Origin: Macrostomum lignano
Lineage: Eukaryota
Assembly: GCA_002269645.1 (NCBI GenBank)
Contig: NIVC01002324.1
Location: 119,653-183,652 of the forward strand
Reading direction: 5' to 3'
Length of the DNA: 64,000 bases
Shown here: positions 1 to 64,000 of the stretch, piece after piece
Numbering within the stretch: the stretch's first letter is position 1
Layout of the letters: the number at the start of each line of letters is the position of its first letter
Notes under the pieces: model-generated
The model's input: the letters and a program-made list of their open reading frames with translations, nothing else
What the model was told of the DNA's origin: nothing
Databases searched by the model: none
Position numbers and translations under genes: made by a program

Positions 1-1019
1 ACCCTACTGAAAGTAACAAGTTCAACATATTGACATCTTAATTTACAGAGTTAGAATCTTTGGTGATTTATTATCTAAACAACCATGCTACTCTACGACC
101 ACTGCTACGATTACAACTACCCTCCCCCAGATTTGAGAACCTGGCTATTGGAGTAAAAGGAGAAGAAATTTGTTGAGATTTGTTTGTGCAATTTTTCTGG
201 CTTTATTTGCGTGAACACAATGCCGGTAGCAATTTGGGTGCAGCCCATTTTGGCGAAGGAATTTTCGGTGAAAGACATTTCGGCAAAAATGAATTTTTAG
301 TTTAAATCAGTATACATTTTGGTGAAAGAAAGTAGTATGTAGGCCTATATGTATCAGTAATTGCAAATATATATATTAGTTATTGAAGCTTTTAATAAAT
401 TATTCATTGCTGCAATTTATTTGCAGTTAGAAAATAAAAAAAATCATGACTTAGCCAGTAGCTATATTATGTACATGCGGGATCTATCAATATGCAATCG
501 AGAGATTAGGGATTATGACGGTGTGTATAACTTGTATAAATCCCGCCGTAACGGAACTACATCCGATAAAACAACTGAATTAAACTGCAACAGAACAAAA
601 AAACATGTCACAATAAAATTAGTCTTTATAAAGTTCATTTCTTCTTAACTTTCTTCTACGAGCATAAAACAATAAAAACTCTTCACCCAACCTTGAAACA
701 AATCTTTTGCCGAAATGGTCAGCTTTTAGATGAAATGGTCATTGCAAAAGTGTTTTTCACCATCAAGATTTTGAGAAGCTCAAAGATCTTCTCAAAAGTG
801 AATCACAATTCCATACATGCGCAACTGCTGGCCGACCTGGCCGATCCGGCCACCGTAAATCGTGGCTGACCAGGGGTAAGTCGCAAAATTGAGTCAACCA
901 AAAACAGAAAAACACAAGAACCAAGAAAGGCAAGAGGAAAGCGAAAAAAAGAGCAGTTCAGGGAAAATGGTGAAGCAAAAGAAAAACAATCCGCAAAAGA
1001 AGCAAACTAAGTTGTAAAA

Positions 1020-1440
1020 ATAATCAGGTAAGTCGCAAAAAGGATCAGGTAAGTCGCAAAAGGATCAGCTAAGTCACAAAAGGATTAGGTAAGTCGCAAA
1101 AGGATCAGGTAAGTCGCAAAAGGATTAGTTAAGTCGCAAAAGGGTTAGGTAAGTCGCAAAAAGGATTAGGTAAGTCGCAAAAAGGATTAAGTAAGTCGCA
1201 AAAAGGATTAGGTAAGTCGCAAAAAGGATTAAGTAAGTCGCAAAAAGGATTAGGTAAGTCGCAAAAGGGTTAGGTAAGTCGCAAAAGGGTTAGGTAAGTC
1301 GCAAAAGGATTAGGTAAGTCGCAAAAAGGATTAAGTAAGTCGCAAAAAGGATTAGGTAAGTCGCAAAAAGGATTAGGTAAGTCGCAAAAAGGATTAGGTA
1401 AGTCGCAAAAAGAAGCAACTAAGTCGCAATAAGAGGGAAG
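1020..1440. repeat. 21-22-bp tandem repeat GGTAAGTCGCAAAAAGGATTA inside the hAT-like element
   Basis: About 20 adjacent copies read directly; the same GGTAAGTCGC motif occurs at 876-885 and 3731-3740 (subterminal). Confidence 0.9.
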
Positions 1441-1665
1441 TAAGTCACAATCAGAGGCAATCAGGGGGTAGTAGGTGCAGGTGTGGCAGGAGAGCAAAAA
1501 CAGAATAGAAGCCTTCAACAACAGACAAGATCTTTGAAATCAGAAGCCCGCGTCAACAGTTTCCCATTGATTTCTTAAACTCTGGAGCAGGGGTTGGCAA
1601 ACTCCGGCTCGCGAAGCCCCTCTATCTGGCCCTCGCCCCTCGGGTTCTTTGAAACTTCCTAACTA

Positions 1666-2506
1666 CGAGGGGCGTCCGGAAAGTAGTGTTACTTTTGCTT
1701 GGTGTGGACGTGTGGACAGTCACACTTGCATGTGCTTGGTGTCATTTGAAAGCGGCAAGTCTCTTCTTTAAAATGACACCAATTGCAAGAGATTTAAATC
1801 TGTGCTTCAAGAGATATGGACGATTAAGTAGAGAAAGGTCAGTCATAGACTTACAGAACCTCAAAAATGTCAACAGAAAACTTTTACGATTTTATCGATT
1901 TTTTCGTAATCATGGGCTGTCTATGGCCAAATGTGATGCAGTGAACGAGAGGGGCTGTCTCATAAAACTACGAGACTTGTAAAACTGCTTCTGCTGCGCC
2001 TGCAAAGTTTATTGACATTCAATTTTCCATTGTGAACTGCAAATGGATGTGCATTCAAAGACTGGGCAGCGACATGCCATCTTTACACTTTGGAGCTCCG
2101 GAACCAAATCGGCTGACATCCACAGGCAACTTTGCACAGCTCATGGCGACCATGCTGTCAGCAAGATGACAAGTCTGCCAACCGATGAATGATTTTAATG
2201 TTGTTCGCTTGTGTGATAATTTGCTTGTTATCTGTTTCACCTGCTTCTGTACTGTACTGTTGTGTTTTTTGTTTTTTCTGGAGTAATTACGCTCGTGATA
2301 AAAGTTTTCTGTTGACATTTTTAAGGTTCTGTAAGTCTATGACTGACCTTTCTCTACTTAATCGTCCATATCTCTTGAAGCACAGATTCAAATCTCTTGC
2401 AATTGGTGTCATTTTAAAGAAGAGACTTGCCGCTTTCAAATGACACCAAGCACATGCAAGTGTGACTGTCCATACGTCCACACCAAGCAAAAGTAACACT
2501 ACTTTC
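1666..2506 (+). mobile_element. Internally deleted mariner (Tc1/mariner) element with about 208-bp inverted repeats
   Basis: Starts TA|CGAGGGGCGTCCGGAAAG (mariner-type end); near-perfect inverted repeat 1679-1886 vs 2299-2506 (ORF-track peptides at 1686+ and 2499- are identical); the outermost ~13 bp of the right end are missing. Confidence 0.75.
2043..2192 (+). pseudogene. Truncated mariner transposase N-terminal HTH fragment
   Basis: Translates MDVHSKTGQRHAIFTLWSSGTKSADIHRQLCTAHGDHAVSKMT-SLPTDE*, resembling the mariner N-terminal HTH pattern (R..I.F....G.S..EIHR.L...YGD..lS..TV); breaks off after KMT. Confidence 0.7.
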
Positions 2507-2544
2507 TTAAGGTTGGTAACATTACTTAGGTTGGTGTCTCTTCA

Positions 2545-3215
2545 ACTCTCATCTCTCTCTTCTTCTCTACCTTGCCTCCCCTCTTCTCTCTCTCCCCCTT
2601 TTCCCTCTTCTCTCTCCTCTCATTTTTACTCTCCTCTCTTCTCCCCCTTTCTCTCTACCCTTTCTCCTCAATGCCCTCTTCTCTCCTCTTATCTTCAGCA
2701 AAAATATGTGCATATTTTCTTACTTCAAAGTAGAGGGAATAGAAGATTAGAGATAAGCAAACAGAGGAGAGGCGAGCGATGCGATGGGAGAAAAGATAGA
2801 ATAGGAGAGAAAAGCTGAGGGAGGAAAAAGAGATGAGAGAGAAGAGGAGATGAGAGGAAAGAGGAAAGAAAAGATGATGGATGAGATCAGAAGAGAGGAA
2901 AGAGGAAAGAGAAGAAAGTAGATGAGAGAAGAGAGGATAAAGAGGAGATGAGAGGAGAGTGAAGAGAGGAGAGATGAGAGAGTAGAAAAGAGAGGAGAGA
3001 TAAGATGAGAGAGTAGAGTGGAGAGAGACGAGAGGGAAGATAAGATGAGAGTAGAGTGGAATGGAGAGAGACGAGAGGAGAGATAAGAAAGTAGAGAGGA
3101 GACAGAAGAGATAGGAGAGGAGAGGAAAGAGAGGAGAGAGGAGAGGAAAGAGAGAAAGGATAAGGGATGAGAGAGAAAAGAAAAAGAGGATGAGAAGATT
3201 GAGGAATGGAGAGAA
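2545..3215. repeat. Polypyrimidine tract followed by polypurine tract (low complexity)
   Basis: CT-rich about 2545-2695, then GA-rich about 2755-3215; source of spurious Ser/Leu ORFs. Confidence 0.85.
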
Positions 3216-3894
3216 TTTGCAAAGGCCTCAAATCTTAGTTTAACATGCATTACTCCCATCTTTGCCTTTTTCTTAACTGTTAACAAGTTTTTGTTTGAGC
3301 ATGACTTCAAATTTAGAATCTATGCAAAAATAGTTCCGGGAAATAGAATTCAGTGGTTTAAAAATCTGTGGGTTTTCACAGCTTGTATCTCTACTGGATT
3401 CGTATTCTGCATCTGATGAGCCATCTGAATCAGGGCTCTCATCTTCCATGCCAAATCGTCTAGCAAATCGTTCTTGAGCTATAGGTCACACTGTATTCAC
3501 TTCACTTACTTCTGGACATTCATGAATCATGACTTTTGTAGTATGCTCACTACACTGTACTGACAATTTACTAATTGCTTCATGCCGCCACTAGATGACA
3601 TACTGATTAGCTGTTATAAAAACGCCGAATCTGCACGCAGCACTAATTAGCTGGCGAGGCATTTAGCTTTAAAAATATGGTCATAGTTACTCCTGCCGTT
3701 TACCTAACGTTTTTGCTTGGCTATTTTATAGGTAAGTCGCATTTTTTATCGAAAACTAAGTCGCACGGCCAGCGTAATTTCAGAAGTTGCGCATGTATGC
3801 ACAATTCACTATCGACTTTTGCCGAAAATTCTTTCACCAAAGTGGGTTGAAACCTAGCAATTCAAATGTGGAATCTGCCCTACTTGACTGGTAT

Positions 3895-4568
3895 TAGAGC
3901 TGTCACAAGATCTTGATGAGACAAGATTTGAGACAAGATCTCGACATTTTTTCTTATCTCGAGAAATCTCAAATTTTGTCAAGAAATTCAAGACGAGATT
4001 CAAGAATTTTTCTGATATCTTTTTTCAAAAGCTTTTAAGTGATAAAATATAAAAAGGGGAGCAAATTTTCATATAAATATAACTGTTTGTTGTAACACGC
4101 TTGATAGGGCAATTTTCAAATGGTAAAATCTAGCCAATGTCGAGCAGTTTTGGTTATTTAACGAACATCATTATATACAAGCTTGCATTGCATATGCGCT
4201 CTTTTAGTTATCATTTCAGTTCTGCAGCAAGGTGTATCATAGCAGACTCGAAGACAGTTAGACAATCTACATAGGTCTTTTGACGAATTAGTAATAGACA
4301 TAGTAGGGTCAAGGGCCTATATGCTACAAGCATAAATGCTTATGAATAAATAGCAAAGAATTAAAACTAGAATTAAAAAAGTATTCTGGAAAATCTAAAA
4401 AATATATTTTAGAATTGTATCTTATCAAGAAATTTAAGACAAGATGCAATTCTGAAATATATTTTTTTTAGATTTACTTCATCTTGTCTCGTCTTGAAAT
4501 TCTCGACTTATAAGCCTTTCTTGTCTCGAATCTCGTCTCAAATAAAATCTCTAATTTTGACAGCTCTA
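3895..4568. mobile_element. hAT-like MITE (674 bp)
   Basis: TIR TAGAGCTGTCA (3895-3905) / TGACAGCTCTA (4558-4568); 8-bp TSD ACTGGTAT (3887-3894, 4569-4576); subterminal GAGACAAGAT/ATCTTGTCTC motifs in inverted orientation. Confidence 0.88.
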
Positions 4569-4872
4569 ACTGGTATTATCAACTAATTTTAAATTAACCC
4601 ATTCTAAGAAAAATCTTCTCCATCCCTACCTCAATACTATGGCACTTTCCTGCATAATTAATTCAATTTCAGATTTCTACTTCAATTTAAAACTCTTTAC
4701 TTTACTTAGTCTAGGCTCCATAGTTGGGATTATACTTGGTGCATGCCAAACAAAAATTTAAGAGTTATATCTTTTTTCCACTTAATACTAGGCCTAACTC
4801 TTCCGCAAGATTCTATGAAGTGCATGCCAGGTATGCATACTATGCAGGCACATAATTTTCTTAAGAATCATG

Positions 4873-5435
4873 CCACAGCCAGGAAGACGGTAGAATCCTC
4901 GGAATTTTCCGGCGCAAATCAGCAATTTGCCGGCGCACGGCGCACACTTCACTGCGCCGCGCGCATGGGCTCGGCGCATCGGCGCATGGCTCGGTGCATC
5001 GGTGCATGGCTCGGCGCATGGCGCACAAGGTACGTCAGTGTACGTGAGAATATAATAATGAATGATAAAAAACGTATATTAAATGTCAATCAATCAATAA
5101 AATAAACAATAGTCGATACGATAGTCGTTATTTCCAATGTTGTTTCTATTTCAAATTTTATTAATCGACTTAACAAACTTAACAAATTTGCGCCTTTCGC
5201 GGCTTTTGTTGCATCTTTTTGCTTATATTTTGCAAATAGAAGCCATGATTGAACTGCTTGAACTTCCATTGATATTGATTCAATTTAGATACTTAATACT
5301 TGATGGTGCTTTTTCAAGTGTATTTTTCTCGGCGCATGGCGCACAAGTAATTTTTTTTTCTCGGCGCACGCGGCGCACAACAAAAATTTTGATGGATGTT
5401 ATTCCGGCGCACACGCTGCACCTTCCTGACCATGG
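4873..5435. mobile_element. hAT-like MITE (563 bp) with GGCGCA subterminal repeats
   Basis: Imperfect TIR CCACAGCCAGGAAG / CTTCCTGACCATGG (11/14 match); 8-bp TSD GAATCATG (4865-4872, 5436-5443); clustered GGCGCA motifs near both ends. Confidence 0.7.
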
Positions 5436-6377
5436 GAATCATGCAACCAACTATGTGCGCCTAAATTTAGGCATGCAAGGCCAATACATATCCAAATGTT
5501 TGGGCATACTCTACATGATCCTGAGTGTGGTCTAGGCTCAATTTATCTAAAGATGTCAAGACACCTCAGCTTAGCATTTGTCATGTCAATAAAAAAGAAA
5601 TATGTTCTGCAAATTAAAGACCTTCAACTTAAAAAATAATGGCAAATTGCATTCCATGAATTAGAAAGACGTCTAAGGCCTAGTCTAGTTAACATTCGAA
5701 CGCCGAATACACATTTTAGAGTCAATTTTGAGGCCTATCAAGGAGAACCATTATTTAGCCTACACTAAACCAGATAGATCATAGGCCTAGGTGAGTAGGT
5801 CCTAGGACAGTTAAAACATAAACCATAAAATTGAAATAATTTTTGTAAAAAAGAACTAAATAGCGAAGAGTAATACTAACGCACTTGGCAATCTCTTGCG
5901 GAATATTTAATCGGATGTCAATGGTTTTAAGTCGATATTTTTCGTGAGGTGAGACAGATAACAGATGTAGAAGAATCAAATATCAGTAAAAATTATTGTT
6001 TTTTTCTTTACATCAAATTTTCTTGTACAAGATCGTTTGTATGCTGTATTTTTTAAGTCCACGTTTAATGTCTGTTTTCATAGCAAAATACACAAAACAA
6101 TGTTTTATAAGCGGATACATGTATTTTCCTAAAAAAACTTTTGTTATACCTTTTGTTTACAAATATAATGGATCCGTAAATGCCCTTAGTTTCTTGATTG
6201 CTTTTCGGCCAGACTTCCCCAATTATTTTATTAATATTATAAAGATTTGGATTGACAGTTTATAATTTTACGTCTAGATTGACTATACTGGAACAAGGAC
6301 CACTGTATACGAGCGTACACACAGCTATTATACAGTGGTCCTTTTATACAGGAATTCAATATAGACAGATAAAGGAG

Positions 6378-6556
6378 CAGTAGCGGATTTAGAGGGGGGC
6401 GCACAGGGCGCGCGCCCCCCCGTTGAGTTTGATTTTTTTGACTTTTTATATAGAAAATACACATTTATCATGAACACATACGTGTACATGATATGCATAT
6501 ATATGTACCTTAGTAGTCTGTGCCCCCCCGTTCAAAATTTTCTGGATCCGCTACTG
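6378..6556. mobile_element. hAT-like MITE (179 bp)
   Basis: Perfect TIR CAGTAGCGGAT / ATCCGCTACTG; 8-bp TSD TAAAGGAG (6370-6377, 6557-6564); internal GGGGGGCGCAC / GTGCCCCCCC arms. Confidence 0.92.
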
Positions 6557-7854
6557 TAAAGGAGTAGGATTGTTGGTTTATGGATTTGGATCTAACCTGT
6601 GGATTTCGATCCCAACCTGCATTTACAAGATTTATGTATATTTACATTATTTCACGTTATTTTTATTAATGTATGTATATATATTTACAGGATTACAGGA
6701 TATACTATATGTATATGTAAGTGCCACTGTAGATCAGCAGTTTAAAGGATTGAATTGGCCAGGTCTTATGATTTGAATTCGGCTTAAGCAGGCGCAGCTT
6801 CGCCATCCGGGCCGAAGTGGGGACTGCAGGGACCGCCAAATCTTGTGACCCGTAATGGAAATAAAGAACGTTGTTTTAGGGCGCCAAAATAATGAGTTTC
6901 TGCGGTGCCAATCAGTATTTGGAACACCGATTTCCAAAAAATCTAGGAATTTTCGTTTGGGATTCGCGGTTTTGTACGTCTTCCCAACCATTAAAATCCA
7001 TGGTGACACCGCTGCATCAAATAGAAATCAAATATACCTTCTTGTAGCACGAATGCAAAATACGCTAATTATAGTTGGCTGGGGATCAAAAGGATATACA
7101 CGTACTTCATCTCCAAAGTCTCAGCAGGACCGTAGGCAAAAAATGGACAGACTCCATATCGGCACCAATTGATTAATGAGCCTTTTGTCTTGCCGACAGA
7201 AATTGAAAAGGAATTCCTGCGAGGATCACGATCATTATTCATGTGATCTCTGCCAGGCCGCGGCCGCTATCAAGTATAGAAGACGTTTGTTCGTGTTGTA
7301 ATTTTCTGCAGAGCGGCTCGATTGATTTATGATGGCCTGTCGCTGGGGCACTGCCGTTCGGGATGGTGGGATCGGGGAGTCAATAGTTGTAGCAGCTTCT
7401 GACCAGCGCGAATAGTTTTGGCGCCGGAATCGTAAATCAAGCGGTGGGGAGTTGAGCGCGCGGGGTCCAGAGGGGATGGGGTCAGCTCTCCATCTCCCTG
7501 GCGGCTGGAACCGAATGCCAAATACAGAAAATGGCGCTTCGCGCAACCAGCAGCAATTTGCGCGGATCGTCACGTGTTGCGCATAATGCATGGCATTAAC
7601 TTCTTCTGCTTCTGCGCGTTGTGTCTTGACCTCTTGTATTAGGCATCATCATCATGTGGCGCTTGTGGGCCGACTTTCTAAATTTAGGTCTCGAACCAAT
7701 TTTGCTTGCTTGTAAGTGCAAATTTAGTTACATAGGGCAATACTTTTTTGCACGTGACGCTGTGGTGATGCACTCCAACAGGCTGCCTACTTTGTGAGTG
7801 AGGGTGAGAGTTGTAGGGGTTTTCTCTCCGGCGTTCAGAGGCGATTTGCTCATT

Positions 7855-8060
7855 TCTACTCTCTACTTTCTCCACTCCCTCCTCTCTCTCCCCCTCTTCC
7901 CCTCTCTCCCCTCCTTCCCCTCTCCTCTCTTTCCCCTCTTTCCCCTCTCTCCCCTCCTTCCCCTCTCCTCTCTTTCCCCTCTATCCTCTCTCTCCCCTCC
8001 TTCCCCTCTCCTCTCTTTCCTCTCTCTCCCTCTCTCCTTTCCTCTCTCCTAGGCCTCTCT
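7855..8060. repeat. CT-rich low-complexity tract
   Basis: Nearly pure C/T sequence. Confidence 0.85.
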
Positions 8061-8565
8061 CATATCACTTCTACTCTTTCTTCTACTTTACTTCCTTTTT
8101 CTCTACCCCAGCTAATTGCATTCTCATCTCCCTCTTTTGTTCCCGTATCTCTCCTCAAACCTCTCTTTTCTCCCATACTGGTTTTTCTCCCCTCCATCAT
8201 CTTCCAGTCTCCTCTCTATTTCTACCTGATTCTGAGCTCCATGTCTCACTTCCATCTGCACGTGTTCCCTTACATTATAAGCTTAAAGTTACTCACAGAA
8301 AAATCATGCATTAGATCCAGGACAAAATTAATTTTCATAGTCATAATTTTTCAGTCCTCCGATGTTGCTGCAGCGGGTCACGTGGACAGGGCAATCATGT
8401 TCTCAACCCCAATGCCTGCGTGACTATTGGCCAGGCCTTGGCACGACAACTGAAGGCAATAAAATATGATTTGTTGCACCACTGGTAGAGGGACTACGGG
8501 ACGGGTCATTGTGGGACGAGAAAGCCTTTTGAACGAGAATGCCACGGAATGCCTAGTCTGCTTTT

Positions 8566-9083
8566 ATCTATCTATCTATCTAGCTAGCATTTATCTAGCT
8601 AGTATCTATCTAGCTAGTATCTATCTAGCTAGTATCTATCTAACTAGCATCTCTCTATCTAGTATCTATCTAACTAGCATCTCTCTATCTAGCATCTATC
8701 TAGCTTGCATCTATCTAGCTAGCATCTCTCTAGCTAGCATCTATCTAGCTAGCATCTCTCTATCTAGCATCTATCTAGCTTGCATCTATCTAGCTAGCAT
8801 CTCTCTAGCTAGCATCTATCTAGCTAGCATCTCTCTAGCTAGCATCTATCTAGCTAGCAAGCTAGCATTTATCTAGCTATCATCTATCTAGCTAGTATCT
8901 CTCTAGCTAGCATCTACTCGTATCTAGCTAGCATCTATCTAGCTAGCATCTATCTATCTAGCATCTCTCTAGCTAGCATCTATCTGGCTTGCTTCTATCT
9001 AGCTAGCATCAATCTAGCTTGCATCTATCTAGCTAGCATCTATCTAGCTTGCATCTATCTAGCTAGCATCTCTCTAGCTAGCA
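8566..9083 (-). repeat. 15-bp satellite arm (TAGCTAGCATCTATC)n
   Basis: Period 15 read directly; reverse complement of the array at 9620-10620. Confidence 0.9.
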
Positions 9084-9619
9084 TATAAGACCATGACCAG
9101 TCGAACCAATACTAGGCTGCTACATTAGAGAGCTGAAGTGAAATGATGTGTCTGGATTTCTATTTACTGTTCCAGCTAAAGTTCAACCATAGACAAAATG
9201 TTTGCCCGAGAAATCTAGGCATTATAAAACTGCTTCTCTGCGTAGGTCAGCAGGGCAGTGCTGGCCATAGACTATGGCTGTTAATTCAGCACTCTTTCTA
9301 TATGCAAAACACTAAGCTTTGCTGTGCTTTTGTCTGGGAAACACCCAGTTTTCCGTGTTAGCCCTGGGTTCGCTTAAGCACGTGGCCGTCTAGAAAAGAA
9401 GGATAGCTTGAAACCCAAACCCAAAAGCAGACAAGGTTGTAAATCAATTGCTGCGTTGCTTTGCAGGCAGAGCCGGCAGTGACTTTACAGGGGCAGGGGC
9501 GGGGTTGGCAGAATTTTATAGTTTAACTATGGCTGCTTTGAGTGGCAACCGCCCTATGCAGATGACGGTAAAAAGGGACCAAGTCGATTTATCTATCTAG
9601 CCACAGAAATAAATGCTGG

Positions 9620-10620
9620 ATGCTAGCTATACTCGTAGATAGATGCTAGCTATAGAGAGATTCGAGCTAGATAGATAGATGCTATAAATAGATAGATGCT
9701 AGCTTGATAAATGCTAGCTAGATAGATGCTAGCTGGATAGATGCTAGCCAGATAGATGCTAGCTAGATAGATGCTAGCCAGATAAATGCTAGCTAGATAG
9801 ATGCTAGCCAGATAAATGCTAGCCAGATAGATGCTAGCCAGATAGATGCTAGCTAGATAGATGCTAGCCAGATAAATGCTAGCTAGATAGATGCTAGCCA
9901 GATAAATGCTAGCTAGATAAATGCTAGCTAGATAGATGCTAGCCAGATAAATGCTAGCTAGATAGATGCTAGCCAGATAAATGCTAGCCAGATAGATGCT
10001 AGCCAGATAGATGCTAGCTAGATAGATGCTAGCCAGATAAATGCTAGCTAGATAGATGCTAGCCAGATAGATGCTAGCTAGATAAATGCTAGCTAGATAG
10101 ATGCTAGCCAGATAAATGCTAGCTAGATAGATGCTAGCTAGATAGATGCTAGCCAGATAGATGCTAGCCAGATAGATGCTAGCTAGATAGATGCTAGCCA
10201 GATAAATGCTAGCTAGATAGATGCTAGCTAGATAGATGCTAGCCAGATAAATGCTAGCTAGATAGATGCTAGCCAGATAGATGCTAGCCAGATAGATGCT
10301 AGCTAGATAGATGCTAGCCAGATAAATGCTAGCTAGATAGATGCTAGCTAGATAGATGCTAGCCAGATAGATGCTAGCCAGATAGATGCTAGCTAGATAG
10401 ATGCTAGCCAGATAAATGCTAGCTAGATAGATGCTAGCTAGATAGATGCTAGCCAGATAGATGCTAGCTAGAAAGATGCTAGCTAGAAAGATGCTAGCTA
10501 GATAGATGTTGGCTATTAGATAGATGCTAAATAGATAGATGCTAGCCAGATAGATGCTAGCTAGATAGATGCTAGATAGATAGATGTTAGCTATAGATAG
10601 ATGCTAGCTAGATAAATGCT
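9620..10620 (+). repeat. 15-bp satellite arm (GATAGATGCTAGCTA/CA)n
   Basis: Period 15; inverted relative to 8566-9083, with a ~540-bp unique spacer between the arms. Confidence 0.9.
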
Positions 10621-11084
10621 CATTTTTCTCGATTTTTACTGGCAGTTGGAAAGTAAAAATGGAGTGCAGAGAATTGATTTTATTTTCCATGCTCAGTCAA
10701 ATACCGAAGGCCCAGTGGACTTCCAATCCAGATAGCTGAATACCGGCAGTCCATGAAAACTGCGCCAAAGCGGCTGACTGATTTATGCCCCGACAGCCGC
10801 CCAGGTACAAAAAGCTGCAACACACACGCGGTCTATTTGAATAATTGGCCCGCCGTTCCGCAGTGCTGCAGAGCCGTCTCCGCTTTGACAGGCCCGGATG
10901 CTAATAAAAAACCTCCCTGACCCGATAGAGCGGCATAAATCAAAGGAAATTTGGATGGTATTAAGGGGGCTACGGGGTTGGCGGCAACAACTGTGCTCGC
11001 ATCTGCGATTACCTTTACCTGGGCTTGACGGCATGGAGCTGATATTGCAGTTCATTTGCATAGTTAGCGCCAATGTGCATCCAA

Positions 11085-12115
11085 GTTGGATGGAGTTGGC
11101 GCCAGTGTGCATCTAGTGATTGGAGTTGATTTGCAATGTACATCTAGCGATTGGATTTGATTTTCAATGTACATCTAGCGATTGGATTTGATTTTCAATG
11201 TACATCTAGCGATTGGATTTGATTTGCAATGTACATCTAGAGATTGGAGTTGATTTGCAATGTACATCTAGTGATTGGAGTTGATTTGCAATGTAAATCT
11301 AGCGATTGGATTTGATTTGCAATGTACATCTAGTGATTGGAGTTGATTTGCAATGTACATCTAGCGATTGGATTTGATTTGCAATGTACATCTAGCGATT
11401 GGAGTTGATTTGCAATGTACATCTAGCGATTGGATTTGATTTGCAATGTACATCTAGCGATTGGATTTGATTTGCAATGTACATCTAGTGATTGGAAGTG
11501 GTCCTGCAATGTACATCTAGCGATTGGAGTTGATTTGCAATGTACATCTAGCGATTGGATTTGATTTGCAATGTACATCTAGCGATTGGAGTTGATTTGC
11601 AATGTACATCTAGCGATTGGATTTGATTTGCAATGTACATCTAGCGATTGGATTTGATTTGCAATGTGGTAGCGATTGGATTTGATTTGCAATGTACATC
11701 TAGTGATTGGAAGTGGTCCTGCAATGTGCATCTAGTGATTGGAGTTGATTTGCAATGTACATATAGTGATTGGAATTGACGCCAATGTGCATCTAGTGAT
11801 TCGAGCTGGCGCCAATGTACATCTAGTGATTGGAGTTGGCGCCATTGTACATCTAGTGATTGGAATTGACGCCAATGTACATCTAGTGATTGGAATTGGC
11901 GCCATTGTACATCTAGTGATTGGAATTGACGCCAATGTACATCTAGTGATTGGAATTGGCGCCATTGTACATCTAGTGATTGGAATTGGCGCCATTGTAC
12001 ATCTAGTGATTGGAGTTGGTGCCATTGTACATCTAGTGATTGGAGTTGGTGCCATTGTACATCTAGTGATTGGAGTGGGCGCCAATGTGCATCTAGTGAT
12101 TGGAGTTGGCGCCAT
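11085..12115. repeat. Minisatellite: 31-bp unit changing to a related 30-bp unit
   Basis: TACATCTAGCGATTGGATTTGATTTGCAATG (31 bp) to about 11750, then ATCTAGTGATTGGAATTGGCGCCATTGTAC (30 bp). Confidence 0.9.
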
Positions 12116-12651
12116 CGCTGTGGCAGCAATGTGCCAATGAGAAGAAGAAACATGTCTATTAATTAATTAGCAATCGCAACTATTAACAACAGTGCCGCAA
12201 ATGCTGCAAAAATTTATTTGGATAAAAAAGCGCAAATTTTGTGGCATCCAGAAATGAATACGGAGTTAAAGACGGCGGCTCCCGATTCAGCGTAGGTACA
12301 AATTTTTAGATGCAGAATAGCTTATGACAGTAATTAGCGATTAGAGAGAAAAGTAGCAAGTAATTAGGCAGACAATTTACTAATTTGCTTGGCAATTATT
12401 TAGCAGCTCTGTTTTGATTAAGGCAAAGGTGAAATAAACCAATCAGCTACGAGTGTATATAGAGAAAAACTATCGAGTGGGGACAATTTTGGCGCGAATT
12501 TAAATTGAATTTGACGGCGTTTTGTTTCTCTAGTTTATCTTGGCGGGAATTTAAACTTTGACTTTATATCGTGTTGAATAACCAGATCAACTGTTAAGTT
12601 GTCTGCAATATGACATTGGGGAGCGGGAGAGTCAGATAGCAGGTTAATTAG

Positions 12652-12918
12652 TCACCACCAGATCGGCTTGCTACCGGCTGCCGCAGCTGCTGCTCCTGCA
12701 CCGAAGAAGTACTCAAAGAAAGCCAGGCTGCTTTGAGGCTGCTGTTGATGTTGCTGCTGCTGCTGCTGCTGCTGCAACGCCGCAGATCCCCGGCCACCTC
12801 TGCTGCTGCCGCCGCTTCCGCCAGGGCACTTGCCCTTGCTCACGTGCAGCCTCACCTGGCCTTTGTTGGCGAACGGCCTGCTGCAGAACTGGCAGCGAAT
12901 CTTCTTTTTCGTCTGGGA

Positions 12919-12949
<31 letters not shown>

Positions 12950-14175
12950 GGCGTCGGCGGCGACGGAGACGCCTGGGCTGCTGCCGGCTCGTCGAACGCT
13001 GCCGCCGGATCTTCGCTAGCGATCGCCATCACGGATGCTGCCTCCGAGGTCGACGAAGTGGACGCCGCCGATGGCGACGCCGCAGCTGCCGCTGCTGTCG
13101 ACGATGCCGGAGCTTCTGAGAAGCCGGCAGTTTTGTCGACAAGCCGCTGCAGGCAGTACAGCGGATTGGAGTCACCGCTGCCGAGACCGGCCGGCGTTTT
13201 CGGGCCCGACGGAGCCAGGAGGTCCGGGCAGATATAGGCCGGCTGTTTGGGGGAATCCCTGGGCTGCGGTTTTGATAAAGAGGCTGGGGCTGGGGGCGGT
13301 GCGGCAGGTTTCAGCGCCGCTGCTGGTCCGGAGGCAGCGGCTGCTGGATCAGCGGCGCTGCTGATGATCTCGGCATAGTGCCGGCTGCGCACCATGTGCA
13401 TGGTGAGCTCCGGCAGGGTGCGGAAGCTTTGCCGGCAGCGGATGCAGCGCAGGATCTCCCGGGTCTGCTCCGTCTCCGAGTTGATCCACATGTCCTGGCC
13501 GCGGACCAGCTTGGGCTGCTCGCGGGCCGGTGGAGTCGTCGTCTTCGGCGGCCGCGGCGGCGGCTCGACAACAGCAGCGGAAGCCGCCAAGGCGTCCGTC
13601 GAGGCCGAGAAGTCGCCGTGCCCCGCGGCCCGCATGTGCACCGTCAGGCCGACAAGGTTGGCGAAGCGGCGGCCGCAGGAGCAGCGGAAGTCCGTCTCGC
13701 CGCTGCTCAGCCGGGCAGACTCGGCTACAGGCGTCGGCAGCGGCGGCGGCGCAGGCGGCAGCAGACGCGGCGGAGGCGGCGGCGGCATGATGGAGCTGAG
13801 GTAGGACGTCAGGCACTGGGCGTACATCGCTGCAGCTGCGGCTGCTGCCTGCCATTGACTGTCGGCGGACGGACCAACAGCTGAAGACGGCGGGTTGAGC
13901 TGCAGCATCAACTGAGAATGCTGGTGAGCTGCCAGCAGCGGCGACAGGTCCGGCGTCAGGCTGGGCGTCGGCAAAGGCTTCGCTGTCAGGTCCAGCGGCG
14001 GCGAGGCGACAGCGAAACATTCGCTGCACTCCGGTGACTCCGGCAGTCGAGGCCGCTTCTTGGGTGGCACGCAGCTGCTGATCCTTGTTGCTGCCTGGTG
14101 GACGACGCCATCAGAGCCGGCTGGTGACAGCGGCTGCGGCACCGGCCTCTTCTGGCACTGCTGATTGGCGATCAT
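12652..14175 (-). CDS. tsh: Teashirt/tiptop (TSHZ) family zinc-finger transcription factor, main coding exon (about 507 aa from ATG 14175)
   Basis: Family-diagnostic block KLVRGQDMWINSETEQTREILRCIRCRQSFRTLPELTMHMVRSRHYAEIIS; PLDLT CtBP-binding motif; NPLYCLQRLVDK helix; further fingers FRCSCGRRF..HMRAAGH and IRCQFCSRPF..HVSKGKC. A splice acceptor (tttcccag, exon from 14187) precedes the ATG, so an upstream exon is likely. Confidence 0.9.
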
Positions 14176-14949
14176 CCCGGCTGAGGTCTGGGAAAGTTGG
14201 GTGACAGAGTTATGCAAATACAACTGCAGCATGGCAAGCTGAATGTGCTGCTTTGGTTGGGTATTTAAATGTATCCTCAGCAAGACCCCGGCCAGCCAAC
14301 CACAGTAACTCTCCTGACTGCAATCTGATTCGTTCGTTCGTTTTTTTTAGTCAAGCAGCAGACCAGAGGAGAGAACAGGCGACTTCTGTCCTTGGGGCGG
14401 CGGTGCTCCGGCGGTCTCTTTCATCTTCTAGTCCAACCCCCTGCCCCCATTTGCCTTATCGAGCAGACAGAGACTCGCACGGCGGCAGGGGGGGGGGGCG
14501 ACCGCTGCTGTCAAAAACTGAAACCCCCTCTTTGTGTTGCCTCTCGGGCCCGGCTGATATGACAGAATGGAATTAATTGTTAACAGGCTTGCAAATGCTG
14601 GGGGTGGGGGGCAAGCCAGAAAAAACAGGCCAAAGCAGACAGAGAACAGAGTCAAAAATGCTCAAAGCCCTGCTCTCCGACAGTCAAGTCAACAAGCTGC
14701 GTTACTGAAGGGGTTGGTCATAAATCAACTTGGAAATTCTTCTTTTTTTCATGGTCGACAGAAAGCAAAGCAACTTTTGTGTTGCCCGGTCTACTCGGCT
14801 CGAGGCGGTGCTGTGTTGGTACGGTTAAATTAATGATTAAACCACGGAATTGGTTGCTGTCTGGCGTTGCCTGAGTTTGCAATTCAATTTTAAGATGCTG
14901 GAGCGAGGTGGGCACCTTAATAAGGTAGCGGGTATCAGGGTTTGAATTT

Positions 14950-15830
14950 TTTGTGGCATAGAAATCGGGTGCTTGTGTCATAGAAATCGGGAGTTGTGGC
15001 ATAGAAATCGGGTGTTGTGGCATAAGAAATCGGGAGTTGTGGCATAGAAATCGGGTGTTGTGGCATAAGAAATCGGGAGTTGTGGCATAGAAATCGGGAG
15101 TTGTGGCATAAACATCGGGAGTTGTGGCATAGAAATCGGGTGTTGTGGCATAAGAAATCGGGAGTTGTGGCATAAGAAATCGGGAGTTGTGGCATAAGAA
15201 ATCGGGAGTTGTGGCATAGAAATCGGGAGTTGTGGCATAGAAATCGGGTGCTTGTGGCATAGAAATCGGGAGTTGTGGCATAAACATCGGGTGCTGTGGC
15301 ATAGAAATCGGGTGCTTGTGGCATAAACATCGGGTGTTGTGGCATAGAAATCGGGTGCTTGTGGCATAGAAATCGGGTGCTTGTGGCATAGAAATCGAGA
15401 GTTGTGGCATAGAAATCGGGAGTTGTGGCATAGAAATCGGGAGTTGTGGCATAGAAATCGGGAGTTGTGGCATAGAAATCGGGAGTTGTGGCATAGAAAT
15501 CGGGAGTTGTGGCATAGAAATCGGGAGTTGTGGCATAGAAATCGGGAGTTGTGGCATAGAAATCGGGAGTTGTGTCATAGAAATCGGGTGCTTGTGGCAT
15601 AGAAATCGGGAGTTGTGTCATAGAAATCGGGTGCTTGTGTCATAGAAATCGGGTGCTTGTGTCATAGAAATCGGGTGCTTGTGTCATAGAAATCGGGTGC
15701 TTGTGTCATAGAAATCGGGTGCTTGTGTCATAGAAATCGGGAGTTGTGGCATAGAAATCGGGTGTTGTGGCATAGAAATCGGGTGCTGTGGCATAGAAAT
15801 CGGGTGTTGTGGCATAGAAATCGGGTGCAG
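14950..15830. repeat. 21-bp minisatellite TGGCATAGAAATCGGGAGTTG
   Basis: About 40 copies with 22-bp variants; yields spurious MPQLPIS-repeat ORFs. Confidence 0.92.
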
Positions 15831-16239
15831 GGATCAGAATGAAAAAGCAGTTATTTAATGAACAGATCTTGTCCATCAAAATGTTTGCGCTGAAAGAAGA
15901 ATTAGGTCAAGCATTGTGTTTCTGTGACACTAAGGGCAAAGGCTGGTACACCAGAAGTGAAGCTGCAGGATCCAATCACTCCACACATTCAGTCAGATCG
16001 TGAGAAAAGTCTGTCAGCACGAACTGTCTGCACGGCATGGCAGCTATTCGGCACCAACTCGAATATCTTCATCCGCCAAGCATCCCCCGGGGTTCCCACG
16101 CGTATAACAATGCGATGCGACTGAATTCTGGCTTTGTTTGTTTATGAATGTTGACTCTGCTGTTGCCTGTAATTGCGACTGTGGAACCCAGATAGAGAGT
16201 TTGTGTGTCCGGCTTCATGCTTACATTTGATTTAGGTGT

Positions 16240-16640
16240 AAATTAGGGGTAGATTGGGAGAGACTGGGTAGATTTGGAGGGACTGGGGTAGATTGGAAGA
16301 GACTGGGGTAGATTGGGAGAGATTGGGGTAGATTGGGAGAGACTGGGGTAGATTTGGAGGGACTGGGGTAGATTGGAAGAGACTGGGGTAGATTGGGAGA
16401 GATTGGGGTAGATTATGGGAGACAGTGGGTAGATTTTCGGAGACAAAGGTAGATTGGGAGAGACTGGGGTAGACTGGGGTAGATTGGGAGAGGCTAGGGT
16501 AGATTGGGAGAGACTGTGAGTAGATTTTTGGAGACTAAGGTAGATTGGGAGAGACTGTGGGTAGATTTTGGGAGATTAAGGTAGATTGGGAGAGACTGGG
16601 GTAGACTGGGGTAGACTGGGGGAGACTGGGGTAGACTGGG
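16240..16640. repeat. G-rich 20-bp minisatellite GGGGTAGATTGGGAGAGACT
   Basis: Direct reading; degenerate copies. Confidence 0.85.
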
Positions 16641-17226
16641 GTATAGTATATTGGTAGGCAGGGGTAGATTACTAGTGAGTAGATTGGCAGAGACAGGGGT
16701 AGATTGTTAAACTATTAAATTATTTTCTTCGTATCAGTTTCATTTCATATTGAACTGAAGTATATTTTAGCATATCTTTAACTGCAAACACCCTAGGCTT
16801 GCACTTGCGAGCAGGCTAAGCAGTTTTATGACATGATTGCTCAAAATGCCTCCAGCCACTACTGTTTGCGGCGCTACGGCTCTGCCGTTATCTATCAAAG
16901 GCGTGCCGCGCTGTTTGAAATTGATTACAGCTGTGCAAAGAAGTGTCTGCGTGCGCATAGAGGGTAAACAGCGAAGTTCTCTGCAGTGTCTACTCTCGTA
17001 ATCTCAAGTATGTTCTGTCAGGCTGCAGAGATTCACAAAATTCCTGTCTGTATAGAAATCTTATCACATTGGTTGAGAGCCGAAGCCATGCTATAATTTA
17101 CGATGCGCTTGACAATTTTGCGACTGTCTCAAAAGCACTTTGACCGGCAGGCAGGTTGTGGATGTACCGCACGCAAAAATAATTATCCTTGGTCATTGGG
17201 ACCGGCTGCTGAATCGAAACAGATGC

Positions 17227-18795
<1,569 letters not shown>

Positions 18796-19436
18796 TTGGG
18801 AGAGACTGGGGTAGACTGGGGTAGACTGGGGGAGACTGGGGTAGACTGGGGTATAGTATATTGGTAGGCAGGGGTAGATTACTAGTGAGTAGATTGGCAG
18901 AGACAGGGGTAGATTGTTAAACTATTAAATTATTTTCTTCGTATCAGTTTCATTTCATATTGAACTGAAGTATATTTTAGCATATCTTTAACTGCAAACA
19001 CCCTAGGCTTGCACTTGCGAGCAGGCTAAGCAGTTTTATGACATGATTGCTCAAAATGCCTCCAGCCACTACTGTTTGCGGCGCTACGGCTCTGCCGTTA
19101 TCTATCAAAGGCGTGCCGCGCTGTTTGAAATTGATTACAGCTGTGCAAAGAAGTGTCTGCGTGCGCATAGAGGGTAAACAGCGAAGTTCTCTGCAGTGTC
19201 TACTCTCGTAATCTCAAGTATGTTCTGTCAGGCTGCAGAGATTCACAAAATTCCTGTCTGTATAGAAATCTTATCACATTGGTTGAGAGCCGAAGCCATG
19301 CTATAATTTACGATGCGCTTGACAATTTTGCGACTGTCTCAAAAGCACTTTGACCGGCAGGCAGGTTGTGGATGTACCGCACGCAAAAATAATTATCCTT
19401 GGTCATTGGGACCGGCTGCTGAATCGAAACAGATGC

Positions 19437-21238
<1,802 letters not shown>

Positions 21239-22189
21239 GGACTGACTGACGGACTCTCACTCACCTCTCTCTGTCGAGTTGCTTTTATCAAATGAATCCG
21301 GAGGTCAGAAAATGAAGTAGTTTCTGCTCACAAATATCCAATCTTTGAGTTAAAACTGCAAGCTGGTTACAGCGCTTGAGCTGTGAAAAATTTTAAACTA
21401 AAGACTGAGTTCCAAAGCGCTAAATTGTGAGATAGGAGGCAGTTAGTTGGTCGGCATGGCGGTTTTAAAGACACACAGGGCCGGGTCCTTATTGGGTGTC
21501 CCCGGTCCACTGCATGGGCGGTAGAGATCAATCGCCAACCCCAGCCAAGGAGGCCGAGAACCGGAATCTGGAGGAGCATCCGATCCAGCTACATTTTCAG
21601 ACAAGAGGTGTTAGCCAAACTTCATGTTGATAAATAAGAATGAGTTGCTGCTCCAAGTTCTGGTTCTGGGACTCCATGGCTCTGCTCCCCATTACCCTTA
21701 CTCCTTCCTCACTGACAGCCACTTGTTCCCGCGTGTTTCTTCATGCCCCGTCTGTCTCTCCGCGGGTACCCGGGGTTGGCTTTATGACCAGTTCACCGCA
21801 TATACTGCCTGATATATTACTTCTGGAAGGGAGGTTATCAATTTGGAGGTTGGGGTGGGTGAGTGATTTATGATTTATGATGCCGCCTCTACCTCCCCCC
21901 GTGTGCTGTCTGCACGCCTCCGCAAATGCCGCTCTATTAAGATCGTAAAACCGTAAAGCCCCATGCTCTTAGCGCAGCTATGTTCAATTTTGAGAACTTG
22001 AGAAGTCACTTCTCTCTCCGGGTGCCATTATTTTTAGTTTTTATGATAGATTGCAAGCTATAAATGTTTATAGGACTTACTCGCACAGTATTAGCATTAG
22101 CGCGCATGAAACAGCTGTTTATGCAAAAGCAAGATGAACTCAGAAGAATGCCCTGCGTGAGAACTGTCTAGCTATAGGAGAACGGATGC

Positions 22190-22900
22190 AGTTGTTGAGA
22201 GATTCTCGTGAGATTTGTTGGGAGATTCTCGTGAGATTTGTTGAGAGATTCTCGTGAGATTTGTTGAGAGATTCTCGTGAGATTTGTTGAGAGATTCTCG
22301 TGAGATTTGTTGAGAGATTCTCGTGAGATTTGTATGGAGATTCTCATGAGACTAATAGTGAAATTCTAATGAGATTTGTTGGGAGATTCTCATGAGATTT
22401 ATATGGAGATTCTCATGAGACTAATGGTGAGATTCTAATGAGATTTGGAGGAAATTCTCATGAGATTTGTGAAGAGATTCTCATGAGATTTGTGGGGAGA
22501 TTCTCTTGAGATTTGTGAGGAGAGATGCTCACAAGATTTTGGGGAGATTCTCGTGAGATTTGTGGAGAGAGTGTGTGGGGATTCTGAGTAGAGTGTGTGG
22601 GAGATTCTGAGTAGAGTGTGTGAGAGATTCTGAGTAGAGTGTGTGGGGATTCTGAGTAGAGTGTGTGAGAGATTCTGAGTAGAGTGTGTGGGGATTCTGA
22701 GTAGAGTGTGTGGGAGATTCTGAGTAGATTGTGTGGGAGATTCTGAGTAGAGTGTGTGGGGATTCTGAGTAGAGTGTGTGGGGATTCTGAGTAGAGTGTG
22801 TGGGGATTCTGAGTAGAGTGTGTGGGGATTCTGAGTAGAGTGTGTGGGAGATTTTGAGTCGAGTGTGTGGGAGATTCTGAGTAGAGCGTGTGGGGATCCT
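22190..22900. repeat. Two adjacent 22-23-bp minisatellites (GAGATTTGTTGAGAGATTCTCGT; GAGTAGAGTGTGTGGGGATTCT)
   Basis: Direct reading; both units share GATTCT. Confidence 0.88.
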
Positions 22901-23364
22901 GAGTGCATCTGAGAGCTGCTTCCCAAATTTTGGGAAGTCCTGTCCTATGAAACTTCGCACTGCAAATATTTCTATTACGACAAAGTATTTGTTTACATAC
23001 GAGCAATCATGGCAGATCAGAGAGAACTTCCATCCAATGTTTAGCCCGCGCTACACCTCGACTCTCCGCGGGTGGCATCAAAAGACGCGGACCGAATTCA
23101 AAAATGGAAAGTGAAATGGCACTTGGATCAAACAGAAGTTTTTTATTGCGCATTATAGATTGGCAGCTAAGATAAGAGTGACTGCCCCCACTGCAGTCTG
23201 AGGTAGGCAGAGAAGGAATTTCCAGGAATTCGGTAGGTTTAGGCCGTTAAATTGGGGTGCTGAAGTTGCTGACTAGAGGGTGACTCACTCAGGCAGCTTC
23301 GCGCGAAAACCTTGGCTTGAAATTTATCAACTGTCTGCATTTATAAATACTTGCTGTAAGTTGT

Positions 23365-26300
23365 TGTCTTAATTTATTTGCACCACGGTGCAGATAAATG
23401 CCGCTACCTCCTCGTGGTGAGAGCGGAGAGCCGCGCTTAACTGCTGCGGCGGCCAAATGCGGCAGGACCAAGCGAGGGCAGCGGAGCGCGCGTCGGCGAG
23501 TCGAACGCCGTCGCGAGCGAAACTGGCGAGGTCGGCAACGTGGTGCCGCCCGCCGAGCTGCTGCTGCGCTGGCCCAATTGGATCTTCCGGGTGGCGCCGG
23601 GGACCATGAGGCTCACCAGCACCGAGCCCCAGCCGTACCAGAGGGCACGCTTCGGGTCGGGACGCTGAACTGCCGCACTCTCAAGGCCACATGGCGGAGA
23701 GGGCTGCTGGCGAGGCTAGCACTCGACCTCAGATGTGATGTCATCGCACTACAGGAGGTGTCTATCAGAGCCGACCCCGGACTTCACTGTGAGGACCTGG
23801 GCGCCGGTTGGACACTCTGGTACACCTCAGCGGATGAGCGAGGCCGTGGAGGAGTTGGAGCGCTGATCGGACCGAGGCTGCAGCAGAGCTGTCGCTGCGT
23901 CTCCCTGTCTTCTCGGCTGCTTCGGGTCGACGTCCGGCTTCGCGGCCGGAACGCCCGCCTGTTCTGCGCGTACGCGCCGCCTGCTACCCGCTCCGATGAG
24001 ACTCAGGCCTTCTTCGAGCAACTCTCGGTGCGGGTGGAGGAGATGGCGCAACGTGACACAGTGGTCATTCTCGGAGACCTGAACGCAGTTCTGCGTAGGT
24101 CCGAGCGATCGCTGTTCGTGACAGCGCGCGAGAATGGCAACACCGGAGCGCTAGAGGACTTCCTGGAGAGACAGGACATGGTGTCGGCCAACACCAGATT
24201 CCGCAAGTCACCGGGCAGGCTCGCGACCTTCGTGGGCTGCAAGCGGAGGCGGCGGAACGCGCGCGGCCGGAACGCTACGCGAAGGCTGGCACAGCTCGAC
24301 CACGTGCTTGTGCGCTTTCGTGAGCGCCGCCGCGTCACCAACTGCCGCACCATTACGCCGCTGGCTCTGCGGTCCGACCATCGGCTGCTCATCTGCGACC
24401 TTCGGCTTCGGGACCCGCTCTACCGTCCGCCAAAGCGGCCACCGCGGCACTACTACCGCGCGCTCAGGGACGCCGAGACGCGACGTCGCTTTGCCGGTGC
24501 CTTTGTCACTGCGCTGGGCGACAAGCGTGGAGGAGCCGAGTACGCGGAGGTGAGCGCTGCAGTTCGAGCCGCTGCGGAGCAAGCAGTCCCGCTGATGCGA
24601 CCGGCCCAGCGCGGGCAGCCGGTCTGGCAGGACGACCCCGCGATCGACGAAGCGAGGGAAGATCTGGAGAGGCTCCGTCTGAGTGGGCGGCAAACTCGCG
24701 AGGCGGAGGAGGCTCTGGCGGCTGTCTACCTGCAGCGGCAGCAGTCCGCTGTCGATGACGCCATCCAAGCCGTCTCTGCCGCAGGGCCCGATGCCAGAGG
24801 GCGCGTGGCCTGGTCCGTCATCAACACTCTGACGGGGCGAAAGCGGCGCATTGCGCTCAACCTGGCAGGCGACACTCCGGATGAGCGCAGGAACGAGCTG
24901 CGCAAGTTCTTCGCCGCCATTGTCAACGCGCCGCCCCCTCCGCTTCCAGAAAATCTGAGGCTGCCGCCGGAGACGCCGTTGCCGGCGGAGGAGAGCTTCA
25001 ACGTTGCCCCAGTCAGCACAGCCGACGTTGTGAAGTTCGCTCGGCAGTCGCCGGGCGGCAAAGCGCTTGGTCCGGACGAGGTGCCCACCGAGGCGCTGCG
25101 GATCCACTGCGTGGCCACTGAGGTCGCCAGAGTGATGAACCGCGTGCTTTCCGGTGAGGTGGCGCCAAACGAATGGACCACGGCGCACATCGTCGCCATT
25201 CCAAAGAAGCCGGGCACCACCAAGCTCGAGGAGCATCGAGGCATCTGCCTACAGTCCTGCGCCGCGAAGCTGTTCAACCGCATGCTGCTATCGCGGCTAC
25301 AGCCTGTGCTGGACCCGTACCTGCGGCCTGAGCAGAACGGATTCCGGCCCCATCGCGGCACAGTGACGCAGATCCTGGCTCTTCGGCGAGTCATCGAGGA
25401 GGCGCGCATCCGCCAGTTGACCCTGATCCTGATCTTCGTCGATTTCAGGAAGGCCTTCGACTCGGTCGTGAGGGACGCGCTCCCAGAGGTGCTCCGTGCG
25501 TACAACGTGCCAGAGCTGCTGATTTCTGCTGTCATGGCGCTGTACCACGGCACGACGGCTGCTGTCTCAACACCGGACGGCCTATCGGATTTCTTCGAGA
25601 CATCCTCCGGGGTGCTCCAGGGAGATACGCTAGCGCCGTTCCTATTTATTCTGGTGCTTGACTGGGTGCTGCGGACTGCTCTGCCTTCCAACGACGACGG
25701 CTTCCTGCTGCGGCGACGTGTGGGTCGACGCCAACCGGAGAGACGGCTCAGCGTGCTTGGCTACGCCGATGACCTCGCCCTGCTGTCCTCGACCGTCGAG
25801 GGCGCCCAACGACAGCTGGATAGGCTGGTTGCCGTTGCGGCGAGCGTCGGCCTGGTGGTCAACACGCAGAAGACCGTCGTGCTATGCGTGCCGGACGACA
25901 CCGAGGCTGCAATCTTCTGCCGAGGCGCTGACGGACAGGCGAGTGAGCTTCCAAGATGTCAGCAGTTCGTCTACCTCGGCGGTCTGGTTCCCGACGTTCG
26001 CGAGGATCTGCGGCGTCGCCGAGGACTTGCCTGGGCTGCCTTTCGTTCTATAAGGTCAGTCCTGCAGTCCGAGGCCCTACCGGACCGCCAGAGGGCGGCG
26101 CTGTTCCAGGCGGTGATCGAGACCGTCCTGTTATACAACGCCGAGACCTGGACGCTGACAGACTCGCTCGAGGCTCAAGTCGACGCGGCGCACGCTGGCC
26201 TGCTGCGCGCCGCCTTCAAGATCGGCAACGAGCGAGTCACCAACACGGCGCTCTATCATCGCGCCGGCCTGGCCCGTCCTAGCGATCTGCTGCGCCGTCG

Positions 26301-26558
26301 GCGACTCCAGCTGGCAGGCCACGTCATCCGCGCCGAGGCCTACTGTCCGGAGCCGGTGCAGGAGGTGCTGCTACTTACGTTGCAGGCACCCTACCGGCGG
26401 GGACAAGCGAGGACACGGCGCTACGTCGACTGTCTGCTGGCTGACGCCGGCGCCCCGGACTCTGCCGGCGGTGCGGCCTTTGTTCGCGCCCAGGCTTCGA
26501 AGCGTGCCATCTGACGTTGCTTTTGTGATCCGGCAGCGTACTCTGTTGTTGTTGTTGT
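23365..26558 (+). mobile_element. RTE-clade non-LTR retrotransposon, apparently intact
   Basis: Single APE+RT ORF, short 3'UTR ending in a (GTT)n tail (26545-26558), candidate TSD TGTAAGTTGT (23355-23364, 26559-26568). Single ORF plus tandem-repeat tail is typical of the RTE clade. Confidence 0.88.
23398..26514 (+). CDS. AP-endonuclease / reverse transcriptase polyprotein (1038 aa)
   Basis: APE motifs GTLNCRTL, LQEV, AYAP, GDLNA, LDHVLV, SDHRLL; RT motifs EQNGFR, FVDFRKAFDSV, GVLQGDTLAPFLF, YADD; no stops or frameshifts. Confidence 0.95.
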   Translation: MPLPPRGESGEPRLTAAAAKCGRTKRGQRSARRRVERRRERNWRGRQRGAARRAAAALAQLDLPGGAGDHEAHQHRAPAVPEGTLRVGTLNCRTLKATWRRGLLARLALDLRCDVIALQEVSIRADPGLHCEDLGAGWTLWYTSADERGRGGVGALIGPRLQQSCRCVSLSSRLLRVDVRLRGRNARLFCAYAPPATRSDETQAFFEQLSVRVEEMAQRDTVVILGDLNAVLRRSERSLFVTARENGNTGALEDFLERQDMVSANTRFRKSPGRLATFVGCKRRRRNARGRNATRRLAQLDHVLVRFRERRRVTNCRTITPLALRSDHRLLICDLRLRDPLYRPPKRPPRHYYRALRDAETRRRFAGAFVTALGDKRGGAEYAEVSAAVRAAAEQAVPLMRPAQRGQPVWQDDPAIDEAREDLERLRLSGRQTREAEEALAAVYLQRQQSAVDDAIQAVSAAGPDARGRVAWSVINTLTGRKRRIALNLAGDTPDERRNELRKFFAAIVNAPPPPLPENLRLPPETPLPAEESFNVAPVSTADVVKFARQSPGGKALGPDEVPTEALRIHCVATEVARVMNRVLSGEVAPNEWTTAHIVAIPKKPGTTKLEEHRGICLQSCAAKLFNRMLLSRLQPVLDPYLRPEQNGFRPHRGTVTQILALRRVIEEARIRQLTLILIFVDFRKAFDSVVRDALPEVLRAYNVPELLISAVMALYHGTTAAVSTPDGLSDFFETSSGVLQGDTLAPFLFILVLDWVLRTALPSNDDGFLLRRRVGRRQPERRLSVLGYADDLALLSSTVEGAQRQLDRLVAVAASVGLVVNTQKTVVLCVPDDTEAAIFCRGADGQASELPRCQQFVYLGGLVPDVREDLRRRRGLAWAAFRSIRSVLQSEALPDRQRAALFQAVIETVLLYNAETWTLTDSLEAQVDAAHAGLLRAAFKIGNERVTNTALYHRAGLARPSDLLRRRRLQLAGHVIRAEAYCPEPVQEVLLLTLQAPYRRGQARTRRYVDCLLADAGAPDSAGGAAFVRAQASKRAI

Positions 26559-26739
26559 TGTAAGTTGTAAGTAATTCTTTAGCACAAATTGCAGTGCAGG
26601 CTAGGCGTTTACATTACCAGTTAACGCCGTTCGTCAGAGTCTAAATTGATGCTATGTTTGCGATTACCAAGGGAGGCGATCGGAAACAGAAGGTCGTGTT
26701 TTATGAGCTATGACTAGCCTGATGCTACTAAATAATATT

Positions 26740-27400
26740 TTGGCACCTAAATGATCACTTTGGCGACTAAATAATCACTTTGGCGACTAAATACTCACTT
26801 TGGCGACTAAATACTCACTTTGGCGACTAAATAATCACTTTGGTGACTAAATAATCACTTTGGCGACTAAATACTCACTTTGGCGACTAAATAATCACTT
26901 TGGCGACTAAATTATATTTTGGCACCTAAATAATCACTTTGGCGACTAAATAATCGCTTTGGCGACTAAATAATCACTTTGGAGCCTAAATAATCACTTA
27001 GGCGACTAAATAATCACTTTGGCGACTAAATAATCACTTTGGCGACTCAATAATCACTTTGGCGACTAAATAATCACTTTGGTGACTAAATTATATTTTG
27101 GCACCTAAATAATCACTTTGGCGACTAAATAATCGCTTTGGCGACTAAATAATCACTTTGGAGCCTAAATAATCACTTAGGCGACTAAATAATCACTTTG
27201 GCGACTAAATAATCACTTAGGCGACTAAATAATCACTTTGGCGACTAAATAATCACTTTGGCGACTAAATAACCGCTTTGGCGACTAAATAATCACTTTG
27301 GCGACTAAATAATCACTTTGGCGACTAAATAATCGCTTTGGCGACTAAATAATCACTTTGGAGCCTAAATAATCACTTAGGCGACTAAATAATCACTTTG
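26740..27400. repeat. 20-bp minisatellite TGGCGACTAAATAATCACTT
   Basis: About 33 copies read directly. Confidence 0.92.
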
Positions 27401-28019
27401 CTTTATTGTGTCTTTATTGACAGGCTGATATTTCAGTTTAATGCCGTGCAAACTGTGAATTATAAGGGCCTTTTGTCGATCTACTTTGCCTAGAGATGTT
27501 TGTGCATTTCAACAGCAAAATCTGCAGTCAGGTCTGACATTTCTGATGACGCAGTACCAGGAGATAGGAGATGGTTTCTCTCCTCGACAATCAACATTGC
27601 CATGATTCAGTGTAGCTTTCATAGTGAATTTCGATAAAGTTTTGAACCCAGAACTTCATAAATGTCATCGAAAGAAGACGAGCCATGCAGCGCCTCATCG
27701 CTACATATTTTATTTCTTGCTATAATTCTGCTTATATTATTGCTCTGTCTGGCAGTAAACTTACAGTAAACAGAAACTGTTTCCAAAGCTTTCTACGGAG
27801 TTTAAAAAGATGCAGAAAAAAACGTGAATATGCGCATCTAACTCCCCTGGCAACTTTGGAATTGCGAGTTTCTGTCTATATTGTACTGTTGCACTCGATA
27901 AGCACCTGTACACAATCTTAGTCCTAAACAACCAAGCATTGACTGCGCGCCAACATTCTTTAATTAGCTGCTTTACAGAACCATAGATAAATCAAGTCCA
28001 CTCAGCCCAATACTCAGTC

Positions 28020-28770
28020 CAATACCAAAACACAATACCCAGCCCAATACCCGATACCCATCCCAATCCCCGATACCCATCCCGATACCCAGCCCAATAC
28101 CCGATACCCATCCCAATCCCCTATACCCATCCCGATACCCAGCCCAATACCCGATACCCATCCGAATCCCCTATACCCATCCCGATACCCAGCCCAATAC
28201 CCAGTCCAATACCCAGCCCAATACCAGCCCAATACCAGCCCAATACCAGCCCAATACCCAGCCCAATACCCAGTCCAATACCCAGCCCAATACCAACCCA
28301 ATGCCCGAACCAATAACCTAGCCCAATACCCAGCCCAATACCCAGCCCAATACCCAGCCCAATACCCAGCCCAATACCCAACCCAATACCCAACCCAATA
28401 CCCAGCCCAATACCCTGCCCAATATTCAACCCAATACCCAATCCAATACCAAGGCGAATACCCAGCCCAATACCCAGTCCAATACCCAACCCAATACCCA
28501 GCCCAATACGCAGTCCAATACCCAACCCAATACGCAGTCCAATACCCAGTCCAATACCCAACCCAATACCCAGCCCAATACCCAGCCCAATACCCAACCC
28601 AATACCCAGCCCAATACCCAGCCCAATACCCAACCCAATACCCAACCCAATACCCAACCCAATACCCAGCCCAATACCCAACCCAATACCCAGCCCAATA
28701 CCCAGTCCAATACCCAACCCAATACCCAGCCCAATACCCAGTCCAATACCCAACCCAATACCCAGCCGAA
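28020..28770. repeat. 12-bp minisatellite CCCAGCCCAATA
   Basis: Direct reading; yields spurious GIGL/WAGY ORFs. Confidence 0.92.
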
Positions 28771-29334
28771 GCTTGAAATCGTTTCCCAGCATCGCAGGAA
28801 AACAAGCCCTTGCCCGTGCAGGCATCAATCAGTCAACCAGTCAGTCCGTCAGTTAAATAATGCCACTCCATTGGGTAGATGGTTGAGCTGATCTCTAGCA
28901 GTCAGCTCGCAGGCAGTTTAGAGGGAATCAATGCGCTGATCCGCTATTCCCAAATCCCCAATGCAGTGTCCAGAACATGGGCAGCAGCATGCGCAGGCGG
29001 GGAGGGACCGGCCATCAAAGGAGAAGCCGCCGTCAGTTTATTGACAGAGAGGGCGCGGTGAGGGCAGAGGCTTTTGCCCCTATTGTGTGGTAGCACTACA
29101 CACCGGTTATGACGGCCTCACGTGACGGGCCGCTGGTGGTTATTTACGATCCCCCCGTGACAGGCCGCTTTCGGTCAGTCCCGCCGTGTGCAGTGACACA
29201 ATTGGGGTGGCAGCACTGCCGGTTGTTGTTATCTGCATAAGAGGCGGCTTCAGTTGCACGCCCGTGATCTGTGATTGATTAGGGGGGTCCGACCAGCGTG
29301 TCAGTTGGTGGATTATGCTAGGCTTATGCCAGAC

Positions 29335-30133
<799 letters not shown>

Positions 30134-30861
30134 CCGCAGAGGGACAATGGCAGCGCCAGTCGTAATTGATGGTCAGTCGGCTCATAAAATGAAGGCACGG
30201 GCGTGCTTATGCAGGGGCTAAGAGACTGGAGCCAGTGAGAAGCAGAAGAAAGATGAAGGATCGGCCACAATCTGTCATACTGGGCAACAACCTTTCTTTT
30301 ATAGTCAATTTTATGGCTTTCAGCATTAAAAAACCGGACCCCCTGCGCCAAACAACTGTTGCAGAAAGATACGGCATATGTTATATTCTGCATAACGATA
30401 TCTAGCTGGCGCATAAATCATATTTCTGTACTCGCATTGTGGCCGCATTCCTATTGCAAAGTGGCAATCAATTTCAAACAGAATTCTCGCCTGTCAAGAG
30501 AGGGAGGGCCTGAGAGGGGGTGTAGGTAGCAGCGGGTGCACACAAAATGCGCTTGCTTACTGACTGCCGACAAAAAGAAGAGAAAGACTGACCGACAAAA
30601 GAAATACTACGAATGGGAGATGGAGTGGAAGTATGGTGTGGTACATGATATAGATATTATATACATACTCGATTTTCTTACTAATTAGAACGTATATTTG
30701 TCGCTAGTGCATTTGATGTGCTCAGCTAGCTAGAGAGATCAACATTTTCCTGTGCGGGATTTTCCTGGCAGAATTTGTCTATGGCAAAACACTTAAAGTT
30801 TTCCTAGAGCAAAATACTATAAAAAACCAGCAATACGTTCCTAACCAGCGGTCATCCCGTA

Positions 30862-31056
30862 CAGCAATCTGACGTCGGCAACGTCGCGGCCGAGACGTTT
30901 CCGACGTCTATCGTCGACATCGATGACAGCTGGATATACTTTCATTACACCGCGACGTTTAGCCGACGCATGACGTCTTTATCCGTCGATGTAATGTAAC
31001 GTCGATAGACGTCGGAAACGTCGGCCAGATGTCGCCGACGTCGGCTGGATTTGCTG
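30862..31056. mobile_element. Palindromic CpG-rich MITE-like element
   Basis: Imperfect inverted arms CAGCAA...GACGTTTCCGACGTCTATCG / CGATAGACGTCGGAAACGTC...TTGCTG; many GACGTC motifs; no clear TSD. Confidence 0.5.
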
Positions 31057-32678
31057 CATACAGCCAGCAAACTGCCTTTAGCTCATTTCCCAGGAAAACC
31101 AAGCGTAGCCACCGGCCGTACACCCCTAACAGATGCGCTTTACTGCTCTGAGAGCGAGCTGGTACAAATGAGTATTATCGATTGAGGTGTAAAAAATACA
31201 AAAATTCGAAATACTTCTATATTTTTGTCCGTTTCGGATTAGGCATCCAGCTAGCTACCGGTATAGCTATAAAATCCAGCTACATGTAGTTTGTGATGTC
31301 CGTCTGTTTTGGTCACTCTGGTCCGATCTGATCACTCTGCTTAACGCAAAAAATCACAATACAAAAATAAGGAGAGCCTCTGCTTTGTTTGAGCCAGCGT
31401 AAAAGTTCTACTGAGGCTAATCCGGCCACCGATCGTCTGGGTCTCATGTCTCATGCTTACGTAATAAGTTATTACATTAAGCCTGAATATAAAAATTAAT
31501 TTTCTGAATTTCTTTGTGAGTTTTGATTTTTTAATGTTTTTAACTTATAACATATTTTAATATTCTGAAATTAGACACAAGCTAAGCAACTAATTTTTTG
31601 TTATTGCTCTAAAAAAGTAAAAAATCAAACATTTGCATTCCACGAAACGATAATAATTTAGCCTCGAACTCGAACTCATCATCGACGTTAAAATTCGAAT
31701 ACTGTCTGCGACATGAACCGCTCAAAATGCTCTCCATCTTGAGCAGTTTAAAATTTTCTTTAAGAAGTTTAATCTTTAAGAAGATTAAAATTTTCAAAAA
31801 TATTTTATTTGGCATTCATTGGGAAGTTGGCAAAGATTTTGTCTATTGCATTTTATCTGCTTCTAAAAGGTAACAATTTAAAATTTTAATAAAGATGCAC
31901 TAATTTTGTTTTTTTTCTTTGTAATTATATATATAAAACATTATATAATAATAATTATTTTTAAACTTTATCTGGGTCTAATTGAAATTAAATATCGAAA
32001 TCACTAGTCTAGGCCTACTAGTAGTAGTACCATTACAAAATTGACAGTTTGATGCTTTGCATAAGGTAATATATTTGGCATATATTCATTTATACCAAAA
32101 AAAATTGGTTGTTTCTTTTCTAGGTTACATATAGACTGTTTCAATCTATTCTTTCTATAGCAATAGAAGCAGGCTTTTGTATAATTAAAATTTTAAAATT
32201 TTAAACAGAATCAAAAGCACAATTGTAGAAATTAATTTTTTAAAAAATATCCTATAAAGAATTAATATTTGCTTTAAAGTTGTTTGTAATCTGATGCAAC
32301 ACATTTTACTGACATCTATAAAATAAAATTAAAAGGTACAACTGTGCTAATACTAATAGTATACACAGGCATGTATTCATAAACATGTTCATACCGGGTG
32401 TACTTTCTAGATATGCCACACTCCAGATCATGTAGTATATGCTCAAAAATTTGGGCGTGCATTGGCCTTGCACGCCAAAATTAGGTGTGCATAGTTGGCA
32501 TGCATCACTCCTAAGAAAATAATATGCATACACACCTGGCCTGCACTTTATAGAATCATGCGTAAGCCGTAAAAGTTATTATGAAGTAGAAAAAAGATGA
32601 AAAAAGTTCATTTTGAAGTGCTAATTTCAAGCTTTCTGGTTTTTTACAGCTTATAAAAGAGTATTTAAACAAATCTTT

Positions 32679-32789
32679 GGCAATCTTCAAGTTTCGTTCG
32701 TTTAATTATTTCCGGAATTATTTTCGCCCTCTATTCAAGGGTGGTGGGGGTGGGTGTTGGAATTAAACGAACGAAACTTGAAGAATGCC
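32679..32789. mobile_element. 111-bp MITE, copy 1
   Basis: 29-bp TIR GGCAATCTTCAAGTTTCGTTCGTTTAATT / AATTAAACGAACGAAACTTGAAGAATGCC; flanking direct repeat AAATCTTT; absent from the third tandem unit. Confidence 0.8.
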
Positions 32790-33157
32790 AAATCTTTGCA
32801 TGTATAAACTTTCCTTTGTAAATAGTATCACCAAAAAGCTTTAAAGGCAACAAAATTATTTAAAAATAAGGGTCAATTACGCAATTTAAAAAAGGCCTTT
32901 CATTGTCACAATATAATATGCTCAAAAATTCGGGCGTGCATTGGCCTTGCACGCCAAAATTAGGTGTGCATAGTTGGCGTGCATCACTCCTAAGAAAATA
33001 ATATGCATACACACCTGGCCTGCACTTTATAGAATCATGCGTAAGCCGTAAAAGTTATTATGAAGTAGAAAAAAGATGAAAAAAGTTCATTTTGAAGTGC
33101 TAATTTCAAGCTTTCTGGTTTTTTACAGCTTATAAAAGAGTATTTAAACAAATCTTT

Positions 33158-33269
33158 GGCAATCTTCAAGTTTCGTTCGTTTAATTATTTCCGGAATTAT
33201 TTTCGCCCTCTATTCAAGGGTGGTGGGGGGTGGGTGTTGGAATTAAACGAACGAAACTTGAAGAATGCC
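33158..33269. mobile_element. 112-bp MITE, copy 2 (co-duplicated with the tandem unit)
   Basis: Same TIRs and flanks as 32679-32789. Confidence 0.8.
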
Positions 33270-34164
33270 AAATCTTTGCATGTATAAACTTTCCTTTGTA
33301 AATAGTATCACCAAAAAGCTTTAAAGGCAACAAAATTATTTAAAAATAAGGGTCAATTACGCAATTTAAAAAAGGCCTTTCATTGTCACAATATAATATG
33401 CTCAAAAATTCGGGCGTGCATTGGCCTTGCACGCCAAAATTAGGTGTGCATAGTTGGCGTGCATCACTCCTAAGAAAATAATATGCATACACACCTGGCC
33501 TGCACTTTATAGAATCATGCGTAAGCCATAAGAGTTATAATGAAGTAGAAAAAAGATGAAAAAAGTTCATTTTGAAGTGCTAATTTCAAGCTTTCTGGTT
33601 TTTTACAGCTCATAAAAGAGTATTTAAACAAATCTTTGCATGTATAAACTTTCCTTTGTAAATAGTATCACCAAAAAGCTTTAAAGGCAACAAAATTATT
33701 TAATAATAAGGGTCAATTACGCAATTTAAAAAAGGCCTTTCATTGTCACAATATAAAAAGGTCATTTATTGTCGCTACACCAGCATATTTTTGAGAATGG
33801 GTATGCACTAATTTTTTTTGGCATGCATTTGTAATTATTCAATTTTTGTTCAGGCGTGCACCCAGCATGATCTGGACTATGGTAGATATGCACATCTCTG
33901 TGCCTTGGGGTTGGCCCTCATGGGTGTGAATTGCATAACCCCCAAGCCAATTTTTGTGTAATGGCCCAATGAAATGTGGCCATATATGGAATCAGACCTA
34001 AAAGTTCATGTTGCAAAAGTCAGATGCATTTAACACTAAGCTGCTCTCCCCCCAACTAACAGACCAACTAGTTGATTGTTAAATTTCAACAATCATATAA
34101 ATTCATATTTCTTGCTTCTATGATATTGTTTTTCTGTCACTTTCAGCCAGTTAATTGATTGGCA

Positions 34165-34551
34165 ATGGCGGCTAGTTCAGCAGGACAGAGTGTACAAGAG
34201 AGCTCTTCTGGCACACTCAAGTCCTCAATAGCTCGGTTAGCCAGACTGTTTCTAGGCAGAAAGTCTGGCTCTTCTCGGCAGAAGAAAGCCAAGCAAAAGC
34301 CGGGTGAAAAATTAACAGCAGAGTCTGGTGTTGGTTGCTATGGAAGCTTGGCTAGGCAGCCTGGCCTGTGTCATGATGAAGGAGCCAGCGGCTGCCAAGT
34401 TCGGGCTCAAGCACGCAGCTGGCGCAGTCAGGAGAGTCTGGCATCCGGGGATGGGTGCAGTGATGCTGAATCGACCAACAATTACTATTGCGGCAATGCT
34501 CTGATGTCGCGTTCGGTGCATGCCGACTTGGCTATTGCTGCTGGAGATGAG
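34165..34551 (+). CDS. LZTS/Fez1-family gene, first coding exon (model: join 34165-34551, 36054-36344, 36882-37292, 38221-38442; about 436 aa)
   Basis: ATG GCG GCT opens a GC-rich ORF; donor GAG|gtcaat is weak but phase 0 and compatible with the next exon. The link to exon 2 is inferred. Confidence 0.55.
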
Positions 34552-34689
34552 GTCAATTTTGATTTTGAATTTATTTCAATGAGTTGCCACTGAATGATTT
34601 GTGGAGGGGGTCTTTGCACACTTTATAGGATGCTGCCGTCTGAACTGAATAATCCAGGGAGATACCCACTGAGTAATCCAAATAGATAC

Positions 34690-36030
34690 CCACTGAAGAA
34701 TCAGGTTAGATACCTGCTAAAGAATCAGGGCATGGGAAATACCTGCTAAAGAATCAGGGTATGGGAAACACCCGCTGAAGAATCAGGGCATGGAAAATAC
34801 CCGCTGAAGAATCTGGGTAGGGGAAATACACGCTGAAGAATCAGGGTGGATACCCGCTGAAGAATGAGGGCATGGGAAATACTCGCTGAGGAATCAGGGT
34901 AGGGGAAATTCTCGCTGAAGAATGAGGGCATGGGAAATACTCGCTGAGGAATCAGGGTAGGGGAAATTCTCGCTGAAGAATGAGGGCATGGGAAATACTC
35001 GCTGAGGAATCAGGGTAGGGGAAATTCCCGCTGAAGAATCAGGGCATGGGAAATACCCGCTGAAGAATCAGGGTGGATACCCGCTGAAGAATCAGGGCAT
35101 GGGAAATACTCGCTGAAGAATCAGGGTGCATACCACAGATAATAAAAACACGTTTTTAGTATCTATGGTGGATACCCGCTGGAGAATCAGGGCATGGGAA
35201 ATACCCGCTGAAGAATCAGGGTGGATACCACAGATAATAAAAACACATGTTTTTAGTATCTATGGTGGATACCCGCTGGAGAATCAGGGCATGGGAAATA
35301 CCCGCTGAAGAATCAGGGTGGATACCCGCTGAAGAATCAGGGCATGGGAAATACCCGCTGAAGAATCTGGGTAGGGGAAATACCCGCTGAAGAATCAGGG
35401 CATGGGAAATACCCGCTGAAGAATCAGGGCATGGGAAATACCCGCTGAAGAATCAGGGTGGATACCTGCTGAAGAATCAGGGCATGGGAAATACCCGCTG
35501 AAGAATCAGGGTGGATACCACAGATAATAAAAACACATGTTTTTAGTATCTATGGTGGATACCCGCTGGAGAATCAGGGCATGGGAAATACCCGCTGAAG
35601 AATCAGGGTGGATACCCGCTGAAGAATCAGGGCATGGGAAATACCCGCTGAAGAATCTGGGTAGGGGAAATACCCGCTGAAGAATCAGGGCATGGGAAAT
35701 ACCCGCTGAAGAATCAGGGCATGGGAAATACCCGCTGAAGAATCAGGGTGGATACCTGCTGAAGAATCAGGGCATGGGAAATACCCGCTGAAGAATCAGG
35801 GTGGATACCACAGATAATAAAAACACATGTTTTTAGTATCTATGGTGGATACCCGCTGGAGAATCAGGGCATGGGAAATACCCGCTGAAGAATCAGGGCA
35901 TGGGAAATACTCGCTGAAGAATCAGGGTGGATACCCGCTGAAGAATCAGGGCATGGGAAATACCAGCTGAAGAATCGGGGCATGGGAAATACCCGCTGAA
36001 GAATCAGGGCATGGGAAACACCCGCTGATT
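34690..36030. repeat. Intronic 29-bp minisatellite GCTGAAGAATCAGGGCATGGGAAATACCC with a 290-bp higher-order repeat
   Basis: Block GTGGATACCACAGATAATAAAAACAC recurs at 35221, 35511 and 35801. Confidence 0.9.
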
Positions 36031-36053
36031 TGCAAGCTCCGTCCCCACCGCAG

Positions 36054-36344
36054 CCCGCACTGCCGGACGTCTCCCACTCTGTCGACTGGTTGGCATCGCC
36101 TGCGACCTCCGCGAGGCCTGCGGCTCCGCTGTGTCGCCCCGGTCGCATCGTCGTGATGGATGCCTCCGCCGCCGCGGACGTCGCCGAACAAGCGCGGCCG
36201 CCTCCCGGACGGTCGAAAATTCAACTGGCCGTGGCGGTCAGAGCCAAGGAGCTCGAACTGGAGCAGCTGCGTCGGACGATGGAACAGAACGAAGCGGCGT
36301 TGCAGCTGGTGTTCGAGGAGCGCCGGGCCGAACTGAAGGCCAGG
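36054..36344 (+). CDS. LZTS: LZTS/Fez1-family gene, exon 2
   Basis: Acceptor ccccaccgcag|, donor AGG|gtgagt; encodes KELELEQLRRTMEQNEAALQLVFEERR, resembling the LZTS/N4BP3 motif L.QLR..LDENE..I.QVYEE. Confidence 0.78.
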
Positions 36345-36479
36345 GTGAGTCGCCTCTTGTCTACTCTTGATTGAGGCTTCTGTTTTATGGTTGAAATTTT
36401 CCTGTCAGACCTTGGCATGCCTTTGCTCCTGTTTCTTTAGTTGTAATATGGGTCTGTCCGTCTATGTTTTCTTTCCATT

Positions 36480-36860
36480 TTTTACCTTCCTTTCTTTACC
36501 CGCTTTACCCTCTTTTTGACCCGCTTTTTCACATATTAATCCACTAATCTCGCTTTCCTTCCTATATATTAACCTGTTTTTACTCTGCTTATTCGCTTTA
36601 CCCTATTTTTAACCCGCTTTACCCTCTATTGGCCCGCTCTACCCTAACTTAACCCTTCCTACCCTCTGGTAACCCGCTTTGCCCTCCTTTAACCCGCTTT
36701 ACCCTCCTTTAACTCGCTTTGATCTCTTTTACCCGCTTTGCCCTCTGTTAACCTGCTTTACCTTTTTAACCTGCTTTACCCTCCTTTAACTGGCTTTGCC
36801 CTCTTTTAACCCGCTTTACCCTCTGTTAACCCGGTTTACCCTCTGTTAACCCGTCTTACC
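36480..36860. repeat. Degenerate ~20-bp intronic minisatellite (TTAACCCGCTTTACCCTC)
   Basis: Direct reading. Confidence 0.75.
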
Positions 36861-36881
36861 CTCCGCCCTCAATTCCTCCAG

Positions 36882-37292
36882 CTGGAATTCGAGCGGGCCA
36901 TCGGCGCCGAATTGGCGCCAGCCGTTTCCCAAGCGAACCGGCGCGCTCGCCAATCTGACCAGGCCGCTACGGAGCTGCGCGCCGTCTCCGAGCAGCGCCA
37001 ATCAGAGGCGCGCGCTCTCCGGTCGCGCCTGGGTGAGATCGAGCTGGAGACGCGCGAGAAAGCCGAACTGGAGCGCCGGCTTCAGCTGCAGCTGGCGGAG
37101 CTCGCCGAGTCGCTGGAATCGGCAACGCAGCGGCTGAGGCAGCGGCCGGGCTCGCCCAGGGACGCCGACGCTGTTGCAAGCCGCGCCTGTCAGACCGGCT
37201 GCGAATCCGCAGCCGACTGCGAGCCCCAGTTGGCGGCTGACGAACAGCTGGAAGCCGAGATTGCCGCAGCAAAATTGGCTTTGGAGGAGCAG
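36882..37292 (+). CDS. LZTS: LZTS/Fez1-family gene, exon 3 (coiled coil)
   Basis: Acceptor ttcctccag|, donor CAG|gtagga, phase 0-0; E/Q/R/L-rich heptads. Confidence 0.8.
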
Positions 37293-37319
37293 GTAGGACT
37301 GGGCTTAAGCTGGATAGGG

Positions 37320-38090
37320 ATTCCCCGTTGCATAATATGGATGAGAATTTCCCGTTTCAGAATCTGGATAGATTCCCCGTTTCAGAATCTGGATGGATTC
37401 CCCATTTCAGAATCTGGATAGGGATTCCCCATTTCAGAATCTGGATAGATTCCCCGTTTCAGAATCTGGATGGATTCCCCATTTCAGAATCTGGATAGGG
37501 AATCCCCATTTCAGAATCTGGATAGAGATTCCCCGTTTCAGAATCTGTATGGATTCCCCATTTCAGAATCTGGATAGGGATTCCCCATTTCAGAATCTGG
37601 ATAGATTCCCCGTTTCAGAATCTGGATGGATTCCCCATTTCAGAATCTGGATAGGGAATCCCCATTTCAGAATCTGGATAGAGATTCCCCGTTTCAGAAT
37701 CTGTATGGATTCCCCATTTCAGAATCTGGATAGGGATTCCCCATTTCAGAATCTGGATAGGGATTCCCCATTTCAGAATCTGGATAGAGATTCCCCATTT
37801 CAGAATCTTGACAGGGATTCCCCGTTTCAGAATCTTTATAAGGATTCCCCATTTCAGAGTTTTGATAGGGGTTCCGGGTTTCAGAATCTGGATAAGGATT
37901 CCCCATTTCAGAATCTTGACAGGGATTCCCCGTTTCAGAATCTTTATAAGGATTCCCCATTTCAGAGTTTTGACAGGGATTCCCCATTTCAGAATCTGGA
38001 TAGAGATTCCCCATTTCAGAATCACGATAGGGACTCCCTGTTTCAGAATCTTGACAGGGATTTCCCGTTTCAATATCGTAATAGGGATTC
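37320..38090. repeat. Intronic 25-27-bp minisatellite GATTCCCCATTTCAGAATCTGGATAGG
   Basis: Direct reading. Confidence 0.9.
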
Positions 38091-38220
38091 CCCAGACAAT
38101 TTAGTATGTTTATGGATATTTCTCTGACTCATAAAAGTGGCAATTCTGATTATTCTGTCTTACTCGAAACCCTTAGCAACTAGTTTGCATCCTCAATCGC
38201 TGTCCTTTTAACATTCTCAG

Positions 38221-38442
38221 AGCCGCGGCTTCAGCGCGGAGCGAGACCGCTGGCTCTACGAGAAGCGGCAGGTGCTGGCCTACCAGAAGCAGTTGCAGCT
38301 CAACCTGGTTCAACTGCGCTCCAAAACCACCCGCCTAGCAACCGATGTTGAGCAGCTGAACTCCGAGCTGGCTGAGAAGGAGACGCTGCTGATGCGACTG
38401 CGGGGCCAGGCGGTTCTGTCAGGAGGGGTGTCCGAGCGCTGA
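38221..38442 (+). CDS. LZTS: LZTS/Fez1-family gene, last exon (Fez1 C-terminal motif)
   Basis: Acceptor attctcag|; FSAERDRWLYEKRQVLAYQKQLQLNLVQL matches the LZTS signature F..ER..W..EKEKVI.YQKQLQ.NY.QM; TGA at 38440-38442. Confidence 0.85.
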   Translation, partial: SRGFSAERDRWLYEKRQVLAYQKQLQLNLVQLRSKTTRLATDVEQLNSELAEKETLLMRLRGQAVLSGGVSER

Positions 38443-38451
38443 CCCAAGGAT

Positions 38452-39000
38452 CCTGACACCTCAAATCCCACATCCTGACACCTCAAATCCCGCATCCTGA
38501 CACATCAAATCCCGCATCCTGACACATCAAATCCCGCATCCTGACACATCAAATCCCGCATCCTGACACCTCAAATCCCGCATCCTGACACATCAAATCC
38601 CGCATCCTGACACCTCAAATCTCACATCCTGACACCTCAAATCCCACATCCTGACACTCCAAATCCCGCATCCTGACACATCAAATCCCGCATCCTGACA
38701 CCTCAAATCTCACATCCTGACACCTCAAATCCCACACCCTGACACCTCAAATCCCACATCCTGACACATCAAATCCCGCATCCTGACACCTCAAATCTCA
38801 CATCCTGACACCTCAAATCCCACATCCTGACACCTCAAATCCCGCAACCTGACACTCCAAATCCCGTATCCTGACACCTCAAATCCCGCATCCTGACACC
38901 TCAAATCCCACATCCTGACACCTCAAATCCCGCATCCTGTCACCTCAAATCCCGCATTTTGACACCTCAAGTCCCTTATCCTTACACCCCAAATCTCGCA
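38452..39000. repeat. 22-bp minisatellite CCTGACACCTCAAATCCCGCAT directly after the LZTS stop codon
   Basis: About 24 copies starting ~10 bp after the TGA. Confidence 0.9.
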
Positions 39001-40478
39001 TCTAAATATAAAACTTTTTACGGTTGTGAAGCCCAACTAAATGATTCACCATCCATAATCTCATCTCATGATTCCGTCAAATTGGCATCTCAGCTTAACC
39101 AGATATAAATAATTTATTTAGAATGTGTAATTCTTATATTTATTTTTTATAGATTTGGGTCCAATTTTTTGCTTACAACTCGGTCCACCTCAGAGTATAG
39201 TCGAATTATTAAGCATCTTTTTGATGAAGTCGCATTGTGCAACTCATCCGCAATTATTGGTATAGTTGCGCTGTAACTGATAAGCAAATTACAGTTATAA
39301 TATTCGCGTATTGTACTTCTAGTTGCAGCCGTTAGTAGTCATGTATAGTATGAAAATTCGTTTTTTCAAAAATCAGCAAATACAAATTTTGACTGTGCAA
39401 TCCTTGGAATAATGCACTGTGTGGGCGTGTGGCTTACAGGTCTTCACTGAGATCATTCCCCCTAATGTTTGTGTTTGTTGGCATGATAAACTTCAGTTAG
39501 TTAAGCTTGCTGTTCCAGCCACTGTATTTATTCGTTCAATTCCACCGACTTCCTTTGCCAAGGATGCTCAATAAAGTCTTAGTGTCTACTTGATTTACTA
39601 TTTACATAAGACTTTGTGTTATTAATTTATTGTATGTTTTACACGTCTCTAGGATCTACCCAATTCACACGGGCTATTTATTTTCCTGGTTGCCGTGTGT
39701 AATACCTTAATTATAATTTTTCCAGTTCCAGTTTTCCGAAAATACATGTAGAAACTCTGTCAGGTTATTGATATTTTGTTGTTTCAAAAAAGTATTTATC
39801 GCTTAATTTTTTTCCTGATACAATGTCGCTTCGCTTTATCTAAATAAAAATACATAACCCGTTGTTTACCGCTGTAAATGCTTGTATTGTTGAGTTTTTG
39901 AAATGAATTTTGGTATTGAAATTTAAATCATAATTTTTTATTTGCATTAAATAATTATTTTCTCACAGGAAATCTAATCGAGGGGATTTGTTTGCGAAAA
40001 TTTCGAAAATGCTCTATTGTCTTTTGGACAATCGGATTTGGGTATTTAGTTTGGGAGCGCCGAAAATAGCGCCGTGACGCCTGTCTAAGCTGAGTGACTA
40101 AAGCATTGCAAGTGAGCAAGGAAGTTGGTCCTAATCGCAATTCGCTAAGAGCTTGACAATCGAGTCAAATACAACAAATTGTGTTGTAGACACAAGTAGT
40201 ATTTGATTGCTTGATAGTAATCAAAATGGAGTAAAACTATCAAAAGGCTTATGCTATTTGCCTATTTTGTATAGAATAAAACATATAGTTATAGTTGAAA
40301 CAATGAAGACAATCACGTGAACTATTTAAAAAAACAGTTTTCCGCGAATCTTATAAACTTTTGAGCACCACCACGGAAATTTTACTAGTTAATTATTTAC
40401 GTTTCTAGTTTTCACTGCACTCTTTTCTAATAATAAAATTAACTTCTGGTTAAGGAAACAGTATTAAGTTTTGCAGAA

Positions 40479-40559
40479 ATGCTTTATCGCAAAGGACTTG
40501 TAATGCAGCTTCCGCTGCTCTTTTCTCTGTGTATGCACCAACCTGTGTCTAGGGCAATG
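40479..40559 (+). CDS. GPX4: GPx4-like gene, first coding exon: 26-aa leader plus second Met (model: join 40479-40559, 42338-42417, 44213-44591, 46136-46183; 195 aa)
   Basis: ttttgcag|aaATG...GCAATG|gtaaga; encodes MLYRKGLVMQLPLLFSLCMHQPVSRAM; phase-0 donor fits exon 2; ending on an ATG parallels exon 1a of mammalian GPX4. Confidence 0.68.
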
Positions 40560-42048
40560 GTAAGACACTAAAAACAATGATGCCATTTAATGATAATTAT
40601 GTAATTATAGGTTAGTTCTTATATTAATGGTTGAATTTTTATTAAATTGCAGGCCTATCTAGTCTACATATCTAATGTTTTTAATGTTACAACAAGGCTA
40701 AATAACAAATATATGGCAAGTTGGCAATATATTACTTTACTGCATTAAATTATAGCCTAGTATGCCTAGCTATAGGGCCTATTTACTTGAAACTATTTCC
40801 AAAGAATATGTGAAATCCAAAATTATATTAATTTTTATTTCATTGTTGTTTTAAATTTAACAGTTTTTTTAATTTTAGAATAATATCTATGACTATAGTC
40901 TATTTTTAATGCAATCAGGGGCAGAGGAGGCTAATATTTTAGGAGGGCACTGAGCACAGGGCAAGGGGGGCACAGGTACCTTTGTAACTGCTAATTAAAG
41001 CTTAAAATCAGAAAATGCATTAAAAATTACTGTATGGACTCATTTTCTAGGAGGGAGGGCACATGCCCCTAGTGCCACAAGCTCCTGCTGCACATGAATC
41101 ACGATGAATGCAATGCAATATTATAATTAGGCCTACAATGTTTAAGATATTTGCTTATTTTTGGCTAAAGTATTTCATTTTTATTATTTTCTATAATTTT
41201 AAATTATTTTTTTGCATTTTATCATTTAAAAAGGTGATTTCATAATGTAGTAACTTAGGATAGTTAATCAGTGGCAAATCTAAGATTTTTAATATAATGG
41301 AAGAAGCAGATTGACCCAACTTTTTGGGCTTACAATCCTATCCTCTTTTATGCAAGTTTAGCCATGGCAAATGAAGGGTTGCCCCTCTCCCTTAGGCGGA
41401 GACCTAAAAAATCAAAGGGGGGACCAAGTGATTTTTTTCCAAAAACAGAGCCACCCCTCCACCCTCCTCCTGGGACTTTACCCTCCAGAATCTGCTGAAT
41501 GCTGAATCAGGTCTATTTTTAGAACAACTGTTCAATAGGCCTAGGCCAAAAGACAAAGGCTAGGTGGGAGAGGCCAGAGACAGGTTAGCTTTTTTCAAGG
41601 TTTATTTTCTTGTATATATAGCAATTTTACTAAAAATGGCAGACAGACTCAAACAAATGTAGGCAAGAAATATATATGTTGCGTGCATAATAAGATGAAG
41701 CAATGTAAAGGAATATATGATTTGTACAATTTATTTAATGAGTAATGCAGCTATACTATGTCTAAGGCAAGCATGATAAGGCAGTAATGAATGATACTAA
41801 ATAACTATTGCTAAACAACCACCACTACATCAATCTAAAAAAGTTTTATAAAGAGTTTTTATTACTTATATTTAATATTATATGATATGTGATTTTAGTC
41901 TATACCATATATTAAATTGATATTTACAGTAGTTTTTGATTCTTTGTTAATTTATTTAAGGCTTATTGATATAAAAAATTAAATGAAAAGTTTTTATTTA
42001 GCTTGTTTTGTCATTCTAACTAATATATCTTGTTTTTATATCATACAT

Positions 42049-42208
42049 GTGCAACCTTTGGAATCACCTGGCCATTTCTATTGGCAACACACATATGCAA
42101 GTCGCTATTGGCTGAGAGCCGTCACGTGACTACTATTCCATCCAATAGCGACTTACATGTGTGTGTCTGTTGCCAATAGAAACAGCCGGGTGAATCCCTA
42201 GGTTGCAC
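42049..42208. mobile_element. 160-bp imperfect palindrome (MITE-like) in GPx intron 1
   Basis: Arms GTGCAACC...TTTCTATTGGCAACA...AAGTCGCTATTGG and their inverse, around a loop containing GTCACGTGAC. Confidence 0.6.
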
Positions 42209-42337
42209 CCAAGCATGTTTTATACTCTGTCTTTATAGGTTAAGTCTAATTTATTTTATGTTGTTCTATGTTTTTTTAGATAAATCAAGCTATGAAAAAC
42301 TGATATTAAAAATGAATAATTTCATAACTGCTTTCAG

Positions 42338-42417
42338 GCCTCATCTGCTTCAGGAACAGTGTATGACTTCTCTGCCAAAACCATTGATGGAGACATGGTT
42401 TCACTAAGCAAGTACAA
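42338..42417 (+). CDS. GPX4: GPx4-like gene, exon 2
   Basis: ctttcag|ASSASGTVYDFSAKTIDGDMVSLSKY(K)|gtgagt; matches GPx4 HEFSAKDIDGHMVNLDKYR including the phase-2 intron. Confidence 0.9.
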
Positions 42418-42894
42418 GTGAGTGAATATTTTTGCTATCTATTCCTTTTTGTTTCGATAAATAACCTAAGAATATTTTGCATACTACTGTTGGGAATTTC
42501 TAAGTAGTGTTTTGCAATGATGACTCAATGTAGTAAGCGTGGATAGCAATGGGCCATGCGAGCAAATAAAACGCACTCTTCTACATCCCTGGATACAGGA
42601 GTAAGCTGAATATTATGTTTATTCAAGGCCTGCGTTGACTGATTAATTGAGTAGCAATTGCATTGTCCCATGCCTTTGTATTCATAACTGCAGTGTGATT
42701 GCTCTACCTATCAGTTTTGCCTTCGATTCCTCGTTACCATGGTATCACTCGCAAATCAAGTAGATTGCATTAGAACTGTGTGCTGACTATTAGCGGGTTC
42801 TGCTATAGATTATATCTGTACATCTATAGTGGCTGGAGAATTTGCCTTTGACAGATGAATGCACCGTTTTTATTGTTGTGCGTAGAGAGATGAG

Positions 42895-44135
42895 AGACAG
42901 GGATGCTAGAGGAGATGGGAGATAAAGATGCTAGGGGAGATTAGAGACAGAGATGCTAGGGGAGACAGAGATGCTAGGGGAGACTGAGATGCTAGGAGAG
43001 ACAGATGCTAGGATAGACAGAGATGCTAAGGGAGATGGGAGACAGAAATGCTAAGGGAGATGGGAGACAGAGATGCTAAAAGAGACAGAGATGCTAGGAG
43101 AGACAGAGATGCTAGAAGAGACAGAGATTCTAGGGGAGACAGAGATGCTAAGGGAGATGGGAGACAGAGATGCTAAGGGAGATGGGAGACAGAGATGCTA
43201 GGGGAGACTGAGATACTAGGGAAGACAGAGATGCTAGCGTGACAGAGATGCTAGGAGAGACAGAGATGCTAGGAGAGACAGAGATGCTAAAGAAGATGGG
43301 AGATAGAGATGCTAGAAGAGACAGAGATGCTAGGGGAGACAGAGATGCTAGGAGAGATAGAGATGCTAGGGGAGACAGAGATGCTAGGAGAGACAGAGAT
43401 GCTAGGGGAGACTGAGATGCTAGGAGAGACAGAGATGCTAGGGGAGACTGAGATGCTAGGGGAGACAGAGATGCTAGAAGAGACAGAGATGCTAGGAGAG
43501 ACAGAGATGCTAGGGGAGACCGAGATGCTAGGAGAGACAGAGATGCTAGGAGAGACAGAGATGCTAGGGGAGACAGAGATGCTAGGAGAGACAGAGATGC
43601 TAGGGGAGACAGAGATGCTAGGAGAGACAGAGATGCTAGGAGAGACAGAGATGCTAGGGGAGACAGAGATGCTAGGAGAGACAGAGATGCTAGGAGAGAC
43701 AGAGATGCTAGGGGAGACAGAGATGCTAGGAGAGATAGAGATGCTAGGAGAGACAGAGATGCTAGGGGAGACAGAGATGCTAGGAGAGACAGAGATGCTA
43801 GGGGAGACAGAGATGCTAGGAGAGACAGAGATGCTAGGAGAGACAGAGATGCTAGGGGAGACAGAGATGCTAGGGGAGACAGAGATGCTAGGAGAGACAG
43901 AGATGCTAGGAGAGACAGAGATGCTAGGGGAGACAGAGATGCTAGGAGAGATAGAGATGCTAGGGGAGACAGAGATGCTAGGGGAGACAGAGATGCTAGG
44001 AGAGACAGAGATGCTAGGAGAGACAGAGATGCTAGGGGAGACAGAGATGCTAGAAGAGACAGAGATGCTAGGGGAGACTGAGATGCTAAGGGAGACAGAG
44101 ATGCTAGGGGAGACTGAGATGCTAAGGGAGACAGA
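42895..44135. repeat. Intronic 18-bp minisatellite GAGACAGAGATGCTAGGR
   Basis: About 65 copies; source of the LGETEM/SVSPSI ORFs. Confidence 0.93.
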
Positions 44136-44212
44136 GACCCGCGATGACAATGTGCTGGGCAAGCCTCCCAATGCCCCTCCCCACCCAACCCCACCGCAAA
44201 TCCCGCTCGCAG

Positions 44213-44591
44213 AGGTCGCGTCCTTGTCGTGACCAACGTGGCGTGCCTCTGAGGTGCCACGGAGAGCAACTACGCCCAGCTGGTCGACCTGCACACTCGA
44301 CTAGCGGGCCGGGGTCTCTCCATCGCCGCGTTCCCCTGCAACCAGTTTGGCAGTCAGGAGCCGTGGCCCGAGGCTCAGATCAAAGAGTTCGTTGTTAGCC
44401 GTTTCGGCGTTAAATTCGACCTGTATGCCAAAGTTGACGTCAATGGCGAGGGGACACATCCGTTGTTCTCGTTTTTGAAAGCTCAGCTGCCCGGCACGCT
44501 CATGGATTTCATCAAGTGGAATTTCACCAAGTTTCTGATTGACAGGCGAGGCGTGCCAGTGAAACGATACGGGCCCAATGTGGCGCCCAAG
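44213..44591 (+). CDS. GPX4: GPx4-like gene, exon 3 with selenocysteine codon (TGA 44250-44252)
   Basis: GRVLVVTNVACL-U-GATESNYAQL...AFPCNQFGSQEP...IKWNFTKFLIDRRGVPVKRYGP; catalytic Sec, Gln, Trp and Asn positions present; ctcgcag| acceptor and AAG|gtgagc donor. Confidence 0.95.
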
Positions 44592-44719
44592 GTGAGCTGC
44601 TGGGATGTGGGACAATAGTGGGCTGGTGAACTCTCGAAGTATAAGTCACTCTAACGTTCTAAGGGCTCTATATCTTCTATATAATAAATTCTGTAAATCC
44701 CACTCTGTAAATTCCCATT

Positions 44720-45170
44720 CTGCAAGTCCCACTCTGCAAGTCCCACTCTACAAGTCCCACTCTACAAGTCCCACTCTACAAGTCCCACTGAAATTCCCAC
44801 TCTGCAAGTCCCACTCTACAAGTCCCACTCTGCAAGTCCCACTCTGCAAGTCCCACTCTACAAGTCCCACTCTGCAAGTCCCACTCTGCAAGTCCCACTC
44901 TACAAGTCCCACTCTGAAAGTCCCACTCTGCAAGTCCCACTCTGAAAGTCCCACTCTGCAAGTCCCACTCTGCAAGTCCCATCCTGCAAGTCCCACTCTA
45001 CAAGTCCCACTCTGAAAGTCCCACTCTGCAAGTCCCACTCTGAAAGTCCCACTCTGCAAGTCCCACTCTGCAAGTCCCATCCTGCAAGTCCCACTCTACA
45101 AGTCCCACTCTGAAAGTCCCACTCTGCAAGTCCCACTCTGCAAGTCCCACTCTACAAGTCCCGCTCTTAT
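44720..45170. repeat. Intronic 14-bp minisatellite AAGTCCCACTCTGC
   Basis: Direct reading. Confidence 0.9.
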
Positions 45171-46135
45171 AGTCCCAATCTCTAGGCCCTCTCCTTTTTT
45201 ATTCCCTCTCTGAGCCTGCAGTTTTTACTTCAGTACTAATCCTCAAATTTATCAGATTCCCAGCAACAACAAAGCAGTGACTCCTCACTCTGTATTATTG
45301 TAACTATAGTAACAATCTGATCCCTAAATACTGAATAGAGGTGGCAAATTTTGTAGACATAAACCTTTACCTAACTAATTATCAATTTGTGTCAACACTC
45401 AATCCGTGCAAACAGCTCTTCGGGTTGGCATAGTAACGCTAATTGACTGCAGGGAGTCGTGGCTAATTAATTTAATTACACAAATGCAGTAGCTGCACTA
45501 TTGAATCATAGAGTCAACCCTAAAGACACTGTGTGTACACTGTGTGACAATGGATAAATAATCAGCGGTCCCAAGTGCGTGACAACGATTTGTCTATGGC
45601 TCGCGCCTTCCTACATTGTTTTTCTGTTTGACGATCCTACAGACAGTGCATTGTTTGTAGTAATGGGTTGTTCTGCATTACTCGTAAAAATGTGAATAAT
45701 GATCGTCAAATTGTTAAACAATGAGAATTTAAATTCAATTCAATTTAAATTCAAATTCAATTTAAATTCAATGCCGCTGTACATCCTGTGTGAGTGCTTG
45801 CCGGCGTACTTATGCGTGTTGTGTGCTGAGGGTCAGCAAAACTGGACATCTCGCCTTTAACCTGCATGTATAATGGGACAGAGAAGTTCTATAAATAGAT
45901 TTATAAGCTTTATAGAAGTATTCGATTATAAATGGGGTTTTCGATGTTGCAGTGTTGGTCATAGACAACACAATTACTATCAAGCCAGTGGATATTTTGT
46001 TGTTTCCCTAGCTTGTATCTGGACTGGAGACTAGCTAGAGAAGTCCGTGCCTTAAGACTTTTAAAATTTTTCATTTTGTCCCGACGTGTCACACAATCAC
46101 ATCTTGTTTTAAACGTTTCATTCACTATTTTGCAG

Positions 46136-46183
46136 GACATGGAGGCGGACATCCTTGAGCTACTCAACAAGGACGAATTGTAG
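46136..46183 (+). CDS. GPX4: GPx4-like gene, last exon DMEADILELLNKDEL*
   Basis: ttttgcag| acceptor, phase 0; aligns with the GPx4 terminal helix (VIEKDLPHYF); TAG at 46181-46183. Confidence 0.85.
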   Translation, partial: DMEADILELLNKDEL

Positions 46184-46291
46184 AAGTTGATGTTGAGAGT
46201 AATTTTACTGATACAATTTAATTATTACTCGTTATAAATCAAATTACTTGGCTTGACCTCAGACTCTCAAAACTCTTATTAAGAGCACTCG

Positions 46292-46349
46292 ATGAAGCGC
46301 GATCTTGAAAAAATCGATTGCTAAAATTGATTGGAGATCGATTGCTGAT
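46292..46349 (+). promoter_or_regulatory. Candidate type-II SECIS element in the GPx 3'UTR
   Basis: AUGAA...UGAU quartet; helix GCG-CGAUCUU / GAGAUCG(AU)UGC; unpaired AAA run, then mini-helix AUCGAUU/AAUUGAU; about 110 nt after the stop of a UGA-containing GPx. Helix I is not convincing by eye. Confidence 0.7.
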
Positions 46350-46699
46350 TGATAAATTAGCCCAGACTTAGATGTTGAACTAAGTATTATTCCAGTGTGC
46401 AACTGCATCTTTGTTTGGGCTAGCCTTGATAAGAGATTGAAGTCTGTGGCCGGTTTGCAAATATTTCTCATCTTTTAACAATAGCTCAAAAGAAACAAAA
46501 TTAAACTGTTTTTACATTCGAATTAAAAAAAATTTAGTTCTCCTTCATGTCTTCCCGACGATATGCTTGATTAAGATTTTGATTTGAACACTGGCTTTAC
46601 TGTTAGTTCTTTAGTTTTGGAACTCGTCCTAAATGATTGGCCAGAGGAATCATATCAACGAAGAAAAGTATTGAAGAAAGTTAATTGGTCGGGGAGGGG

Positions 46700-47450
46700 C
46701 ACGGGTTTTAGGTGGTGGGGTAGGAATGAGTGTGGAGTTGAAGAGGGATGGGAGTTGGGGAGGGACTGGGGTTGAGGCGGCGGTCAGTGGGGGGTTAGGA
46801 ATGAGTGCGGAGTTGAAGAGGGACGAAGGGTGGGGGGAATGAGGGTTAAAGCGGCGGTCAATGGGGGGGGGGTAGGAATGAGTGCGGAGTTGAAGAGGGA
46901 CGAAGGGTGGGGGGAATGAGGGTTGAAGCGGCGGTCAATGGGGGGTAGGAATGAGTGCGGAGTTGAAGAGGGACGAAGGGTGGGGGGAATGGGGGTTGAA
47001 GCGGCGGTCAATGGGGGGTAGGAATGAGTGCGGAGTTGAAGAGGGACGAAGGGTGGGGGGAATGAGGGTTGAAGCGGCGGTCAATGGGGGGGTAGGAATG
47101 AGTGCGGAGTTGAAGAGGGACGAAGGGTGGGGGAATGAGGGTTGAAGCGGCGGTCAAATGGGGGTAGGATTGAGTGCGGAGTTGAAGAGGGACGAAGGGT
47201 GGGGGGGATGGGGGTTGAAGCGGCGGTCATTGGGGGTAGGAATGAGTGCGGTGTTGAAGAGGGATAAGGAATAGGAAGGGACTGTGGGTTGAAGCGGCCG
47301 TCAGTGGGGGGTAGGATTAAGTGCGGAGTTGAAGAGGGACGAGGGGTGGGGGGAATGGGGGTTGAAGCGGCGGTCAATGGGGGGGGTAGGAATGAGATGA
47401 GTGCGGAATTGAAGAGGGACGAGGGTGGGGAGGGACGGGTTGAGGCGGTT
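46700..47450. repeat. G-rich ~72-bp minisatellite
   Basis: About 10 degenerate copies of GGGGTAGGAATGAGTGCGGAGTTGAAGAGGGACGAAGGGTGGGGGGAATGAGGGTTGAAGCGGCGGTCAATG. Confidence 0.85.
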
Positions 47451-49019
47451 GCCAGTTTCTTTAAAGGTTTGCTACATTTAATTTTTGTGTTATATATTAA
47501 GTAAAGTGCGAACTTGAAACGGCAGGGATAAGGAAATGATTGGACATTGGAATACGGATTTTTCAGCGGCTAATGTCCAAAACAGTACAACTGCTTTGTT
47601 CTCTATAGCTAATTGGAAATTGATTAAGACCAATTAACGTACCAATCGATCCACTTTAGTATCATGAAGTCACCAAAGTCACTTACGCTGCATGGTTAAT
47701 CAATTAGAGCGTTTGACAATTGTGTCTCAATAAACTTTCCATGGTGCTTTGTGCCAGTAATTTTGCTGCCAATTATTGAATTGAATTCCCTGGAAGCTTA
47801 GCATTTAGTGCGGCGGGGAAATTAATGAATTTGTTGGGCCTGGTGCGGGAAGTAGCAATGGCTTTTGGAATTTAGCAGACTGGTCTATCTGAGGTCTATT
47901 GTTTCAGGCGGACGGACTGCGAGTATGTCAGGTTATAACCGGGCTGTCTCTACCTGTGTGCTCACCTGTGCGCTCTCCTGAGTGCTCAGAATATACGATA
48001 ACCTTATTTGGGATTTGTTGGGAATGGGCTTGTCTGCGTGATCTCGTCTTCAGTTTAATTTGGGAAGAGGCTTATACCGGTGCTGCTTTGGCTTTTTTAC
48101 GAGCCTCGGTAGGTATACATTGTCAGTTGTCTACGTGAGTCAGTTTGGAATTTGGATATTGAGTCAGTTTGGATATTGAGTCAGTTTGGATATTGAGTCA
48201 GTTATCATCTTCAGTCAATTATTATTTTGAGTCAGTAATCACCTTGAGTCAGTTATCATCTTGAGTAAACTATTTTTTAATTCTGTTATGGTTTCTAGTA
48301 ATACTTTTCATAAATCATTACTCAAATACGTGCACTAAATCAGTCAGTTAGTAAAATAGAAAATTGTCACAGAAAGTGTTTATTTGATTTAAATTTAAAC
48401 TATTAGTGTTTACAATACAGCGCCACAGTAACAGAATTAATTGAATAATTATGCTTCACTTTTAAAAGGTTGGACAATTGACGCAATGACTTCACCACAG
48501 ACAAGACGCATTAGAGAGAGCAGAAGTGCGCAGAAATGCTTAATGACACAAAAGCAGTCATGAAAGTTAGGAAAGCAATGTAATCCACCCACTGTCAGAA
48601 AACTGTTGAGCTATTTTGTCAAACAGAAATTTCAATTTCACGCTGAAAGAAAAGAGTGAATTCGTGTTTTCACTTTGCAAAGAAACAAATTGCGCATAAC
48701 AGCTTTAAGAAGTTGATTTATCGCATAATTTATGAGGTTTGCCGTGTAAGTTTGTGGCGCAGTCGAGCGCGACTTTGAGCAGTAATTTAAGGACAACTCA
48801 CAGAAAGACTGCGATCGCGAAGAAGGACCCACACTTGCGTCATATGTCGACTATGGATATAAGCGCGAAATGTAATGTATAAGCGCAAATGTAGAATTGA
48901 TGTGAGCAATGCGTTTATATATGGGTGCAGATTATTCACTGTGAAATGGTGACTTTTTATGTTGGCATCCCTATCAGTGATTCAGATGATGACTTCTCAG
49001 CCACTGCAGTGTAACGCTT

Positions 49020-49225
49020 CCACTTCGGACATTGGGTGCATAACTGGCTTCCCCATCGGTCATTGGGTGCATAACCGGCTTCTACTTCGGTCATTGGGTG
49101 CATAACTGGCTTCCCCATCGGTCATTGCGGCATAACTGGCTTCCCCATCCGTCATTGGGGTGCATAACTGGCTTCCCCATCCGTCATTGGGGTGCATAAC
49201 TGGATTCCCCATCGGTCATTGATGC
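49020..49225. repeat. ~31-bp minisatellite GGTCATTGGGTGCATAACTGGCTTCCCCATC
   Basis: About 6 copies, followed by a hairpin CATAGATCTT...AAGATCTATG (49226-49289). Confidence 0.8.
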
Positions 49226-49342
49226 CATAGATCTTATATACAGTACACTATATACTACTGTATACATGTATACTGTATAAAGATCTATGATTAAGGCAAA
49301 CATGTTAATACCATCGCAGCCTGTTCTTTTCATTCGGCTAGC

Positions 49343-50077
49343 TCACTGGTGGCATGTCATCTCTGCTCCGCCAGTGTCTGGCAGTCGGGCGACTTGATGC
49401 AGTCCGGCCTGACGAGGCTTGTTGGGGTCTACCGAGGCTGCCGAATCTTCAACAATATCGGCCGCTGCTGCAATGCTAGCAACTGAATTGCCTGACGCTG
49501 TTGTTTGTTGTTGTTGCTCCTGCTGCCCAGCTCCAGCCGTCTGCGGCCTGTTCCTTCTCCCACTGAACAATCTGTTGAACAATGACGTCACCGAGCCCAC
49601 AACTCCAGTCGGGTGCTCCTCGTAGGGCGGAGGCGGACCAGCGCCCTGTGGCGATTCCGGCGGCAGGGTGTAGTCCTCGCAGTTGTACGCCGGCGGCTCG
49701 GGCGGGAACATCAAAGACATCGGGTAGCTGCCGTGTTGCTGCTGCTGCTCCTGCTGCTGCTGAACCGTGAATATCGCCCGCTCGTGAGCGCCCAGCTGGG
49801 CCTGCACCCTGAGCATCCGTTTCGCATTGGCGTGCCGGACGCATAGGAAAATGATGACGCCAAGGAGAGCGGTGACAATGAGCAGGCTGCTCATCACTGC
49901 CGCTGCGATGTAGGCCGGATTGCAGCCGAAATCGTTCGGGTTGGCATAGCAGTAGTAGCTGCGGCTCACGTCGGGGTCTCTGTCCGAGTCTTTGTCTCTG
50001 TCGCCCGGACTTCTGACGAATCGACGTTGAAGCGACGCTGAAGTCCACACCTCGCCGTCGTCCATGAGCAGTCTCAT
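49343..50077 (-). CDS. Single-pass membrane protein with cytoplasmic PPxY motifs (WBP1/VOPP1/PRRG-like architecture), 244 aa
   Basis: TM segment YIAAAVMSSLLIVTALLGVIIFLCV followed by basic RHANAKR; PPAY and PPPPY motifs; two juxtamembrane Cys. In-frame acceptor at 50093, so an upstream exon is possible. Confidence 0.75.
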   Translation of the reverse strand: MRLLMDDGEVWTSASLQRRFVRSPGDRDKDSDRDPDVSRSYYCYANPNDFGCNPAYIAAAVMSSLLIVTALLGVIIFLCVRHANAKRMLRVQAQLGAHERAIFTVQQQQEQQQQHGSYPMSLMFPPEPPAYNCEDYTLPPESPQGAGPPPPYEEHPTGVVGSVTSLFNRLFSGRRNRPQTAGAGQQEQQQQTTASGNSVASIAAAADIVEDSAASVDPNKPRQAGLHQVARLPDTGGAEMTCHQ

Positions 50078-51573
50078 GCCGGTAGCTATGCGCTGCAGGA
50101 TTGTTAGTTTTCTTTGAGACCGTTATGCTTATAGCTGTGTTTCTATTCTTTCATGCTGCAGAGCTTTTTAGCTGGATTGGCTTCGCAATGCCTGTCTAAG
50201 TATATAGGTATGGCACTCCCGGAAGCCAGGCCAATAGGAAGATTACTCGCGGGAATAAACAGCTGTCTGACTGACTGACTTGACTATTCTATACTAAATG
50301 AATGAAGGTAGAAAGAGACAGGGGAGCAAGGGAACTATGGGATAGACAGCCGGCCTACCTATGGGTTTTGGTGGGGCAGCTACAACTAGAGCTTTAGTTG
50401 ACAGAATGGAAGGCAGGGGGGGGGGGGTTTCGCGTGTATGCATTGGCCGTATACTGCTGTGTAGGCATCAAGTCCAGTACTGGAGAGGGTGGGCGATTGG
50501 AGCTCTCGCTGCAAGGTTGCATACACCTGAGACCTCACATTGAGTGAGTGAGTGAGTGAGATGGCCGCGCGCGGTCTCTGTGACAACGGAGCGACACTGT
50601 AAACAACAGGGAGCAGGGAGAATGCGTGCAGGGAAGAGAGCGCGCAGGACTGAGCCTGGTTGTACAGGCAAGTACAATCAAGGCACAGGTGCGAGAGCGA
50701 TCTCTTCCACTCCGTATTTCAACTCTCGTTTTTAAATAAAAAGGTCGATAGTTTGCTTCGGGTGAATACTGGTTGGTGTACAGAGAGACTCGATTTGAGA
50801 CAGCCACCATTGGCTGTTAGGCAAACAGATGGGGCTCAAGGTGACGCTGAGGTAGTTAAACTGAGTCCAACTGCATGGACTCTGTAGTCCATGTTTAGCG
50901 TTCAAGCCGGAGTCTAACGTCTTTATTACACCTTCAACATATGACGCATGAGTAGTGTTGTTCTGTGACACTATGCAACCCTGTTAAATGAGGAGTTATA
51001 TCCTTCCTAATTCATTTAAAAAATAATTTAAGCTCTGCCATCTATCTCGTTATAAGCTTCGTTCAACTCTGCTTTGAGTAGACAGTCTATATATAACCGG
51101 GGCCTAAGTAAATGAGATGTTGTTCTGCAGCATACATGTAGTCTGCCCCAGCAGGTGACGATTGGTGGCTATAATTAGCCGCTTCACCTGTTGAAGTTCG
51201 TCTTCTTTTGTTTTACAAGTTTCCTTCCTTTCCAAGTGCTTTGATACTACATGTGTTATACGCTGTTTAACTGTATGAGTACGTACTAGCAACCAACTAC
51301 AGTCTTTAAAGTTCACAGCACAACACGCTACTAAGAGTAAAAAGTTGAAAATGTTCTGAAGTTTTATGTTTTGTATGCTTGCTTCTTTAGTTTCCAGAAT
51401 CCATGCATGATTTCCTATCGTTTCAAATCAAAATTGTACCATGACCTTTGTGCCCGCTGGGCACTTATTCTTGCCTTTTAATGCCATAGACTACATTTAA
51501 GCCCGCTTGCAGAAGTCAAACTTACTTTAATGTACTATTAGTGCTAATGTGCCAATACGCGAAGCCCCCGTTC

Positions 51574-51697
51574 GCACCGACTGGCTACTGAAGATCCCTT
51601 AGTTGTCTATGGTATAAAATAACTTTCCATGCAGCACTGCAGCTTAAAACGTTTTTACCATAGACAACTAAGGGATCTTCAGTAGCCAATCAGTGCT
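51574..51697. repeat. 40-bp inverted repeat with 43-bp spacer
   Basis: TGGCTACTGAAGATCCCTTAGTTGTCTATGGT / ACCATAGACAACTAAGGGATCTTCAGTAGCCA is a perfect core. Confidence 0.8.
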
Positions 51698-53043
51698 GCA
51701 ACTGCACCCCCAATTTAAGGCAGATGAGCATCCATGGGTTTTATCCATCCATGATATAATCATGCTGTGTGATTCCTCGCAAAGTTTTATATATGACTTT
51801 GCTTGCCCAGTCTATATTATGGGTAGGCTGCCTGAGTTGAAACGCGATTGAAACGCTCTACATTTGTCCGCCGTCACTGTCTATGGTCAAAGCAAATCTG
51901 CTCACGACTGATTTAAGCATGGGTAAAATTGGATAACTTTTCGTCTCAGTATATTTCACTGAGAGAGCAAACACAACATGAATGAAACACGAAATAAACG
52001 AAAGAATTCAGTAAATAACGTGGTTAACGTGGTTGCGTAGTTCATCAATAGTTACCTCAAATACATGGTCGTAGTTTGAAACTGCAATCCACGACACATC
52101 TGTCTAGCGTGGTGTAATGTTGAATGCGCTTCGATTGGACAATTCTGCGTCAATCAACTGCTGCTGTCTTACGCTCAGACCAGTCCACTAACTAACTTCT
52201 TCACCAGGATCACGATGTCCAAGTTGCTGCAGAAACACAATCTCATTCATTTCTAAACCGCTAATATCTTCCTCTAGTATTGATTCCCAGTGAAACATGG
52301 CTAGTTCCGAACCTTTAAAGCTGTTTAAATCTTATTTTTCTCTCCCACCCACCAGGAGAAGAATGCTTCAAATTCTATTTGGGTTTCAACCATAGACAGT
52401 CTCCGCGGACTGCGAAACCGCCACTAAGCATATAGCTAAAGCTTTTTCAACCATAGACAGTTTCTGTGGACGTGAAACCGCGTTGTGCGTCCGCGCTTCA
52501 GCCTATACCCATAACACTATGGCGCTACACACCTCGGCGTTTCAGTTCATTTCAGTCCTCAACAGCCAGTCTATATTATTATATTGTGACAACGAAACCA
52601 GCTCAATTTGACCTCCTTTACCGCTACCCTTGCTTTTCTCTGACGTAAAATGATTTTGCCTCATTGTAAAACGCCTTAGCGATGCACCAGCGATACCACA
52701 AATATCCGTTCCTTACCTGCCGACAGCTCATTTCTAAGAAAACCGATTGTAGTGTCTTCCTACTTAGGCTGTCCATGACTGTTTTAACCTCAGGCTAGGC
52801 TCAATTGCATACTGGACAATAAAATTTCATTAATTTTACGCTTCACTCAAAGTCGCAAGCTCGTAGTCTCGTGCATCAAGTGGGTTTCACAAACGTGAAA
52901 TTTCACTACCGCTAAAAGCAATTGCTTTCATAGCTTTCATAACCTTCATAACTTCACAACCGCTAATATTTTCGCACTTAATTTCATATACTGCAGTCTT
53001 TTTAGCGGTTGTGAAATTTTGCGTTTGTGAAAGCAACCCCGTG

Positions 53044-53226
53044 CATCCAGCTATATCCAGCTAATCCAGCTAATCCAGCTAATCAAGCTAATCCAGCTAA
53101 TCCAGCTAATCCAGCTAATTCAGCTAATCCAGCTAATCCAGCTAATCCAGCTAATCCAGCTAATCCAGCTATATCAAGCTAATCCAGCTAATCCAGCTAA
53201 TCCAGCTAATCCAGCTATATCCAGCT
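53044..53226. repeat. 9-bp tandem repeat CCAGCTAAT
   Basis: About 20 copies, ~150 bp upstream of the lectin ATG. Confidence 0.9.
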
Positions 53227-53370
53227 GATGTCTCATGGTTGGCAGCCATTGGTTGCGTAGAATGAATGTAAGTCACTCTTTAAGTCATCAGAACCACAAC
53301 TTTTCTGAACGTTAGCGAGCAGCAGAGCTCCAAGAGTTTTTCTAAGTCTGATTTTGCAGCGCTCAGAGGG

Positions 53371-53642
53371 ATGAACCTGAAAATAGGAGTAAGATCTGTC
53401 CAAATATTAGCCTTAATTTTGAGCTCACTCGCCACTGCTACTGCTGTTAACGAGTTTGACAGCGAACTTGAGTCGTTGGTCAGTCCGAATGGCTCGGTCT
53501 TCTTGTACGCCTATCTCAGATCCATCGCCAACACAGAGCAGGACGTAATTAATGACTGTTCCGCGGTGAACGGCACGCCAGCCTCTGCGTTGGAAGATGA
53601 CGGTCTCCAGGCTTACCTCAACTACTTTGCTGGCAATAGCAG
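53371..53642 (+). CDS. Secreted multi-C-type-lectin/CCP protein, exon 1 (model: join 53371-53642, 54917-55471, 56128-56417, 57942-58134, 59209-59482, 60539-60542, 61434-61736, 3' end unresolved)
   Basis: Signal peptide MNLKIGVRSVQILALILSSLATATA; donor AG|gtgtga, phase 2, matches exon 2. Confidence 0.72.
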
Positions 53643-53689
53643 GTGTGAATTTCTTTTTATTGAATGATTTTGCAGTCACTTAAGCCTTT

Positions 53690-54830
53690 CTGTAGCTGTC
53701 ACAGTCCCACCGGTTCCTCTGTAGCTGTCACAGTCCCACCGGTTCCTCTGTAGCTGTCACAGTCCCACCGGTTCCTCTGTAGCTGTCACAGTCCCACCGG
53801 TTCCTCTGTAGCTGCCACAGTCCCACCGGTTCCTCTGTAGCTGCCACAGTCCCACCGGTTCCTCTGTAGCTGTCACAGTCCCACCGGTTCCTCTGTAGCT
53901 GCCACAGTCCCACCGGTTCCTCTGTAGCTGTCACAGTCCCACCGGTTCCTCTGTAGCTGTCACAGTCCCACCGGTTCCTCTGTAGCTGTCACAGTCCCAC
54001 CGGTCTCTCTGTAGCTGCCACAGTCCCACCGGTTCCTCTGTAGCTGTCACAGTCCCACCGGTCTCTCTGTAGCTGCCACAGTCCCACCGGTCCCTCTGTA
54101 GCTGTCACAGTCCCACCGGTCTCTCTGTAGCTGCCACAGTCCCACCGGTCTCTCTGTAGCTGCCACAGTCCCACCGGTCCCTCTGTAGCTGTCACAGTCC
54201 CACCGGTTCCTCTGTAGCTGTCACAGTCCCACCGGTCTCTCTGTAGCTGCCACAGTCCCACCGGTCCCTCTGTAGCTGTCACAGTCCCACCGCGGTCCCT
54301 CTGTAGCTGTCACAGTCCCACCGCGGTCCCTCTGTAGCTGTCACAGTCCCACCGCGGTCCCTCTGTAGCTGTCACAGCCCCATCCAGTCCCTCTATAGCT
54401 GTCACAGTCCCACCGGTCCCTCTGTAGCTGTCACAGTCCCACCGGTCCCTCTGTAGCTGTCACAGTCCCACCGGTCCCTCTGTAGCTGTCACAGTCCCAC
54501 CGGTCCCTCTGTAGCTGTCACAGTCCCACCGGTCTCTCTGTAGCTGTCACAGTCCCACCGGTCCCTCTGTAGCTGTCACAGTCCCACCGGTCTCTCTGTA
54601 GCTGTCACAGTCCCACCGGTCCCTCTGTAGCTGTCACAATCAAACCGGTCCCTCTGTAGCTGTCACAGTCCCACCGGTCCCTCTGTAGCTGTCACAATCA
54701 AACCGGTCCCTCTGTAGCTGTCACAGTCCCACCGGTCTCTCTGTAGCTGTCACAGTCCCACCGGTCTCTCTGTAGCTGTCACAGTCCCACCGGTCTCTCT
54801 GTAGCTGTCACAGTCCCATCCAGTACTTCT
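53690..54830. repeat. Intronic 29-bp minisatellite TCTGTAGCTGTCACAGTCCCACCGGTTCC
   Basis: About 39 copies. Confidence 0.93.
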
Positions 54831-54916
54831 GTACCTGTTAGCTGTTACAGTGCCACCTAGCCTCCTGCCTATGACATCATCATACTTATTTTTTAATCGT
54901 CTCAAACCCTCACCAG

Positions 54917-55471
54917 CATCTATGACGAATTCGGTCCCAACGGCTGGCAGAAGCGCCTGCTTTACCGTTTCAATGCTTCCGTGGGGCTCAACGGCACCTA
55001 CGTGTGGGAGAACGGCGACCCGATCCAGCTGGCCAACGCCAACTCATCAGCCAGCAACTCGTCCACGTCATTCGCGCTTCTAATCTCGCTAAATCCAAAC
55101 CCAAACGCCGACTCTTTTGCCAGCGTCACGGCCTGCCAAGCGTCGCCAAGCACTTCGCTGAGCCTCATCCGAGTTGCTGTGAACCAGTCCTCTGCGGTGT
55201 CGCACGGCTGGCGAGCTCTCTGCTCAACGACCGGCTCGGCCACCGGACTGTCCGGCTGTCCGGCCGGAGACGGCTGGCGACGGCAGGACACAGGTGGCGG
55301 ACACCAGTGCGTGCGCCAGAGACCTGCAGGCAGCGGCGGGACTGACGGAGCTGCTCGCCAGTTTTGCGCGGCTGGGGCCACTGCTGGCCGGCTGGCTCGG
55401 TTCAACTCGCTGGCTCAGGCCACCGCGGCGGCCTGCGGTGCGGCCGACTGGCTGCTGCGCCGGAGGAACTT
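54917..55471 (+). CDS. Lectin gene exon 2 (end of CTLD-like domain 1, start of CTLD 2)
   Basis: ctcaccag|; GLNGTYVWENGDP and GCPAGDGW...QCV...ARQFC...GRLARF; TT|gtgagg, phase 2. Confidence 0.75.
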
Positions 55472-55492
55472 GTGAGGGCTTCTGAGCTGGCA

Positions 55493-56080
<588 letters not shown>

Positions 56081-56127
56081 TACTTCACAAATTCGAAACA
56101 CAACGTACTTACTCGCCATCATTCCAG

Positions 56128-56417
56128 TCCAATTTTGGCAGGCGGGCTCCGCCGCAACGTCAGCTGGTCTCTGGAGTGGCTGATTGACGCCTCACGGAAG
56201 CCGCTGAGCTCTGTCGCACAGGATATCTATCCCGAAAAGCAGCCGACACACGCGGACTCCTGCCTGGCGATCAGCTGCTATAAGAGCATCGGCCACGACG
56301 AGTTCGACTGCTCAAGCATCTTCCTGTCCTGCATTTTTGACTCGGCGATTTATCTGAGCACAGCGCAGCACCAGCTGCTCACAGTCTGCCAGACGGACTG
56401 GTCTGCCGCCACCACGA
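56128..56417 (+). CDS. Lectin gene exon 3 (second half of CTLD 2)
   Basis: attccag|, phase 2; [36 protein letters not shown]; A|gtgagc, phase 1. Confidence 0.7.
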
Positions 56418-56454
56418 GTGAGCAGGAGCGACTGTTCTCACGAGGCCTGCCTGC

Positions 56455-57610
56455 CTGTCACCATGAGACTCACAACCTACCACAATGAGACTCTCACCCT
56501 ACCACCATGAGACTCGCACCCTACCGCCATGAGACTCTCACCCTACCACCATGAGACTCTCACCCTACCACCATGAGACTCACAACCTACCACCATGAGA
56601 CTCACAACCTACTACCGTGAGACTCACAACCTACCACCATGAGACTCACACCCTACCACCATGAGACTCTCACCCTACCACCATGAGACTCTCACCCTAC
56701 CACCATGAGACTCTCACCCTACCACCATGAGACTCTCACCCTACCACCATGAGACTCACAACCTACCACCATGAGACTCTCACCCTACCACCATGAGACT
56801 CTCACCCTACCACCATGAGACTCTCACCCTACCACCATGAGACTCACACCCTACCACCATGAGACTCACACCCTACCACCATGAGACTCACAACCTACTA
56901 CCGTGAGACTCACAACCTACCACCATGAGACTCACAACCTACTACCGTGAGACTCACAACCTACCACCATGAGACTCACACCCTACCACCATGAGACTCT
57001 CACCCTACCACCATGAGACTCTCACCCTACCACCATGAGACTCTCACCCTACCACCATGAGACTCTCACCCTACCACCATGAGACTCACAACCTACCACC
57101 ATGAGACTCTCACCCTACCACCATGAGACTCTCACCCTACCACCATGAGACTCTCACCCTACCACCATGAGACTCACACCCTACCACCATGAGACTCACA
57201 CCCTACCACCATGAGACTCACAACCTACTACCGTGAGACTCACAACCTACCACCATGAGACTCACAACCTACTACCGTGAGACTCACAACCTACCACCAT
57301 GAGACTTTCACCCTACCACCATGAGACTCTCACCCTACCACCATGAGACTCTCACCCTACCACCATGAGACTCTCACCTTACCACCATACCACCATGAGA
57401 CTCACACCCTACCGCCATGAGACTCACACCCTACCGCCATGAGACTCACACCCTACCACCATGAGACTCTCACCCTACCACCATGAGACTCTCACCCTAC
57501 CGCCACGAGACTCACACCCTACCACCATGAGACTCACACCCTACTACCGTGAGACTCACAACCTACCACCATGAGACTCTCACCCTACCGCCATGAGACT
57601 CTCACTCACC
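56455..57610. repeat. Intronic 22-bp minisatellite CACCATGAGACTCTCACCCTAC
   Basis: About 50 copies. Confidence 0.93.
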
Positions 57611-57941
57611 CTACCACCTTCGCGACATGAGACTTCTCAGAAAGCGGCCTTCTGAGCATGAGAACCCACCCCCAGCATGAGAGTCCCAGCCTCATGAAAG
57701 ACAGTTGACCTGCTCACAAAGACAGAAGTCTATTTGAGAACAGTACCATTGGCCCAGAAGCAGAGCTTTCAATGAAAGCACGAATCGTGTCACTACAGGA
57801 AATAGAGAAGAATTTTTCTCCCGGCAAATTCGACTCTTCCCCATTCAAAGAAGGTGGGGATTTGGTAGAACAACAAAAGAACTTCTTGCAATGCCCAGAC
57901 CTGATGCGTGCTCGTCCCCGACCCGTTGCATCCTTCCGCAG

Positions 57942-58134
57942 GCTGCTCCACCGGTTCCCCAGCCTACTGCAGGGTTGCAGACTCCAGCCGGTGCATCAGG
58001 GGGCTGCTGCAGTCGAACACGAGCCTGGCAAACCGGAAACTGACCTGCTCTGCGGATGGGGCCGGTTTGTGGCGCCCTGAAAACTTGTCTGAGGCGGTGG
58101 CCGCGGCTGCACTGCTGCAACAGCAGCTCAACCT
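57942..58134 (+). CDS. Lectin gene exon 4 (start of CTLD-like domain 3)
   Basis: ccttccgcag|, phase 1; SCSTGSPAYCRVADSSRCIRG...LTCSADGAGLWRP; CT|gtgagt, phase 2. Confidence 0.68.
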
Positions 58135-58179
58135 GTGAGTGTGGAACCTGGATCAATACCAGTACTGTGTTACAACTCA

Positions 58180-59200
58180 TAAACTGATTCATAAACTCAT
58201 AAAATGATCGCAGTCACACTCATAAACTGATTTATAAACTCAAAAACAGATTCATAAACTCATAAACCAACTCACAAATTACTCGTGAATTCATAAAGTG
58301 ACTCATAAACTCATCAACTGACTCATAAACTCATCAACTGACTCATAAACTCATAAACTGACTCATAAACTCATAAAATGACTTATAAACTCATAAACTG
58401 GCTCATAAACTCATAAAATGACTTATAAACTAATAAAGTGACTCATCAACTGACTCATAAACTCATAAACTGACTCATAAACTCATAAAATGACTTATAA
58501 ACTCATAAACTGGCTCATAAACTCATAAACTGATTCATAAACTGACTCATAAACTCATAAAATGACTTATGAACTCATAAACTGGCTCATAAACTCATAA
58601 ACTGATTCATAAACTAACTCATAAACTCATAAAATGACTTATAAACTAATAAAGTGACTCATCAACTGACTCATAAACTCATAAACTGACTCATAAACTC
58701 ATAAAATGACTTATAAACTCATAAACTGGCTCATAAACTCATAAATTGATTCATAAACTGACTCATAAACTCATAAAATGACTTATAAACTCATAAAGTG
58801 ACTCATAAACTCATAAACTGATTCATAAACACATAAAATGATCGGAGTCACACTCATAAACAGATTCATAAACTCATAAACCAACTCACAAATTACTCGT
58901 GAATTCATAAAGTGACTCATAAACTCATCAACTGACTCATAAACTCATAAACTGGCTCATAAACTCATAAAATGACTCATAAACTCACAAACTGGTTTAA
59001 AAACTCATAAACTGACTCATAAACTCATAAACTGATTTATAAACTCATAAACTCACTCATAAACTCACTCATAAACTCACTCATAAACTCACTCATAAAC
59101 TCACTCATAAACTGACTCATAAACTCACTCATAAACTCACTCATAAACTCACTCATAAACTCCATAAACTCACTCATAAACTCACTCATAAACTCACTCA
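58180..59200. repeat. Intronic AAACTCAT/AAACTGACTCAT compound repeat
   Basis: Runs right up to the exon-5 acceptor. Confidence 0.9.
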
Positions 59201-59208
59201 CTCCGCAG

Positions 59209-59482
59209 CTCCAGCAGCATTCACACTCTCACGCTGTTCACCGGAGCCGTTCTGCACCTTCGCACCACCTGGCCAGACCAGCAACCCCCGCCCGGCCTGG
59301 CAGCCTCCCTGACTCTCCTGACGATGTCGAATGTCTCGAACCCCTACTATCCGAGTCTGGGAAACTCGCTGATCTCCGGGCAGCTCTGCGTCTCTCTGAG
59401 CACCGCCCTCGGGCAAATCGCCAGCCCGCTGCTCCTTGAGCATCCGTGCGACTTCTTCACGGCTCACTATTTATGCGTTATT
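59209..59482 (+). CDS. Lectin gene exon 5 (second half of CTLD-like domain 3)
   Basis: ctccgcag|, phase 2; GQLCVSL...LLEHPCDFFTAHYLCVI; ATT|gtgagt, phase 0. Confidence 0.7.
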
Positions 59483-59559
59483 GTGAGTAGAAAAATGTAC
59501 TTTTGAATGCTCCCATAGAAACTCGATAGAATTTCTAGCATTGTTTACAAGCCTATGGT

Positions 59560-60320
59560 ATGCTTGCCTTCCCTGTTCCATCTCCCTCCCCACCCTTCTT
59601 TCCTTCCCTTCCCTTTATCTATTTTCACCCTTCTCTCCTTTCCGTCTAGTCCTTTGGCTCTTCATCTTTCCACTTCTCTACCTCTCCCTCCCCTTTCACT
59701 ATTTTGTTGTTCCTCTCTCCCTTTCCCTCTCTCCTTCTCTACCTCTCCCTCTCCCTCTCCCTCTCCCTCTCCCTCTCCCTCTCCTCTCCCTCTTTTCTCT
59801 CTCTCTCCCTCTCTCCTTCTCTCCCTCTCCCTCTCCCCCTCTCCCTCTCCCTCTCTCCTCTCCCTCTTTTCTCTCTCCCTCTCCCTCTCTCCCTCTGTCC
59901 TTCTCTCTTTCTCTCCCTCTCCCCCTTTCCCTCTCCCCTCTCCCTCTCCCCCTCTACCTCTCCCCTCTCCCTCTCCCTCTCTCCTCTCCCTCTTTTCTCT
60001 CTCCCTCTCCCTCTCTCCCTCTATCCTTCTCTCTTTCTCTCCCTCTCCCCCTTTCCCTCTCCCCCTCTCTCTCTCCCTCTCTCCTCCCCCTCTCCCGTCT
60101 CCCGTCTCCCCCTCTTCTCTCCCTCTCCCTCTCTCCTTCTCTCCCCCACCCTCTCTCCTTCTCTTCCTCACCCTCTCTCCTCTCCCTCTGTCCTTCTCTC
60201 CTTCTCTCCCTCTCCCTTTTCCTCTCTCCTCTCCCTCTCTCTCCCTCTCTCCCTCTGTCCTTCTCTTTTTCTCTACCTTTCCCTGTCTCCCTATATCTAC
60301 AACTCTCTTCCTCTATCCTC
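59560..60320. repeat. Intronic polypyrimidine (CT-rich) tract
   Basis: Almost pure C/T. Confidence 0.9.
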
Positions 60321-60538
60321 CTTTCCAAGGTGGTAGGAGATATTTTGATCATTCCATAATTTTTGACTCCTTGCTTTGGAAAAGACATGGAAATCTCAAA
60401 TATAATACCATACATACTAGTATCAGTAGTCTCGTATGTAGTAAATTTTCATTTCCAAAGTAAATGAGCTGTTTAGTTCAGCCAAACTTCACTTAAACTG
60501 TGCCAAAAATTCTAAAAAAGCGTCATTTCTATTTTTAG

Positions 60539-60542
60539 CCTG
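60539..60542 (+). CDS. Predicted 4-nt microexon (CCTG) of the lectin gene
   Basis: tttctatttttag|CCTG|gtaagt; converts phase 0 (exon 5) to phase 1 (CCP exon). Confidence 0.6.
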
Positions 60543-60929
60543 GTAAGTCGGAGAAGCAAGTGGCGCATGAAAGCAGACTAAAACAAGTTTGCAGCGATTC
60601 TATCTTTACTTTTTTTCTAAGCAAAACATTTGCAACTACGTCTCTCTTGTGGCCTTATGGTTTCACTTCTATTCTGGCAGTAGGCTTGCGAATGCTTCTA
60701 GCTGCAGCTATCTTCATCTAATATTTACATACCTATCTCTGAAATCTGTGAAGCTTTATTTTGTTGCCTGAATTAGACCATTTAACACAGCAGTATTCTT
60801 TAATTGTGGCGTCAAGTCATGGTCAGAGTCCGATGCCCCGAGCCCCCCCCCGCAGCTGAGTCAGGTTAGAGGGGCGCCAGTAACCAACTAGGGCTCGCCA
60901 TCTTGGGGACGCCGTTTTAGGGGGTTGTA

Positions 60930-61395
60930 GCTCCAAGGGGCTTTGGCTACAAGGGGCTTTAGCACCAAGGGGCTTTGGCTCCAAGGGGCTTTGGCACCAA
61001 GGGGCTTTGGCACCAAGGGGCTTTGGCACCAAGGGGCTTTAGCACCAAGGGGCTTTAACACCAAGGGGCTTTGGCTCCAAGGGGCTTTGGCTCCAAGGGG
61101 CTTTAGCACCAAGGGGCTTTAGCACCAAGGGGCTTTGGCTCCAAGGGGCTTTAGCACCAAGGGGGCTTTAACACCAAGGGGCTTTGGCTCCAAGGGGCTT
61201 TGGCTCCAAGGGGCTTTAGCACCAAATGGCTTTAGCACCAGAATGCTAGTAACCTAGTAAGGTAGGTGGGATTCATAGGATGGTATTGCTAGTGTGGGAT
61301 TGATAGGGTGGGATTGATAGGGTGGGATTGATAGGGTGGGATTGATAGGGTGGGATTGATAGGGTGGGATTGATAGTGTGGGATTGATAGTGTGG
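60930..61395. repeat. 16-bp (CACCAAGGGGCTTTGG) and 15-bp (GGGATTGATAGGGTG) intronic minisatellites
   Basis: About 60930-61240 and 61290-61395. Confidence 0.88.
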
Positions 61396-61433
61396 GAACA
61401 CAATCAAAAGCAAATTCGCTCCCCAAATCGCAG

Positions 61434-61736
61434 AGGCCTCCGCCTGCCGGGGCTCCCAGGCCAGCTGGCTGCTGTCGGCAGGGCTGGACCTGTCCGACAA
61501 TCCGCAGCTGGCCGAGTTCCCAGAATTCTCCCTGCCTGGCCGGCACTACCGGCTCGGCTGCCGGCCCGGACTCCGGTTCTCCGGCTGCGGCAGCGAGTCC
61601 GCCGCGGTGACGCTGAACTGCAGCCGGGGCTCCGGCAACGGCAGCAGCGGCTGGTGGCTGGACAGTCCGGGACTGGCCGGCTGCGGTGGCTTCCCCCGGC
61701 CGCTGGGTTCCGGCGGCTCGCCCTGCGTGCCTACTG
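61434..61736 (+). CDS. Lectin gene exon encoding a Sushi/CCP-like module
   Basis: aatcgcag|; AC...[13 protein letters not shown]...VTLNC...GWW...GC; phase 1-1, as is typical of CCP exons; G|gtgagc donor. Confidence 0.65.
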
Positions 61737-61742
61737 GTGAGC

Positions 61743-62012
<270 letters not shown>

Positions 62013-62983
62013 TTCCTTAGTATCTGTGAGCAAGTGAGCAGGTAAGCTGTAAGGTAAGCTCTTGCTTGATGGTTAGCAAATCATCTGATGTGGAGCGTGG
62101 GGTCTGGAGTGCTCGAAATGAACTGCAAATTGTATTTTCGCGCAGAAAGTTGCATCCAACGTATGCAATTGCACGAGTCACGTTATTCCCGAGGCAATTC
62201 CACGGAGTTCCCTTTTGGAAAGAAGGTTTATATATTTTTCAGTAATACCAGGTAATTAATTGTACGAGCTATGTGCCGGAATTGCCATGGAATTGCCGCG
62301 GAAAATCAGCCTTGGTTAGTACGGGTTGAAGCGTGCAACCGGAGGCTTTCCCGAGGCAGTTCCATGGCTAAGCCAGCTAAGACAACTATTCATAAAACCT
62401 GCCGCGGAATTGTGAGCCAGGCCAGAAGACAGAAGTGGTGCAGGGCAGCTGAAATGCCCAGAGAGCTCACGCACTTTCTAAATCGGTGCTACCTTGTAGC
62501 TGCTCTTGTCTGCATGGCAAACTGAAAACTCAGACAGCGAAACCGGTTTAAACCGGTTCTGCCTACCAACTGAGTCACGCGGTAAGTCTCGGGACTTCTA
62601 TTTTTTGTTATTTTTGCGTGGTATAGTTTAGCTGCAATATACGTTGATCTAACGTAGCCCAATGTATGCGAATTGAGGTTTTTCTCTCTCTATGCCATTG
62701 CAGGGCTGCCTGTCTTTCTTTCACTGCTTGAATTGCTTCGTCTGTCTACAAGGTACTAGAAGTTTTGAAGCTTGCTTTCCTGCAGCCTGCAATTCAGATT
62801 GACCTATCAACTCAACTTTTACAAATATTATTTTATATAATATAGTCTGCATTTCATTTTTTTCAATAAAATTTTAAAAACAACAACATTATGTAAAAAT
62901 TGAATCGGTATTTACAAATCTGCACCTTTATATTTATGCTTTGCAAAAAACACAAAAATGTTTTGTGTACAGAGATATAATTC

Positions 62984-63726
62984 CTAGGTGATTCGGACAC
63001 TCAGGTGAGCATCCAGGTGAGCTCTGCAGATCGGACACCTGGCCCGCTGTTCCATGCTGATCCGGCCGAAGCAGCTCCGGCAGCAGCAGAGATGCCCGCA
63101 CGGCAGCAGGAGAACCTGCAGCGGCTGGGCGAAGCAGATCCGACATTCCAGACCGGCGGGCATCTTGACTTCGTCCGCGGTTTCGAAGCCGGGAAACTGG
63201 GCTGGCCGGTTGAAGACGGCGCACTTCGCCGCTAGGTCTCTGGCCTGCTGCGGCAGCTGCTCATCTCGAGGCTTCGCAACCGCTGAGCCTCTGTGGGCTG
63301 TTGACGGAGCTGCAGCAGCTCGGCAGCCCGAGGGTTCGCCGCCAGAGTCTGAGCTGTTTCGGTGCTTAGACCGGCGAGCAGGACCAGATGAGCTGGTCCT
63401 GTCGGGGCTGCTGCAGCATCGGGCGCACGATGAACTCCAGCAGGATGTCAGGCCGTTGGTCCAGCTGCAGGCGGAGATGCTGGCACTGAGGAGACCGCAG
63501 GGCGTGTGGCAGCCAGGCGTTGGTGTGGCGGACCAGTCGCTGATACTGCAGCCGCAACTGAAGCAAGTGGCTTCGCCCTGGCTGTTGGAAGAGCATAGAA
63601 GCCGCTGTCAGCCAGCTGACATGGCTGAATGTACTGCGGGTACCAGTGAGCTGCGATGGACTGCAGCCGATTCTCCCATTGAGAATAGTCCATTTGGATC
63701 TCATGGCCTGACAGAGGCGAAGCCAT
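62984..63726 (-). pseudogene. IAP: Intronless inhibitor-of-apoptosis gene (one BIR plus C-terminal RING) interrupted by at least 3 frameshifts
   Basis: BIR pieces lie in three frames: RLQSIAAHW..QPCQLADSGFYAL / QGEATCFSCGCSISDW / TNAWLPHALRSPQCQHL; the RING ECRICFAQPLQVLLLPCGHLCCCRSC...CPICR ends at TAG 62984-62986. Pseudogene versus sequencing error is unresolved. Confidence 0.8.
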
Positions 63727-64000
63727 ATCAGCAGTTTTAATAATATTAAAGCTTAATTCTTGCTACGGTTTTATTAAACGAAGGAAAACCCGCGGCAATT
63801 CCATGAAGGGCCGGGTTTTATGCACTGTGCAGTGTACACACGAACTGGGGGGAGGGGGGAAGGGAGAGCAGAGCGGGAATAGAGAAGTACATGTAGTATA
63901 TGCGGTCGGACAGTAAAGTGTACACTTGGCACAGTACACTCCCTAGCGTAAAAACTGAAGTTCTCTTTTTTAAATGTACAAACACATTCAGCGCTACTAC

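What the first reader, a model, noticed from the sequence alone, without database searches (positions are those of the whole stretch)
40479..46183. Selenocysteine GPx4 ortholog with an N-terminal leader and a C-terminal KDEL: candidate ER-resident seleno-peroxidase
Seen: in-frame TGA in NVACL-U-G, the full catalytic tetrad, a SECIS candidate, a 26-aa leader with basic n-region, hydrophobic core and S-R-A cleavage-like end, and the terminus LNKDEL*. Established: three intron positions (after the second ATG, in KY-K, before the last helix) match mammalian GPX4, whose leader is mitochondrial and which has no KDEL; the known vertebrate ER GPxs (GPx7, GPx8) use Cys, not Sec. Inference: GPx4 may have been independently retargeted to the ER lumen while keeping Sec, with a leaderless cytosolic form from Met27. 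I cannot tell whether this is already described.
Basis: partly seen in the sequence, partly recalled or inferred. Interest (0 to 1): 0.8.

Follow-up and report, generated by a model that had tools for sequence, protein, structure and literature searches.

The report
Selenocysteine GPx4-type peroxidase ending in KDEL
A flatworm (Macrostomum lignano) gene encodes a selenium-containing GPx4-type peroxidase with a signal-peptide-like leader and a C-terminal KDEL, so it is probably kept in the endoplasmic reticulum, where the known animal glutathione peroxidases use cysteine instead; localisation has not been tested.

Summary
Four GT-AG exons (40479-40559, 42338-42417, 44213-44591, 46136-46183) encode 195 aa. 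The in-frame TGA (Sec67) lies in NVACL-U-G, the tetrad is U67/Q102/W156/N157, a canonical type-2 SECIS-like hairpin lies 109 nt past the stop, and the protein ends LNKDEL.

The window is identical to Macrostomum lignano contig NIVC01002324.1. GenBank's transcript-derived annotation already joins exons 1-2-3 from ATG1 but stops at the UGA (PAA58869.1, 66 aa). The leader exon is therefore in real mRNA, and the KDEL end is in no database entry I could find. Two further genomic copies keep the leader, Sec, SECIS and KDEL.

The protein is GPx4/flatworm-PHGPx type, not GPx7/8. ER residence is the best reading (about 0.6). Exact KDEL plus an n-h-c leader is a strong signature, and a divergent paralogue lacks both. 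However, crude features cannot exclude a mitochondrial presequence like that of mammalian GPX4.

Added here: the flatworm spliced leader ends in AUG, and joined to the exon-2 acceptor it is in frame. That would give the leaderless form without exon 1.

This is a new variant of a known kind, of moderate interest.

The parts
40469..40476 (+). TTTTGCAG acceptor-like motif 2 nt upstream of ATG1. It is a possible spliced-leader acceptor, in which case the SL AUG would be out of frame and open a 9-codon uORF.
   Evidence: Sequence. Matches the M. lignano trans-acceptor motif YTNCAG (PMC8629364). The TTTTGCAG octamer itself is identical in all three gene copies; L126 has a 1-nt deletion just upstream of it. 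Frame test. Use in vivo not tested.
40479..40559 (+). Exon 1 coding part. ATG1 is followed by a 26-aa leader (n-region MLYRKG, h-region LVMQLPLLFSLCM, c-region HQPVSRA) and by Met27 as the last codon, then donor GTAAGA.
   Evidence: it is the only ATG|GTRAG donor in the 6 kb upstream of exon 2. Included in the transcript-derived CDS PAA58869.1. The reading frame is kept in the two other copies despite a 3-nt insertion.
40560..42337 (+). Intron 1 (1778 nt, 32% GC). It contains a MITE-like inverted repeat at 42049-42208.
   Evidence: Copies of the repeat occur in other M. lignano loci at 87-93% identity.
42338..42417 (+). Exon 2 (ASSASGTVYDFSAKTIDGDMVSLSKYK, ends in phase 2). Its acceptor TTTCAG|GCC also fits the spliced-leader acceptor motif. 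No in-frame ATG is contiguous with it.
   Evidence: there is a stop 6 codons upstream. SL...ATG joined here reads MASSASG in frame.
42418..44212 (+). Intron 2 (1795 nt), mostly an 18-nt tandem array (42943-44137, about 65 copies).
44213..44591 (+). Exon 3, the catalytic core. It holds Sec67 (TGA 44250-44252), Cys96, Gln102 and Trp156/Asn157. There is no resolving Cys: Ser stands in VVSRFG.
44592..46135 (+). Intron 3 (1544 nt), with a 14-nt tandem array at 44690-45167.
   Evidence: The paralogue has an intron at the same position.
46136..46183 (+). Exon 4 coding part: DMEADILELLNKDEL plus TAG. KDEL codons are 46169-46180.
   Evidence: Aligns with the last helix of S. mansoni GPx and of the M. 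lignano paralogue. Identical in copy L127; LLKKDEL in copy L126.
46285..46355 (+). SECIS element, form 2. AUGA 46292-46295, an 11-bp helix II with a 2-nt bulge, an unpaired A-run from 46308, an apical 7-bp mini-helix, and GA 46347-46348.
   Evidence: Fold: -26.4 kcal/mol, z = -2.8. Rare in the window. The stretch 46292-46348 is 100% identical in all three copies, while the surrounding 3'UTR of L126 is about 95% identical. Not detected by Rfam.
46500..46505 (+). ATTAAA, a possible polyadenylation signal about 150 nt past the SECIS.
   Evidence: Sequence only. Conserved in the three copies. The poly(A) site is not verified.

Best explanation
This is gene Mlig017886.g2 of Macrostomum lignano, an expressed, intact four-exon gene for a monomeric GPx4/PHGPx-type selenoperoxidase.

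Shown:
- UGA67 is the catalytic codon and is followed by a canonical form-2 SECIS-like hairpin in the 3'UTR.
- mRNA models join exon 1 to exons 2 and 3, so translation from AUG1 yields a 195-aa precursor.

Inferred:
- The 26-residue N-terminus acts as a cleavable signal peptide (basic n-region, 13-residue uncharged hydrophobic core, Pro at -5, S-R-A before the cut).
- The precursor enters the ER co-translationally, is cut before Met27, and the soluble 169-aa enzyme is returned from the Golgi by the KDEL receptor through its exposed C-terminal KDEL.
- In the lumen it would reduce H2O2 (for example from Ero1) or lipid hydroperoxides. As it has no resolving Cys, the selenenic acid would be recycled by GSH or by PDI-family thiols.
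- A leaderless cytosolic enzyme of the same sequence can arise in two ways: initiation at AUG27, which has the better Kozak context, or trans-splicing of the spliced leader onto the exon-2 acceptor, where its terminal AUG is in frame.
For: - Gene model, Sec codon and KDEL.
- Family: Pfam GSHPx 2.2e-40. Best solved relatives are S. mansoni GPx 2v1m (2.4e-64) and GPX4, aligned gaplessly over residues 32-192. GPx7/8 reach only about 1e-28.
- Tetrad invariant.
- SECIS.
- Leader exon in transcript-derived CDSs of three gene copies: PAA58869.1, PAA75720.1, PAA90359.1. Annotation method: PMC5730564.
- All three copies encode full-length leader-Sec-KDEL proteins. An in-frame indel preserves the leader frame, and dN/dS is roughly 0.36.
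- Leader features are signal-peptide-like: both N-terminal basic residues sit at positions 4-5, a 19-residue uncharged run follows, and the hydrophobic moment is 0.42. Known or probable signal peptides give 0.23-0.52 and mitochondrial leaders 0.67-0.71.
- Co-occurrence: the diverged M. lignano paralogue (69% aa identity, loci L002/L003) has neither a leader ORF nor KDEL; it ends DEIGK.
- Leader plus K[DE][DE]L recurs in other GPx lineages that look ER-targeted: SmedGPx1 with KEDL, wasp P0206 with KDEL, protist L037 with KDEL.
- Spliced-leader route: all flatworm SLs end in AUG and can donate the start codon (PMC12582326). SL sequence and acceptor motif. Frame.
Against: - There is no localisation data, and no SignalP/TargetP run was possible.
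- The leader has net charge +3, no acidic residue and an Arg at -2 of the putative cut. Its hydrophobicity equals that of the mitochondrial leader of human GPX4, which sits at the same place in the gene.
- Fasciola GPx1 has a similar leader-plus-second-Met layout.
- The three copies are only 0-5% diverged, so conservation of KDEL and the leader is weak evidence.
- GPx C-terminal helices are rich in K/E/D/L, which makes a chance KDEL less improbable than in an average protein. A metatranscriptome Sec-GPx4-like protein ends in KKEEL without an AUG-initiated leader.
- Rfam does not call the SECIS.
- The exon 3-4 junction and the 3' end are not confirmed by RNA here.
Confidence: 0.6

Rival explanations
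1. The leader is a mitochondrial presequence, as in mammalian GPX4. AUG1 then gives a mitochondrial form and AUG27 a cytosolic form, and the C-terminal KDEL is a chance extension of the K/E/L-rich last helix with no role.
For: - The layout matches GPX4: a leader of about 27 aa followed by a second in-frame Met at the start of the mature enzyme.
- Net charge is +3, there are no acidic residues, and Arg sits at -2.
- Hydrophobicity is equal to that of the human and mouse GPX4 leaders.
- Bae et al. read flatworm leaders by analogy with mitochondrial PHGPx.
- In the other gene copies, H20 of the leader is an Arg.
Against: - Two of the three basic residues are clustered at positions 4-5, and a 19-residue uncharged stretch follows. 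The amphipathic moment (0.42) is lower than in the mitochondrial comparators (0.67-0.71).
- An exact KDEL on a non-secretory protein is rare.
- The leader and KDEL occur together in this paralogue and are both absent from the other one.
Confidence: 0.2
2. The enzyme is essentially cytosolic. Most mature mRNA either starts translation at AUG27 or is trans-spliced with the spliced leader at the exon-2 acceptor, which supplies the AUG. The exon-1 form is a minor or untranslated isoform, and KDEL is inert.
For: - SL...AUG joined to TTTCAG|GCC is in frame and gives MASSASG.
- The paralogue's first coding exon starts at the equivalent Ala codon directly behind an acceptor. It has no genomic ATG and no good upstream ATG|GT donor, so its Met is most likely SL-donated.
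- About 30% of M. lignano genes are trans-spliced.
- AUG27 has the stronger context (G at -3, G at +4).
- If the SL is added at 40477 instead, its AUG opens a uORF across AUG1.
Against: - Transcript-derived gene models at three loci include exon 1 and start the CDS at AUG1.
- The leader frame is preserved through an in-frame indel.
- This reading does not explain why an exact KDEL accompanies the leader.
- It is not exclusive with the main explanation, since both isoforms may exist.
Confidence: 0.15
3. The protein enters the secretory pathway but is secreted or sent to another compartment, like the leader-bearing Sec-GPxs of trematodes. KDEL retrieval would then be ineffective.
For: Leader-bearing Sec-PHGPxs without a retrieval motif are common in trematodes and planarians, for example SmGPx2, SjGPx2, PwGPx2 and SmedGPx2.
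Against: Unlike those proteins, this one ends in the canonical KDEL, which follows the last helix and so should be accessible.
Confidence: 0.05

Closest known systems
Mammalian GPX4 (phospholipid hydroperoxide glutathione peroxidase), mitochondrial and cytosolic isoforms
   Same: - Monomeric GPx4-type fold by sequence, at about 50% identity (E about 1e-52).
- Sec in the same position, with the U/Q/W/N tetrad and a 3'UTR SECIS.
- A first exon with two in-frame AUGs, the first opening a leader of about 27 aa.
- Introns reported as conserved between flatworm and vertebrate genes (PMC2679728).
   Different: - The mammalian leader is mitochondrial, and the protein ends ...DLPHYF with no retrieval motif.
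- The mammalian gene has 7 exons; this one has 4.
- Here the second Met is the last codon of exon 1.
Flatworm Sec-PHGPx (S. mansoni GPx1, PDB 2v1m; leader-bearing trematode and planarian GPxs of Bae et al. 2009)
   Same: - Closest solved relative (2.4e-64).
- VAC-x-U-G active-site motif and no resolving Cys.
- Hydrophobic N-terminal extensions are already described in many flatworm members.
   Different: None of the Sec-type members in that alignment ends in a KDEL-like motif. SmGPx1 has no leader.
GPx7 and GPx8 (vertebrate ER GPxs) and planarian SmedGPx1
   Same: - N-terminal signal or anchor plus a C-terminal KDEL-type retrieval motif: REDL, KEDL, and KEDL in SmedGPx1.
- Monomeric, with no resolving Cys.
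- Thought to descend from a GPx4-like selenoprotein (PMC3316567, PMC10958145).
   Different: - They use Cys, not Sec.
- They are only distantly similar to this protein (about 1e-28 against 1e-64 for flatworm GPx4-type). The ER motif here is therefore an independent acquisition.
Cys GPx4-like proteins with signal peptide plus KDEL in other invertebrates and protists (Belonocnema kinseyi P0206; metagenome locus L037)
   Same: The same combination of hydrophobic leader, GPx4-like core and ...KDEL.
   Different: - Catalytic Cys.
- Unrelated lineages, at 49% identity or less.
- They are only predicted proteins.
M. lignano paralogue A0A1I8I0I2 / PAA78947.1 (loci L002, L003)
   Same: - Same species, 69% aa identity.
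- Sec, a SECIS-like hairpin (AUGA ... AA ... GA) seen by eye in the 3' UTR of the related transcript L004 but not picked up by my strict scanner, and the same intron positions at KYK|G and APK|D.
- The first coding exon starts at the same Ala codon.
   Different: - No leader ORF and no genomic start codon next to the exon, so the AUG is probably donated by the spliced leader.
- Ends DEIGK.
- Different genomic neighbourhood.

Membership tests
Glutathione peroxidase family (Pfam PF00255) | Significant match to the GSHPx profile over its full length | tested here: met
   E 2.2e-40, 137 bits against a cut-off of 27; profile positions 1-108 of 108.
Glutathione peroxidase family (Pfam PF00255) | Catalytic tetrad: Sec/Cys, Gln, Trp, Asn | tested here: met
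   U67, Q102, W156, N157. The last three are invariant in alignment A1.
GPx4 / PHGPx type (monomeric) | Closest to GPX4-type sequences and lacking the oligomerisation-loop insertion of GPx1/3 | tested here: met
   Single gapless stretch against S. mansoni GPx and GPX4 structures (1e-64 to 1e-50). GPx1, GPx2, GPx3 and GPx6 score only 1e-24 to 1e-33; GPx1 (1gp1) matches in two stretches, the others in one, mostly over the N-terminal part only.
Eukaryotic selenoprotein | In-frame UGA at the position of the catalytic Cys/Sec of homologues | tested here: met
   TGA 44250-44252 aligns with U/C of homologues. Kept in three gene copies.
Eukaryotic selenoprotein | SECIS element in the 3'UTR, judged by curated covariance models | tested here: not met
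   No SECIS family hit at E <= 10 in 46100-49100. The Rfam SECIS models may lack sensitivity for flatworm elements (my knowledge).
Eukaryotic selenoprotein | SECIS element in the 3'UTR, judged by canonical AUGA..AA..GA core, helix II length and form-2 apex | tested here: met
   46292-46348. 12 nt between AUGA and the A-run, 11 bp in helix II, and a mini-helix. Identical in three copies.
Eukaryotic selenoprotein | Selenium actually incorporated | not testable with these tools
   Needs 75Se labelling or mass spectrometry.
Soluble ER-resident proteins retrieved by the KDEL receptor | C-terminal KDEL-type tetrapeptide | tested here: met
   ...LLNKDEL*. KDEL in all three copies.
Soluble ER-resident proteins retrieved by the KDEL receptor | Cleavable N-terminal signal peptide | tested here: inconclusive
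   The n-h-c layout with small residues at -1 and -3 and a low amphipathic moment is signal-peptide-like. However, the values overlap with the mitochondrial GPX4 leader. No SignalP/TargetP was available.
Soluble ER-resident proteins retrieved by the KDEL receptor | ER-luminal localisation | not testable with these tools
   Needs tagged expression or fractionation.
GPx7/GPx8 clade | Catalytic Cys and closest similarity to GPx7/8 | tested here: not met
   Sec, not Cys. GPx7 1.5e-29 and GPx8 8e-28, against 2.4e-64 for flatworm GPx.
Mitochondrial GPX4-like isoform | Amphipathic, Arg-rich presequence upstream of a second initiator Met | tested here: inconclusive
   A second Met is present. Net charge is +3, but two of the three basic residues are clustered at the N-terminus and the moment is 0.42, against 0.67-0.71 for the comparators.

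The most novel reading that the evidence does not exclude
M. lignano keeps a selenocysteine GPx4-type enzyme in the ER lumen. That would be a living counterpart of the presumed intermediate between Sec-GPx4 and the Cys enzymes GPx7/8, retargeted to the ER before any Sec-to-Cys change. The choice between the ER and cytosolic forms would be made by alternative cis-splicing of exon 1 versus trans-splicing of the spliced leader onto exon 2, with the leader's terminal AUG supplying the start codon.
Probability: 0.2. Interest if true: 0.7.

Novelty: new variant of a known kind. Interest (0 to 1): 0.5.

Why it matters
The ER glutathione peroxidases known in animals (GPx7, GPx8 and their invertebrate relatives) all use cysteine. 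The loss of selenocysteine has been explained as an adaptation that lets them oxidise PDI rather than burn glutathione (PMC8614756; PMC10958145). A selenocysteine GPx4-type enzyme resident in the ER would test that explanation directly. It would also show that ER retargeting of GPx4 can precede, or do without, the Sec-to-Cys change.

M. lignano has working transgenesis, so localisation with and without the leader and KDEL is readily testable.

There is also a practical point. All M. lignano GPx selenoproteins seen here are truncated or mis-spliced in public annotation: a 66-aa N-terminal fragment, a 115-aa C-terminal fragment, and a model that skips the Sec region. As a result the KDEL end is invisible in databases.

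Tried and rejected
- Rfam scan of the 3' region found no SECIS. I relied instead on the fold, a motif scan and conservation between copies.
- A loose ATGA..AA..GA pattern is not specific: 274 hits against about 320 expected. It was replaced by a helix-aware scan. That scan misses the more irregular SECIS of the paralogue, so it is a specificity check only.
- Two whole-database protein searches with the full protein and with a chimeric N+C query found no near-identical sequence. The annotated fragment surfaced only when the 30-aa exon-1 ORF was searched on its own.
- Exact look-ups of 8 possible transcript-derived ORFs (Met27 start, M9, M19, C-terminal 45 aa, intron-3 retention) were all absent. 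This is uninformative.
- The LINE ORF is not on record as a gene.
Only three were GPx-like. In L123 I saw no convincing AUGA-type SECIS.
- I considered that exon 1 could be a chance ORF or an SL-RNA-like element. This was rejected because it lies in transcript-derived CDSs at three loci and has no SL sequence.
- I considered that the window gene and L002/L003 are orthologues from different species. This was rejected because the window is identical to an M. lignano contig and the flanks are not syntenic.

Full report
**What is there**

Reading 40200-46800 and assembling the exons gives a clean four-exon gene on the + strand:

| Part | Coordinates | Note |
|---|---|---|
| Exon 1 (coding) | 40479-40559 | ATG1 to Met27, donor GTAAGA |
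| Exon 2 | 42338-42417 | acceptor TTTCAG |
| Exon 3 | 44213-44591 | catalytic core |
| Exon 4 (coding) | 46136-46183 | ends in TAG |

- All introns are GT..AG.
- The CDS is 588 nt, i.e. 195 codons plus TAG.
- The only in-frame stop is TGA at 44250-44252 (codon 67), in NVACL-U-GAT.
- The protein ends ...DILELLNKDEL.
- Pfam GSHPx matches at 2.2e-40 over the whole profile.
- In a 26-sequence alignment, Q102, W156 and N157 are invariant. The tetrad U67/Q102/W156/N157 is therefore complete.
- There is no resolving Cys: Ser stands in VVSRFG.
- The best solved relatives are S. mansoni GPx (2v1m, 2.4e-64) and mammalian GPX4 (about 1e-52), each as one gapless stretch. GPx7 and GPx8 reach only about 1e-28.
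- It is therefore a GPx4/PHGPx-type enzyme, not a GPx7/8 orthologue.

**SECIS**

- Rfam reports nothing at E <= 10 in 46100-49100.
- The sequence 109 nt past the stop nevertheless has the canonical layout. AUGA lies at 46292-46295, followed by 12 nt and an unpaired A-run. A 7-bp apical mini-helix follows, and GA lies at 46347-46348.
- Helix II has 11 pairs with one 2-nt bulge.
- The minimum-free-energy fold contains these helices (-26.4 kcal/mol, z = -2.8).
- A loose pattern is not specific. A scan that also demands helix II finds only 2 sites on the + strand and 5 on the - strand of the whole window, three of them inside a tandem repeat.
- That puts the chance of one falling in the first 500 nt of this 3'UTR at a few percent.

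**Whose gene it is, and whether exon 1 is real**

- A LINE ORF in the window (23398-26514) hits named proteins of Macrostomum lignano almost exclusively (one weak hit is from Sparganum proliferum).
- Searching the 30-aa exon-1 ORF alone against 1.8 billion representatives returned one strong hit. It is a 66-aa protein identical to the predicted exon 1 + exon 2 + exon 3 sequence up to the UGA.
- That protein is PAA58869.1 / A0A267EDH8, BOX15_Mlig017886g2, on NIVC01002324.1. The 13.8-kb locus is 100% identical to the window.
- The GenBank annotation of this assembly was made exclusively from RNA-seq-derived transcript models (StringTie/TACO plus a de novo transcriptome), with ORFs called by TransDecoder (PMC5730564).
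- The junctions 40559/42338 and 42417/44213 therefore rest on transcript evidence, and the leader exon is part of a real mRNA.
- The annotated protein stops at the Sec codon. No protein entry that runs through the Sec codon to this C-terminus turned up in my two protein searches.
- Exon 4 is supported by homology. The M. lignano paralogue and S. mansoni GPx align through DMEAD..LL, and the paralogue has an intron at the same APK|D position.

**Other copies**

- M. lignano is a recent polyploid. Two further copies (PAA75720.1 and PAA90359.1; loci L126 and L127) encode MLYRKGLVMQLPLLFSSLCMRQPVSRAM....
- Reconstructing their CDSs gives intact 196-aa proteins with the leader, the TGA and KDEL. L126 ends LLKKDEL.
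- The leader differs by an in-frame 3-nt insertion, one replacement (H20R) and two synonymous changes.
- L126 differs from the window at 13 of 588 coding sites (6 synonymous, 7 not; dN/dS roughly 0.36). The 3'UTR is about 95% identical, yet the 57-nt SECIS is unchanged.
- This shows that the arrangement is not an assembly artefact and is under some constraint. At 0-5% divergence it is only weak evidence for the function of KDEL.

**A more distant paralogue**

- A0A1I8I0I2 / PAA78947.1 (loci L002 and L003) shares 69% identity over the core and lies in a different neighbourhood.
- Its first coding exon starts at the equivalent Ala codon directly behind an acceptor (ttttttag|GCT TCA AGT). It has no genomic ATG there and no good ATG|GT donor upstream. 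It ends DEIGK.
- The paralogue without KDEL therefore also lacks the leader, while the gene with KDEL has one. This co-occurrence is the best internal argument that the two signals belong together.

**How the leaderless form can arise**

- In the window there is no in-frame ATG contiguous with exon 2; a stop lies 6 codons upstream. The start codon must therefore come from outside exon 2.
- One source is exon 1, whose last codon is Met27. It is the only ATG|GTRAG donor in the 6 kb upstream.
- The other source is the spliced leader. The M. lignano SL ends ...TTATTGCATG with donor GTAAG, and trans-acceptors fit YTNCAG (PMC8629364).
- All flatworm SLs end in AUG, which can serve as initiator (PMC12582326 citing Cheng et al. 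2006).
- Joined to TTTCAG|GCC, the SL AUG reads MASSASG... in frame.
- The same route is the likely origin of the Met in the paralogue's annotated MASSAEPS.
- A second acceptor-like TTTTGCAG lies 2 nt before ATG1. An SL added there would put its AUG out of frame and open a 9-codon uORF across ATG1.
- Which of these sites is used in vivo was not testable here.

**Signal peptide or mitochondrial presequence**

No predictor was available, so I compared crude features with known leaders.

| Feature | Window leader | Comparators |
|---|---|---|
| Position of basic residues | R4, K5, and R25 in the c-region | spread through the mitochondrial leaders |
| Uncharged run | 19 residues | - |
| Mean Kyte-Doolittle, 9-residue window | 2.2 | 2.3 in the human GPX4 mitochondrial leader |
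| Net charge | +3 | +3 in the human GPX4 mitochondrial leader |
| Hydrophobic moment | 0.42 | 0.23-0.52 in known or probable signal peptides; 0.67-0.71 in mitochondrial leaders |

- The leader also has Pro at -5 and Ser/Ala at -3/-1 of the putative cut.
- These features lean towards a signal peptide.
- The human GPX4 leader, known to be mitochondrial, has the same net charge and hydrophobicity. The test is therefore inconclusive on its own.
- The exact KDEL tips the balance. On my own knowledge, exact KDEL is rare at the C-termini of non-secretory proteins.
- Here KDEL accompanies a leader, as it does in SmedGPx1 (Cys, KEDL), a wasp GPx (P0206, KDEL) and a protist GPx (L037, KDEL).
- I put ER residence of the AUG1 product at about 0.6, a mitochondrial leader at about 0.2, and a mainly cytosolic enzyme with an inert KDEL at about 0.15.

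**Comparison with what is known**

- Bae et al. 2009 (PMC2679728) already described several of these features. They reported Sec- and GSH-dependent PHGPx genes in flatworms and their SECIS elements. They also reported hydrophobic N-terminal extensions in many trematode and planarian members, and tight conservation of introns with vertebrate GPX4.
- In their alignment, the only flatworm sequence with a KDEL-like end is SmedGPx1. It has Cys (VASECG) and is GPx7-like. None of the Sec-type sequences has such an end.
- GPx7 (REDL) and GPx8 (KEDL) are the ER enzymes of vertebrates, and both use Cys (PMC3824332).
- They are thought to derive from a GPx4-like selenoprotein (PMC3316567 and PMC10958145).
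- No paper in the searchable library mentions this gene or Macrostomum GPxs.
- What is new is the combination: a Sec-retaining GPx4-type enzyme carrying the full ER signature.
- The combination may not be unique in nature. A metatranscriptome Sec-GPx4-like protein ends KKEEL but has no AUG leader (L001). A GC-rich metagenome ORF (L123) has TGA at the active site, a hydrophobic N-terminus and KEEL, though I could not find a convincing SECIS there.

**Verdict**

- The ER interpretation is plausible and is the best reading, but it is unproven.
- The intron-conservation and leader aspects are already in the literature.
- I rate it a new variant of a known kind, interest 0.5.

Noticed in passing
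window 35479-49252 (= L125): This part of the window is 100% identical to Macrostomum lignano assembly Mlig_3_7, contig NIVC01002324.1 positions 155131-168904. The organism is therefore M. lignano strain DV1.
   Followed up: yes
window 40479-44252; L002/L003 10001-13488: Public annotation truncates or distorts every GPx selenoprotein seen here. PAA58869.1 stops at the UGA (66 aa). PAA78947.1 is only the post-UGA ORF (115 aa). UniProt A0A1I8I0I2 skips the Sec region with an artificial intron.
   Followed up: yes
L002 9744-9830, L003 9743-9830: The first coding exon of the paralogous GPx begins at the Ala2 codon right behind an acceptor, with no genomic ATG. Its initiator Met is most likely donated by the spliced leader's terminal AUG.
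   Followed up: partly
window 23398-26514 (+): Intact 1038-aa LINE ORF (endonuclease plus reverse transcriptase) in a 65% GC island. It is 57-92% identical to many M. lignano proteins, several of which are fused to host-gene models in UniProt.
   Followed up: partly
window 42943-44137 and 44690-45167: Long tandem arrays fill introns 2 and 3 of the GPx gene: an 18-nt unit in about 65 copies and a 14-nt unit in about 34 copies.
   Followed up: partly
window 42049-42208: MITE-like element with 54-nt inverted arms in intron 1. Copies at 87-93% identity lie near the paralogous GPx loci L002/L003.
   Followed up: partly
window 46717-47430: G-rich 73-nt tandem repeat (about 9.6 copies), starting about 200 nt after the putative poly(A) signal of the GPx gene.
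   Followed up: no
window 35479-38442 (+); 37393-38127: The upstream neighbour on the same strand is a Fez1-domain gene (from the record's annotation), ending about 2 kb before ATG1. The same order is kept at copy L126. The long ORF at 37393-38127 is a translated tandem repeat, not a gene. Whether the pair forms an operon with SL trans-splicing at 40477 is open.
   Followed up: no
window 48732-48766 (+): A second site passes my SECIS-like scan, 2.5 kb downstream of the gene. Rfam gives a weak MIR8032 match at the same place. It is probably chance.
   Followed up: no
L123 (metagenome, - strand, ORF ending at position 2538 of the reverse complement): A GC-rich eukaryote-like ORF for a GPx-like protein with TGA at the active-site position (VASR-TGA-GY), a hydrophobic N-terminal segment and a C-terminal KEEL. 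It may be another Sec GPx with an ER motif. No clear AUGA-type SECIS was found.
   Followed up: partly
L037 (metagenome, - strand): Cys GPx with a signal-peptide-like start and C-terminal KDEL. It also has a Cys-rich ShK-like insertion between the FLR motif and WNF.
   Followed up: no
L001 25-129 (soil metatranscriptome): A Sec GPx4-like mRNA ending in KKEEL. The frame is open for 35 codons upstream of its AUG and encodes a leader-like peptide (..TVLTALLVAGSRARASG-M), but it contains no AUG. Non-AUG initiation is possible.
   Followed up: no
window 12652-14283 (-): 543-aa ORF with weak C2H2 zinc-finger matches, in a GC-rich stretch.
   Followed up: no
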